Shown: piece after piece, positions 1 through 41,206 of the stretch | How the letters are laid out: each line of letters starts with the position of its first letter | Position numbering within the stretch: position 1 is the first letter of the stretch | NCBI GenBank assembly: GCA_041738475.1 | Contig: JBGSPT010000214.1 | Coordinates: 1-41,206 of the forward strand | Origin: Treponematales bacterium | GTDB lineage: Bacteria; Spirochaetota; Spirochaetia; Treponematales; UBA12059 | Direction of reading: 5' to 3' | Length of the DNA stretch: 41,206 bases | Notes under the pieces: generated by a model | Database searches by the model: none | What the model saw: the letters and a program-made list of their open reading frames with translations, nothing else | What the model was told of the DNA's origin: nothing | Made by a program: the position numbers and the translations under genes

Positions 1-1
1 G

Positions 2-919
2 ATGTCCGCGGTCCAGGCCCACGGCGCCGCGTTCGGCGCAGGAGCTGCAAACCGCGCGGACCCTGAAGCAGGTCGGCCGGTACCCGAAAAGAGCGTCAAA
101 GAAGCCTCGGAGGTCAAGGGAAAATCCAATGAGCGCGGCAAGACCCCGATACTCCGGGGAGAAGACGCCGCTCCGGCCGCCGCGGCTCCGGTTATAAAAC
201 CCGCGGCCCGGCCCGAAGAGGCGCAATTGTCCGGAGAAGACAGGTCCGCCGAAGGCTCCGGTGCGGGTCGACGCCGGGGCGGGCGGAAGGATGTTAAAGT
301 CTCCGTCCTGGATCTCCGCATGCGTCCTGATAATCCGGAGCTGGAACCGGGAGGGAAGTCCGGCGGAACTTCGGAGGGGCCCTCCACGACCCGCGAGACG
401 GTCCAGACGGGCGGCCGGCAGGCGGAGGCTCCCGTTCTTACGGAAAGGCCCACGAACGCCAAGCCGACCCAGGGATCGGGATTCTCCGACATTTTGGCCA
501 GGCACCTGTCGGACGCGGGGGCCCAGGATATCGTCAAGGCGGCCCACATCGTCCTGCGGGACGGGGATTCCGGGATGATCCGGCTCCGTCTGGAGCCGGA
601 ATCCCTGGGGAACGTCAAGATAGAACTCAAAATGACCGAGAAGAATATCACGGGGCGGATCGTCGTCGAAACGGACGAGGCCCGGAACGCCTTCGAGAAG
701 AGTCTCGGAGGACTCCGGGACGCTTTCGCGGAAGGCGGCTTCGAGACCGCCAGCCTGGAAGTATCCGTGGGCGGAGGCCAGGCCGAAGGGGGAGGGGATC
801 CCGCGGAGGCGGGGGAATCGCCCTTCTTCACGGAGAGGCTCCGCGATTTCGATCGATCCCTGCCTGCCGCCTCCGACGCCGCATACGGGTCGGACGGTAC
901 GGTGAATATCTGGGCATGA
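2..919 (+). CDS. fliK: Flagellar hook-length control protein FliK, C-terminal part (5' end lies outside the window)
   Basis: The ORF is open from the window edge. The N-terminal part is Pro/Ala/Gly-rich and looks disordered. The C-terminal block IRLRLEPESLGNVKIELKMTEKNITGRIVVETDEARNAFEKSLGGLRDAF resembles the FliK hook-length domain. It sits directly upstream of flgD-flgE. Confidence 0.75.
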   Translation: MSAVQAHGAAFGAGAANRADPEAGRPVPEKSVKEASEVKGKSNERGKTPILRGEDAAPAAAAPVIKPAARPEEAQLSGEDRSAEGSGAGRRRGGRKDVKVSVLDLRMRPDNPELEPGGKSGGTSEGPSTTRETVQTGGRQAEAPVLTERPTNAKPTQGSGFSDILARHLSDAGAQDIVKAAHIVLRDGDSGMIRLRLEPESLGNVKIELKMTEKNITGRIVVETDEARNAFEKSLGGLRDAFAEGGFETASLEVSVGGGQAEGGGDPAEAGESPFFTERLRDFDRSLPAASDAAYGSDGTVNIWA

Positions 920-975
920 TGCGCCGGGAGCCCCGGCCGGCACGGCCGGTCGCAAGGTTTTTCGCGCCATAGAGT

Positions 976-1425
976 ATGGAGGCCGATGGTATGGATTTTT
1001 CCGCGATGATGCACCCCGCCGAGTTGAGCAGAACACAGTTCGACGTGGACGCCTTCAACAAGTCCCTGAACGGCGGCAAGGCCTTCAAGCCCACCCTGGA
1101 CAAGGACGATTTCCTCAAGATCCTCATAACCCAGCTGCAGAACCAGGATCCGACCAAGCCCATGGAAGACAAGGAATTCATAGCCCAGATGGCCCAATTC
1201 TCCTCCCTGGAGCAGATGACCAACATGGGTAGGGAGTTCTCCAAGGTCGCCTCGGTGCTCCGGCTCGGCGAAGCCCAGGGGATGCTGGGCAAGAACGTGG
1301 AGATCGTGAACGGAGAATCTTCGGTCACCGGAACGGTGACCCAGATCGTTCGGGGGGAATTCCCCATGGTAATGGTGAACGGAACCTTCTACGACCTCGA
1401 TCAGGTCGAGAAGGTCATCGAGTAA
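976..1425 (+). CDS. flgD: Flagellar hook assembly/capping protein FlgD
   Basis: Carries the FlgD signature DKDDFLKILITQLQNQDPTKPMEDKEFIAQMAQFSSLEQM. An alternative start at ATG 991 follows GGAGG (978-982) with an 8-nt spacer. Confidence 0.9.
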   Translation: MEADGMDFSAMMHPAELSRTQFDVDAFNKSLNGGKAFKPTLDKDDFLKILITQLQNQDPTKPMEDKEFIAQMAQFSSLEQMTNMGREFSKVASVLRLGEAQGMLGKNVEIVNGESSVTGTVTQIVRGEFPMVMVNGTFYDLDQVEKVIE

Positions 1426-1437
1426 GGAGGCCTCTCC

Positions 1438-2829
1438 ATGATGCGATCCCTGTATTCCGGCGTCTCGGGCCTGCAGAACCACCAGGTCCGGATGGACGTG
1501 CTCGGACACAACATATCCAACGTCAACACCACGGGATACAAGAAGAACCGTGTGAATTTCCAGGACCTCCTGTACCAGCAGATGTCAGGCGCCGCGCGGC
1601 CCAACGAGGAAGTGGGCGGCGTGAATCCCAAGGAAATCGGCCTCGGGATGTCGATCGCCTCGGTGGACACGATTCATACCCAGGGTTCCCTTCAGACCAC
1701 GGGGGTGATGACGGACATAGCCATCCAGGGCAACGGGTTCTTCGTGCTCCAGAAGGGGGATTCCCGCTTCTTCACCCGGGCCGGGGCCTTCGGCCTGGAC
1801 CGGGACGGGCGCCTGGTGAACCCCGCGAACGGATACCGGGTCCAGGGCTGGAACGCCCAGATCGTGAACGGCCGGGAGATCCTGAACACATCCGGCGCCC
1901 TGGAGGACCTGGTCATCCCCGTGGGATCCAAAGATCCCGCAAAGGCTACCGAACAGGTCTACTTGGCCTGCAACCTGGACAAGCGCGTTCCGGAGATCCC
2001 CGAAGGCGCATCGGAAGAGACGATACTCCGGGGGACCTGGCGGGTGGAGGAGAAGATCTACGATTCCTTCGGGATCGAGCACATCCTTCGCATAGAGTTC
2101 ACCCGGGTGCCCGGCCAGCCGAACCAGTGGAACGCGGCGGTCACCGTGGATCCCGAGGCCGAGACCGCGACCAACACCGCCGCCGCCCTGGGCGAGGCCC
2201 CCGAAGGAACGAACAACTTCATCGTGGAGTTCACCAACCTGGGGACCCTCCGAAGGGTCGCGGACGCCCAGGGCAACCAGAGCCCCGAGGAAGGCGCGTT
2301 GGCGGTGAACATCGCCTTCGACGTCCAGGACGCTGCGGCGGAAGAGGGGGCCGGACCCGTACGGCAGACCTTCTCCCTGAACCTCGGGACCGCCGGGAGC
2401 GTACGGAGCACGGTGACCCAGTTCGCCGAAACTTCCAGCACCAAGGTCTTCGAGCAGGACGGGTACTCCATGGGCTACCTGGAGACCTTCAAGATAGATC
2501 AGTCCGGGATCATCACGGCGGTCTATTCCAACGGGTCCAACCGGACCATCGGGCAGATAGCCCTGGCCAGCTTCACCAACCCCGGGGGCCTGGAGAAGAC
2601 CGGGGAGACGAACTTCGTACAGTCCAACAACTCCGGCCTGGCGGACATCGGCCCCTCCGGCATCGCCGGAAAAGGCAAGATCATCGCGGGCACCCTGGAG
2701 ATGTCGAACGTGGACCTGGCCGAACAGTTCACGGACATGATCGTCACCCAGCGCGGTTTCCAGGCCAGTTCCAAGACCATACAGACCAGCGACCAGATGC
2801 TCCAGGAGCTTCTGACGCTGAAACGGTAG
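1438..2829 (+). CDS. flgE: Flagellar hook protein FlgE (463 aa), spirochete type
   Basis: N-terminus [36 protein letters not shown] and C-terminus [38 protein letters not shown] are typical rod/hook protein ends. AAGGAGG lies 7 nt upstream of the ATG. Lys165 (1930-1932) and Cys178 (1969-1971) are present. Confidence 0.95.
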
Positions 2830-2833
2830 GAGG

Positions 2834-2950
2834 TAAACGGTGGACGGTGAACGGTAAACGGAAGTGGCACCAGTTGGCGGCTGCGAACCACGCTTGAGCG
2901 TCGGTTTTAGCCGCGGACTGCAAACATTTCCGTCCACCGTCCACCGTCCA
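2834..2950. repeat. Heptad tandem repeats forming a long imperfect inverted repeat across the flgE-flbD spacer
   Basis: Four tandem T[A/G][A/G]ACGG heptads lie at 2834-2861. Three perfect CCGTCCA heptads (their reverse complement) lie at 2930-2950. In one register this gives about 18 of 21 positions paired, plus flanking AA/TT. The 68-nt spacer contains GCGGCT...AGCCGC. Confidence 0.6.
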
Positions 2951-2954
2951 CGCC

Positions 2955-3152
2955 ATGATCGAACTCACCCAGCTTTCCGGCAAGACCTTCTGGATAAACC
3001 CGCACCAGATCGAATATATTGAGAAGAATCCCGACACGACGCTGATAATGCTTTCCGGGAAGCGGATCGTCGTGCTGGAGGGCGTGCCCGAGGTCCTCGG
3101 CCGGATCGTTGCCTACAGGCGGCAGATCGGCGCCTTCAAGAACGAGGAGTGA
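2955..3152 (+). CDS. flbD: Flagellar protein FlbD (65 aa)
   Basis: MIELTQLSGKTFWINPHQIEYIEKNPDTTLIMLSGKRIVV is the FlbD pattern. The flgE-flbD-motA-motB order is typical of spirochetes and clostridia. Confidence 0.85.
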   Translation: MIELTQLSGKTFWINPHQIEYIEKNPDTTLIMLSGKRIVVLEGVPEVLGRIVAYRRQIGAFKNEE

Positions 3153-3154
3153 GT

Positions 3155-3937
3155 ATGGATCTAGGTTCCCTGATCGGCCTAATCGGCGGTTTCGCCTGCA
3201 TCATCATGGCGATGTATACTTCGGGCGGCCAGGTGGGGACGTACATCGACGTCCCCTCCGTATTCATGACCATCGGCGGGTCCTACTGCGCCCTGCTCAT
3301 CAATTATTCCCTCAAGGAATCCATAGGGCTGTTCTCCATCCTGGGTAAATGCTTCCGGGTGGAGGAATTCGGGGAATCTAAGATCGTGGAGAAGCTCTAC
3401 GAGCTGGCCGAAAAGGCCCGGCGTGAGGGCATCCTCTCCCTGGAGGAAGTGATCGCCGAACTGGACGACAAGTTCATGCAGGCCGGGCTCCGCCTGGTGG
3501 TGGACGGAACGGACGCCGAGATCATACGCAACCTCATGGAGAACGAGCTCAACGCCATGAACGAGCGCCACGCCCGGTGGCTCAAGATGGTCGACGCTTG
3601 GTCCAAGCTGGCCCCGGGATTCGGGATGCTGGGCACCGTCCAGGGCCTCATCGCGATGATGAAGAACCTGGAGGACAAGAGCCGGATCGGACCCAACATG
3701 GCGGTGGCCCTGATCACCACCTACTACGGCGCCATGATGGCAAACTTCATCCTGACCCCCATGATGGGAAAGCTCGCGGCCAAGGACGCCATGGAGACCC
3801 GGCTTAGGGAGATGATCATCGAGGGCGTCCTGTCCATCCAGGCGGGCGACAACCCCCGCATCCTCCTTGTCAAGCTGACCTCCTACCTGGAACCCGCGGA
3901 CAAGAAGGAACTCATCGACAAGTACGGCAAGGACTGA
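3155..3937 (+). CDS. motA: Flagellar stator protein MotA
   Basis: Multi-pass membrane protein with a MotA/TolQ/ExbB C-terminal core ([15 protein letters not shown]...[19 protein letters not shown]). The ORF track starts at GTG 3149. ATG 3155 sits 5 nt after GAGGAG and gives the usual [13 protein letters not shown]-terminus. Confidence 0.9.
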
Positions 3938-3939
3938 TC

Positions 3940-4671
3940 ATGGCCAAGAAACAGCGGAAGGAGATCGGAGGGGGCACCGGGGAGTGGATCGTAACCTACT
4001 CCGACATGGTGACCCTGCTCCTCTGCTTCTTCGTGGCCCTCTTCGACGTCACGGACGTGGACATCACCCAGATGCAGGTGCTCATATCCTCGATGAACAA
4101 CATCGGCATGGGAGCCTCCACGGGGGGCAACACCCTCTCGGTGGGCAAGCTGGCGGAACTGGGGAATACGGTTTCCACCCTGCCTTCCATGGAAAAGGGC
4201 AGGCTCCTGGCCACGGCCAAGAAAAAGGCCACCAGCCTCTTCCAGCCGGAGATCAAGTCCAACAAGGTGCGTATCTCCACGGACGAGCGGGGGATCGTGA
4301 TCTCCCTGGCCTCGGACGCCTTTTTCCGTCCCGCAAGCGCGGACGTGAACATAGAGGAGACCCGGACCATGCTCGTGCGTCTGGCGGAGCTCCTGAAGAG
4401 CGACGAGCTGGCGGGCCGTAAATTCCGCATCGAAGGACATACGGACGCGACCAGCACGGATCCCGCGGGACCCTGGAGGTCCAACTGGGAGCTCTCCGCC
4501 GCCCGGTCCCTCAATGTCCTGCACTATCTCACGGACTTCGGGGCGGACGAGCGGCGCTTCCAGGTGGCCGGGTTCGCGGACACCGTGCCCATAGCCTCCA
4601 ACGACACCGAGGAAGGCAGGGCGTACAACCGGATGGTGGACATCATCATCCTGGACGAAGCCCACCTGTAG
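3940..4671 (+). CDS. motB: Flagellar stator protein MotB (OmpA-like C-terminal domain)
   Basis: N-terminal plug/TM segment [20 protein letters not shown] with the conserved Asp. C-terminal OmpA-like region [25 protein letters not shown]...YNRMVDIII. Confidence 0.9.
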
Positions 4672-4756
4672 GCCGGCCTTCCCGGCGGCCCGTGGACCGG
4701 CTTCCGCGGGGCGGCCTTCACGGGGCGGCCGGCGCGGAGGGACCCGCAATTTCCGC

Positions 4757-4784
4757 GAAAGCCGGACATTCTTTTCGCCGATCA
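4757..4784 (+). promoter_or_regulatory. Candidate sigma28 (FliA)-type promoter upstream of fliL
   Basis: GCCGATCA at 4777-4784 matches 7 of 8 positions of the GCCGATAA -10 consensus. GAAAG at 4757-4761 lies 15-16 nt upstream and is a weak TAAA-like -35. The site is in the 199-nt motB-fliL gap. Confidence 0.35.
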
Positions 4785-4870
4785 TTACATAGAGGATGTT
4801 CCCGGCACGGGAACGCGGGACCTTCCGGGTCTCGGACCCGGGGTTTCCCGACGCAATTCGGAGGTACGGA

Positions 4871-5425
4871 ATGGGCGACAGCTTCGATGACCAGGGCTTG
4901 AACCTCAACGAGGAGGGCGGAGCGGCCCCCGCTCCCGCACGGGCCAAGGGGGGCGGTGCCGGCATCCTTCGCCTTCTCATGTGGATCGGGATCGCCCTGG
5001 GGGCCGTCATCTTCGTGGTGACCGTGGTGATCGTCACGGTGAACATCGTCAACAAGCAGGGCAAGCCCATGACCCAGGTGGCGCTGGGGGAGAGTTACCA
5101 ACGGGCCAGCCCGGAGTACGAGTATTTCACCACCATCGGGGAGATCCGTACGCGGACCATCGACAACGAGCCGTCCTCCATCGTGGTCAAGATCAACCTG
5201 GGCTTCGAGAAGGGGGACAAGGACACCCCCGCCATGCTCACCGCCCGGATCCACCAGATGCGGGACAGGCTGCGCAACTATTTCAGCGCGAAGACCGCGG
5301 ACTACCTCGCCCCGAAGAACGAACAGCGGCTCAAGGAAGAGATACGCGAGGAGCTCAACAACATGTTGAACAAGCCGTCCATCAAGGAAGTGCTCTTCGA
5401 GAAGCTGGACGTGATCAAGATGTAA
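4871..5425 (+). CDS. fliL: Flagellar basal-body-associated protein FliL
   Basis: Single TM segment (LRLLMWIGIALGAVIFVVTVVIVTV) followed by a FliL-type periplasmic domain. GGAGG at 4859-4863 lies 7 nt before ATG 4871. The ORF-track start at 4796 has no such site. Confidence 0.85.
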   Translation: MGDSFDDQGLNLNEEGGAAPAPARAKGGGAGILRLLMWIGIALGAVIFVVTVVIVTVNIVNKQGKPMTQVALGESYQRASPEYEYFTTIGEIRTRTIDNEPSSIVVKINLGFEKGDKDTPAMLTARIHQMRDRLRNYFSAKTADYLAPKNEQRLKEEIREELNNMLNKPSIKEVLFEKLDVIKM

Positions 5426-5483
5426 AAGCCGGCCTTGAACGCCGGAACGATTCATGCAATGATGGGACGCGGGAGGGGGAGGC

Positions 5484-6518
5484 ATGACGGAAGTCCTGTC
5501 CCAGGATGAGATAGACCAGCTCCTCACGGCGATCAACGCGGGGGAAACGGACGTGGAGGCCATCCGGCCGACCACGGATTCCCGCAAGATCAAGATCTAC
5601 GACTTCAAGCGGCCGGACAAGTTCTCCAAGGAACAGATCCGCACCGTGCAGATCATGCACGAGACCTTCGCCCGCCTGACCACCACCAGCCTCTCCGCCT
5701 CCCTGCGCACCCTGGTCCACGTCCACGTGGCCTCGGTGGACCAGCTGACCTACGAGGAATTTATCCGGTCCATCCCCACGCCGACCACCCTCGCGGTGGT
5801 GAGCATGGACCCCCTGAAGGGCCAGGCCATCCTGGAAATAGACCCATCCGTGACCTTTACCATCATCGACCGCCTCTTCGGCGGTTCCGGAGAAGGTTCC
5901 AAGCTCAACCGGGAGCTCACGGACATCGAGCACTCCGTCATGGAGGGCATCATCGTCCGGATCCTGGGGAACATGCGGGAAGCCTGGACCCAGGTGATCG
6001 ACCTCAGGCCCCGGCTTTCCCAAATCGAGACGAACCCCCAGTTCGCCCAGATCGTTCCCCCCACGGAGATGGTGGTCCTGGTCACCTTGGAGACCAAGGT
6101 CGGGGAGATCGAGGGGATGATGAACCTCTGCATCCCCTACCTTACCATCGAACCCATCGTCTCCAAGCTCTCGGCCCAGTACTGGTACAGCTCCGTCCGG
6201 CGGGGCGCCACCACGGAAAACCTGAACATCCTGAAGGAAAAGCTCTCCACCGTGGAGATTCCCGTGATAGCGGAGATCGGGAAGATCCAGGTGTCCGTCC
6301 GGGACGTGCTGTCCCTGCGGGCCGGCGACGTCGTCCGGCTCTATAACGTGAAGGTCGACGATCCCATGGTCCTCAACGTGGGAAACAAGAAGAAGTTCCT
6401 CTGCCGTCCCGGCGTGATCGGCCGAAAGATGGCCGTCCAGATCACCAAGAAGCTGGAGGACGTCGGGCAGGAGGAGTTCGAGGAACTTACATCGGAAGAA
6501 GGAGAATCCTATGAGTGA
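5484..6518 (+). CDS. fliM: Flagellar motor switch protein FliM
   Basis: N-terminal CheY-P-binding peptide LSQDEIDQLL, a FliM middle domain, and a C-terminal SpoA-like region. A strong GGGAGGGGGAGG precedes the start. Confidence 0.95.
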   Translation: MTEVLSQDEIDQLLTAINAGETDVEAIRPTTDSRKIKIYDFKRPDKFSKEQIRTVQIMHETFARLTTTSLSASLRTLVHVHVASVDQLTYEEFIRSIPTPTTLAVVSMDPLKGQAILEIDPSVTFTIIDRLFGGSGEGSKLNRELTDIEHSVMEGIIVRILGNMREAWTQVIDLRPRLSQIETNPQFAQIVPPTEMVVLVTLETKVGEIEGMMNLCIPYLTIEPIVSKLSAQYWYSSVRRGATTENLNILKEKLSTVEIPVIAEIGKIQVSVRDVLSLRAGDVVRLYNVKVDDPMVLNVGNKKKFLCRPGVIGRKMAVQITKKLEDVGQEEFEELTSEEGESYE

Positions 6519-7632
6519 CGGCGCCTTGTCTCAGGAAGAGATAGACTCCCTCCTGGCCGGCCTGGATACGGGCGGGGGCAAGGCGGCAGCCGCTCCCGGA
6601 GCCGCGGCGGCCGGAAACGTTTCCCGGGAAGCCCAGTTCTTCAAGTCCATCCTGGAGGGAACGGCGGGTTCCCAGTCCCAGAACCTGTCCATGATCACGG
6701 GGCTCGAGGTGACCGTAGGAGCGCCCCAGGTTGACCAGGTCCAGCGGGACGCGGTCCTGCAGTCGGTTCCGGAGGAAGTCCTCGCGGTCCAGATCGACAT
6801 GACCGGCGGCATCCCCGGGGAACACCTGTTCATCCTGTCCAAGGAAACCGCCGTGAGGATCGCGTCCCTGGCGAACAAGGACGATTCCCTGACGGACCTG
6901 GACGACATGGCCATCTCCGCGGTCTCCGAGTGCGTATCCACCCTGACCGGAACCCTGATCACGGTCTTCACGGACCGGACCGGAAACCGGAGTCTCCAAT
7001 CCTCCTCCGCCGAGGGCAGTTACGTTCCCAAGGCGATGGTCCGGCTGCCCTCCGGGGACTTCATCCGGGTCGTGTGGCCGGTCAACATCGGCGGGAAGCC
7101 CGAGCAGTTCATGGAGACCTTCTCCCTTCCCTTCGTGCGGGACGTGGTGGCCGCCGCCGGAGGCGGCGGAGCCTCCTCCCAATCCGTCCAACCCTCCGCC
7201 GCCCCGGCGATGGGCGGCCAGGGGATGAATATGTCGGGAATGCAGGGTATGTATTCCCAGCCCATGGGAGGGATGTTCGCGGGCATGGCCAATCCCCTGG
7301 GAGGCATGAGTCCCCCCAACGTCCAGCCCGTCCAGTTCGCCAACCTCGCCATGCAGAGCGCCCCCGTGGAGTCCGGAAACATCGGCCTCATCATGGACGT
7401 CTTCATGGAGATGACCGTGGAGCTCGGCCGGACCCGCAAACTCATCAAGGAGATCCTGGGCATGGGCGAGGGTACCATCATCGAGCTGGACAAACTGGCC
7501 GGAGAACCCGTGGACATCCTGGTCAACCACAAGCTCATAGCCAAGGGCGAGGTTGTCGTCATCGACGAGAATTTCGGCGTCCGGGTCACGGAAATCGTGT
7601 CTCCCATGGAGCGGATGAGCGACATGAGCTAG
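6511..7632 (+). CDS. fliY: Flagellar switch protein FliY (long FliN-family protein: N-terminal EIDxLL peptide, CheC-like middle region, FliN/SpoA C-terminus)
   Basis: LSQEEIDSLL at the N-terminus. C-terminus LIMDVFMEMTVELGRTRKLIKEILGMGEGTIIELDKLAGEPVDILVNHKLIAKGEVVVIDENFGVRVTEI is a FliN domain. At 373 aa it matches FliY rather than short FliN. It overlaps fliM by 8 nt. Confidence 0.85.
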   Translation: MSDGALSQEEIDSLLAGLDTGGGKAAAAPGAAAAGNVSREAQFFKSILEGTAGSQSQNLSMITGLEVTVGAPQVDQVQRDAVLQSVPEEVLAVQIDMTGGIPGEHLFILSKETAVRIASLANKDDSLTDLDDMAISAVSECVSTLTGTLITVFTDRTGNRSLQSSSAEGSYVPKAMVRLPSGDFIRVVWPVNIGGKPEQFMETFSLPFVRDVVAAAGGGGASSQSVQPSAAPAMGGQGMNMSGMQGMYSQPMGGMFAGMANPLGGMSPPNVQPVQFANLAMQSAPVESGNIGLIMDVFMEMTVELGRTRKLIKEILGMGEGTIIELDKLAGEPVDILVNHKLIAKGEVVVIDENFGVRVTEIVSPMERMSDMS

Positions 7633-7727
7633 TCGCCCGGGCCGGATCCCGGCTCCGGACCGCCGGGGCGGGATCCGTCCGACCGAACCCCAAAAAATCA
7701 CTTATTTCCCTTTCCCGTCAATATCTA

Positions 7728-7756
7728 TTGCAATTCTGAATTCCGTGATGTAGAAT
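7728..7756 (+). promoter_or_regulatory. Candidate sigma70-type internal promoter (TTGCAA-N17-TAGAAT)
   Basis: TTGCAA at 7728-7733, a 17-nt spacer, and TAGAAT at 7751-7756. It lies in an AT-rich 140-nt fliY-fliO gap that stands out from the GC-rich surroundings. Confidence 0.4.
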
Positions 7757-7774
7757 ATATCCCGGAGGGGAAAG

Positions 7775-8413
7775 CTGAACATACCGTATCGCGTCCTGTG
7801 CGCGGTTGCGGTCCTGACCCTGCTGTGCCCGTCGGCCCTCGCCCAGCCGACTCCGGGTGCGGACGGTTCCAGGACCGGCCCTGCCTCGGGACAAGGCTCC
7901 GCGGCTCCCGCCGCGGAAACGGACCTCGTACTGGCAGAATCCTCGGAATCCGCGACCCCCGGGAATCGGAACGCCCTGTCCGACTCCGCATGGCCGTATT
8001 TCCTACGGATGCTGCTGACCCTGGCGCTCGTCCTGGGGGCCATCTGGCTTACGTTCCGGCTTCTTCGCCGGGCGGGCAGGCCAAAGGTTCCCGAGGACGC
8101 CTTCGTCCGGGTCCTCGCCTCGGCCCCCCTGGGGACCGGCAGGTGGCTGTACGTCGTTTCCCTCGGAGCCAAGGCCTTCCTGATCGGCGCGACGGACTCG
8201 TCCCTAAGCCTCATCCACGAGGTGGAGGATCCGGAGCTCATCGACGAGATGAAACTCCGGGCCGCGACCGCACCGCAGGCCGATACCCGGGATTTCGGCA
8301 CCCTCCTGGCGGGCTTACTGAAGCCCGTATCGAAGCATCGCGCCGATTCCGCGAAGGGGATTCCGGGCACGGAGTTCCTGGCGCGGCAGAGGGACCGGCT
8401 GAAGCGATTCTGA
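7775..8413 (+). CDS. fliO: Flagellar export-gate assembly protein FliO/FliZ; proposed 78-codon N-terminal extension with a signal peptide and a non-canonical CTG start
   Basis: The core from ATG 8009 (MLLTLALVLGAIWLTFRLLRRAG...LYVVSLGAKAFLIGATDSSLSLI) is FliO-like. The frame is open back to TAG 7751. It encodes NIPYRVLCAVAVLTLLCPSALA/QPTPG, a textbook signal peptide. GGAGG at 7764-7768 lies 6 nt before CTG 7775. There is no ATG, GTG or TTG in frame between 7754 and 8008. The conservative call is 8009..8413. Confidence 0.6.
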   Translation: MNIPYRVLCAVAVLTLLCPSALAQPTPGADGSRTGPASGQGSAAPAAETDLVLAESSESATPGNRNALSDSAWPYFLRMLLTLALVLGAIWLTFRLLRRAGRPKVPEDAFVRVLASAPLGTGRWLYVVSLGAKAFLIGATDSSLSLIHEVEDPELIDEMKLRAATAPQADTRDFGTLLAGLLKPVSKHRADSAKGIPGTEFLARQRDRLKRF

Positions 8414-8441
8414 AGCCGTTTCCGGCGCACCGGGAGGGGAG

Positions 8442-9311
8442 ATGCGCAACCGCCTCATCTTGGTCCTTGCGGCCGCAGTCTTCGCGGGATCCCTGTCGAC
8501 CGTATCCGCCCAGGACGCCGCGCCCTTTCCCTCGGCTCCCCGGGACTCGGCGGTCAGCGTTCCGGTGCCGGGATCGGGGACCGCTCCCAGGGCCGGGGCC
8601 GGAACCACGGGGTTTCCGGCGCCCCCGCCCGCCGTGCCCTTCGTGGACCTGACGATCCGGAATCCCCGGGACAATCGGGAGGTGGCGTTTTCCGTACAGC
8701 TCCTCCTGCTTCTGACGGTACTTAGTTTGGCGCCCAGCATCCTCATCCTTATGACCAGCTTCCTGCGTATCTCCATCGTGCTGGATTTTATAAAGAGAGC
8801 CCTTTCCCTCCAGCAGGTACCGCCGAACCAGGTCCTCCTGGGAATCTCCTTTTTTATGACAATATTCATCATGTGGCCCACCCTGGACCAGATCAACCGG
8901 GACGCCCTGACCCCCATGGCGGAGGGGCGCATGACCGTATCCGAGGCCTACCGGGCCGGCGAGTCACCCCTTCGGCTCTTCATGTACCGGCAGATGGAAT
9001 CCAATCCAGAGAACATCCGGCTCTTCATGTCCATGCGCGGGCTCGAGAAGCCCGCCACCCTGGCGGACGTGCCCACCTACGTGCTCATCCCGGCTTTCAT
9101 CCTCAACGAACTGACCGTGGCGTTCAAGATCGGTATATATCTATATATACCATTTATAGTTATCGATATGGTCGTGGCATCCACCCTGATGTCCATGGGT
9201 ATGATCATGTTGCCCCCGGTCATGATATCGATGCCCTTCAAGCTGATCCTCTTCATCCTGGTGGACGGCTGGAATCTCATGACCCGGCAGCTCGTATCTT
9301 CGTTCCGGTAG
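8442..9311 (+). CDS. fliP: Flagellar type III export gate protein FliP
   Basis: Signal peptide plus a Pro-rich linker. This is followed by the conserved FliP core (VQLLLLLTVLSLAPSILILMTSFLRISIVLDFIKRALSLQQVPPNQVL; FKIGIYLYIPFIVIDMVVASTLMSMGMIMLPP). Confidence 0.95.
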   Translation: MRNRLILVLAAAVFAGSLSTVSAQDAAPFPSAPRDSAVSVPVPGSGTAPRAGAGTTGFPAPPPAVPFVDLTIRNPRDNREVAFSVQLLLLLTVLSLAPSILILMTSFLRISIVLDFIKRALSLQQVPPNQVLLGISFFMTIFIMWPTLDQINRDALTPMAEGRMTVSEAYRAGESPLRLFMYRQMESNPENIRLFMSMRGLEKPATLADVPTYVLIPAFILNELTVAFKIGIYLYIPFIVIDMVVASTLMSMGMIMLPPVMISMPFKLILFILVDGWNLMTRQLVSSFR

Positions 9312-9320
9312 GAGGAGCAG

Positions 9321-9590
9321 GTGGACATAGGAGACGCGGTCAACCTGATGCGGGGCGGGATCCTGGAGGTCGTGTTGATCGCCGCGCCCATCCTCATCGT
9401 GGCTCTGGTTGTGGGGCTCATCGTCTCCATCCTCCAGGCCACAACCTCGATCCAGGAACAGACCCTGACCTTCGTTCCCAAGATCGCTTCCATCCTGGCC
9501 GTCCTGGCCATCCTGGGAGGCTGGATGCTCGGGCATCTCGCACAGTATACCCGGACCCTCTTCGAACTTATCCCCTTGGCGGCGAGGTAA
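9321..9590 (+). CDS. fliQ: Flagellar export gate protein FliQ
   Basis: An 89-aa two-TM protein (ILEVVLIAAPILIVALVVGLIVSILQATTSIQEQTLTFVPKI). GTG start preceded by GGAGGAG. Confidence 0.9.
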   Translation: MDIGDAVNLMRGGILEVVLIAAPILIVALVVGLIVSILQATTSIQEQTLTFVPKIASILAVLAILGGWMLGHLAQYTRTLFELIPLAAR

Positions 9591-9594
9591 GCGG

Positions 9595-10374
9595 ATGTTC
9601 AACGAGATCCTGGACGGCGCAGACCTCTTCTTCCTCATCGCCGTTCGGGTTCTGGCCATGGTCGAGACGGCCCCCCTCCTGTCCAGCGACGGCATCCCCC
9701 AGGCCGCCAAGATCGCCCTTTCGGGCTTGACCGCTGCGGCCGTGTATCCCTGGGTCCTTGAGGCCGGATACCCGATTCCGGATACCATCGGCCCCTATTT
9801 AGCCCTCCTCGCGGGGGAGGCCCTCCTGGGACTCATCACGGGATTCTTCCTGGTCGCGGTCCAGGCGGCTTTCGTGACCGCTGGACAGTTCTTCTCCCTT
9901 CAAATGGGATTCGGAGCCTCGGAAGTCTACGATCCCCTGGCGGAGATCGAGATTCCCCTGATGGGGCAGTACCTGAACATCGTGGCCATGCTGGTCTTCG
10001 TGCAGATCGGCGGCTTCCGCGACCTGTTCCTGATCGGCGTCCGGGGATCCTTCCAGGCCCTGAGGGCGGTGGACCTGGTAATCCGACGGGAGGGTTTTTT
10101 CGAGTACCTTTTCGGCGCCGTATCCCTCCTGTTCAAGAACGCCATGACCCTGGCCTTTCCTATCCTGGGCACCCTGATGGTCATCTCCGTGACCATGGGC
10201 CTTCTGTCCAAGGCGGCTCCCCAGATGAACCTACTGACCGAGGGTTTTCCCCTGAATATCGGAGTGGCCTTCCTCCTCCTCTTCGGATCGCTTCCGTACC
10301 TGATGGAAGCGTTCTCCCGGCTTATCGAAGCCGGGTTTCTGGATCTTGCGAACATGCTGGGGGGCACGGGATGA
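9595..10374 (+). CDS. fliR: Flagellar export gate protein FliR
   Basis: A 259-aa polytopic membrane protein in the canonical fliPQR position, with FliR-like motifs (VRVLAMVETAPLLSS..., SLQMGFGASEVYDP). Confidence 0.9.
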   Translation: MFNEILDGADLFFLIAVRVLAMVETAPLLSSDGIPQAAKIALSGLTAAAVYPWVLEAGYPIPDTIGPYLALLAGEALLGLITGFFLVAVQAAFVTAGQFFSLQMGFGASEVYDPLAEIEIPLMGQYLNIVAMLVFVQIGGFRDLFLIGVRGSFQALRAVDLVIRREGFFEYLFGAVSLLFKNAMTLAFPILGTLMVISVTMGLLSKAAPQMNLLTEGFPLNIGVAFLLLFGSLPYLMEAFSRLIEAGFLDLANMLGGTG

Positions 10375-11558
10375 GGTGCCTCGAATCCCTAAATCGATCC
10401 TTCCCCCGTCCCGAAAAGCGCATGTCCCCGGCGGACATCCCCCTCCAGTGGTTCGCCTCCCCGGAGGAGGAAGGTCGTACCGAGGAGCCTTCCGAGTACA
10501 AGCTCCGGAAGGCGCGGGAGGAGGGCAGGGTCGCGAAGAGCCAGGACCTGGTCGCGGCTATCAGCCTGCTTCTGACCGCGGTGACCCTGGCGATCCTGGC
10601 TCCCTGGATGCTCGAAACCCTCCGGGAGATGATCGTGCGGTTCCTTCGGCTGTCTACGGAGTCGGACATCGTGACCGACGGAGCCCTGGCTGCGGGCCTC
10701 TTCTTCCGGTACCTGCTCCGGCTCCTTCTGCCCCTGGCCTCGGTGGGCGTCCTGGCCGCCCTCTTCGGAAACATCCTACAGGTCGGATTCCTCTTCTCCG
10801 TGAAGCCCGTTACCCCGGACTTCAAGAAGGTCATCCCCAGGCTCGGGCAGTATTTCCAGAGGGTCTTCTCCATAGAGGGCCTTTATAACCTCGGAAAGTC
10901 CATACTCAAGATCTCGATCATAGTCGCGGTGGCCTGGATCCTGGTGAGCGGTGAACTGGAGCGCCTGCGGAACCTCTACCTCGCCCCCTTCTGGACTTCC
11001 GTCAAGCTGGTCTCCGGGATGATCCTGAAGCTGATCCTGGCCGTGGCGGTCACCCTCCTGGCCATGTCCATCCCGGACTACATGTTCCAGAAACGGCAAT
11101 TCCTGGAGCGGATGAAGATGACCAAGCAGGAGGTCAAGGAAGAACGGAAAATGCACGAGGGGGATCCCCAGGTGAAGGGCCGTCTCCGGGAGCGGATGCG
11201 CGATCTTTTGACCCGCAATATGGCGGTCAACGTTCCCAAGGCGGACGTGGTGATCACGAACCCGACTCACTTCGCGGTAGCCCTGGAATGGGACCGTGAA
11301 GCCATGGCCGCCCCGATGGTGACCGCCAAGGGCTTGGACGAGGCCGCCCTCCGGATCCGCCGCATCGCCGAGGACTCCCGGGTCCCGGTGGTGGAAAACC
11401 GGCCCCTGGCCCGGGCCCTGTACGCGGAGACCGAAATCGGCCAGACCATCCCCGAAAAGTACTACCAGGCCATTGCCGCGGTCCTGGCCCACGTGTACGC
11501 CCTTTCCGACAAGGGCCGCCGCTACGCCCGGGCCGCCGGGGCGGAGGACCTGGCATGA
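10371..11558 (+). CDS. flhB: Flagellar export switch protein FlhB
   Basis: EEGRTEEPSEYKLRKAREEGRVAKSQDL N-terminus, four TM segments, and the NPTH autocleavage site at 11259-11270 (VVITNPTHFAVAL). ATGA overlap with fliR. An alternative start is ATG 10422. Confidence 0.9.
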   Translation: MRCLESLNRSFPRPEKRMSPADIPLQWFASPEEEGRTEEPSEYKLRKAREEGRVAKSQDLVAAISLLLTAVTLAILAPWMLETLREMIVRFLRLSTESDIVTDGALAAGLFFRYLLRLLLPLASVGVLAALFGNILQVGFLFSVKPVTPDFKKVIPRLGQYFQRVFSIEGLYNLGKSILKISIIVAVAWILVSGELERLRNLYLAPFWTSVKLVSGMILKLILAVAVTLLAMSIPDYMFQKRQFLERMKMTKQEVKEERKMHEGDPQVKGRLRERMRDLLTRNMAVNVPKADVVITNPTHFAVALEWDREAMAAPMVTAKGLDEAALRIRRIAEDSRVPVVENRPLARALYAETEIGQTIPEKYYQAIAAVLAHVYALSDKGRRYARAAGAEDLA

Positions 11559-11596
11559 CGGGACGTCCGTACCGCCCGAGCCCGGAGGAGGCTTAG

Positions 11597-13684
11597 ATGT
11601 CCGATACCCAACGGGTCCTGAGGGACACCTTCCTGACGAACCGCTCCGACTTCGCCGTGGCGATCGGCGCCGTGGCCGTCGTCCTCATGATCATCATTCC
11701 CATCCCCACGGTCCTCCTGGACGCCTTGATGGCCTTCAATCTCACGATCAGCCTCCTAATCCTGCTGATCGTGCTCTATACCCGCAAGGCCACGGAGTTC
11801 TCCATCTTCCCGACCATGCTGCTGGTATCCACGATCTTCGGACTGGCGCTGAACATCTCCTCCACCCGCCTCATCCTGACCCAGGGCAGCCGTTTCGACG
11901 GCCGTCTGATCCGGGCTTTCTCCACCTTTGTGGTCGGCTCCGGCGGCACCGAAGGCCTGGTGATCGGCTTCATCATCTTCATCGTGATCATCGCGGTGCA
12001 GGCTATCGTCATCACCAAGGGGGCGACGCGGATAGCCGAGGTGGCCGCCCGGTTCACCCTGGACGGTTTGCCGGTCAAGCAGATGGCCATCGAGAGCGAA
12101 TTCAACTCCGGGGCCATCACCGAGGAGGAGGCCCGGAAACGGAAGGACGAGGTCCAGCGGGAGGTGGATTTCTACGGCCAGATGGACGGCGCATCCAAGT
12201 TCGTGTCCGGGAACGTGAAGGTCGGGATCTTCATCTCCATCATCAACATGCTGGGCGGATTCGTGGTGGGCATGGTGATCCACTCCGAGAGCTTCCAGAC
12301 CGCCATCGAAGCCTACACCTCCCTGACCATTGGGGACGGCCTTCTGTCCCAGCTGCCGGCCCTCCTGGTGTCCGTGGCCACGGGCATCATCGTCACCCGG
12401 GCGAACTCCCAGGGAACCTTCGGCGGGGACGTGACGGTCCAGTTCTCCCAGAACGCCCGGATCTACTGGATAGGGGCCGCCGTCCTGGCCGCCCTGGCCT
12501 TTCTTCCCGGCTTTCCCTGGTACGTCCTCCTTCCCATGGCGGCCTCCATGGCCTGGCTCGCGTTCCGACTATCCCGCAAGCAGCTTCGGGATGCGGAAGC
12601 CGCCAAGGCCCATCCCGCGGGGGCCAAGGCCAAGGGCGAGTCCGCCCAGGAGCTTTCCCCCGTGGTTCCCCTGGATCCCATAAGCCTGGAGCTGGGCTAC
12701 GGCCTCATACCCCTTGTTGACCGGGACAAGGGCGCGGAGCTCCTGGAGCGCATTACCCGGATCCGCAAGGAGAGCGCCCTGGACATGGGCCTGGTTGTGC
12801 CCCGCATCCGGATCATCGACAACATGCGCCTGGAGCCCAGCGAGTACTGTTTCAAGATCAAGGGCGTCGAAGTGGGCCGCGGGGTCATCCGGCTGGGGTA
12901 CTACATGGCGATCAATCCCGGCGGGGTGACAGAGGAGATCCCCGGGGAGAAGACCCGGGATCCGGCCTTCGGCCTTTCGGCCCTCTGGATAGCCGAGGAC
13001 CAGCGGGACAAGGCGGAACGGGCGGGCTATACCGTGGTGGACGCGCCCAGCATCGTGGCAACCCATCTCACGGAGATCATCAAGCGGCACGCCTCGGAGA
13101 TCCTGGGGCGCCAGGAGATCCAGTCCATCCTGGACACCCTCCGCAAGGACTATCCCGCGGTGGTGGAAGACATCCAGAAGCACCTCTCCCTGGGGGAGAT
13201 CCAGAAGGTCATCCAGGCCCTCCTGCGGGAGCAGGTGTCGGTACGCAACATGGTCGTGATCCTGGAGACCCTGGCGGACTACGCGGGCATCACCAAGGAC
13301 CCCGGTTTCCTGGCGGAGAAGGTGCGCCAGGCCCTGGGGAGGCAGATCTGTCTTCAGTACGCGGACGCGAAGAAGGTCCTGCACGTCCTGACCATAGATC
13401 CGGACCTGGAACAGAAGATCATCGAGAGTCGGGTGGAGTCAGGGATGGGCAATATAGCCGCCCTTGAACCGGCGGTGCAGAGGCAGTGGATCAAGGCTTT
13501 GACCCAGGCGGTCTCGGCGGTCCAGAAGCAGGGTTTCTTCCCGCTCATCCTCTGCTCCGAGGCCGCCCGAGCCCTGGTGAAGTCGAGCACCGAGCGGGAG
13601 ATTCCGGACCTCGTCGTGCTCTCGGTGCCCGAGGTGGTGTCGGACGTGAGCGTGGAAGCCATCGGTGAGATACGGCTGGAATAG
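11597..13684 (+). CDS. flhA: Flagellar export apparatus protein FlhA (FHIPEP family)
   Basis: A 695-aa protein. The N-terminal membrane domain carries the FHIPEP region (RFTLDGLPVKQMAIESEFNSGAITEEEARKRK). It also has a large cytoplasmic C-terminal domain. GGAGGAGG RBS. Confidence 0.95.
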   Translation: MSDTQRVLRDTFLTNRSDFAVAIGAVAVVLMIIIPIPTVLLDALMAFNLTISLLILLIVLYTRKATEFSIFPTMLLVSTIFGLALNISSTRLILTQGSRFDGRLIRAFSTFVVGSGGTEGLVIGFIIFIVIIAVQAIVITKGATRIAEVAARFTLDGLPVKQMAIESEFNSGAITEEEARKRKDEVQREVDFYGQMDGASKFVSGNVKVGIFISIINMLGGFVVGMVIHSESFQTAIEAYTSLTIGDGLLSQLPALLVSVATGIIVTRANSQGTFGGDVTVQFSQNARIYWIGAAVLAALAFLPGFPWYVLLPMAASMAWLAFRLSRKQLRDAEAAKAHPAGAKAKGESAQELSPVVPLDPISLELGYGLIPLVDRDKGAELLERITRIRKESALDMGLVVPRIRIIDNMRLEPSEYCFKIKGVEVGRGVIRLGYYMAINPGGVTEEIPGEKTRDPAFGLSALWIAEDQRDKAERAGYTVVDAPSIVATHLTEIIKRHASEILGRQEIQSILDTLRKDYPAVVEDIQKHLSLGEIQKVIQALLREQVSVRNMVVILETLADYAGITKDPGFLAEKVRQALGRQICLQYADAKKVLHVLTIDPDLEQKIIESRVESGMGNIAALEPAVQRQWIKALTQAVSAVQKQGFFPLILCSEAARALVKSSTEREIPDLVVLSVPEVVSDVSVEAIGEIRLE

Positions 13685-13714
13685 GCCGAACCAAGCGGGG
13701 AAGGAAGCGAAGGG

Positions 13715-14905
13715 ATGGAATACTTTACCGAACAAGGGGCCACCCACCGGGAAGCCATCGAGAGGGTGCGCGCCAAGTACGGGGATGCAGCCCAGGTCCT
13801 GACACAGCGGGTGGTTCGTACAGGCGGGGTCCTGGGCTTCTTCGCCCGGGAGGGCGTCGAGCTCACGGGCTACATCCGCCAGGAAGCGGCCAAGGAGACG
13901 GCCAACCGGAAGCTCGACCTGGAGGAGGAGAAGCGCCGGCTCCTGGCTTCCATCCAGGACCGGACCCTCCAGGAGGTCCTGTCCGAGGTGCGGGACCTGA
14001 AGCGCGCCGTGGAAACCTACCGGCCCCCCGAGGCGGAGTCGGACCATCCCAACCTGAAGGCCCTGGACGACCTCCTCGCCCTAAACGAGTTCACGGAGCC
14101 CTACCGCAGGGGGATCCTGGACCGCGTCCGATCGGAGTTTACCCTGGACGCCCTGGAGGACTGGGACAGCCTTCAGGAGGCGGCATTGGAGTGGATCGGA
14201 GAGGACATCTCCGTCTCCAAGACGCCTTCCGCTCCTGGCCCCCGGGTTTTCGTCCTGGTGGGTCCCACCGGGGTCGGAAAGACCACCACGATCGCCAAGC
14301 TCGCGGCCATCCACAAGATCGGGATCGGCGGCCTCCCGCCCCGGGACGTGCGGATGATCACCATAGACAGCTACCGCATCGGGGCTAAACAGCAGATCGA
14401 GACCTACGGCGACATCATGGGGGTGCCCACTTCCTGTGTGGAGACCGCAGAGGACCTGGCCAAGACGATCGCCCTGTACCAGGAAGTCGACCTGATCCTG
14501 GTGGACACCATAGGCAAGAGCCCCCGAGAGGCGGTGAAGCTGGCGGAGATGAAGCAGATCTTGGACGCCTGCGGTCCCCGGGCGGAGGTGCACCTGGCCA
14601 TGGCCGCCACGACCAAGGCCACGGACATGGAGGAGATTCTCCGGCAGTTCGAGCCCTTCGATTACCATGCCGTCGTGGTCACCAAACTGGACGAGACGAA
14701 CCGCCTGGGGAACGTGATCTCCGTCCTGTCCCAGCGGCGCAAGCCCGTGTCCTATCTCACCGACGGCCAGAAGGTGCCCCAGGACATCCAGCCTGCCGCG
14801 ATCCCGCGGTTCCTCCTGGGCCTGGAGGGTTTCAAGCTGGACCGCGACCGGATCGAGGAGAAATTTGGATCCCGCCGGGAGACCCGGGCGGAGGGGAGGC
14901 GTTGA
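13715..14905 (+). CDS. flhF: Flagellar biosynthesis SRP-type GTPase FlhF
   Basis: G1 motif LVGPTGVGKTTTIAKLA, G3 motif DTIGKSPRE, and G4 motif TKLDET. Confidence 0.9.
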   Translation: MEYFTEQGATHREAIERVRAKYGDAAQVLTQRVVRTGGVLGFFAREGVELTGYIRQEAAKETANRKLDLEEEKRRLLASIQDRTLQEVLSEVRDLKRAVETYRPPEAESDHPNLKALDDLLALNEFTEPYRRGILDRVRSEFTLDALEDWDSLQEAALEWIGEDISVSKTPSAPGPRVFVLVGPTGVGKTTTIAKLAAIHKIGIGGLPPRDVRMITIDSYRIGAKQQIETYGDIMGVPTSCVETAEDLAKTIALYQEVDLILVDTIGKSPREAVKLAEMKQILDACGPRAEVHLAMAATTKATDMEEILRQFEPFDYHAVVVTKLDETNRLGNVISVLSQRRKPVSYLTDGQKVPQDIQPAAIPRFLLGLEGFKLDRDRIEEKFGSRRETRAEGRR

Positions 14906-15789
14906 TGGAAGACCAGGCACAGAAACTCAGGGAGCTCATGCAGTCGGGGGCTCCGGCCTCCGCGTCGTCCCAGGGCGCCCCCTCCCAGAAGCGGACCCGT
15001 GTGATCACGGTGACCAGCGGCAAGGGCGGGGTCGGTAAGACCAACCTCTCGGTCAACCTGGCGCTGGCCTACGCCCAGCAGGGCAAGCGGGTCATCGTGC
15101 TGGACGCGGACCTCGGGCTCGCCAACGTGAACATCATGCTCAACATGATCCCCAAGTACAACCTCTACCACGTGATCCGGAAGCAGAAGACGATGAAGGA
15201 GATCATCCTGGACACGGACTACGGGATCCAGATCGTGGCCGGGGCTTCCGGGTTCTCCAAGATCGCCAACCTCTCCGAGGAGGAGAGGCAAAGCTTTATC
15301 AGTGAGCTGTATTCCCTGGCGGGGGCGGACATCATCATCATCGACACCAGCGCGGGGGTCTCCAGCAACGTGCTTTCCTTCGTGGCCGCCGCGGACGACG
15401 CCATCATAATAACGACCCCGGAGCCCACGGCCATCACGGACGCCTACGGGATCATCAAGATCATCGCCACGGAGGTGGAGAACCTGAACATCGGCCTCAA
15501 GCTGGTGGTCAACAGGGTGAAGACTGTGCTGGAGGGCAAGAGGGTGGCCGAACGGATCATCAACATCTCCGGGCAGTTCCTGAACCTCAAGGTGGAGTAT
15601 CTGGGCTGCATCTACGAGGATCCCATCGTGCCGGCATCGGTGATACGGCAAAAGCCTTTCATCCTCTCGGACCCCAAGTCCAAGGCCGCGATTTCGGTCC
15701 AGCACCTGGTCAGCCGGATCGAGAAGACCGATTTTTCCGACGACAAGGGCATCGGCCGGTTCATCCGGAAGCTCTTCGGGAGGGAATGA
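14905..15789 (+). CDS. flhG: MinD/ParA-family flagellar number regulator FlhG (YlxH/FleN)
   Basis: Deviant Walker A VTSGKGGVGKTNLSVNLA and DADLGLANV. ATG 14905 overlaps the flhF TGA (TGATG). The ORF track starts one codon earlier at TTG 14902. Confidence 0.85.
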   Translation: MEDQAQKLRELMQSGAPASASSQGAPSQKRTRVITVTSGKGGVGKTNLSVNLALAYAQQGKRVIVLDADLGLANVNIMLNMIPKYNLYHVIRKQKTMKEIILDTDYGIQIVAGASGFSKIANLSEEERQSFISELYSLAGADIIIIDTSAGVSSNVLSFVAAADDAIIITTPEPTAITDAYGIIKIIATEVENLNIGLKLVVNRVKTVLEGKRVAERIINISGQFLNLKVEYLGCIYEDPIVPASVIRQKPFILSDPKSKAAISVQHLVSRIEKTDFSDDKGIGRFIRKLFGRE

Positions 15790-15828
15790 GCTTGTCCGTC
15801 TTCTTGGAAGCCGGGAAAGGGCTTCGGC

Positions 15829-15858
15829 TTGACTCCGGCTTCGGCATTGCCATAAGAT
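15829..15858 (+). promoter_or_regulatory. Candidate sigma70-type promoter (TTGACT-N17-ATAAGA / N18-TAAGAT) ahead of the fliA sub-cluster
   Basis: TTGACT at 15829-15834 and ATAAGAT at 15852-15858, in the 133-nt flhG-ORF15923 gap. Confidence 0.4.
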
Positions 15859-15922
15859 GTAATGAGATATCCGGGAGCCGCGTACGGGCCGACGGTAATC
15901 CGCACGGGGAGGGGCGCCAGGG

Positions 15923-16573
15923 GTGAGTTCCGATATCCGGATCATGACGATCGCCGCCGGGGCCGCCTTCCTGATCTCCGCCCTGACGGGACTGGTCAGC
16001 CAGGTGGCCTTCGGCGCCCTTCTCCTGCGGGCAGCCGTTTCCGGAGCGGCCTTCGCCGCCCTCGGGGCCGGCGCTTCCTTCGTAGCCCGGCAATTCCTTC
16101 CGGAACTGTACGGAGAATCCCCGTCCCAGGAGACGGATTCCCCGGTTCCGTCGTCCGCGGATCCCGGGCATCATCTGAACATAGTTCTTCCCGGCGGGGA
16201 TGAGGCAGCCGAGGAGGTGGAAGAACTGCCGGAAGCTTCGGATCCGGGAAGCGTAGGGGAGGAGGATCTGCGGGACCTCGAGCGGGACGCGGCCGAGATC
16301 GGCACGGACAGCCTCGTCCCCGCGGAGGAGGCGAGCGAAGCGCCTCCATCCGTGTCCGCCCGGCCGCCCGCAACCTTCGACGACCTGGACGTCCTGCCGG
16401 ACCTGGACGGCCTATCGGACGTGTTCTCCGCCGCGGCCCATGAAGATATCGACGCGGGCGAGGCTCCCGCCCGGGATCCCATCTCCACCACCGGGGCTTC
16501 CCGGGACGGAGTGGACGCCGTGGCCATGGCCCAGGCCGTCCGTACATTGTTGAAACGGGATCAGAAAGGGTAA
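15923..16573 (+). CDS. Hypothetical membrane-anchored acidic protein (two predicted N-terminal TM helices, Asp/Glu/Pro-rich tail)
   Basis: GTG start. MTIAAGAAFLISALTGLVSQVAFGALLLRAAVSGAAFAALGAGASFVARQF is followed by an acidic low-complexity region. It fills the flhG-fliA gap without overlap. I do not recognise a family. Confidence 0.5.
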   Translation: MSSDIRIMTIAAGAAFLISALTGLVSQVAFGALLLRAAVSGAAFAALGAGASFVARQFLPELYGESPSQETDSPVPSSADPGHHLNIVLPGGDEAAEEVEELPEASDPGSVGEEDLRDLERDAAEIGTDSLVPAEEASEAPPSVSARPPATFDDLDVLPDLDGLSDVFSAAAHEDIDAGEAPARDPISTTGASRDGVDAVAMAQAVRTLLKRDQKG

Positions 16574-16579
16574 TCCGAG

Positions 16580-17368
16580 ATGAATAATCCCTTGTTGGAA
16601 CATACGACCGAAGAGGAACTCTGGGTGGAGTACAAGCGGAAACGGGATCCCGCCATCCGCGAGGCCTTCATCAAACAGTACGCTCCACTGGTCAAATACG
16701 TGGCCGGGAAGGTCGCTTCCTCGATGCCCCATTCCGTGGAATTCGAGGACCTCGTCGGCTTCGGCGTCTTCGGTCTCATCGACGCCATCGACAAGTTCGA
16801 TCCCGAAAAGAACGTCAAGTTCAAGACCTACGCGGTCACCCGCATCCGGGGTGCCATCTTCGACGAGCTTAGGTCCATAGACTGGGTTCCGCGGTCGGTC
16901 CGGCAAAAGACCAAGGAGCTGGAGGAGGCGATCCAGCAGCTGGAATCCAAACTTGGGCGCCCCGCCTCGGACACGGAGATCGCCCAGGCCATGGGTGTCA
17001 CCGAGGACGAGCTGGCCAAGACCATGCTGAAGATCTCCGGCACCGCCGTCCTCTCCCTCAACGACGTGTGGTATTCCGGGGACGACGCGGACAAGATCTC
17101 CATCGGCGACAGCATCGAAAGCCCGGGCAGCCTCAACCCGGATTCCATGATCGAGAGGGAGGAGATCCGGCGGGTAATCGTCCAGGCCATCCAGGAATTG
17201 CCCGATAAGGAAAAGAAGGTGCTCGTGCTCTACTATTACGAGGAGCTCACCCTCAAGGAGATCGGACAGGTGCTCGAGGTCACTGAATCCCGGGTCAGCC
17301 AGCTGCATACCAAGGCCATACTCCGGCTGAGGGCCAAACTCACGAACATCCGGAAAGGGATCGTATAG
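16580..17368 (+). CDS. fliA: Flagellar sigma factor sigma28 (FliA/WhiG family)
   Basis: Region 2 (FGVFGLIDAIDKFDPEKNVKFKTYAVTRIRGAIFDELR), region 3, and region 4 (KEKKVLVLYYYEELTLKEIGQVLEVTESRVSQLHTKAILRLR). Confidence 0.9.
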   Translation: MNNPLLEHTTEEELWVEYKRKRDPAIREAFIKQYAPLVKYVAGKVASSMPHSVEFEDLVGFGVFGLIDAIDKFDPEKNVKFKTYAVTRIRGAIFDELRSIDWVPRSVRQKTKELEEAIQQLESKLGRPASDTEIAQAMGVTEDELAKTMLKISGTAVLSLNDVWYSGDDADKISIGDSIESPGSLNPDSMIEREEIRRVIVQAIQELPDKEKKVLVLYYYEELTLKEIGQVLEVTESRVSQLHTKAILRLRAKLTNIRKGIV

Positions 17369-17370
17369 CC

Positions 17371-19356
17371 ATGCCCGGCGCGATCGGGCTTCCGGAAATA
17401 CAGGAACTCATGCGCCGATACCTGGACGAGGACAGGGTTAAAACCTCGGTGGCCGCGGAGGGAGCGTCCCTGGAGGAGGCCCTGCGCAACGCGGCGATCC
17501 AGCTGGAGTGCCCCGTGGCTTCTTTGGATTTCGAGGTCGTGGAAAAGGGGGTTTCCGGAACCCTGGGTCTCGGACGGAAACCTTGGAAGATACGGGCATA
17601 CAAGGCTTCCGCCAAGAAAGAGGTGGCCGCCGCGGAAACCGCGTTCGGAGAGGGCATCCTCTCGGAGGATTTCGGAGCGGATCAGGAGCCGAAGGACAGG
17701 GACGGATCCGTCTTCGTGAGGCTCTCCCAGGACGGCGCCATGCTCAAGGTCATCCCCCCCGCGGGCCGGGGTCGCAAGGCTACCGAGAAAAGCGCCATGG
17801 ACAGGCTGCACGAGCGCGGGGTTCACGATATCGACGAGCCCCTCGTCCGGGAAGTCGTGCGCCTGGCTTCCGGAGAATACGTGCTGGTCGGCAAGTTCGT
17901 CATCAATCCCGCCAACGACGCCCTGATGACCGTGGACGTGGGAGACCAGGACATGAAGGCCTACGTCATGCTCACCGCGCCGGGACCCGGAGGCTGCGAC
18001 CTCTCCGCGGACTCCATCCTGTCCTTCCTGCGGAACAACAAGGTCGTGTACGGCATCAATGAGGACGTCCTGCAGGAGCTGGAGGACCGTCCCCGGTACC
18101 GGGAGCCCACCCTCGCGGCGGAAGGTTCCCGTCCCCAGAACGGCCGGGACGCCTACATGCAGTTCAACTTCAGCACCGACAAGACCGAGATCCACCTGAA
18201 GGAGAGTTCCGACGGGCGCGTCAATTTCAAGGAACTGGGCTTGATCCAGAACGTGGTGGCCGGACAGCCCTTGGCGCGCAAGGTGCCCGCGGAGAACGCG
18301 ATTCCGGGTCGGACAGTGACCGGGAAGATACTCCCCGCCCGGAACGGAAAGGACATCCCCCTGCCCCTGGGCAAGAACGTCCGCGTCTCCGAAGACGGGG
18401 TCACGGTCCTGGCGGAAATAAACGGCCAGGTGACCTATATCGGCGGAAAGATCAACGTGGAGGAAGTCTTCACGGTCCAGGGCGACGTGAACCTGAAATC
18501 CGGGAATGTCATGTTCCTGGGTACGGTGCTCGTGCAGGGTAACGTGGAGGACGGCTTCATCGTAAAGGCCTCGGGAAACATCGAAGTACACGGAAACGTA
18601 GGTAAAAGCGAGCTCGTGGCCGAGGGCGACATCATCGTCCATCAGGGTATCACGGGAAAATCGGGGGGCTCCATCCTCGCGGGCAAGAACGTCTGGGCGA
18701 AATTCATAGAAAACGCCAAGGTCGAGGCCGGCGAGTCCGTCATCGTGTCCGACGGCATCGTAAACTCCGACGTCACCGCCAACAAGAAGATCATCTGCCA
18801 GGGAAAACGCGCCGCCATGGTCGGCGGGCACTTCCGAGCCTGCGAGGAGATCAACACCAAGACCCTGGGCTCCCCCGTGGGCGGCACCGAGACGGTCTGC
18901 GAAGTCGGCTACGACCCCAAGAGCAAGGAGCGGATGGACCATCTCAACCAACAGGTTTCCCAGTTGAAGCACCAGATCGAGGAGATGGACAAGAACATCT
19001 CCACCCTCCAGATCCTCAAGAAACAGCGGAAGACCCTGCCGGACGAGAAGGAGGCCATACTCCAGGAGAGCGTGGCCAAACGCGGGGAGATCGCGGAAGA
19101 AGCCGCAGGGCTTGCCAAGGAGATCGAATCCATACAGGCCTATCTTACCAATCTGAAGACCCGGGGCAAGGTCAGCGTCTCCGGCAAGGCCCACCCCGGG
19201 GTCCGGATCATCATCAAGGACGTGGTGGAGGAGCTCAAGACCGACCAGAAGGGTATAACCTTCTACCTGGACAACATGCTGATCAAGAAGACGAAGTACG
19301 AGGAATTGGACGACGAAAACGTCCGCAGGGGGCCGGATGCCTATAAAGCCGATTGA
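17371..19356 (+). CDS. DUF342/FapA-family protein (flagellar-assembly-associated, beta-helix repeats plus C-terminal coiled coil)
   Basis: The repetitive G-x-V/I beta-helix region (GNVMFLGTVLVQGNVEDGFIVKASGNIEVHGNVGKSELVAEGDIIVHQGI...) and the KRAAMVGGHFRACEEINTKTLGSPVGGTETVCEVGYDP motif are characteristic of DUF342. It starts 3 nt after the fliA stop. Confidence 0.8.
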   Translation: MPGAIGLPEIQELMRRYLDEDRVKTSVAAEGASLEEALRNAAIQLECPVASLDFEVVEKGVSGTLGLGRKPWKIRAYKASAKKEVAAAETAFGEGILSEDFGADQEPKDRDGSVFVRLSQDGAMLKVIPPAGRGRKATEKSAMDRLHERGVHDIDEPLVREVVRLASGEYVLVGKFVINPANDALMTVDVGDQDMKAYVMLTAPGPGGCDLSADSILSFLRNNKVVYGINEDVLQELEDRPRYREPTLAAEGSRPQNGRDAYMQFNFSTDKTEIHLKESSDGRVNFKELGLIQNVVAGQPLARKVPAENAIPGRTVTGKILPARNGKDIPLPLGKNVRVSEDGVTVLAEINGQVTYIGGKINVEEVFTVQGDVNLKSGNVMFLGTVLVQGNVEDGFIVKASGNIEVHGNVGKSELVAEGDIIVHQGITGKSGGSILAGKNVWAKFIENAKVEAGESVIVSDGIVNSDVTANKKIICQGKRAAMVGGHFRACEEINTKTLGSPVGGTETVCEVGYDPKSKERMDHLNQQVSQLKHQIEEMDKNISTLQILKKQRKTLPDEKEAILQESVAKRGEIAEEAAGLAKEIESIQAYLTNLKTRGKVSVSGKAHPGVRIIIKDVVEELKTDQKGITFYLDNMLIKKTKYEELDDENVRRGPDAYKAD

Positions 19357-19660
19357 CCTCCAGACCCTGTTCCTGCAGATGAATCAGGTCAGCAAGGAGC
19401 AGGCGGCCGCCAAGGACGGAGCCGTTCTTCAGCAGTCCATCCAGGGGGCCGTCCTGGCCAAGAAACGGGAGGACGAAGTCCGTTCCGTCCAGAAGCCCCA
19501 GGCTGACGAGGGAACCGGCAGGATCGGCGACCGTGAATCCGGCTCCGAAGCCGGGGAGGAATCGGAAGGCCGGAAGCGCGGCCGGAATCCCGAGGAGTCC
19601 GATGAGCCGGAGGTCGTGAAGGATCCCGACCTGGGCCGCCGGATCGATATCCAAGGATAG
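19337..19660 (+). CDS. Small hypothetical protein (107 aa, charged)
   Basis: The ATG follows GCAGGGGG and the ORF overlaps the DUF342 gene end by 20 nt. The N-terminus MPIKPIDLQTLFLQMNQVSKEQ is helical-looking and the remainder is acidic and disordered. Support comes only from context and coupling. Confidence 0.4.
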   Translation: MPIKPIDLQTLFLQMNQVSKEQAAAKDGAVLQQSIQGAVLAKKREDEVRSVQKPQADEGTGRIGDRESGSEAGEESEGRKRGRNPEESDEPEVVKDPDLGRRIDIQG

Positions 19661-19662
19661 CC

Positions 19663-20391
19663 ATGACGCAGTTCTCAGTCCTTCTCGCCGTGAACCTGGC
19701 CGGCTTGGTCCTTATATTCCTCTATGTCCGCGGGCGCATACGGAAGGCCCTGGAGGTGGAAGGACTTCAGGAACGGCTGAGGGAAGAGCTGGGCCAGCTC
19801 GTCCGGGACCTGAACCAGACTACGGATCGAAATATCACGCTCCTCGAGGACGCCGTGCGTTCCCTGAAAGATGCGGTGGTCGAGGCGGATCGCAGGGCGG
19901 TGGTGCTCCGCAGGGAAGCCGAGCGGAGGATCCAGGAAGGGGCCGTGTACGACAGGATGGGGCGCATGCGGCAGACGGCTTCCGTCGGCGGAGAACCCGA
20001 CCGTACGGATGGCGCTCCGGTGCCCGTGGGACGCGCAGTCGGGCACCCGGTATCCTCATCGCGGGATCCGGAACCATATCAGGCCGACCGGAAAGATCCG
20101 GCCCGGCCCGGCGCGCCCGGGAGCCCCAGAACCGTACCCCGTTCCGAGGCCGGGCACGACTTTCCGGGCGCCGGGCCAGCGCCGCTTCAGCCTTCCATAC
20201 CCTTCGTCTCCTTCTCCTCCACGCCCTTGAGATCCGCCCCTCCCCTCAAGGAGGAGGTGCTGTCTTTGAACCGTCGGGGAATCTCCTCGGATCTCATCGC
20301 GGCAAAGCTGGGGGTCACGGTGGCCGAGGTCGAGCTGATCGTGTCCCTGGAGGAGCAGAAAGGCCTGGCGGGCCGGGAGGGGGAACCGTGA
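19663..20391 (+). CDS. Hypothetical membrane-anchored protein with coiled coil and a C-terminal HTH-like motif
   Basis: N-terminal TM (FSVLLAVNLAGLVLIFLYV) and a coiled coil (LQERLREELGQLVRDLNQTTDRNITLLEDAVRSLKD). The C-terminus LNRRGISSDLIAAKLGVTVAEVELIVSLEE resembles a small HTH. It starts 3 nt after the preceding stop, and its stop overlaps the next gene's start (GTGA). Confidence 0.5.
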   Translation: MTQFSVLLAVNLAGLVLIFLYVRGRIRKALEVEGLQERLREELGQLVRDLNQTTDRNITLLEDAVRSLKDAVVEADRRAVVLRREAERRIQEGAVYDRMGRMRQTASVGGEPDRTDGAPVPVGRAVGHPVSSSRDPEPYQADRKDPARPGAPGSPRTVPRSEAGHDFPGAGPAPLQPSIPFVSFSSTPLRSAPPLKEEVLSLNRRGISSDLIAAKLGVTVAEVELIVSLEEQKGLAGREGEP

Positions 20392-22055
20392 CCCGCAGCA
20401 TGCTGGGCATCGACTTCGGCACCACAAATACCCTGTGCGCCTGGATCGATAACCAAAAGCCCCAGATGATTCCGAACGACCGGGGCAGCCGAACCACTCC
20501 ATCCGTGGTAGCCCTTTCCCATTCCGGCGAGATCCTGGTGGGCGAATCCGCGAAAAACCAGGCGGTCGCGTCTCCCCGGATGACCGTGGCCGGGATCAAG
20601 CGGCGCCTGGGAAGCCGGGACCCCCTCCGCCTAGGCGGACGGTCCTTCCTGCCCGAGGAGGCGGCTTCCTGGATCTTCGCCAAGGTGAAGCGGGACGCTG
20701 AGTCCTTCCTGGGTTTTCCGGTCGAACAGGCGGTTGTTTCCGTGCCCGCCCGCTTCGGGGAGGCCCAGCGCAGGGCCGTCAAGGAAGCCGCCCGACGGGC
20801 GGGCCTCGAGGTTCCCAGGCTGGTGAACGAGCCTACCGCGGCAGCGGTAGCCCGGGCCTTCTTGAATCCCGGGGACTCCGATTCCGAACGGATCGTGCTG
20901 GTCTACGATTTCGGGGGGGGGACCTTCGACGTGACAGTCCTCGCCGCCCGGGGGCGTACCTGCGAGGTACTTTCCTCGGCGGGGGATGACCGGCTGGGAG
21001 GCATGGATATCGACCTTCTGCTCTACCGCGAGGCGGCCGAGGCGTTTCGCCGGGACTGGGGAGTGGATCCGGATTCGGATCCCTTCCTGGCCCAGCAGCT
21101 CATGGACCTTTCCGAGCGGGCTAAGATCGAGCTTTCGTCCCGAACCGAGGCTTCCATTACCATTCCCTTCCTCAACGCGGGGAAAGGCGTCGCCCATCCC
21201 TCCTTCGACCTCGGTCGTGATCGGCTGGAGGACCTTCTCCGGCCCCTGGCGGAACGGAGCCTTGCCCTGGTCCGGACCGCCCTCGACGAGGCGGGCAAAA
21301 AACCCCGGGAAGTGGGCGCCCTCGTGCTGTCCGGAGGATCCAGCCGAATTCCCCTGGTCCGGAGGATGATCGCGGAGCTTCTGCCACTGGAACCTGAGGG
21401 CCGGGTGAATCCCGAGGAGATCGTCGCGGTCGGCGCGGCGGTGGAGGCCGCGATCCTGTCGGGACGGGCTGGCGGATTCTCGGTGCGGGACGTCAATTCC
21501 AGGACCTACGGGGTGGAGATCGAGGGAGGCCGCTTCGTGGAGCTTCTTCCTAGGAACGAGCCCCTGCCTGCGCGGAAGCGCAGGGTGTTCACGACGGTCG
21601 CGGACGATCAGGAGTCCGTGGAGATCCATATCCTCCAAGGAGATTCGGGTTCCGCCGCGGAGAACACCTCCCTGGGACGATTCCTGCTGCCCGGTATTCG
21701 TAAGGCCGGCAGGGGAGAGCCGAAGATACAGGTCGAGTTTTCCATCGACGAGAGCGACCTGTTGCGGGTGCGCGCCTTGGATCTGGATACCCGCACGGAG
21801 CAGGCGGTGGTCGTCACGGGTTCCGGCGCGGACTCCGGGGATTCGGAAAAGCTCGCGCGCCTGGCCGCCCGGGTCCGGGCCCTTGCCGACTCGGAGGACA
21901 TCGACAACGGTTTCCGCTCCGAGGTCGAGGAAATCCTCGCCCGGGCCGCGGCGGCCGTGGATTCCGGGTCCGAAGAGGATCGGAGGCTTGCCCGGTCTTC
22001 GCTGGAGGCGGTGATCGGGGAACTCCTGGCCCTGAAGAGGGTCGCCTTCCCATGA
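20388..22055 (+). CDS. Hsp70-family ATPase paralogue with a shortened C-terminal lid (555 aa)
   Basis: Phosphate-1 motif GIDFGTTNT, VSVPARFGEAQRRAVKEAARRAGLEVPRLVNEPTAAAV, phosphate-2 motif VYDFGGGTFDVTVL, and adenosine motif LVLSGGSSRIPLV. A beta-sandwich SBD is present (VEIHILQGDSGSAAENTSLGRFLL...IQVEFSIDESDLLRV), with only about 70 aa after it. GGAGG lies 7 nt before GTG 20388. Confidence 0.85.
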   Translation: MTRSMLGIDFGTTNTLCAWIDNQKPQMIPNDRGSRTTPSVVALSHSGEILVGESAKNQAVASPRMTVAGIKRRLGSRDPLRLGGRSFLPEEAASWIFAKVKRDAESFLGFPVEQAVVSVPARFGEAQRRAVKEAARRAGLEVPRLVNEPTAAAVARAFLNPGDSDSERIVLVYDFGGGTFDVTVLAARGRTCEVLSSAGDDRLGGMDIDLLLYREAAEAFRRDWGVDPDSDPFLAQQLMDLSERAKIELSSRTEASITIPFLNAGKGVAHPSFDLGRDRLEDLLRPLAERSLALVRTALDEAGKKPREVGALVLSGGSSRIPLVRRMIAELLPLEPEGRVNPEEIVAVGAAVEAAILSGRAGGFSVRDVNSRTYGVEIEGGRFVELLPRNEPLPARKRRVFTTVADDQESVEIHILQGDSGSAAENTSLGRFLLPGIRKAGRGEPKIQVEFSIDESDLLRVRALDLDTRTEQAVVVTGSGADSGDSEKLARLAARVRALADSEDIDNGFRSEVEEILARAAAAVDSGSEEDRRLARSSLEAVIGELLALKRVAFP

Positions 22056-22660
22056 GGAGCGATCGGGAGCTCTGGGCCGTGTTCGGCCTGCCGCCGGGCG
22101 CGGATTCCCGGGACTTGAAGCGGGCGTTCCGCCAGCTCACAAAGCGTTATCATCCCGACTCGTCCAAGGATCCCGCCACGGCCCGGCGGTTTTCCCGGGT
22201 CGTCCGCGTGTACAAGCTCCTGTCCCTGAAGACCGGGGAGCCCCGGGAGGACTCGAAGGGGGAGCCCTTCCTCGACCGGGAGGAGGACCTTTTCGCCCTG
22301 GGTACCGAGTTTACAGTTTCCCGGGACGAACGCACCCGAGTGGAGGCGGTGAAGCGGCTGGGGCTGTCCGGCAAGAAGAGCGCCTATATCTTCCTGCGAA
22401 AGGCCCTGTACGACGATTCCCCGGAAGTAGCGGCCCAGGCGGTCCGATCCGTGGCACTTCTGGGAATCCGACAGGCGGACGGGGAGATCGCCAGCCTCTT
22501 TTCCCGTTCCGGCCCGGGCCTTAAAAAAACGATCCTGGAGACGGCCCGGGGGACCCGGGAACCCGTGTTCCTCCCGGCGCTGAGGGCGGCCGCTTCGGAT
22601 CCGAACGGGGAGGTCTCCGCGGCGGCGTCGGAGATCCTGGGCCTTATCCTGGGCTGTTGA
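22052..22660 (+). CDS. J-domain protein with C-terminal HEAT/PBS-lyase-like repeats (202 aa)
   Basis: J-domain with an HPD tripeptide (DLKRAFRQLTKRYHPDSSKD). This is followed by RVEAVKRLGLSG...YDDSPEVAAQAVRSVALLG...AASDPNGEVSAAASEIL, which looks like HEAT repeats. There is no G/F or Zn-finger region. ATGA overlap with the Hsp70 paralogue. Confidence 0.8.
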   Translation: MRSDRELWAVFGLPPGADSRDLKRAFRQLTKRYHPDSSKDPATARRFSRVVRVYKLLSLKTGEPREDSKGEPFLDREEDLFALGTEFTVSRDERTRVEAVKRLGLSGKKSAYIFLRKALYDDSPEVAAQAVRSVALLGIRQADGEIASLFSRSGPGLKKTILETARGTREPVFLPALRAAASDPNGEVSAAASEILGLILGC

Positions 22661-22702
22661 TCTCGGGTTCCGGGAACCGGAAGGAGGCAGGTATTCGGCC
22701 CT

Positions 22703-24067
22703 TCATTCCTCCGGCCGGGCGCCGTCGATACCGTATTCCTGGAGTTTCTGGTACAGGGTCTTGCGCCCGATGCCCAGGATTTCCGCGGTCCGGCTTTTAT
22801 TGCCCCCCTGGGCGGCCAGGGTCTCCCGTATCAGTATCTTTTCCGCCTCCGCCAGGGAGGAGCCTGAGGGGACCCGGATCGTGTCGTCCTCCTGGGCCTC
22901 CCGGATTCCCGGCGGCAGGTCCTCCAGGGTGACCAGGCTGCCTCTGGCCAGGACGACGGAACTTTCAACGCAGTTCCGGAGCTCCCGGACGTTTCCGGGC
23001 CAGGTATACGCGAAGAAGGCTGCCCGCACCTTCGTATCGAACCCCTCGAGGCTCTTGCCGTTCTCCTCGGAGAATTCCCGCAAGAACGCGCCCGCCAGGA
23101 GCGGTATATCGTCCTTCCGTTCCCTGAGGGGCGGGACATGGATGTTGACCACGTTCAGCCGATAGTAGAGATCTTCCCGGAAGCTTCCCCGCTCGATCTC
23201 CGCCTTGAGGTCACGGTTGGTGGCCGCGATCACGCGGACATCCACCTCCAGGGTTTCCTCGCCTCCGACCCGTTCGAATTTCCGTTCCTGCAGCACCCGG
23301 AGAATCTTGATCTGGACGTTCTGGTTGATCTCACCGATCTCGTCCAGGAAGAGAGTTCCCTCGTTGGCGAGTTCGAAGCGGCCCCGTTTCCTGCCCGCCG
23401 CCCCCGTAAACGCCCCCTTCTCATGGCCGAAGAGCTCGCTTTCCAGCAGGGACTCCGCGAGGGCTGCGCAGTGGACCTTCACGAAGGGCTTGTCCGCCCG
23501 GGGGGAAAGGTTGTGCAGGGCGTCCGCGATGAGTTCCTTGCCGACCCCGCTTTCCCCGGTGATGAGGACGCTTGCCCGGGTGGGCGCCACACGGCGGAGG
23601 ACATCGAAGATCTTCTTCATCTCCGGACTGCGGCCGATGATCGAGGAGATCCTCTTCTGGCTTTCTATCTCCCCCTGGAGTTCCTGGTTCTGGCGTTCGA
23701 GCTCCCGGCTTTCCAGGGCGCGGCGGATCAGCAGGGACAGGTGGTCCAGGTTGACCGGCTTGGTGATAAAGTCGAAGGCTCCCCCGCGCATGGAATCCAC
23801 GGCGTCCTCAATGGTCCCGTGCCCGGTCAGGACGATCACGGGCATCCCGGGATAGGCCCCGGCGACGCGCTTGAGGATTTCGTTTCCGGAGAGTTTCGGC
23901 ATGCGCAGGTCCGTGACGATCAGGTCGATGCGGCCCTCCTGCACGGCCCGCATCGCCTCCTCGCCGTCCGCGGCCAGGGCCACGTCATAGCCGTCCAGCC
24001 GCAGGGCCTCCGCCAGCCCTTCCCGGATGTTCCGCTCGTCGTCCGCCACAAGGATCGTGAATTTCAA
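22703..24067 (-). CDS. Sigma54-dependent response regulator / enhancer-binding protein (REC-AAA+-Fis HTH; NtrC/Rrp2-like)
   Basis: REC domain (ILVADDE...DLIVTDLRMPKLSG), Walker A GESGVGKE, the sigma54-contact loop GAFTGA (HEKGAFTGAAG), and a C-terminal HTH (NKSRTAEILGIGRKTLYQKL). The proposed TTG 24067 start (MKFTILVADDE) follows GGGGAGG. It overlaps the kinase stop by 2 nt. The ORF-track ATG is at 24100. Confidence 0.9.
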   Translation of the reverse strand: MKFTILVADDERNIREGLAEALRLDGYDVALAADGEEAMRAVQEGRIDLIVTDLRMPKLSGNEILKRVAGAYPGMPVIVLTGHGTIEDAVDSMRGGAFDFITKPVNLDHLSLLIRRALESRELERQNQELQGEIESQKRISSIIGRSPEMKKIFDVLRRVAPTRASVLITGESGVGKELIADALHNLSPRADKPFVKVHCAALAESLLESELFGHEKGAFTGAAGRKRGRFELANEGTLFLDEIGEINQNVQIKILRVLQERKFERVGGEETLEVDVRVIAATNRDLKAEIERGSFREDLYYRLNVVNIHVPPLRERKDDIPLLAGAFLREFSEENGKSLEGFDTKVRAAFFAYTWPGNVRELRNCVESSVVLARGSLVTLEDLPPGIREAQEDDTIRVPSGSSLAEAEKILIRETLAAQGGNKSRTAEILGIGRKTLYQKLQEYGIDGARPEE

Positions 24068-25269
24068 GATGCCTCCCCGGCCCGGAACTCCGCGGTCCAT
24101 GCCTCCGAGCCCGAGTCGTGGGACAGAAGGCGGCGCTCCGCGGGAGGCAGGGGCAGGGTGATGGTGAACGCCGTGCCCTCGCCCTCCTTGGATCGGACCC
24201 CGATCTCCCCGCCGTGCTCCTTGATGATCTTGAAGGTCAGGGTGAGCCCGAGGCCCGTACCCGTCTCCTTGGTCGTGAAATAGGGTTCGAAGATCTTGGG
24301 AAGGTTTTCCTCGGGGATTCCCGTGCCCGTATCCGCCACGGTCAGGAGAATCCCGTCGTCTCCCCGGTCGGTGCTCAAGGTCAGGGTTCCGCCCCGGGGC
24401 ATGGCCGCCAGGGCGTTCTGCACGAGGTTCAGGACGGCCTGCTTCATGTACCGGGGATCCAGGCTCAGGCGCGGAACCGCGGGGGAGAGGTTGCGCTCCA
24501 GCCTGACCGCGGCCCGGTCGATCTCCGGGGCCAGAAAATCCAGGAGGTCCGAGATGAGTCCGTTCAGGTCGGTTTCCATGGGGTTGATGTCCATCGGGCG
24601 GACCGCGAACAGGAAGTCCACGACGATCCTGTTGAGCCGGTCTATCTCCTCGTCCACCACGTCGAGGTAGCGGTGGATGGTCCCGGAGCGCTCGTCGCAG
24701 GACGCCTTGAGGGCCTTCCGCATCAGCTGGACGTGGATGGAAAGGGATCCCAGGGGATTCTTGATCTCGTGGGCGACCCCCGCGGCCAGGGTCGTGAGGG
24801 AGGCGAGATTTTCCGCCCGCCTGAGCTGGGCTTCCTTCCGGCGCTTGTCCGTGACCTCCTCGACATGGATCAGGTTCCCGCGGATCCGCTGGTCCCGCAC
24901 CAGGGGACTGATCGTGATCGACACGATCCGCGTGGAGCCCTTGGAGTCCAGGGCGAACTCCCGGTCCATGCGGGTTTCCTCGCTCTCAAGGGTTTCCCGG
25001 AGGAATCCCGCGATCTCCTCGTCCGCTACGCTTTCCCAGACGGGCCGGTCGTACACGTCCAGGTAGGCCAGGGGCAGAAGGCGCTCGGCGGACTTGTTGA
25101 AGAGGGTGGGCCGATGGCCGGAATCGCATACGACGATCCCGTCCAGCATGGAGTCCAACACCGTGCCCATCCTCTCGTTCTCATCCGCGAGGATGGCAAG
25201 GAGCCTGCGGATCTGCTCCTCGTTCATGCGGGGGGCCTTGGCCAGGGCCCGTTCCAGGAACCTTCTCAC
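24064..25269 (-). CDS. Cytoplasmic PAS-domain sensor histidine kinase (HisKA + HATPase_c; Hk2/NtrB-like)
   Basis: PAS domain (VLDSMLDGIVVCDSGHRPTLFNKSAERLL), H-box AAGVAHEIKNPLGSL, N-box LNLVQNALAAM, G1 motif DTGTGIPEE, and G2 motif GTGLGLTLT. No TM segment. GTG 25269 forms a GTGA overlap with the holB stop. An alternative start is ATG 25227. The track start at 25623 runs through holB and is rejected. Confidence 0.85.
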   Translation of the reverse strand: MRRFLERALAKAPRMNEEQIRRLLAILADENERMGTVLDSMLDGIVVCDSGHRPTLFNKSAERLLPLAYLDVYDRPVWESVADEEIAGFLRETLESEETRMDREFALDSKGSTRIVSITISPLVRDQRIRGNLIHVEEVTDKRRKEAQLRRAENLASLTTLAAGVAHEIKNPLGSLSIHVQLMRKALKASCDERSGTIHRYLDVVDEEIDRLNRIVVDFLFAVRPMDINPMETDLNGLISDLLDFLAPEIDRAAVRLERNLSPAVPRLSLDPRYMKQAVLNLVQNALAAMPRGGTLTLSTDRGDDGILLTVADTGTGIPEENLPKIFEPYFTTKETGTGLGLTLTFKIIKEHGGEIGVRSKEGEGTAFTITLPLPPAERRLLSHDSGSEAWTAEFRAGEAS

Positions 25270-26555
25270 GGGCCGCTCCGGAGGGGCTCCGCCATGGCTT
25301 CGGCCAGACGCTCGGCCAGGGCCGGGGGGGAGAGGTTGTAGGCCTCGTACCGGAGCTGGGCGTCCCGGATCGAGGCGGCCCATCCGGCCAGTATCGAGTC
25401 GGTCCGGGCATCGGAGACCCGGGCCTTGGATCGGACCAGCCGGGCCAGGCTCCGCAGGAACGCGGGGAAGAGGTACGACAAAGTGTCGTCTCCGGATCCG
25501 AAGCCCTTGGTGGCCGCCGAAATGTCGGAAAGAGCCGTGATGACGCCCGTATCCGTGGCGTCGCTGGAAAAGTCGAGGAGGGGGTCGGGTATGAACGCTC
25601 CGGCCCGGGAAGCCTGGTAGCAAACCGCGGAGAGAAACCGGAACGCGTACTCGTCCGTGGCGGACTCGGGCAGGGGCTTCCGGGCTGCCAGGAATTCGTC
25701 CAAGGGAAGGTCCGCCTCCCCCGGGGCGGCTCGGAAGACCTTGGAGAGGATCTCCCGGGATGCCCGGGAATCCCGGGCCCGGAACGAATAGGTTCGGACC
25801 CGGGAGAGGATGGTGGGCATGAGGGCCGCGGGGCGCGAAGACAGGAGGATGAACCGCGAGGTGGCCGGGGGTTCCTCCAGGATCTTGAGCAGGGCGTTGC
25901 GGGCTCCCTCCAGCATGCGCTCGGCGTTCTCGATCACCGCCACCTTCATCTTCCCGTAGGGGGCCAGTCTGGCCCAGCGCTCGACGGCGCGGACCTGGAA
26001 GATGGGCAGGGAGTCGGAAAGCAGGGACTCCAGCTTGTCCGCCGCGGCCAGGGCCTTGGCCGCCGCCTGGGCGATCTCCGGGAGGGGCAGGCCGGAGTCT
26101 TCGGAATCCGGACCCGCCAGTTCCGCGAGTTCCTCCAGGGTCTGGAGGAGGGCCGCCGCCTTGGACAGGCGAGATTCCTCGCCCTCGAAAAGAACAGGAT
26201 CGAAGCGACGGGCCAGCTTCCGGAGGGCCCGGAAAAAAAGGAACCGGGCGGCGCGGTTGGGCTGGCGGCCCAGGACCTCTCCGGCGGCCTTGATCTCCGC
26301 CCGCAAGGAACGCGGCCCCATCAAAAGGAGGTCCGGGTGCGAAAGGGTCCTGTGGCGCTCGCAGGAGGGACAGGGGCAGTTCCAGGCCGCGGCACCGGTT
26401 TCGCAGGACAGGGCCCGGGCGGTCTCCAGGGCGGCCGTGAGCTTTCCTGCGTTCTCCGGTCCCGCGAAGAGCAGGGAAGGGGGAAGCTCGCCCCGGGACA
26501 GGTCGGAGCGGAGGATCCGGACCGCCTCCTCCTGGCCGATCAGGTTCTCGTACAC
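25266..26555 (-). CDS. holB: DNA polymerase III delta-prime subunit-like clamp-loader protein (HolB), extended C-terminus
   Basis: MYENLIGQEEAVRILRSDLSRGELPPSLLFAGPENAGKLTAALETARALSCE...CPCPSCERHRTLSHPDLLLMGP is the delta-prime AAA+/Zn module. SRF-like ILEEPP and TILSRV motifs are present. GTG start lies 1 nt after the cvpA stop. Confidence 0.75.
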   Translation of the reverse strand: MYENLIGQEEAVRILRSDLSRGELPPSLLFAGPENAGKLTAALETARALSCETGAAAWNCPCPSCERHRTLSHPDLLLMGPRSLRAEIKAAGEVLGRQPNRAARFLFFRALRKLARRFDPVLFEGEESRLSKAAALLQTLEELAELAGPDSEDSGLPLPEIAQAAAKALAAADKLESLLSDSLPIFQVRAVERWARLAPYGKMKVAVIENAERMLEGARNALLKILEEPPATSRFILLSSRPAALMPTILSRVRTYSFRARDSRASREILSKVFRAAPGEADLPLDEFLAARKPLPESATDEYAFRFLSAVCYQASRAGAFIPDPLLDFSSDATDTGVITALSDISAATKGFGSGDDTLSYLFPAFLRSLARLVRSKARVSDARTDSILAGWAASIRDAQLRYEAYNLSPPALAERLAEAMAEPLRSGP

Positions 26556-26556
26556 C

Positions 26557-27021
26557 CTAGGCTCCCATCCGGGCGGCGGAAACGAGGACGGGCAGGAGGT
26601 TCCGCCCCAGGAAGCTGCCCTCCAGCAGGGCGGAAAGGTCGAACACGGGCTGGAGCTTCATCAGGATGAGCAGCAGGGACGAGAGGAGAAGCCCCTCCGC
26701 GGCTCCCAGAAGGAAGCCCAGGCCCCGGTCCAGGGTTTCCAGGTTGATGTTCTCGATGACGCTCCTGAGGACGCCCTGGAGGATCTTGATGAGCAGGAAT
26801 ACCAGGAGGAACACGACGGCGAAGCCCAGGACCTCGGTGAAGGAATCCAAGGCCAGGGTCTTGGCCAGGAACTCCCCGGCGGGCCGATAGAACACGATCG
26901 CCAGGAAGACCCCCAGGATGATCGCCGCCATGGACAACAGCTCCTCCACGAAGCCGCGGAAATAGCATCGCAGGGCGAACAGGAGGATGATGACGAGAAG
27001 CACAAGGTCCAAGGCGTTCAT
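26557..27021 (-). CDS. cvpA: CvpA-family (colicin V production) membrane protein
   Basis: A 154-aa four-TM protein, MNALDLVLLVIILLFALRCYFRGFVEELLSMAAIILGVFLA..., which is the typical CvpA N-terminus. ATGA overlap with the murG stop. The longer track ORF (to 28032) overlaps murG and is rejected. Confidence 0.8.
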   Translation of the reverse strand: MNALDLVLLVIILLFALRCYFRGFVEELLSMAAIILGVFLAIVFYRPAGEFLAKTLALDSFTEVLGFAVVFLLVFLLIKILQGVLRSVIENINLETLDRGLGFLLGAAEGLLLSSLLLILMKLQPVFDLSALLEGSFLGRNLLPVLVSAARMGA

Positions 27022-28172
27022 GGCGGGGTCCCCCAGGCGCGATTCGCGATGGCTCTGGCAATGATGTCCGCGGCGTCCCGGGAGCCCAGATCCCGGGACG
27101 CCCGCGCGGCTTCGGAGAGCTGAGCGGGATCTCCGAGGAATTCCGAGCAGGCGGAAACGAGGGCGGCGGGATCTTCCGCATCGGGGCCCTCCAGGACCCG
27201 TGCGGCCCCGCGGGACGCGAACCAGCGGGCGTTTTCCACCTGGTCCCCCCGGGTGCCCGTCCCCGCCAGGGGAACCAGCACCATGGGAAGGCCCGCTGCT
27301 GCGCATTCCCAGAGGGAACCCGCGCCCGCGCGGCCTACGTAGAGGGAGGCGGCCGCGAGAAGGTCCGGAAGCTCGTCCCGGAGGTATTCGACGGACCGGT
27401 ATCGGTCTTCTAAGCCCGGGGGAATGGATTCCCGGGGGGCCCCGGGATTGCCGGGCCCTGTCTGGTGGACCACCCAGGCGGAGCGGAGGAGTCCGGGCAA
27501 GGCGGCCGCCACGAGGTCGTTGAGGCGTCGGGCCCCCTGGCTTCCTCCGATCACGAGGATCAGGGGAGCTCCCTCCGGAAGCCCCGCCCAGGATCTCCCC
27601 CTGTCCGCGTCGCCGGAGCGGACGGCCGCCCGGACCGGCTGGCCGGAGACGAGCACCGAGGACCTGCGCGCGGGGGGAAAGGCTTCCCGGGTTTCCTCGT
27701 AGCTGACGAAGACGGTTTCGGCGACTGACGCGTTGAGCCTGGTGGCCAGCCCCGGGGAGAAGTCGGACTCGTGGGTGAATACGGGGATGCCCAAGGCCGA
27801 GGCGGCCCGGCAGGGAGGCACGGACACGTATCCTCCCTTGGAGAAGAGGAGGCGGGGCCTGAGCTCCGCGAGGATGCGCCGGGAGACCGCGTATCCCGCC
27901 AGCACGCGGAACGCGTCCGCGATGTTCTCCAAGGATAGTTCCCGCCGGAGTTTTCCCGAGGGGATCGGGATGAACTCGAGGCCCGCCGCTTCCACGATCG
28001 AACGGTCGCTGTCCTTGCGGGAGCCGAGCCATACGAACCGGGCCGTCCGCCCCCGGGCGGACAGGATCTCCCGGAGGCGGGTGGCCGCGGCCAGGCCCGG
28101 ATAGATATGACCGCCCGTACCCCCTCCTGTGAAGGCTATAATATCGGGGCCTCCCGGAGCACGATCCCTCAT
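27018..28172 (-). CDS. murG: Lipid II synthase MurG (undecaprenyl-PP-MurNAc-pentapeptide GlcNAc transferase)
   Basis: IIAFTGGGTGGHIYPGLAAA N-terminal motif and a GT28 C-terminal region (ILVIGGSQGARRLN..., GRAGAGSLWECAAAGLPMVLVP). ATG 28172 forms an ATGA overlap with the pgi stop. Confidence 0.9.
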   Translation of the reverse strand: MRDRAPGGPDIIAFTGGGTGGHIYPGLAAATRLREILSARGRTARFVWLGSRKDSDRSIVEAAGLEFIPIPSGKLRRELSLENIADAFRVLAGYAVSRRILAELRPRLLFSKGGYVSVPPCRAASALGIPVFTHESDFSPGLATRLNASVAETVFVSYEETREAFPPARRSSVLVSGQPVRAAVRSGDADRGRSWAGLPEGAPLILVIGGSQGARRLNDLVAAALPGLLRSAWVVHQTGPGNPGAPRESIPPGLEDRYRSVEYLRDELPDLLAAASLYVGRAGAGSLWECAAAGLPMVLVPLAGTGTRGDQVENARWFASRGAARVLEGPDAEDPAALVSACSEFLGDPAQLSEAARASRDLGSRDAADIIARAIANRAWGTPP

Positions 28173-29752
28173 CGAAGCCCCAGGGCCCGGGACAGGGCTT
28201 CCAAGGCTCCGTCCACGGGACCGCCCGAGAGGACCTGCTTGGCCAGCACCTTGCCCAGTTGGACGCCCTCCTGGTCGAAGCTGTTCAGGTTCCACGCGAA
28301 ACCCTGGAACATCACCTTGTTCTCGAAATGGGCTAGAAGGGCGCCCAGGGCCCGGGGATCGAGGTTTCCGCCGTACAGGAGGGTGGAGGGTCGGCGGCCC
28401 GGGAAGCGCTTGTTCGGATTTCCGCTGTCCTGCCCCTTCGCGAAGGCGACGATCTGAGCGGCGAGGTTCGAGTTGAGCTTCGCCCGGCTGGTCGACCCCT
28501 CCACCTCGAGGTCTCCTTCGCCCTGGTTTTCCAGGAAGCCTATGAACTCCAGGGGGACGATGTCCGTGCCCTGGTGCAGGAGCTGGTAGAAGGAGTGCTG
28601 GCCGTTCGTGCCCGGCTCGCCGAAGACGACGGGTCCCGTGGGGTAGGGCACGGGCATGCCGTCCCGGTTGACCTGCTTGCCGTTGGATTCCATGTCCAGC
28701 TGTTGGAGGTGGGCGGGGAACCGCGAGAGGGCCTGGGAGTAGGGAAGGACGGCGACGAAGGGGCGGCCCAGGACGTTCCGCTGGAAAATACCCAGGAGGG
28801 CATCCAGGAGGGAGGGGTTCCGGAGGGGGTCCGGGGAGAGTGCCCGCTCGTCGGCCTCCCGGGCTCCTTTCAGCAGTTCCTCGAAGGTTTCCGGGCCGAA
28901 AGCCAGGGACAGGATGACGCCGCCGACCGCGGAGGTGGACGAATATCGCCCTCCGATGAAGTCGTCGATGTAGAAGGAATCCAGATACCCCGGGTTCCGG
29001 GCCAGGGGGCTGGTTTCGCTGGTGACCGCTACGATGTGCCGGGACGGATCGATCCCCGCCGGACCCCGGCGTTCCAGGAAGTCCCGGGCTAAGGTCTCGT
29101 TGGCCAGGGTTTCCTGGGTGGTTCCGCTCTTGGACACCAGGATGAAGAGCGACGTCTCCGGATCCAGGTCCGACAGGACTCCGCCCGCGTCGTCGGGGTC
29201 CACGTTGCTTATAAACCGCGCGGCCATCCTGGTTCGGCCTTCGGATCGGGCCCAGTTCTCAAGCGCCAGGAAGAGGGCGCGGGGGCCCAGGTCCGACCCC
29301 CCGATGCCGATCTGAACGGCCGTCCGGAAGGGCTTGCCCGTGGAACCGGTCAGCGAGCCCGAGTGGACGCGCCGGGCGAACTCCGCGGCCCGGAGGCGCT
29401 CCCCCTCGTAGAAGGCCCGGTAATCGCGGCCCTCGAGGTATACCCTTCCCGCGGGCTCCCCCCGGGTCAGGTGGTGGAGGACCATGCGGTCCTCCCCGGT
29501 GTTCATTCGGAAGCCCGAGGCCAGGAGGCGGTACTTCTCCACCAGCTCCTGTTCCGCCGCGAGCCGCGCAAGAAGGGCTATCGTGTCGTCCCCGGCGTCC
29601 GAGGCGGCCCAGGAAAAGGTAAGGCCTCCTCCCGCATCCGCCTTCCGGGATTCGACGGCCCCCGCGGTCAACGTCACCCGGAGGTCCGCCGGTCCGCTGC
29701 CGAGAAGTTCCCGGAAGGCTGGGCATTCATCGAGATTCCGGAATTGAACCAT
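28169..29752 (-). CDS. pgi: Glucose-6-phosphate isomerase
   Basis: PGI signatures IGIGGSDLGPRA, VSKSGTTQETL, DFIGGRYSSTSAVG and GEPGTNGQHSFYQLLHQG. ATG 29752 is preceded by GGAGG with a 5-nt spacer. Confidence 0.9.
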   Translation of the reverse strand: MVQFRNLDECPAFRELLGSGPADLRVTLTAGAVESRKADAGGGLTFSWAASDAGDDTIALLARLAAEQELVEKYRLLASGFRMNTGEDRMVLHHLTRGEPAGRVYLEGRDYRAFYEGERLRAAEFARRVHSGSLTGSTGKPFRTAVQIGIGGSDLGPRALFLALENWARSEGRTRMAARFISNVDPDDAGGVLSDLDPETSLFILVSKSGTTQETLANETLARDFLERRGPAGIDPSRHIVAVTSETSPLARNPGYLDSFYIDDFIGGRYSSTSAVGGVILSLAFGPETFEELLKGAREADERALSPDPLRNPSLLDALLGIFQRNVLGRPFVAVLPYSQALSRFPAHLQQLDMESNGKQVNRDGMPVPYPTGPVVFGEPGTNGQHSFYQLLHQGTDIVPLEFIGFLENQGEGDLEVEGSTSRAKLNSNLAAQIVAFAKGQDSGNPNKRFPGRRPSTLLYGGNLDPRALGALLAHFENKVMFQGFAWNLNSFDQEGVQLGKVLAKQVLSGGPVDGALEALSRALGLR

Positions 29753-29804
29753 GGGGACCTCCTGGTGGAACCGGCACCGCGGGATGTTTCCTTTCGATAC
29801 GATC

Positions 29805-29834
29805 ATGATAGCCGGGACCGGACGGAACTTTCAA
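29805..29834 (-). promoter_or_regulatory. Candidate sigma70-type promoter for the pgi-murG-cvpA-holB-hk-rr operon (TTGAAA-N18-TATCAT on the minus strand)
   Basis: Minus-strand TTGAAA (plus 29829-29834) and TATCAT (plus 29805-29810), about 50 nt upstream of the pgi ATG. Confidence 0.4.
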
Positions 29835-29936
29835 GGCCGAAGCATCTGCGCAGGAAGGGACCCGGGGGGCGATCCGGATCGGATCCTCCGCTCTTTCATC
29901 CTCCGGGAACGCATGGTATACTTTTTCGGGGGCGTG

Positions 29937-31184
29937 ATGGCCGAACTCGTAAATCATGTAGAAACGGAATTCATCCTGAAGGAAGCCCTTAACCTAGGGA
30001 TACCGCTCCATCTTCAGGGTGCCGGAAAGAGCATCGCCTCCAAGATCAAGGAACTTCGCAAGGATTCCCTCTGGATGGATCTTCCGGCCCAAAGCGGCAA
30101 GAGATTCATGCCCTGGGAGCTTCTGTCCGCATATTTCGATTTTCACGGCAAGGATATGACCTTCAGCTCGAAGGTCCTCAAACAGGAAGGAGACTTCCTG
30201 ATTCTGGCCTTCCCCGTCCGGCTGCTCCGCTCCCCGGCGCGGCGGCATCCCAGGGTTCCCTGTCCCCGTGGATTCGCCTTGGAGATCACCCTCCAGAACG
30301 AGACGGTCCGGCTGGACTATCCCCAGTGCGGGGAGTATTCGGATGTCACCCTGCCGGACCTGCACGAAGGGTTCGACATCAGCTCCCTGAACACCCTGAT
30401 CGAGAGTTTCCGGCAGCGCTCCAGCCGCCTGGCCAGCGAGAGCCGGGTGGTGCTGTTCCGGGATCGGCTTCCCCAGGGCATCGAGGAGCTAATGATCTCC
30501 CGTTTCGGGAGAACCCTGTTCATCCCCTCCACCCGGAGTCCTTTGCCCTCCTCGGACCCCTACCCGGAGCCCCGGATCATCACCGCCCAGATGGCGGACG
30601 AATACGAGGGGCCCGAGGGAATCGTGGACGGGTCCCGGTTCGAACATGCCTTGGTCTCCAAGATCGGCCGGGGCATAAACGCCGAGGTTTGGTGCCCTAT
30701 CCTGTATTTCCAGTATGTGGTCGGGTACGTATACCTGGCGAATACAAGCGACAGGCCCGTATCCATGGATTTTGCCGTCGTGGACTGCGCCTGGGAATTT
30801 TCCCGGGTCCTGGCCTTCTACCTCAAGACCAACGATTACTTCAAGACATCCCAGACCAGCGAACCCGTATCCCATTCGGCGGGCATCGTGGACCTGTCCG
30901 CTTCCGGCAGCCTCCTTTCCATCCCCCATACGGCCCTGGCGATGCGGATCAAGATCGGAGCCTTGCTGGACCTGCGCCTGGACTATCCGGAGGGCAGCCT
31001 CGAGATCCAGGGTAGGGTGGTCCGGCGCTTCGACGACAAGGACGGAGCGTACTACGGAGTCGCGTTCCAGGACCTGGGATCCGAGGCCCTGCGGATCCTC
31101 TTTCCGAAGATCTATGAGATGTCCTATCCGGATTCCCGGGAGGATTTCGGGGAAGCCCGGATGCACGCCGGAGGTTCCGCATGA
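29937..31184 (+). CDS. PilZ-related putative c-di-GMP-binding protein with a GAF-like central region (about 415 aa)
   Basis: RRHPR (an RxxxR-type motif) follows a YcgR-N-like segment. The central region has the feel of a GAF-domain end (VWCPILYFQYVVGYVYLANTSDRPVSMDFAVVDCAWEFSRVLAFYL). The C-terminal PilZ-barrel pattern is GIVDLSASGSLLSIP...LEIQGRVVRRFDDKDGAYYGVAFQDL. The start is uncertain (ATG 29913 or 29937). The track start at 29751 abuts the divergent pgi start and is rejected. Confidence 0.6.
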   Translation: MAELVNHVETEFILKEALNLGIPLHLQGAGKSIASKIKELRKDSLWMDLPAQSGKRFMPWELLSAYFDFHGKDMTFSSKVLKQEGDFLILAFPVRLLRSPARRHPRVPCPRGFALEITLQNETVRLDYPQCGEYSDVTLPDLHEGFDISSLNTLIESFRQRSSRLASESRVVLFRDRLPQGIEELMISRFGRTLFIPSTRSPLPSSDPYPEPRIITAQMADEYEGPEGIVDGSRFEHALVSKIGRGINAEVWCPILYFQYVVGYVYLANTSDRPVSMDFAVVDCAWEFSRVLAFYLKTNDYFKTSQTSEPVSHSAGIVDLSASGSLLSIPHTALAMRIKIGALLDLRLDYPEGSLEIQGRVVRRFDDKDGAYYGVAFQDLGSEALRILFPKIYEMSYPDSREDFGEARMHAGGSA

Positions 31185-33055
31185 ACGGCCTGATCGCCGA
31201 GCTCAGGATCGCCCTGGAGGTCCTCAAACGCTGGGAGATCCTGGCGGCCCTCGCCGTGTTCCTCGGAGCCTGGAGCGTCTTCCGATACGTCGCCCTGGTC
31301 CAGCGAAAGCCCGCGGGATTCCGCCTGAGCCGGTTCCGGAAGGCCGCCCCTCCCGCCGCCCCCGCTCCGGAGGCGGAGGCGGAGGAGCACTCCGAGGAAT
31401 CCGAGGAGAGGTGACGCCCTCCGCACCGAGGCCGCATGAAGCCAGGACGGATCGCGGGGGCGCTCGGCACGGACCCTGCCTTTCCACGCCCCCCTGCTTG
31501 GAAGGCCGATCTCCCCGGATCCGGCGAGAAAGGAAATCGCTTCCGCAATTTCTTCGGCTTTCCATCCGTGCAGGGCTCCGGCCCAGGCGCACTCTCCAGC
31601 AGTGCCCGCGAGCAGCCGGGCAGCTTCGGACGCGGTCCAGCGGCCGCTGTTGGCCGCCGCGAATCGCAGGATCTCCCCGCGGCCTTCGGGCTCCGAATAC
31701 GCCCGTCCTTCGCATACGTCGCAGCCCGAGCAATTTTCGGCCCGGGAACCCAGGAGCGAGAGAAGAGCTTCCCTGCGGCACCGGGCAGGATTCTCCGCGT
31801 AGTCCAGCACGGAAGCCTTCCGCCGCCGCCGGACCGGATCGGGCTCGGACCTCAGGTTTTCCCTGTCCTGGGGATGGACGAGGAGAACCGCAAGGGACGG
31901 CTTCCCGTCCCTCCCGGCCCTTCCGGATTCCTGGAGGTAGGATTCCGCGGAGGGCGGAGGATCGGCGTGGATGACCGTACGGATATCGGATTTGTCGATT
32001 CCCATGCCGAAAGCGCAGGTGGCGGTCAAGACTCCGTCCGGGGAGGGGAGGTACCAGGTTTCCACGGCCCTACGCTCCGCCTTGGTCATGCCCGCATGGT
32101 AGAAACGGACTTCCCGGCTGTCCAGGACGCGGGCCAGTTTTTCCGCGGCGATCTGGGCTCCGGACCGGGAGGCGCAGAAGACCAGCAGGGGTTTCGGCAG
32201 GGACCTTGCGAGCTTCCCGAGGGTATGGGGCTTGGACAGGGTCGGGATGCAGCGGTAGCTCAGATTCGGCCTGTCCGGGTCGCCGGCGATCAGCCGCCAA
32301 GGCTCGTCACCGAACAGGACTTCCGCGGCGCGGGCCAGGATGTCCGGGGAGGCGGTGGCCGTGAACGCCGTGACCGCCCGGGGTTCCAGGGACCGAAGGA
32401 TGCCGCCCAGGTCCGTGTACGCGGGACGGAAGTCGTCCCCCCATTCGGCGACGCAATGGGCCTCGTCGATCACCGCGTGGGTTACCCCGACCGCCCGCAG
32501 AAGGGACAGGACCCGTTCGGTCCGGAGGATTTCGGGATTCGCCAGGGCGAGCCGTACCCTTCCCGAGCGGATGTCCTCCTCTGCTGAGCGGCGTTCCTCC
32601 TCGGCTTGTCCGCCTTGGAGTAAGGCGCAGGGCAATCCCCGCTCCCGGAGCCTTCGAGCCTGATCCGCCATCAGGGATCTCAGGGGATAGACCGCCAGGG
32701 TAAGCCCCCCCAAGAGAGCCGCGGGGAGCTGGAAACAGAGGCTCTTGCCGTACCCGGTGGGCAGGAGGACGATCTGCCGCAGCCGGTCCGGGGCTTCCGG
32801 TCCCCCGGTATCAGTCTCCCGATCGCCCTTCCGGCCTTCGCATTCCCCGGACGTTCCGGCGCAGGCGTCCAGGATGTTGGCTATAACCAGGCGTTGATAG
32901 GGGTAGAGATAGGGGACACCGAACACGGCCTTTCCGGCGGCGGTAACGGGATCTTCAGGCTCTCCGCGTTCCGACGGATCCTCGGACATGCCGTATATCC
33001 GCCGCGGATTTCTCCTGCGCTTGCATCCGGAGGAATGCGGAGTGTCCTGGGACAT
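31124..33055 (-). CDS. recQ: ATP-dependent DNA helicase RecQ family
   Basis: FGVPYLYPYQRLVIANIL, Walker A LLPTGYGKSLCFQLPA, DEAH box IDEAHCVAEWGDDFRPAY, FTATASPD, CAFGMGIDKSDIRTVIH, and a Zn-binding CSGCDVC. The last 110 or so codons are low-complexity and antisense to ORF 31181..31414. ATG 33055 is the likely start; TTG 33058 is the track start. Confidence 0.85.
   Translation of the reverse strand: MSQDTPHSSGCKRRRNPRRIYGMSEDPSERGEPEDPVTAAGKAVFGVPYLYPYQRLVIANILDACAGTSGECEGRKGDRETDTGGPEAPDRLRQIVLLPTGYGKSLCFQLPAALLGGLTLAVYPLRSLMADQARRLRERGLPCALLQGGQAEEERRSAEEDIRSGRVRLALANPEILRTERVLSLLRAVGVTHAVIDEAHCVAEWGDDFRPAYTDLGGILRSLEPRAVTAFTATASPDILARAAEVLFGDEPWRLIAGDPDRPNLSYRCIPTLSKPHTLGKLARSLPKPLLVFCASRSGAQIAAEKLARVLDSREVRFYHAGMTKAERRAVETWYLPSPDGVLTATCAFGMGIDKSDIRTVIHADPPPSAESYLQESGRAGRDGKPSLAVLLVHPQDRENLRSEPDPVRRRRKASVLDYAENPARCRREALLSLLGSRAENCSGCDVCEGRAYSEPEGRGEILRFAAANSGRWTASEAARLLAGTAGECAWAGALHGWKAEEIAEAISFLAGSGEIGLPSRGAWKGRVRAERPRDPSWLHAASVRRASPLLGFLGVLLRLRLRSGGGGRGGLPEPAQAESRGLSLDQGDVSEDAPGSEEHGEGRQDLPAFEDLQGDPELGDQAVHAEPPACIRASPKSSRESG
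31181..31414 (+). CDS. Possible small membrane protein (77 aa; TM helix plus Pro/Ala/Glu tail)
   Basis: ATGA overlap with the preceding gene. It has a plausible TM segment (WEILAALAVFLGAWSVF) and an acidic tail. It lies entirely antisense to the open 3' tail of recQ, so it may be spurious. Confidence 0.35.
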   Translation: MNGLIAELRIALEVLKRWEILAALAVFLGAWSVFRYVALVQRKPAGFRLSRFRKAAPPAAPAPEAEAEEHSEESEER

Positions 33056-33107
33056 CAAGACGGCTCCAGGAAAAGAAGCCTCCCCTGTTTCGACGGCCTG
33101 TAGGAGC

Positions 33108-33752
33108 TTATACTCGGTCCGCTGAGGGACAGAGCCCGCGAATCCCGCATTCCGGACAATCCGGATGCCTGGCGCGGCAGACGTACTTCCCGTGGCGGTT
33201 GACCGCGTGGGAAAAGGCGGTCCGATGTTCCGGCTCGATCAGGGCTTCGATGCGGCGCTCCGCGGCTGCCGGATCGCGGTTTTCCGTAAGTCCGAGCCTG
33301 TGGCATACCCGGAGGAAATGGGTGTCCGCTATGATGCCCGGCCTGCCGAAACAGGAGCTGGCCACCAGATTGGCCGTCTTCCTCCCCACCCCCGGCAGGT
33401 CGAGGAGTTCCTCCATGGATTCCGGCACCCTTCCGGCGAACCGTTCCAGGAGGATCCGGGACAGGCGTATCAGGTGGCGGGCCTTGGTCCTGTAGAAGCC
33501 CAGGGAATGGACGCAGTCCTCCAGCTCCGCAAGGTCCGCCTCGGCCAGGCGCCCGGGATCGGGCCACCTGCGGAAAAGTTCGGGTGTCACGCGGTTCACC
33601 TGGTCGTCCGTCGTCTGGGCCGAGAGCACGACCGCGACGAGCAGCTCGAAGCAGTCGCCGTGTCTCAGGAGGGGTTCCGCCCGGGGCCAGAGGGCGGTCA
33701 GGGCGATCCGAATTCGGCCGGCTCGCTCCGCCGGGGAGGGGATGGCTTCCAT
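33108..33752 (-). CDS. nth: Endonuclease III (Nth), HhH-GPD DNA glycosylase with a 4Fe-4S cluster
   Basis: LVAVVLSAQTTDDQVN, HhH motif LPGVGRKTANLV, catalytic IIADTHFLRV, and Cys cluster CRARHPDCPECGIRGLC. ATG 33752 gives 214 aa, which is typical. The track start at 34019 would cross the divergent promoter and the next gene. Confidence 0.9.
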   Translation of the reverse strand: MEAIPSPAERAGRIRIALTALWPRAEPLLRHGDCFELLVAVVLSAQTTDDQVNRVTPELFRRWPDPGRLAEADLAELEDCVHSLGFYRTKARHLIRLSRILLERFAGRVPESMEELLDLPGVGRKTANLVASSCFGRPGIIADTHFLRVCHRLGLTENRDPAAAERRIEALIEPEHRTAFSHAVNRHGKYVCRARHPDCPECGIRGLCPSADRV

Positions 33753-33815
33753 GTCCGCAGTATGCCGCACGGAAGGGAGCGGGGCAATATCATGCCGGAG
33801 AAGGAGGCTCGGATC

Positions 33816-33844
33816 TTGCACGGAGCCGGGTTGTATCCTATACT
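33816..33844 (+). promoter_or_regulatory. Candidate sigma70-type promoter (TTGCAC-N17-TATACT)
   Basis: TTGCAC at 33816-33821, a 17-nt spacer, and TATACT at 33839-33844. GGAGG at 33861-33865 lies 5 nt before ATG 33871. Confidence 0.5.
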
Positions 33845-33870
33845 TACGCCAGTTCGTCATGGAGGATTGA

Positions 33871-34308
33871 ATGAAACGGATAGTTATCGCCGCGTTCCTT
33901 ATAGCGATGGTTCTCGCCGTCTTCCCCGCGTTCTCCCAGGAATCCAAGACTGCGGACCCTCTGGCGACCCAGATCAAGAACCCTTCGGACATGTATCCCT
34001 TCCGGTTGGACGTGGTCAAGGTATTCCAGCACAGCCTGGGGTACAGGGTGGTCTATCGGGTCGGGCAGACGGAGTTCGCGGACGCCTATATCCCCATCGA
34101 ATGGTTCAAGGCCGGCGGCAAGGCGCAGCTGATCCGTTCCAACGATCCTTCCCATCCCTACATGGTCGTGTACTATCGGGAAGGCAAATTCAGCCACGTC
34201 CGCCTCTTCGTCAAGGACTTCCCGAAGGATCCTTCCTGGGGTATCCTGGAGCCCGGCCCGGACGTAGCGTCCAAATTCGAGGTCGAGGAGATCGTACCCA
34301 AGTACTGA
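33871..34308 (+). CDS. Secreted/periplasmic hypothetical protein (145 aa)
   Basis: Strong RBS and a clear signal peptide (MKRIVIAAFLIAMVLAVFPAFS/QE). The mature part is beta-rich. I do not recognise a family. Confidence 0.7.
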   Translation: MKRIVIAAFLIAMVLAVFPAFSQESKTADPLATQIKNPSDMYPFRLDVVKVFQHSLGYRVVYRVGQTEFADAYIPIEWFKAGGKAQLIRSNDPSHPYMVVYYREGKFSHVRLFVKDFPKDPSWGILEPGPDVASKFEVEEIVPKY

Positions 34309-34371
34309 GGTCGCACGGGTATCGGTCATCCGGGCTTCTCCGGACCTCGCCCGGGGCTCGAAAGGCGCACC

Positions 34372-35370
34372 ATGAACATCAAGACCGTTCCTCCCGAATT
34401 GTCGGCCTTTATAGCCGGTCATGAGGTTTTTCTCGTGGTCGGGCACAAGGAACCCGACGGCGATTGCATCGGTTCCCAGCTGGCCCTGGCTTCCTTCCTC
34501 CGAAGGACAGGCAAGAAGGCCGTCCTCCTTTCCTCGGGCCCCTTCACGCGGACGGAGATCCTTCAGTACGAACACGCCTTTCTGGACCGGGTTCCGGACG
34601 GTCTGAATCTCGCCTCCGCGGCGATCATCGTCCTGGATTGCTCGTCCCTTTCCAGGGTAGGCCGGATCGAGGAACAGCTTCCCCCTCTTCCGGTCGCCTT
34701 TATCGACCATCACGCCGCCGGGGAAGCCTCCGGGGACGTCCTGTACATCGACCCCTCGGCGCCGTCCGTGACCCGCCTGATCCAGGCGGTGATCGAGTCC
34801 TTCGGCGGGGTTCCCACCCGGGAGGAGGCGGAACTCCTCTTCTTCGGCCTCTGCACGGATACGGGATTCTTCCGCCACCTGGATGCGGCGGGTTCGGATT
34901 CCTTCCTGTCCGCCGCTAGGCTCGTCGAGCGGGGTGCCTCTCCCAAACGTGCCTTTTCGATGATCTACGGAGGGAAGTCCCTCTTCACACGGAAGCTCAT
35001 GGGGGAGATCCTCGTCCGGACGGAGCCCTATTTCGACGGGCGCCTCCTGATTTCCTACGTGACCGAGGAGGACCACAGGCGGTACGGCATCGCCAGCCGG
35101 GATTCGGACATGCTCTACCAGCTGCTCATGACCATCGCGGGCGTGGAAGCGGCCGTCGTGATCCGGCAGGAGAGCGAGAATAACTGCACCGTCGGATTCC
35201 GATCTCGGGATTCCGTGGATGTGGGCGCCGTGGCTGCACAGTTCGGAGGCGGCGGACACCGCCTGGCCGCGGGCCTCTCCATCGAAGGCCGGATCGAGGA
35301 AGTCCGGGAACGCATGCTGGAAGCCTTCGATCGAATATTTGTAACGAAGTGTAACGAATCCGGATATTGA
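34372..35370 (+). CDS. nrnA: DHH/DHHA1 phosphoesterase (NrnA-like oligoribonuclease / pAp phosphatase)
   Basis: Motifs GHKEPDGDCIGS, VLDCSS, IDHHA, and the DHHA1 motif GGGGHRLAAG. Confidence 0.85.
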   Translation: MNIKTVPPELSAFIAGHEVFLVVGHKEPDGDCIGSQLALASFLRRTGKKAVLLSSGPFTRTEILQYEHAFLDRVPDGLNLASAAIIVLDCSSLSRVGRIEEQLPPLPVAFIDHHAAGEASGDVLYIDPSAPSVTRLIQAVIESFGGVPTREEAELLFFGLCTDTGFFRHLDAAGSDSFLSAARLVERGASPKRAFSMIYGGKSLFTRKLMGEILVRTEPYFDGRLLISYVTEEDHRRYGIASRDSDMLYQLLMTIAGVEAAVVIRQESENNCTVGFRSRDSVDVGAVAAQFGGGGHRLAAGLSIEGRIEEVRERMLEAFDRIFVTKCNESGY

Positions 35371-35398
35371 ACGTTTCCGTCCCGGGCCGAATATCCGG
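35360..35398. promoter_or_regulatory. Perfect 9-bp inverted repeat CCGGATATT-N21-AATATCCGG spanning the nrnA stop (terminator hairpin or activator-binding site)
   Basis: Arms at 35360-35368 and 35390-35398. The repeat is centred about 80 nt upstream of the sigma54-type motif at 35455. Confidence 0.35.
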
Positions 35399-35454
35399 CT
35401 AATTCTCGGCCACCTAAACAGTAACCCTCCCGAGAAGGATCCTGTCGACGGACC

Positions 35455-35470
35455 TGGCACGGAACCTGCC
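35455..35470 (+). promoter_or_regulatory. Candidate sigma54 (-24/-12) promoter TGGCACG-GAAC-CTGCC
   Basis: TGGCACGGAACCTGCC satisfies GG-N10-GC. It matches TGGCACG-N4-TTGCW with mismatches only at the first T and the final W of the -12 element. It lies about 36 nt upstream of ATG 35506. Confidence 0.55.
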
Positions 35471-35505
35471 GTTGTCTCTCTCGCCGATTGGGCCGGGAGG
35501 GATCC

Positions 35506-36363
35506 ATGGAAAAAGAATCATTTCCACACATAGCGCGCCTTGCGGATACCGGTGAGGGGATGCGTGAAGCCTTGGGAGAGGTTGCGCAGGCCCTGTATCG
35601 GAATCCCCGGGTCTTCGGTCTGAAGGACGCGGACGACGTGGGTGAGCTGTTCGCCAGATATCCGGGACGGATAGAAGCCATCCTTGGAAAGTACCGGGAG
35701 GCCAAAGGGTATTTCCCTGCGTACCTGGTCGCCACCGTACGGTATCTCGCCCTGTCCCTCCGTCGGGACCGGGCGAGGGCCTTCGACCGGCAGGTCGTGT
35801 TCGAGGAGGAGGCCGTACTCTGCGCGGAAGGCGCTCCGGAACCGGAATACGGGCTATGGGAGCCGGAATCCCCCCTGCCCGAGTCCCGGGGCCGGGGCAG
35901 GTATCGCCGGCGTTCCCTCGGATCCCGATTTCTGTTCCTGAGCTTGAAGTGCGCGTGGACCGCGGACGAGGAGTTTCTCCGCCGGGCGGCCCGGACCCTC
36001 GGCCTCGATTCCGCCCTGCTCGCCGAATGTCTGTCCCGTGCCCGGGCCCGTACTCTCCGTGTGCGGGACCGATGGGAGGACAGGAAGACGGCCCGGGACG
36101 CATCCTGGGTGCGCCTGCGGGTACTGGAGCGGAGGTTGGCGCGTGAGGAAGACCCCTGCCTTCGGTCGATTTTCCGGGAGCGGATCGACAGGGAACGGGA
36201 GAGGTTCCGGCGTCGGCTCGAGGAGACGCGCCGTATGAGGCTCACGATATCGAACAAGTCGGTGGCGGAAATCCTGGGAGTGCCGAAGGGCACCGTGGAC
36301 GCCGGAATGTACCATGTCATCCGGCGCCTCCGGGACTTCAATTCCGGGTCCGATGCGGGCTAG
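35506..36363 (+). CDS. ECF-like sigma70-family / HTH regulator with a long Arg-rich insert between region-2-like and region-4-like segments (285 aa)
   Basis: DADDVGELFARYPGRIEAILGKYREAKGYFPAYLVATVRYLALSLRRDRAR resembles ECF region 2. SVAEILGVPKGTVDAGMYHVIRRLRD resembles a region 4.2 HTH. GGAGG lies 5 nt before ATG 35506. The competing minus-strand ORF 35115..36341 is Ser/Arg low-complexity. Confidence 0.5.
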   Translation: MEKESFPHIARLADTGEGMREALGEVAQALYRNPRVFGLKDADDVGELFARYPGRIEAILGKYREAKGYFPAYLVATVRYLALSLRRDRARAFDRQVVFEEEAVLCAEGAPEPEYGLWEPESPLPESRGRGRYRRRSLGSRFLFLSLKCAWTADEEFLRRAARTLGLDSALLAECLSRARARTLRVRDRWEDRKTARDASWVRLRVLERRLAREEDPCLRSIFRERIDRERERFRRRLEETRRMRLTISNKSVAEILGVPKGTVDAGMYHVIRRLRDFNSGSDAG

Positions 36364-36371
36364 AATCGGCC

Positions 36372-36974
36372 ATGCTGCTTTTTATCGCCACGAACAATGC
36401 CCACAAGGTCCGGGAGCTTTCGGATCTCTTTCCCGGGACTCGGCTCCGGACCCCCGCGGATGCGGGTATACCCTTCGAACATGACGAGGTCGAACATTCG
36501 TTCCTGGGCAACAGCCTGGGGAAAGCCCGGGCGCTGTTCGCCCTGGTGAACGCCCCGGTGTTGGCGGACGACTCGGGTCTCTGCGTGGACGCCCTGGACG
36601 GGGCTCCGGGCGTGAAGTCCGCCCGGTACGGCTCCCCGGACGGCGGCCGGACCATCCTCGGAGCCGGGGAGAAGAACGCCATTCTGCTGGAACGGATGGA
36701 GGGCCGTACGGACCGAACCTGCCGCTTCGTCTGCGCGATGACCCTGGTGCTCTCCGAGCATCGCTTCGTCTCGGTCCAGGAGACCTGCGAGGGCGTGCTT
36801 CTGGAAAGCCCCCGGGGGGAGGAAGGATTCGGATACGATCCCGTATTTCTTCTGCCCGGGGAGGGGCTGTCCATGGCCGAGCTGTCCCTGGAACGGAAGA
36901 ACCGGTTGAGCCACCGGGGCCGGGCGGCCGCCCGGATCCGGGCCGTCCTGGATTCCCTGGCGGACAGTCCCTAG
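36372..36974 (+). CDS. rdgB: Non-canonical purine NTP pyrophosphatase (RdgB/HAM1 family)
   Basis: LLFIATNNAHKVRE, ADDSGLCVDALDGAPGVKSARY, GFGYDPVF and KNRLSHRGRA. Confidence 0.9.
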   Translation: MLLFIATNNAHKVRELSDLFPGTRLRTPADAGIPFEHDEVEHSFLGNSLGKARALFALVNAPVLADDSGLCVDALDGAPGVKSARYGSPDGGRTILGAGEKNAILLERMEGRTDRTCRFVCAMTLVLSEHRFVSVQETCEGVLLESPRGEEGFGYDPVFLLPGEGLSMAELSLERKNRLSHRGRAAARIRAVLDSLADSP

Positions 36975-36983
36975 GCGAAGAAA

Positions 36984-37010
36984 AAGCCGCGGGGCAGGTG
37001 CCCGCGGCTT
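36984..37010 (-). terminator. Intrinsic terminator for rpmE (also closes convergent rdgB)
   Basis: A 10-bp perfect stem, AAGCCGCGGG (36984-36993) with CCCGCGGCTT (37001-37010), and a 7-nt loop. On the minus strand it is followed by TTTTTCTT. It lies between convergent stops at 36974 and 37047. Confidence 0.6.
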
Positions 37011-37046
37011 CTCGGTGGGTACGGCCGTCGAAGGCGGCGACCGTTC

Positions 37047-37250
37047 CTACTCCTTGATCCCGTACTTTCTCCGGAATCGTTCCACGCGTCCCGCGGTGTC
37101 GATGAGCTTCTGTTTGCCGGTAAAGAAGGGGTGGCAGGCCGAACAAATTTCGACCTGGAGATTCTTTACCGTCGAACGGGTCTCGATGACGTTGCCGCAG
37201 GCGCACGTGATGGTGGTCATTTCATACTTGGGATGGATACCCTTCTTCAC
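37047..37250 (-). CDS. rpmE: 50S ribosomal protein L31
   Basis: [28 protein letters not shown]...[32 protein letters not shown] start lies 5 nt after GGAGG. Confidence 0.95.
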
Positions 37251-37344
37251 GACAACCTCCGCGCCTATCTGGCTGCAGCCTGAAAACCGGCCTCTGACGG
37301 TATTCGCCCGGGACGAGGCGGCGGCCGCCCTCGTCCGGCTTCCC

Positions 37345-39000
37345 TCAGTCGTTCCCGTTGTACGGGGTGTTCATGGACTTCAGGAAGACCTCATTATTCT
37401 TACTTTTCATCATCCTGTCAATGAGGAGCTCCATGATCTCTATATCATCCATGGGATTAATCACCTTGCGGAGAACCCAGATCTTCTGGAGTTCCTCGTC
37501 CGTCAGGAGGAGCTCCTCCTTGCGGGTTCCGGACTTCTTGATGTTGAAGGCCGGGAAGGTCCGCCGGTCCGAGAGCCTGCGGTCCAGGTTGATCTCCATG
37601 TTGCCGGTGCCCTTGAACTCCTCGAAGATCACCTCGTCCATGCGGCTTCCCGTGTCGATCAGGGCGGTGGCGATGATGGTGAGGCTGCCGCCACCCTCGA
37701 TGTTCCGGGCGGCGCCGAAGAACCGCTTGGGCTTGTGCAGGGCGTTGGAATCCACGCCGCCGGACAGGATCTTGCCGCTGGTGGGGACGGTCTGGTTGTA
37801 GGCCCGGGCCAGGCGGGTGATCGAGTCCAGGAGGATCACCACGTCCTTGCCGTGCTCCACGAGGCGCTTGGCCTTCTCCAGGACCATCTCCGCCACCTGG
37901 ACGTGCCGGGTAGCCTGCTCGTCGAAGGTGGAGGAGATGACCTCGGCCTTGACGGTCCGCTCCATGTCCGTCACTTCCTCCGGCCGCTCGTCGATCAAAA
38001 GGACGATGAGGTAGACCTCCGGATGGTTGGCGGTGATGGAATTGGCGATGCGCTGGAGCAGGATGGTCTTTCCGGTCTTGGGAGGGGACACGACCAGGGC
38101 GCGCTGGCCCTTGCCGATCGGGCAGAAGAGGTTGATGATCCGGGTGGAGATCTCCTTGGTGTCCGTCTCCAGGTTCAGCCGCTGGTTCGGGTACAGGGGG
38201 GTCAGGTTCTCGAAGGGGATGCGGTTCTGGGCTACCGCGGGCTCGTCGAAGTTGACCTGCTCCACCCGGAGCATGGCGAAGAAGCGTTCCCCCTCCTTGG
38301 GGCTCCGGATCTGGCCGTAGACTGTATCCCCGGTCTTCAGGTTGAACAAGCGAATCTGGGAGGGGGAGATGTAGATGTCGTCGGAACCGGGCAGGTAGGA
38401 GTTCTGGGGAGACCGCAGGAAGCCGTAGCCGTCCGGCAGGATCTCCAGGGAACCGTAGGCGTAGATGATCCCGCCGCGCTCCGTATGGGCCTTGAGGGTG
38501 GAAAAGATGAGCTCCTGCTTCTTGAGGGAGATCATCTCCTCATGGCCGATACCGTACTTGGAGCCCAGGTCCCGAAGTTCCTTGAGGGGCATGCTGGTCA
38601 GGTCGTTTATGGAGAGCCGGGACCGGGAGTCCACGTGATCGGGACGGTTCGGTTCCGCGGGCTTTTCGACGGGCTCCTGCTTCTTCACGAAGCCGGGCAC
38701 GGAGATCGTGGTGCTGCGGAAGCCCGGACCGTCCTCCCGGGGCGTTTCGGGGCGGGCCGGCTCCGCCGGGGCGGGTTCCGAGGGCGGGGCGTCGCGGCCG
38801 GGTTTCCTGCGGACTCGGATCCGGACAGGCTCCTTCTCGGCGCCTTCTCCAGGGGTCTCCGGGAGATCCGGATCGGACTCCAGAGAAGCCTCGGGTCCTT
38901 TCTCCATGGAGGCTCCCGCCTCGAGGGGGAACTCCGCCTGACCGGGCTCCTCGGCTCCGGCCGCGCTGTCCACGGGACGTTTCTTTCGGATTATTGCCAT
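37345..39000 (-). CDS. rho: Transcription termination factor Rho with an N-terminal disordered extension of about 130 aa
   Basis: Rho N-terminal helix bundle ([23 protein letters not shown]), a CSD-like RNA-binding domain ([33 protein letters not shown]), and Walker A PPKTGKT. The RecA-like core runs to the C-terminus. ATG 39000 is the likely start; the track's TTG is at 39003. Confidence 0.95.
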
Positions 39001-39174
39001 CAATCTCTCCGTACTGAAGGTTGGATTCTATTCATGCCGCAAGCCGCCGCACCGGGCGGCCGCGGGGATCGAATCGCGCCGTAAGGTCCAAGGCGGCGCG
39101 GGTCGATGCTGATACGTGTCAGAAGGGGGAACTTCGCCGGTAGGACCGAACATCCTCCGAGGCGGATATTCCAT

Positions 39175-39202
39175 CCTATATCCCGTTGCCTCCCGGTGTC
39201 AA
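39175..39202 (-). promoter_or_regulatory. Weak candidate sigma70-type promoter for rho (TTGACA-N16-TATAGG on the minus strand), implying a leader of roughly 170 nt
   Basis: Minus-strand TTGACA (plus 39197-39202) overlaps the cinA stop codon. TATAGG is at plus 39175-39180. The leader contains GC-rich stems, for example CGCGCCG...CGGCGCG. Confidence 0.3.
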
Positions 39203-39732
39203 GAAGACTCCCCGATAAACTCTTCCACGAAGGATCTCAGTTCCGAAAGGGCGCGGCGGGCGGCCTCGGCCCGGATTCCGTCCCTTCCTCCACCCAAGGC
39301 CAGGAGCATCTCCCGGGTCCTGCCCTCCCGGGACGCCAGCCCGATCCATACGGTCCCGACGGGTTTTTCCGGCGTGCCTCCGCCGGGGCCTGCGATTCCG
39401 GACACCGAGGCCGAGACGTCCGCCCCGCTCAAGACCAGGATGCCACGGGCCATGGCCCGCACGGTCTGGGCGGAAACCGCACCGTGGCGTTCGAGCACGT
39501 CCCGAGGCACGGACAGGACCTTCTCCTTGGCATCGTTCGCGTAGGAAACGACGGCTCCCCAAAAATGATCGGAAGCCCCCGGAATCGAGGTAAGCGCGGC
39601 GGCGGCGAGTCCGCCCGTGCAGGATTCCGCCAAGGCGGCGGTCCAGCCGGCCCTGGCCAGGGACTTCAACAATCTCTCCGCTTCGATCTCCGCGGAATCA
39701 GGGGCGGAGGTCCCGGCGGCGGAACGGGGCAT
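39199..39732 (-). CDS. pncC: CinA C-terminal domain protein / nicotinamide-nucleotide amidohydrolase PncC-like
   Basis: LAESCTGGLAAAALTSIPGASDHFWGAVVSYANDAKEKVLSVPRDVLERHGAVSAQTV...GIAGPGGGTPEKPVGTVWIG. ATG 39732 shares one base with the bactofilin stop (TGATG). Confidence 0.85.
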   Translation of the reverse strand: MPRSAAGTSAPDSAEIEAERLLKSLARAGWTAALAESCTGGLAAAALTSIPGASDHFWGAVVSYANDAKEKVLSVPRDVLERHGAVSAQTVRAMARGILVLSGADVSASVSGIAGPGGGTPEKPVGTVWIGLASREGRTREMLLALGGGRDGIRAEAARRALSELRSFVEEFIGESS

Positions 39733-40124
39733 CAGCTCCGCTCGGCCCGGGGTGCGAAGGGATTGAACTCCGAAGGTTTGCGGATCATCTCGCACCGTCC
39801 CTCGAAGATCACGCCGTCCGCGATCCGAAGTTTCGTCGTGCGGATCTTTCCGTATACCCGAGCGGTCGGCAGGAGCTCGATCCGGTCCGCGGCTTCGAGA
39901 TCCCCGTGTACCACCCCTCCCACGACGATGCTGGAGGCGCGGATCATTCCCGCACGGACCTCCGCGCCTTCGTCGATGTGAAGAAAGCCCTGGGCGTCGA
40001 TCTCGCCCTCGAAGCTCCCGCGGATCATGAGGGATTCCTGGAATTTCAATTTCCCCGAGAAGCCGGTCTCCCGGCCCAGGATGGTGCTTATCTCGTGAAT
40101 CGTCTTGGATGTCGTCTTGGGCAT
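39732..40124 (-). CDS. Bactofilin (DUF583) cytoskeletal polymer-forming protein
   Basis: Beta-helix repeat pattern FSGKLKFQESLMIRGSFEGEIDAQGFLHIDEGAEVRAGMIRASSIVVGGVVHGDLEAADRIELLPTARVYGKIRTTKLRIADGVIFEGRCEM. Confidence 0.85.
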   Translation of the reverse strand: MPKTTSKTIHEISTILGRETGFSGKLKFQESLMIRGSFEGEIDAQGFLHIDEGAEVRAGMIRASSIVVGGVVHGDLEAADRIELLPTARVYGKIRTTKLRIADGVIFEGRCEMIRKPSEFNPFAPRAERS

Positions 40125-40134
40125 GAATTTCCTG

Positions 40135-40356
40135 CTATTTGGTCTTCATCACGAACACGCCGTCCCAGTCCTCGGGGGGCGGTTCCTGAATGTAGTGTCT
40201 GCAGCGTTCCAGGTATACCTTGGCGGGACCGTCCAGGGAATCGATGCGCAGCGCCTCGGCGAAGAGGGGCTCGGCTTCCTTGAATTTCATGAGCTTGTAG
40301 AGTTTTCGCCCCTGGGCGAAGAGTTCGAGGACCCGTTTCTTCTCCTCCGTGATCAC
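40135..40356 (-). CDS. Mini-ORF (73 aa) resembling the TPR-like C-terminal tail found on many class III nucleotidyl cyclases; possibly a gene remnant
   Basis: ...FAQGRKLYKLMKFKEAEPLFAEALRIDSLDGPAKVYLERCRHYIQEPPPEDWDGVFVMKTK. GTG 40356 is preceded by AAGGGGGA, 14 nt after the response-regulator stop. The frame is open further upstream (to 40479), overlapping the response regulator. Confidence 0.4.
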   Translation of the reverse strand: MITEEKKRVLELFAQGRKLYKLMKFKEAEPLFAEALRIDSLDGPAKVYLERCRHYIQEPPPEDWDGVFVMKTK

Positions 40357-40370
40357 TCCGTCCCCCTTGG

Positions 40371-41033
40371 TTACGGCCCGGAATGCTCCCGGACCTTCTT
40401 CTTGATGGCCGCCAGTGCGGTTTCTCCCCGCTTGAGGCGGTCCGCCTCGGCCTTCCAGGTCTCGACGCGCTTTTCCCACTCCTCCAGCTTGGAGGCGATC
40501 CTGCGGATTCCCTCGCCCTCCGCTCCCGGAGAGGAGCCCAGGGCGTCCAACAGGGATCGGACCTCCGAGGAAACCTGCAGGGCCGAACCGGCCATCTCCT
40601 CCGCGATCCGAAGCCGGCCCTCCCGGTACTCGATCTGGCGGATCAGCTCACGGGTGCGGAGTACGGCGCGGATCCGGGCCAGCACTTCCGAGAAATTGAA
40701 GGGTTTCGTGATGTAATCGTCCGCCCCCAGCTCCAGGCCCTCCACCTTGTCCTTCACGTCGTCCATGGCGGAGAACATGATGATGGGGATGTCGGAGTAG
40801 TCCGAGTACTCCGGGCTGGTTTTCAGGAGGCGGGTCAGTTCCCAACCGGAAAGCCTGGGCATCACGTTGTCTAGGATCACCAGGTCCGGCCGATCCTTCT
40901 TGATGGCCTCCAGGGCTTCCATCCCGTTTTCCGCCTTTTCCACGCGGAAGCCGAGCTTGGAGAGCATCACGTCGAAAAACTCGAGATTGATCTGTTCGTC
41001 GTCGACGATTAGGATACGCTTCTTGTCGTCCAT
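40371..41033 (-). CDS. Response regulator: receiver domain plus C-terminal coiled coil, no recognisable output domain
   Basis: ILIVDDEQINLEFF...DLVILDNVMPRLSGWEL...IIMFSAMDD...GADDYITKPF is followed by about 95 aa of heptad-like helical sequence. Confidence 0.85.
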   Translation of the reverse strand: MDDKKRILIVDDEQINLEFFDVMLSKLGFRVEKAENGMEALEAIKKDRPDLVILDNVMPRLSGWELTRLLKTSPEYSDYSDIPIIMFSAMDDVKDKVEGLELGADDYITKPFNFSEVLARIRAVLRTRELIRQIEYREGRLRIAEEMAGSALQVSSEVRSLLDALGSSPGAEGEGIRRIASKLEEWEKRVETWKAEADRLKRGETALAAIKKKVREHSGP

Positions 41034-41060
41034 CTGTACCTGCTTTTCCTGTCGAGCCCC

Positions 41061-41089
41061 ATTTTCCTACAGCCGCCATGTATTGTCAA
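41061..41089 (-). promoter_or_regulatory. Candidate sigma70-type promoter (TTGACA-N17-GAAAAT on the minus strand) for the RR-bactofilin-cinA cluster
   Basis: Minus-strand TTGACA (plus 41084-41089), a 17-nt spacer, and GAAAAT (plus 41061-41066), about 27 nt upstream of ATG 41033. Confidence 0.45.
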
Positions 41090-41206
41090 TCGAGGCGGCC
41101 GCGAAACCCCAGGCGGTGACGGTTCCCGACGCTCCGTATCCGGTCCCCGTCCCTCAGCCCTCATGCCGGGCTCCCGGGTCCGGCCCGGGTCCGCCGTTTC
41201 GCGATC

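Follow-up and report, generated by a model that had tools for sequence, protein, structure and literature searches.

A short Hsp70 paralogue and a J-domain/HEAT-repeat protein, a putative chaperone pair at the end of a spirochaete flagellar gene array

The window, that is, the whole stretch of 41,206 nucleotides that was analysed, contained a flagellar gene array in the order flhA-flhF-flhG-flgV-fliA-fapA, followed by a small ORF and a gene for a membrane-anchored HTH protein (TM+HTH), and closed by genes for an Hsp70 and then a J-domain protein. All genes of the window whose coordinates are given below lie on the + strand. flhF (13715-14905) and flhG (14902-15789) were assigned from their ORFs, from the SRP54 and ParA/CbiA Pfam families in orthologous loci, and from tblastn synteny. 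The next gene (15923..16573) encodes a FlgV-like protein of 216 aa. It has two hydrophobic helices, the second containing an arginine, as well as a polar tail and a C-terminal peptide that is conserved. This protein had no Pfam match; its sequence agrees with what has been described for FlgV proteins (PMC11607428), and positional orthologues were present in all loci. The gene at 16580..17368 was identified by NCBIfam as fliA, encoding sigma28 of the FliA/WhiG family (NF004935, 420 bits, cut-off 343; TIGR02479, 297 bits). It is followed by fapA (17371..19356), encoding a FapA/DUF342 protein of 661 aa with Jag_N, FapA_N and beta-solenoid domains (Pfam FapA, 241 bits; FapA_N, 174 bits).

A conserved small protein of 107 aa is encoded at 19337..19660 by an ORF sharing 20 nt with the end of fapA. 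Alignment of 10 orthologues, including that of Borrelia, revealed an N-terminal PIDLQTLF...QVGKEQ motif, a charged disordered centre and a C-terminal DPxLGxxIDISG motif. The protein corresponds only by position to what PMC11607428 labels YjfB, as it had no NCBIfam match and no Pfam family, YjfB (PF14070) included, at E values up to 10. The adjacent gene (19663..20391), the counterpart of the "TM + HTH" gene of PMC11607428, encodes a member of a conserved family, a protein of 242 aa that begins with a hydrophobic helix, contains a coiled coil and ends in an HTH; it weakly matched DUF2802 and DUF6115, and the orthologue in one related locus (L085) attained the DUF6115 cut-off. Intergenic gaps from flgV to the J gene ranged from -20 to +6 nt, with 4-nt overlaps between TM+HTH and Hsp70 (GTGA at 20388) and between Hsp70 and the J gene (ATGA at 22052). 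The sequence-only reading of this DNA had reported these overlaps, fliA, FapA and an HTH-like membrane-anchored protein, all of which were verified. A scan for sigma70 promoters and terminators found signals inside the array at chance level, and no sigma28-type promoter (TAAA-N14-16-GCCGATAA-like) was found on the + strand. A role in anti-phage defence was also considered and rejected, as PADLOC returned zero hits.

The ORF at 20388..22055 encodes a short Hsp70 paralogue of 555 aa, which scored 444 bits against Pfam HSP70 (PF00012, cut-off 20.6). The GIDFGTTNT, DFGGGTFD and LSGGSSRIP motifs and the beta-sandwich domain noticed beforehand were all found, and alignment to DnaK structures placed residues 4-485 of Geobacillus DnaK colinearly on the protein. 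The layout comprised a nucleotide-binding domain (NBD; 1-357), an interdomain linker (approximately 358-367) reading FSVRD where DnaK has VLLLD, a beta-sandwich substrate-binding domain (approximately 365-475) equivalent to DnaK 394-507, and a three-helix tail (484-553). Residue mapping showed that the protein keeps its catalytic residues and the equivalents of the DnaK J contacts R167, N170 and T173. The substrate pocket is still hydrophobic, with a changed arch (M404 to E and A429 to V), and there is no counterpart of the 24-aa insert that E. coli DnaK carries in its NBD. Beyond the equivalent of DnaK residue 507, 73 residues follow, compared with 131 in E. coli DnaK, 112 in HscA and 82 in HscC. 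The earlier count of about 70 residues, with no full helical lid, was borne out; in an AlphaFold2 model (pLDDT 89.4) the tail folds into helices 484-502, 507-526 and 529-553, and the lid as modelled is shortened rather than absent. Because the EEVD motif is a feature of eukaryotic cytosolic Hsp70s, its absence here is uninformative. The model matched domain-docked, ATP-state DnaK and BiP structures (TM 0.80-0.83).

The last gene of the array (22052..22660) encodes a J-domain protein of 202 aa, hereafter J-HEAT. It consists of a J domain (1-61) with HPD at 34-36, a short disordered linker (64-75) and about four PBS/HEAT-like repeats (80-200). Pfam DnaJ and HEAT_2 were matched with 43.1 bits (cut-off 27.8) and 34.8 bits (cut-off 27.7), respectively, whereas G/F and Zn-finger regions had no Pfam match, and HPD was invariant in 28 aligned family sequences. 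These features place it among class C (type III) J-domain co-chaperones; the intact HPD and the HEAT-like repeats in place of G/F and Zn-finger regions had been read initially from the sequence. The AlphaFold2 model (pLDDT 89) contained eight helices between residues 80 and 200; this alpha-solenoid and the HEAT_2 score identify the repeats as PBS-lyase/HEAT-like. Foldseek matched the model to alphaRep (rmsd about 3 Å over approximately 119 residues), CpcE/F and deoxyhypusine hydroxylase, all at E values of 3e-3 or above. In a HEAT-profile search, which returned 38 proteins, the HEAT domain of this family was seen only in fusion with J domains. With the HPD and the J contacts of the Hsp70 both present, the two proteins may form a functional chaperone pair.

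The Hsp70 could be the housekeeping DnaK or a general stress chaperone merely sited after the flagellar operon, and its full-length, allosteric-type architecture with a conserved pocket would fit. This is nevertheless very improbable, as the protein fell well below the DnaK equivalog cut-offs (NF001413, 464.7 vs. 648 bits; TIGR02350, 454 vs. 822.55 bits), and grpE, a canonical full-length class-A dnaJ and a second Hsp70 gene were all absent from the 41-kb window, the first two as the sequence-only reading had stated. In a distance-based neighbour-joining tree, in which HscC was represented by one sequence, the core syntenic Hsp70 set excluded the DnaK group in 99 of 100 bootstraps and HscC in 98 of 100. 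Further points against a housekeeping role are the conservation of its position across very divergent spirochaetes and a non-essential Borrelia orthologue that coexists with an essential Hsp70. HscA was not indicated either, with 359.3 bits against a TIGR01991 cut-off of 708.55, 31% identity and a flagellar instead of an isc context. Orthology to E. coli HscC, paired with a DjlC-like protein and with no special link to motility, would explain the nearly equal length (555 vs. 556 aa), the short tail (73 vs. 82 residues), the lack of an NBD insert in either protein and the possession of an own J protein by both. However, the window protein lacks the beta-sandwich insertion of HscC, is only 32% identical to it (lower than to DnaK) and falls in a separate clade, and the genomic context of HscC is unrelated to motility; HscC orthology is likewise very improbable. 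DjlC is not known to contain HEAT repeats. It is also much larger, at 483 aa compared with 202 aa, and is described as membrane-inserted (PMC8215388). Taken together, the profile and tree results point to a non-housekeeping Hsp70 in a clade apart from DnaK and HscC, in agreement with the dedicated pair proposed at the outset.

The tail-module gene order recurred in 13 other, deeply diverged spirochaete loci, the loci compared including Borrelia (L090), which is without fliA. The complete order flhF-flhG-flgV-fliA-fapA-small protein-TM+HTH-Hsp70-J was identical in L001, L003, L005-L007, L085, L089, L091-L093, L096 and L097, although Hsp70 identity across loci with the shared array was just 33-43%. 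In a metagenome scan anchored on J-HEAT, for which a closer alignment was used, Hsp70 lay directly upstream in all 24 loci with enough upstream DNA, and fapA and fliA were upstream in 12 of 12. Most of the loci compared in this analysis come from uncultured relatives and so are not phylogenetically independent. The expected linkage of the pair to fliA, fapA and flhG was thus recovered. When genome contigs were scanned with the Hsp70 alignment, canonical DnaKs (approximately 40% identity) dominated, leaving only 3 spirochaete paralogues among 80 loci. Searches with J-HEAT yielded 29 matches with the single sequence and 38 with the HEAT profile, all from uncultured spirochaetes; the names Treponema, Leptospira and Brachyspira did not occur among these matches, which does not amount to absence at the genus level. 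Borrelia was the one named cultured genus covered by the locus comparison.

In B. burgdorferi, BB0264 (dnaK-1) occupies the same place, after flhF-flhG-flgV-fapA-small protein-TM+HTH, as does its counterpart in the relapsing-fever Borrelia of L090, and the remark in the sequence-only reading on a second Hsp70-family gene near the flhF/flhG end of the B. burgdorferi flagellar operon proved to be correct. Borrelia dnaK-1 belongs to the same clade as the window protein and likewise has no NBD insert, and bb0264 overlaps the upstream bb0265 as the window Hsp70 gene overlaps TM+HTH. bb0264 has been published as the final gene of the flgB motility superoperon, and bb0268 was reported to be co-transcribed with bb0272-bb0264 (PMC11607428). 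Unlike the window, the relapsing-fever locus has neither fliA nor a J-HEAT gene, the next gene being a convergent signal peptidase gene. The Borrelia proteins are also shorter than 555 aa: that of B. burgdorferi has 491 aa and that of relapsing-fever Borrelia 502 aa, with only approximately 30 residues past the beta-sandwich in the latter, and the arginine equivalent to DnaK R167, kept in the window protein, is replaced. Transposon mutants of bb0264 were viable, whereas the core Hsp70 was listed as an essential candidate, and one bb0264 mutant was less infectious in mice in a signature-tagged mutagenesis screen that listed no motility defect for it (PMC3485029).

Several members of the family lacked the R167 equivalent, and one of these lies next to a J-HEAT gene. 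Since Borrelia has no J partner and this arginine is variable, dependence on a J protein is not uniform across the family. Tails of only 3-30 residues occurred with a J gene in L095 and L097 and without an adjacent J gene in Borrelia L090 and Nitrospinota L094, and the lid is, judging from these sequences, dispensable in some lineages. The idea that loss of the J gene tracks loss of the lid or of the J-contact arginine was rejected, as the lidless Hsp70s of L095 and L097 have a J partner, and P0228, a family member that lacks the arginine, lies beside a J-HEAT gene.

It had been proposed that the client of the pair is linked to assembly of the periplasmic flagellum or to control of sigma28. 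The linkage to flagellar genes held. The second alternative, in which the pair would hold and release FliA as DnaK/DnaJ do with sigma32 and would replace or aid an FlgM-type checkpoint, draws on fliA being located four genes upstream within this tightly packed array, on the lack of a recognised flgM within the window, as read initially, and on known cases in which Hsp70s control sigma factors, such as the reported effect of HscC on sigma70 (reviewed in PMC8215388). Borrelia weakens the case for such control, since it has lost fliA (PMC11607428) but retains the Hsp70, together with the small protein and TM+HTH, in its usual place, and the pair of L095 has no nearby sigma factor. Regulation of sigma28 by the pair is accordingly improbable in our estimation, and sigma28 as the sole client is unlikely.

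Chemotaxis genes also adjoin the pair in some relatives. cheA or cheW-cheA directly followed the J gene in L085, L089, L091 and L096, and a short related Hsp70 in the Nitrospinota locus (L094) lay downstream of STAS-cheW. In spirochaete locus L095 the order was cheB-comFB-RR/HD-cheW-MCP-Hsp70-J-HEAT-grpE-HEAT/cyclase, so that the pair and grpE sit inside a chemotaxis cluster with flagellar genes out of reach, an arrangement that also speaks against a strict tie to flagellar genes. The pair might therefore serve the chemosensory system by assembling, positioning or turning over CheA/CheW/receptor arrays, in the manner of the Hsp70-like StkA, which is described as part of the Dif chemosensory-type pathway of Myxococcus (PMC4319316). 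As an explanation in its own right this seems rather unlikely, as no che gene is adjacent in the window or in most loci, the genes that stay beside the pair are fapA, the small protein and TM+HTH, and Borrelia kept its Hsp70 without a neighbouring che gene. For the client of the pair, a chemotaxis connection is as plausible as a flagellar one.

The segment from flhF to TM+HTH in the window has exactly the gene order of the FlgV-sigma28-FapA-YjfB-TM+HTH submodule (Zamba-Campero et al., Nat Commun 2024). Hsp70 and DnaK do not occur in the text of that study (PMC11607428), and its supplements are silent on Hsp70/DnaJ; the Hsp70/J pair is an extra, spirochaete-associated extension of this submodule. 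Reviews of bacterial Hsp70s name three types, DnaK, HscA and HscC, without mentioning a motility-linked type (PMC8215388), and no spirochaete or flagellar mention was found in the Hsp70 and J-protein reviews and surveys consulted. HscC/DjlC resembles the window pair as a specialised, non-essential Hsp70 with a private J partner encoded nearby (PMC8215388). HscA/HscB follow the same logic, in which an Hsp70 and a class-C J protein of its own are encoded together with the client pathway (isc operon), but HscA has an NBD insert, a longer lid, and a different partner and operon. In Myxococcus xanthus, SglK and StkA are described as Hsp70-family paralogues acting in motility-related regulation and not in general folding (PMC8265645, PMC4319316); those descriptions concern gliding dependent on type IV pili and EPS, and include no J-HEAT partner or flagellar-operon context.

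We consider it probable that the two proteins form a dedicated Hsp70/J machine, apart from the housekeeping DnaK, that is tied to the flagellar/chemotaxis module and acts on a motility-related client. The Hsp70 would provide a complete ATP-driven clamp, with ATPase, linker, peptide-binding beta-sandwich and shortened three-helix lid, on which the J domain, through HPD, would trigger ATP hydrolysis, while client binding, or docking of the machine at a site, would fall to the HEAT repeats. The pair would be expressed from the tail of the flagellar superoperon, presumably by co-transcription, with translational coupling to fliA-fapA-small protein-TM+HTH, and would bind or remodel a specific client at the cytoplasmic face of the flagellar or chemosensory apparatus. 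As a guess, extended disordered segments of the TM+HTH protein, the small protein or FlgV would make the most plausible clients, and a motility phenotype of the pair would be expected. A more far-reaching proposal, which we advance tentatively and with the balance leaning against it, is that flagellar-operon Hsp70/J-HEAT constitutes a class of specialised bacterial Hsp70 system that has gone unrecognised, the fourth after DnaK, HscA and HscC. It would be an assembly or checkpoint factor for periplasmic flagella, acting on the disordered segments of these same proteins and affecting flagellar number, placement or late export, with Borrelia dnaK-1 as a stripped-down survivor that aids infectivity via motility.

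Across Spirochaetia, including the agents of Lyme disease and relapsing fever, the flagellar superoperon ends with an Hsp70 of a distinct clade, in most cases accompanied by a private J-HEAT co-chaperone. With FlgV, FapA and a membrane HTH protein as its neighbours, this conserved putative ATP-driven remodelling machine offers a concrete candidate that bears on the control of late flagellar assembly in spirochaetes, especially in sigma28-less Borrelia, for which bb0264 transposon mutants, one with lowered infectivity in mice, already exist. The system would also exemplify cleanly how the non-J domain of a J-protein, here HEAT repeats, retargets an Hsp70.

The flagellar superoperon of the window was encoded on the plus strand and comprised fliK, flgE, motA, motB, fliL, fliM, fliN/Y, fliP, fliR, flhB, and flhA, followed by flhF, flhG, a FlgV-like gene, fliA, fapA, a 107-aa ORF (19337-19660), and a 242-aa ORF (19663-20391). 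The array terminated with an Hsp70 gene (20388-22055; 555 aa) and then a J-domain gene (22052-22660; 202 aa). All coordinates in the sequence-only reading of this DNA were correct, and the GTGA and ATGA junctions, at 20388 and 22052, were both found in the sequence. Intergenic distances from flgV to the J gene ranged from -20 to +6 nt, and consensus scans of this stretch identified no promoter or terminator signals above chance. The sole sizeable gap between flhA and the J gene was 133 nt long (15790-15922). The only sigma70-like promoter match within 13000-24500, located in this gap (15829-15858, plus strand), could be an internal start of a flgV-fliA-...-Hsp70-J sub-operon, the number of matches being at chance level. 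A near-identical array was present on an activated-sludge contig (L099), the FlhA and FliA of which were 99% identical to those of the window, so that the DNA probably derives from an uncultured wastewater member of Spirochaetia; the nearest named proteins were 'Spirochaetia bacterium' MAG entries.

The FlgV-like ORF (15923-16573, plus strand; 216 aa), located between flhG and fliA, had no match in Pfam or NCBIfam. Its product contained two hydrophobic helices, the second including an Arg, an extended acidic/polar tail, and a C-terminal peptide of hydrophobic-basic character, in keeping with how FlgV (BB0268 family) has been described in print. The gene two before Hsp70 belonged to a conserved family of approximately 105 aa, whose two ends are conserved and whose centre is charged and disordered. 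The gene directly before Hsp70 represented a conserved family of membrane-anchored coiled-coil proteins that also have a disordered spacer and, at the C terminus, an HTH related to DUF6115/DUF2802.

Downstream of the J gene were a convergent sigma54 two-component pair and genes of housekeeping function. The pair, a 465-aa response regulator of the sigma54-dependent type and a PAS histidine kinase (22703-25623, minus strand), lay 42 nt from the J stop codon; it was also encoded a little downstream in relatives (L003/L004), with two serine-dehydratase genes between it and the J gene. A 477-aa protein with a C-terminal PilZ domain (29751-31184, plus strand) may be a c-di-GMP effector encoded close to the motility genes. 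A DUF1577+PilZ gene was found at the equivalent position in relatives.

The 555-aa product matched Pfam HSP70 with 444 bits and aligned colinearly with Geobacillus DnaK. It fell below every curated NCBIfam equivalog cut-off, namely those for DnaK (465 vs 648 and 454 vs 822) and HscA (359 vs 708). On mapping to E. coli DnaK, whose numbering is used here, the protein retained the catalytic residues, the J-contact positions (R167, N170, and T173), and the hydrophobic pocket residues (F426, V436, and I438), whereas the arch residues were altered (M404 to E, A429 to V) and the linker was FSVRD instead of VLLLD. The 24-residue ATPase-domain insertion of E. coli DnaK was absent, as it is in HscC. Only 73 residues followed the beta-sandwich, compared with 131 in DnaK. 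In the AlphaFold2 model (pLDDT 89.4, pTM 0.80), three helices were predicted in this tail, and the full model was closest to structures of DnaK and BiP in the domain-docked, ATP-type state (TM 0.80-0.83), the undocked ADP state fitting less well (TM 0.52-0.58). The protein is thus a complete Hsp70 of the allosteric type whose lid is shortened. The short C-terminal tail noted in the sequence-only reading was real, the lid being predicted as shortened and not missing; the lack of an EEVD-type end, also noted there, is uninformative in a bacterial protein.

The 202-aa product consisted of a J domain with the invariant HPD, a short disordered linker, and about four HEAT-like repeats, with Pfam HEAT_2 above its cut-off. 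Its AlphaFold2 model (pLDDT 89) showed eight helices in the C-terminal part, which resembled alphaRep proteins, CpcE/F phycocyanin lyase, and deoxyhypusine hydroxylase in structure comparison. The J domain may be packed against the HEAT domain, as suggested by the pTM of 0.86 of this model (m1898eda892eb, 22052-22660) in spite of the low-confidence linker at residues 64-75; such packing could be auto-inhibitory. The linker ranged from ~20 to ~190 residues in remoter relatives, both domains being retained. A profile search with the HEAT domain alone gave 35 strong matches. A J domain was missing from just one of them, a probable fragment of 156 aa encoded on a contig of 660 bp. The protein is therefore a class-C J protein (J-HEAT) with a HEAT domain, its putative specificity domain, that is private to its family.

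For the survey of gene linkage, contigs were read around Hsp70 homologues of falling similarity, some of them representing clusters obtained by an exhaustive HMM search. The order flhF-flhG-flgV-fliA-fapA-small ORF-TM+HTH-Hsp70-J, in which the small ORF and TM+HTH correspond to the 107-aa and 242-aa ORFs, was found in L001, L003, L005 (Rectinemataceae), L006 (Treponemataceae), L007, L085, L089, L091, L092, L093, L096, and L097. The synteny with fliA/flhG for which the sequence-only reading had proposed a check recurred in these loci. In L085 (5808-7513), the Hsp70 orthologue was split into two overlapping ORFs of 176 and 404 aa, the cause being a frameshift or else misassembly. Pairwise identity among the Hsp70s of syntenic loci was only 33-43%, approximately the distance of each from E. 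coli DnaK. The core syntenic set formed a clade in neighbor-joining analysis, excluding the E. coli DnaK group in 99 and HscC in 98 of 100 bootstraps. In a second survey, of 35 metagenome loci anchored on the J-HEAT gene, Hsp70 was directly upstream in all 24 loci with enough upstream DNA, and fapA and fliA were farther upstream in 12/12; since these loci are fairly close relatives, they add numbers but not phylogenetic depth.

The curated cut-offs, the tree, the missing HscC insertion, and the conserved context together speak against two other readings of the window Hsp70, as the housekeeping DnaK and as an HscC orthologue. Its separateness from the housekeeping set, as earlier proposed, was supported by profile and phylogeny. 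All flagellar-operon Hsp70s lacked the 24-residue insertion carried by E. coli DnaK and HscA, and their insert-less ATPase domain resembled those of Geobacillus DnaK and E. coli HscC. They may have originated as an ancient paralogue or by transfer from a Gram-positive-type lineage.

The pair varied among relatives. The helical tail is dispensable in some lineages: it was 3-30 residues long in Borrelia, L095, L097, and a Nitrospinota relative, with the J partner still present in two of these cases. The J-contact arginine was replaced in several Hsp70s, one with a J-HEAT neighbour. The J gene was followed by cheA or cheW-cheA in L085, L089, L091, and L096. In L095 (5684-11488), a Spirochaetota MAG, a lidless 510-aa Hsp70 and J-HEAT followed cheB-comFB-RR/HD-cheW-MCP and preceded their own grpE and a 1014-aa HEAT-repeat protein with a guanylate/adenylate cyclase domain, a different, chemotaxis/second-messenger setting of the same pair. 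A role at the chemosensory array is a live alternative to one in flagellar assembly. In a Nitrospinota MAG (L094, 4147-6658), a 495-aa Hsp70 with 12 residues after the beta-sandwich and no adjacent J gene was encoded directly after STAS and cheW, which hints that lidless Hsp70s tied to chemosensory genes also occur outside spirochaetes.

A cluster of 'Hsp70 family proteins' of relapsing-fever Borrelia (502 aa) fell inside the syntenic clade and was encoded at the corresponding position, downstream of flgV-fapA-small ORF-DUF6115 protein. Unlike in the window, fliA and the J gene were absent, and the next gene was a convergent signal peptidase. In B. burgdorferi, bb0264 (dnaK-1; 1476 nt) overlaps bb0265, with lepB-3 as the next, convergent gene (supplement of PMC3485029); the flgB superoperon extends from bb0294 to bb0264, and co-transcription of bb0268 with bb0272-bb0264 has been reported (PMC11607428). 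The second Borrelia Hsp70 gene that the sequence-only reading placed near the flhF/flhG end of the flagellar operon agreed with both this locus and the published record. Four bb0264 transposon insertions were obtained, and DnaK-1 was listed among candidate virulence determinants, one mutant being positive at ~47% of tissue sites (PMC3485029). Available bb0264 transposon mutants include T05TC397 and T06TC349. No paper assigning a function to bb0264 was found in the searched literature, and neither spirochaetes nor flagella were mentioned in recent reviews and surveys of Hsp70s and J proteins.

The best-supported reading is a dedicated Hsp70/J-protein machine, probably co-expressed with the flagellar superoperon's tail module and functionally linked to it. 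The earlier proposal of a dedicated pair linked to flagellar genes stands in this respect, but sigma28 as the sole client is improbable, given that Borrelia retains the Hsp70 without sigma28. Within a canonical Hsp70 cycle, the HEAT domain would select the client or site and the HPD would trigger ATP hydrolysis, while the altered, charged arch and short lid would confer narrow specificity. The most economical candidate clients would be co-encoded proteins with long disordered segments.

HscA/HscB and HscC/DjlC are known specialised Hsp70/J pairs of the same general kind, and the presence of an Hsp70 gene at the end of the motility operon in Borrelia has been known since the genome was annotated. 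To our knowledge, the searched literature describes neither a separate Hsp70 clade with deep conservation in spirochaetes, nor an ancestral form with a private J-HEAT co-chaperone, nor a pair travelling with motility and chemotaxis genes. The function of the pair bears on late flagellar control in spirochaetes, and existing mutants allow it to be tested directly.

Follow-up and report, generated by a model that had tools for sequence, protein, structure and literature searches.

The window, by which we mean the whole 41,206-nucleotide stretch of DNA analysed here, carries a gene for a 285-aa protein that resembles a sigma factor (hereafter the sigma-like gene), preceded by a sigma-54-type promoter element and flanked by a DHH/DHHA1 phosphoesterase gene and a Ham1/RdgB-type pyrophosphatase gene (rdgB) (Table 1). 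The promoter element sits in the 135-nt gap between the end of the DHH gene at 35370 and the ATG at 35506, a start codon that the N-termini of homologues favour over the TTG at 35488. Its GG (35456-57) and GC (35468-69) have the exact GG-N10-GC spacing, and compared with TGGCACG-N4-TTGCW the TGGCACG half is complete while the -12 half (CTGCC) has two mismatches. A transcript begun at this element would have a leader about 25 nt long; the same geometry rule predicts leaders of 9-103 nt (median about 21 nt) in other loci. The start of rdgB lies 8 nt past the stop codon of the sigma-like gene, with which it is probably co-transcribed, and a Ham1/RdgB gene is kept downstream in the related loci L001-L005 and L007. 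No anti-sigma gene is adjacent to the sigma-like gene.

Table 1. Features of the locus and of the candidate regulators in the window
Feature	Position	Strand	Remarks
Conserved sigma-70-type promoter	33815-33843		TTGCAC-N17-TATACT; drives the TP_0437-like/DHH unit
TP_0437-like gene	33871-34308	+	one unit with the DHH gene, apart from the sigma-like gene
DHH/DHHA1 (NrnA-like) phosphoesterase gene	34372-35370	+	conserved upstream neighbour
Tandem direct repeat	35340-35359	+	TGTAACGAAG-TGTAACGAAT; 10-bp period; overlaps last codons of the DHH gene
Sigma-54-type -24/-12 promoter element	35455-35470	+	TGGCACG-GAAC-CTGCC (TGGCACGGAACCTGCC)
Predicted transcription start	35480-35482	+	standard sigma-54 geometry, 12 nt past the C of the -12 GC
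Shine-Dalgarno sequence	35495-35501	+	GGGAGGG; ends 4 nt before the ATG
Sigma-like protein gene	35506-36363	+	ORF, 285 aa
Sigma2-like part	35554-35805	+	residues ~17-100
Insert	35806-36180	+	residues 101-225, between sigma2-like and sigma4-like parts
Sigma4-like HTH	36181-36345	+	residues 226-280; invariant LGVPKGTVD motif
Ham1/RdgB-type nucleoside-triphosphate pyrophosphatase gene	36372-36974	+	Pfam Ham1p_like, E = 1.7e-53
Sigma-54 enhancer-binding response regulator gene	22703-24100	-	Response_reg, Sigma54_activat (E = 2.3e-73), AAA_lid_14, HTH_8
PAS histidine kinase ORF	24064-25623	-	Pfam PAS_4, HisKA, HATPase_c

A scan of 33700-37300 for sigma-70-type promoters found none, which speaks for the sigma-54 reading. 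No Rfam family matched in the window, and the leader RNA has a fold z-score of -1.1. An anti-Shine-Dalgarno hairpin inside the sigma-54 transcript was considered and rejected: the CU-rich stretch that would form it lies at or upstream of the predicted +1, and within the predicted sigma-54 leader the ribosome-binding site is less paired than in controls (0.33 versus 0.49). The hairpin may be relevant solely to read-through transcripts.

About 11 kb from the sigma-like gene, the window encodes a regulator with a receiver, an AAA+ domain and a Fis-type HTH, in whose translation the activator loop GHEKGAFTGA can be read, together with a PAS histidine kinase. The kinase ORF overlaps holB in its N-terminal part, and its true start is therefore likely to lie close to 25227. 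Sigma-54 and its activators are almost always found together (PMC3162934); with the GAFTGA activator as a proxy, rpoN would be expected in the source genome. An earlier reading of the DNA from sequence only (the sequence-only reading) had reported the GG-N10-GC geometry with a full TGGCACG, a distance of about 36 nt to a GGAGG-ATG, two peptide blocks resembling region 2 and a region-4.2 HTH, and a GAFTGA activator (22703..24067) with its PAS kinase. All of these hold up: the geometry and the TGGCACG are confirmed in the sequence, the site ends 35 nt before the ATG with GGGAGGG preceding it, both blocks are present in the 285-aa ORF, and activator and kinase are both encoded.

Conservation of the promoter and of an upstream direct repeat

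On window statistics alone, the -24/-12 motif is at chance level: TGGCAC-N5-TTGCW at up to two mismatches gives 7 matches where 8.8 are expected, and TGGCAY-N6-TGC has two exact matches. We therefore compared the site with orthologous loci, and its significance comes solely from its conservation there. A strong site (a GG-N10-GC that also agrees with the consensus at 5 or more of 7 further positions, no more than 250 nt upstream of the gene) precedes the orthologous gene at short distance in 66 of 87 spirochaete loci, against a background rate of 0.028 per 200 nt. The consensus of the 64 unique sites is TGGCA(C/T)G-N4-TTGC(A/T), with T at -14 in all 64 and G at -20 in 50 of them, although the latter position is outside the search rule. 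Across 742 kb of loci (1.48 Mb of scanned strand), all 20 perfect sites and 29 of the 39 near-perfect ones lie upstream of the sigma-like gene, a region that makes up 2.3% of the scanned sequence. Orthologues with 23-83% protein identity keep the position, the orientation and the extended consensus of the site but not the intergenic flanks; the copy in Alkalispirochaeta alkalica DSM 8900 (L084), for example, carries TGGCATAGATTTTGCA. About ten loci are without the site, mainly those of one MAG clade that includes Treponema sp. TIM-1. The comparison gives good support to the view that 35455-35470 behaves as a genuine sigma-54-type promoter of the sigma-like gene.

A second sigma-54-like match in the window (33805-33820, upstream of the TP_0437-like gene) was rejected as a promoter because it overlaps the -35 of the conserved sigma-70-type promoter and its GG/GC pair is not conserved.

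Upstream of the gene there is another conserved element, absent from the sequence-only reading: a tandem repeat with the consensus GTAA(C/A)-N5-GTAA(C/A), which occurs once in the window and starts 115 nt upstream of TGGCAC. The more permissive form GTAA[ACG]-N5-GTAA[ACG] is found upstream of the sigma-like gene in 54 of 88 sequences; of its 64 occurrences on either strand of the 742 kb, 61 are no more than 450 nt upstream of that gene. These tandem repeats are a candidate binding site for an activator or for a co-regulator; direct repeats are not the usual target of activators with a Fis-type HTH, which tend to bind inverted ones. Two other assignments were rejected. TGTAAC as the -35 of an auto-regulated ECF promoter was discarded because no conserved -10-like block accompanies it at any fixed spacing, and the 220-aa response regulator encoded at 40371-41033, considered as the repeat-binding protein, has no recognisable DNA-binding domain.

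Similarity of the protein to ECF-type sigma factors

Clustered at 50% identity, the family of the 285-aa protein falls into about 1,300 clusters. Most carry the label hypothetical, though some JGI records call its members 'sigma24 family'. A cluster look-up for orthologues in T. pallidum and T. denticola returned solely MAG and metagenome proteins, and a literature search on TP0439 found no mention. At the Pfam gathering threshold the window protein has no match, either to Sigma70_r2 or to Sigma70_r4_2. The profile TIGR02937 matches it over residues 42-277 (E = 3.4e-6) with 26.8 bits, short of the cut-off of 42.9 bits; among family members, 80 of 95 match this profile at E <= 0.01 (best 2.7e-11), all of them below the curated cut-off, and the best individually tested member reaches 37.3 bits. 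The members' matches nonetheless span TIGR02937 end to end (profile positions 2-162) and are co-linear with it. Below threshold, Sigma70_r2 is matched by 14 of the 95 members (family consensus E = 0.0027, 17.9 bits versus a cut-off of 24) and Sigma70_r4_2 by 34 (best E = 9.5e-5; consensus 19.3 bits versus 25.7). Every significant profile match of the family is to a sigma factor.

In hhalign comparisons the N-terminus of the protein aligns with residues 1-88 of Escherichia coli RpoE and the HTH with RpoE sigma4.2, each at E = 2e-4 and a probability of about 46%; the search for RpoE relatives gave solely sequences 86-100% identical to it, and the ECF profile built from them is therefore of little diversity. 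Of the proteins with solved structures, the ECF sigmas SigR, SigH and BldN are among the best matches in sequence (the sigma4 domains of SigR and SigH at E = 0.07-0.3), and the pattern of regions 2.1-2.4 (DEDD..EFF ... G.PFEAYL...LR) can be aligned with both BldN and RpoE. In the recognition helix, TVD(A/S)G takes the place of the TV(K/R)SR of ECF sigmas, so that the basic residues with which these normally touch the -35 element are missing.

The two conserved parts are separated by an insert of about 125 aa, in which the structure model places a disordered stretch (residues 105-132) followed by a three-helix bundle and a long helical hairpin. The canonical linker between sigma2 and sigma4 in ECF sigmas is about 20-30 aa long, and such a short linker normally threads through the polymerase; here a folded insert of some 125 aa takes the place of a short, unstructured linker. 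The insert was also considered as a sigma3 domain and, on the evidence so far, rejected as such: the middle region matches nothing, no sigma3 is detected because the Sigma70_r3 matches of family members fall on the C-terminal HTH and not on the insert, and an hhalign comparison with FliA from the window itself (16580-17368) produced nothing beyond a spurious match to the HTH. With the full model Foldseek, for which small all-helical domains are hard cases, returned no sigma match other than a marginal one to BldN (E = 1.3), and the confident N-terminal model (pLDDT 87) gave none.

At this sub-threshold level, the similarities point to a remote relative of the ECF-type sigma factors that falls below curated membership. 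The sequence-only reading had described a novel split or extended ECF-like sigma. What stands of it is the co-linear similarity to TIGR02937 and RpoE, but all matches remain below thresholds and neither the full nor the N-terminal model recovers a sigma2 fold; the idea of a 'split' sigma gives way to a single polypeptide with a folded helical insert. A sigma-54-type promoter placed directly upstream of a putative sigma-factor gene is what the locus offers, where 'sigma-factor' is to be read at the level of remote homology.

A proposed cascade and its place among known systems

The reading that we favour, and hold to be rather probable, is that the sigma-like gene and rdgB share a sigma-54 promoter, and that a GAFTGA activator, through sigma-54, controls a divergent ECF-like second sigma. 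Sigma-54 holoenzyme would bind the -24/-12 element as a closed complex, to be opened by an AAA+ enhancer-binding protein. The simplest choice for this role would be the Rrp2/AtoC-like regulator at 22703-24100, phosphorylated under the control of the PAS kinase; it is a candidate by virtue of its presence in the window alone. Transcription would begin near 35481 and yield an mRNA whose short leader leaves the ribosome-binding site free. The encoded protein would be a very divergent ECF-like sigma, made up of a sigma2-like domain, a helical insert and a sigma4-like HTH, that redirects core RNA polymerase to promoters of its own; we infer its binding to core polymerase and its sigma action from sequence. 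The chain would accordingly run from a signal to the activator, to sigma-54, and to a second sigma, with the GTAAC repeats as a second, equally conserved control site that either the activator or a separate direct-repeat regulator might bind. A non-RpoS cascade of this general kind had been suggested by the sequence-only reading; the conserved promoter and the remote ECF similarity speak for it, whereas the activator and sigma-like genes are unlinked in other loci.

The alternative that survives best, though we judge it unlikely, concerns the acting proteins, in which alone it differs from the favoured reading and with which it otherwise overlaps: a different enhancer-binding protein would activate the promoter, and the GTAAC repeats would bind a separate winged-helix (OmpR/CpxR-like) modulator, not an enhancer-binding protein. 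In format the repeats resemble the CpxR box, GTAAA-N4-8-GTAAA (PMC5063474), with a period of one helical turn and up to four copies (in L015 and L017); all 61 upstream copies are in the gene's own orientation, and their distances to the promoter fall into two classes, about -52/-62 and -100 to -190. The activator gene is linked to the sigma-like gene in none of the fetched loci, and at the sigma-54-dependent rpoS promoter of Borrelia it is a second protein, BosR, that binds direct repeats (PMC3037356). Against this, no OmpR-family gene was identified near the locus, where the regulator at 40371-41033 is without a DNA-binding domain, and a single activator is reported for host-associated spirochaetes (PMC12655853 for Borrelia).

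Somewhat more doubtful is a reading in which the sigma-54 promoter is real and its product is a sigma-derived HTH protein, acting as a DNA-binding regulator or as an RNA-polymerase adaptor, whose insert would serve oligomerisation or partner binding. It would account for sigma matches that are all sub-threshold, for the missing sigma2 fold in Foldseek, for a recognition helix without the basic residues typical of ECF sigma4.2, and for a folded insert with a coiled-coil-like hairpin in place of a short linker; set against it are the co-linearity of members with both ends of TIGR02937, the alignment of the region 2.1-2.4 pattern with BldN and RpoE, and the fact that all significant matches of the family are sigma factors. 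Highly improbable, and effectively refuted by the comparative data, is the view that the GG-N10-GC arose by chance in intergenic DNA rich in GC and that the gene is reached by transcripts reading through from the TP_0437/DHH unit: the motif counts in the window are at expectation and no strong terminator follows the DHH gene there, but the site recurs in 66 of 87 loci between unconserved flanks, all perfect sites in 742 kb fall at one position, and in several relatives a clear terminator separates the DHH gene from the -24/-12 site.

Beyond the favoured cascade we put forward, tentatively, a phylum-wide version of it: outside Borrelia, the sigma-like family might in many spirochaetes be the main conserved output of sigma-54 in a two-tier cascade, as a structurally new ECF-like sigma with a 125-aa module, and a dedicated regulator of the GTAAC repeats might gate the promoter. 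An anti-Shine-Dalgarno stretch, carried by read-through transcripts only, may in that case add a further layer and restrict translation to sigma-54-initiated mRNA.

To our knowledge, spirochaetes conserve sigma-54 together with a single Rrp2-type activator, and the targets of the two are known solely for Borrelia (rpoS) and, in part, for Leptospira. With one specific, conserved sigma-54 target that is a putative sigma factor in its own right, the cascade could be tested in any cultured carrier, and the tandem repeat, nearly confined to this locus, gives experiments another starting point through its binding protein. If T. denticola or T. pallidum carry orthologues, these would name the long-sought target of their Rrp2/sigma-54 systems. 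A large sigma-like family below annotation thresholds also represents a gap in surveys of sigma factors, and it is a structural question how RNA polymerase would accommodate a protein with a folded insert in place of the flexible ECF linker.

Among sigma factors, the protein resembles the ECF class (group 4; TIGR02937, Sigma70_r2 plus Sigma70_r4_2) in having sigma2- and sigma4-like parts, no detectable sigma3 and co-linear matches, and differs from it in scoring below all curated cut-offs, in its folded insert and in its TVD(A/S)G helix. The gene context given for the spirochaete groups ECF208 and ECF229, with glycosyltransferases or proton-conducting transporters and with putative anti-sigma factors (PMC7826278), is different from that found here. 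The activator and kinase are like Hpk2/Rrp2 of Treponema denticola (TDE1970/TDE1969), a PAS kinase and a predicted sigma-54 enhancer-binding regulator, the likeness being one of architecture; the T. denticola Rrp2 'remains unstudied' (PMC12070737).

The Hk2/Rrp2-RpoN-RpoS system of Borrelia burgdorferi belongs to the same phylum and shares with the present locus a receiver-AAA+-HTH activator with a PAS kinase, a -24/-12 promoter directly before a second sigma-type gene, and upstream direct repeats, which in Borrelia are bound by BosR at the rpoS promoter (PMC3037356). The two differ in that the output here, known from sequence alone, would be ECF-like with a 125-aa insert and not RpoS (group 2), and that GTAAC-N5-GTAAC is unlike the BosR site; no Borrelia homologue of the sigma-like protein is among the best 80 genome loci. 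Closest in logic is the HrpR/HrpS-sigma-54-HrpL system of Pseudomonas syringae and Erwinia, in which an ECF-type sigma is controlled at the level of transcription: in P. syringae, enhancer-binding proteins drive hrpL without an adjacent anti-sigma (PMC5263251). HrpL, however, is a canonical short ECF sigma that passes family thresholds, whereas the protein described here is sub-threshold and has a large insert, and hrpL lies inside a type III secretion cluster, whereas the gene described here lies between genes for an NrnA-like DHH protein and RdgB.

The sigma-54-type element and its conservation

A sequence-only reading of the window had proposed a sigma-54-type promoter ahead of the 285-aa sigma-like gene, and the GG-N10-GC site that it described, TGGCACGGAACCTGCC, was confirmed in geometry and position at 35455-35470. 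The site is placed in the 135-nt gap between the DHH/DHHA1 gene (end 35370) and the sigma-like ATG at 35506, with 35 nt from its 3' end to that ATG, which has GGGAGGG on its 5' side. Judged within the window alone, the sigma-54 motif is at chance frequency: TGGCAC-N5-TTGCW with up to two mismatches gives 7 matches against 8.8 expected, and a relaxed pattern gives two exact matches, the second within fliA on the opposite strand. The evidence of that reading was therefore insufficient alone for a promoter claim. A further sigma-54-like match at 33805-33820 is spurious, being accounted for by the conserved sigma-70-type promoter (TTGCAC-N17-TATACT, 33815-33843) that precedes the TP_0437-like gene (33871-34308).

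It is comparison among genomes, and not counts in the window, that bears the promoter out. With each species represented by a single genome, a scan yielded 158 relatives. The best 80 of 158, taken as loci, are all Spirochaetota, mostly MAGs together with Alkalispirochaeta alkalica DSM 8900 and Treponema sp. TIM-1. Relatives share the order TP_0437-like, DHH, sigma-like gene, Ham1. Among 87 loci with an orthologue of the sigma-like gene (742 kb in total), 16-mers with GG-N10-GC were graded on seven further consensus positions, and 66 of the 87 carry a site of at least 5/7 no more than 250 nt ahead of the gene, against a background of 0.028 per 200 nt in the same loci. Over both strands of the 742 kb, every one of the 20 perfect sites, together with 29 of the 39 that score 6/7, falls within the 390-nt stretches preceding the gene, which make up 2.3% of the sequence scanned. 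The 64 non-identical sites give the consensus TGGCA(C/T)G-N4-TTGC(A/T), with the G following TGGCAC, a position unscored by the search rule, present in 50; the bases flanking these 64 sites show no conservation, and the conservation of the site is therefore not mere carry-over of a conserved intergenic region. On this comparison, the element is best read as a conserved sigma-54-type promoter of the sigma-like gene family, and CTGCC, the -12 half of the window site, as a tolerated variant.

About 10 of the 87 loci are without a sigma-54 site. Three others (L063, L070, L085) were missed by the scoring rule: they carry TGGCACG-N4-CTGT, with a perfect -24 half and GT at -12, a -12 element that is degenerate or, alternatively, of an unusual type. 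Six site-less loci form a group, Treponema sp. TIM-1 (L072) and the MAGs L055, L066, L068, L082 and L086, in which the sigma-54 site is replaced by a conserved palindrome, ATGACAAATGTCAT, 170 nt upstream of the orthologue, suggesting that the regulator has been replaced there.

Features of the window
Feature	Position	Strand	Remarks
Flagellar cluster	2-19356		Pfam, scanned up to the switch gene and from flhB onward: fliK, flgD, flgE, motA, motB, fliL, fliM, FliN-type switch gene, flhB, flhA, flhF, flhG
fliA (sigma-28)	16580-17368		Near cluster end, after flhF, flhG
Jag_N/FapA-domain protein	17371-19356		Cluster end, after FliA
Hsp70-family gene (555 aa), then DnaJ-domain protein with HEAT repeats (202 aa)	20388-22660		Directly upstream of the activator gene, which is convergent
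Sigma-54 activator (response regulator)	22703-24100	-	Receiver, sigma-54-interaction (GAFTGA), AAA lid, HTH_8
PAS histidine kinase ORF	24064-25623	-	Adjoins activator gene
DHH/DHHA1 (NrnA-like) gene	34372-35370	+	Upstream neighbour of sigma-like gene
Tandem repeat TGTAACGAAGTGTAACGAAT	35340-35359		Overlaps final DHH codons; sole such sequence in window
Sigma-54-type -24/-12 element TGGCACGGAACCTGCC	35455-35470	+	GG-N10-GC geometry
Sigma-like gene	35506-36363	+	ATG at 35506; 285 aa
Ham1/RdgB gene	Starts 8 nt past sigma-like stop codon	+
Response regulator, 220 aa	40371-41033	-	Receiver domain; ~100 C-terminal residues match no family; conserved neighbour in L001, beside bactofilin, cinA, rho
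Further genes			recQ, endonuclease III-like (HhH-GPD) DNA glycosylase gene, rpmE, rho

The sigma-like protein family

GC by codon position in the sigma-like ORF follows the pattern of a genuine gene, and the start of the ORF is backed by homologue N-termini. Homologues are labelled hypothetical almost throughout; a few JGI records name members 'sigma24 family'. An exhaustive profile search (E <= 0.001) returned 1,343 representatives at 50% identity, nearly all of 275-335 aa. The earlier claim that the protein is an ECF-like sigma factor holds in part. The window protein has no Pfam match, and residues 42-277 align to positions 26-163 of NCBIfam TIGR02937 (sigma70-ECF) with E = 3.4e-6 and 26.8 bits, short of the 42.9-bit cut-off. 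In 95 diverse members, TIGR02937 is matched at E <= 0.01 by 80 (best 2.7e-11), Sigma70_r4_2 by 34 and Sigma70_r2 by 14, and the other families matched are nearly all sigma factors too. Members tested singly align to TIGR02937 end to end (positions 2-162), with an insertion of ~100 aa. Family-profile residues 5-92 align to RpoE 1-88 (E = 2e-4, probability 46%; the RpoE sequence is identical to chain 1or7_A) and the family HTH aligns to RpoE sigma4.2 (E = 2e-4). Among solved structures, SigR, SigH and BldN rank with the best matches by sequence.

This co-linear match and the RpoE alignments favour the claim; against it, every sigma-family match of the window protein and members is sub-threshold, and Foldseek searches with the full model and with the N-terminal model recovered no sigma domain. 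The AlphaFold2 model is all helical (pLDDT 80.7), with an N-terminal bundle, a disordered segment (105-132), a three-helix bundle (135-182), a long hairpin (184-243) and a C-terminal HTH. Sigma70_r3, matched by some members, was rejected on present evidence as the identity of the insert, as the matches fall on the C-terminal HTH. The invariant LGVPKGTVD(A/S)G places Asp and Gly where ECF sigmas carry basic residues contacting the -35 element, and there is no anti-sigma gene beside the sigma-like gene. Neither of the spirochaete-only groups of the ECF re-classification, ECF208 and ECF229, fits, each having other gene contexts (PMC7826278) than DHH/Ham1. We read the proteins as a remote branch of the sigma-70 family, ECF-like and unclassified, in which a folded insert replaces the linker and for which sigma activity is plausible.

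Upstream repeat and predicted leader

Upstream of the sigma-54 sites, TGTAAC/ATGTAA is 27-fold enriched among k-mers, as part of a tandem direct repeat, GTAA(C/A/G)-N5-GTAA(C/A/G), with a 10-bp period and up to four copies in L015 and L017. In other loci the repeat lies 3' of the DHH stop codon, sometimes ahead of the DHH terminator, and is therefore conserved at the DNA level. Over the whole 742 kb, 61 of 64 occurrences lie within 450 nt upstream of the sigma-like gene, all 61 in its orientation, at two classes of distance from the promoter (about -52/-62 and -100 to -190). An ECF-type promoter is ruled out, because no conserved -10-like block was found 3' of the repeats in the upstream regions of the loci. 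Fis-type HTH activators usually bind inverted repeats. In format the repeat resembles the site of CpxR, a winged-helix response regulator (GTAAA-N4-8-GTAAA; PMC5063474). Candidate binders are the activator and, by analogy with BosR at Borrelia rpoS (PMC3037356), a distinct co-regulator.

A CU-rich stretch (35475-35485) that coincides with the predicted sigma-54 start or directly precedes it is complementary to the ribosome-binding site (35495-35501). The latter is predicted to be mostly unpaired in sigma-54-initiated transcripts (mean pairing 0.33) and paired at 0.81 in a 70-nt read-through leader, versus 0.67 in control genes (p = 7e-5), an effect that is modest in GC-rich genomes. Such pairing weakly suggests that the stretch could limit translation to sigma-54-initiated mRNA.

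Candidate cascade and known systems

The GAFTGA activator and PAS kinase noted in the sequence-only reading were both found by domain content, in an operon-like minus-strand run of pgi, cvpA, holB, kinase and response regulator. The kinase ORF overlaps the holB-like gene (25266-26555, minus strand) by ~360 nt, and its first ~130 residues are Pro/Arg-rich and probably non-coding; the real start is likely the Met of MNEEQIRRLL, near 25227. The pair are natural candidates to act at the sigma-54 site, and share their architecture with Borrelia Hk2/Rrp2 and T. denticola Hpk2/Rrp2 (PMC12070737). Because the two genes are not syntenic with the sigma-like gene in other loci, the link from activator to promoter is one that we infer. 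Since sigma-54 and its activators are known to co-occur (PMC3162934), the GAFTGA activator implies that the source genome probably has rpoN.

In the proposed mechanism, sigma-54 holoenzyme would occupy the -24/-12 element and an activated enhancer-binding protein would remodel the closed complex; transcription would start near 35481, giving a short leader of ~25 nt in the window (the median of predicted sigma-54 leaders across loci is ~21 nt), and the transcript would yield the sigma-like protein, probably RdgB too, the former redirecting RNA polymerase.

Full-text literature searches returned no account of the sigma-like family, nor any of Treponema sigma-54 targets. The proposed cascade follows the same logic as Borrelia Rrp2-RpoN-RpoS (PMC3037356, PMC12655853), and a nearer match in logic is HrpR/S-sigma54-HrpL, in which a sigma-54 promoter controls an ECF sigma (PMC5263251). 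What is new relative to these systems is the output, an uncharacterised, sub-threshold, insert-bearing family; the breadth of the promoter-gene pairing, conserved across Spirochaetota; and the nearly locus-specific tandem repeat.
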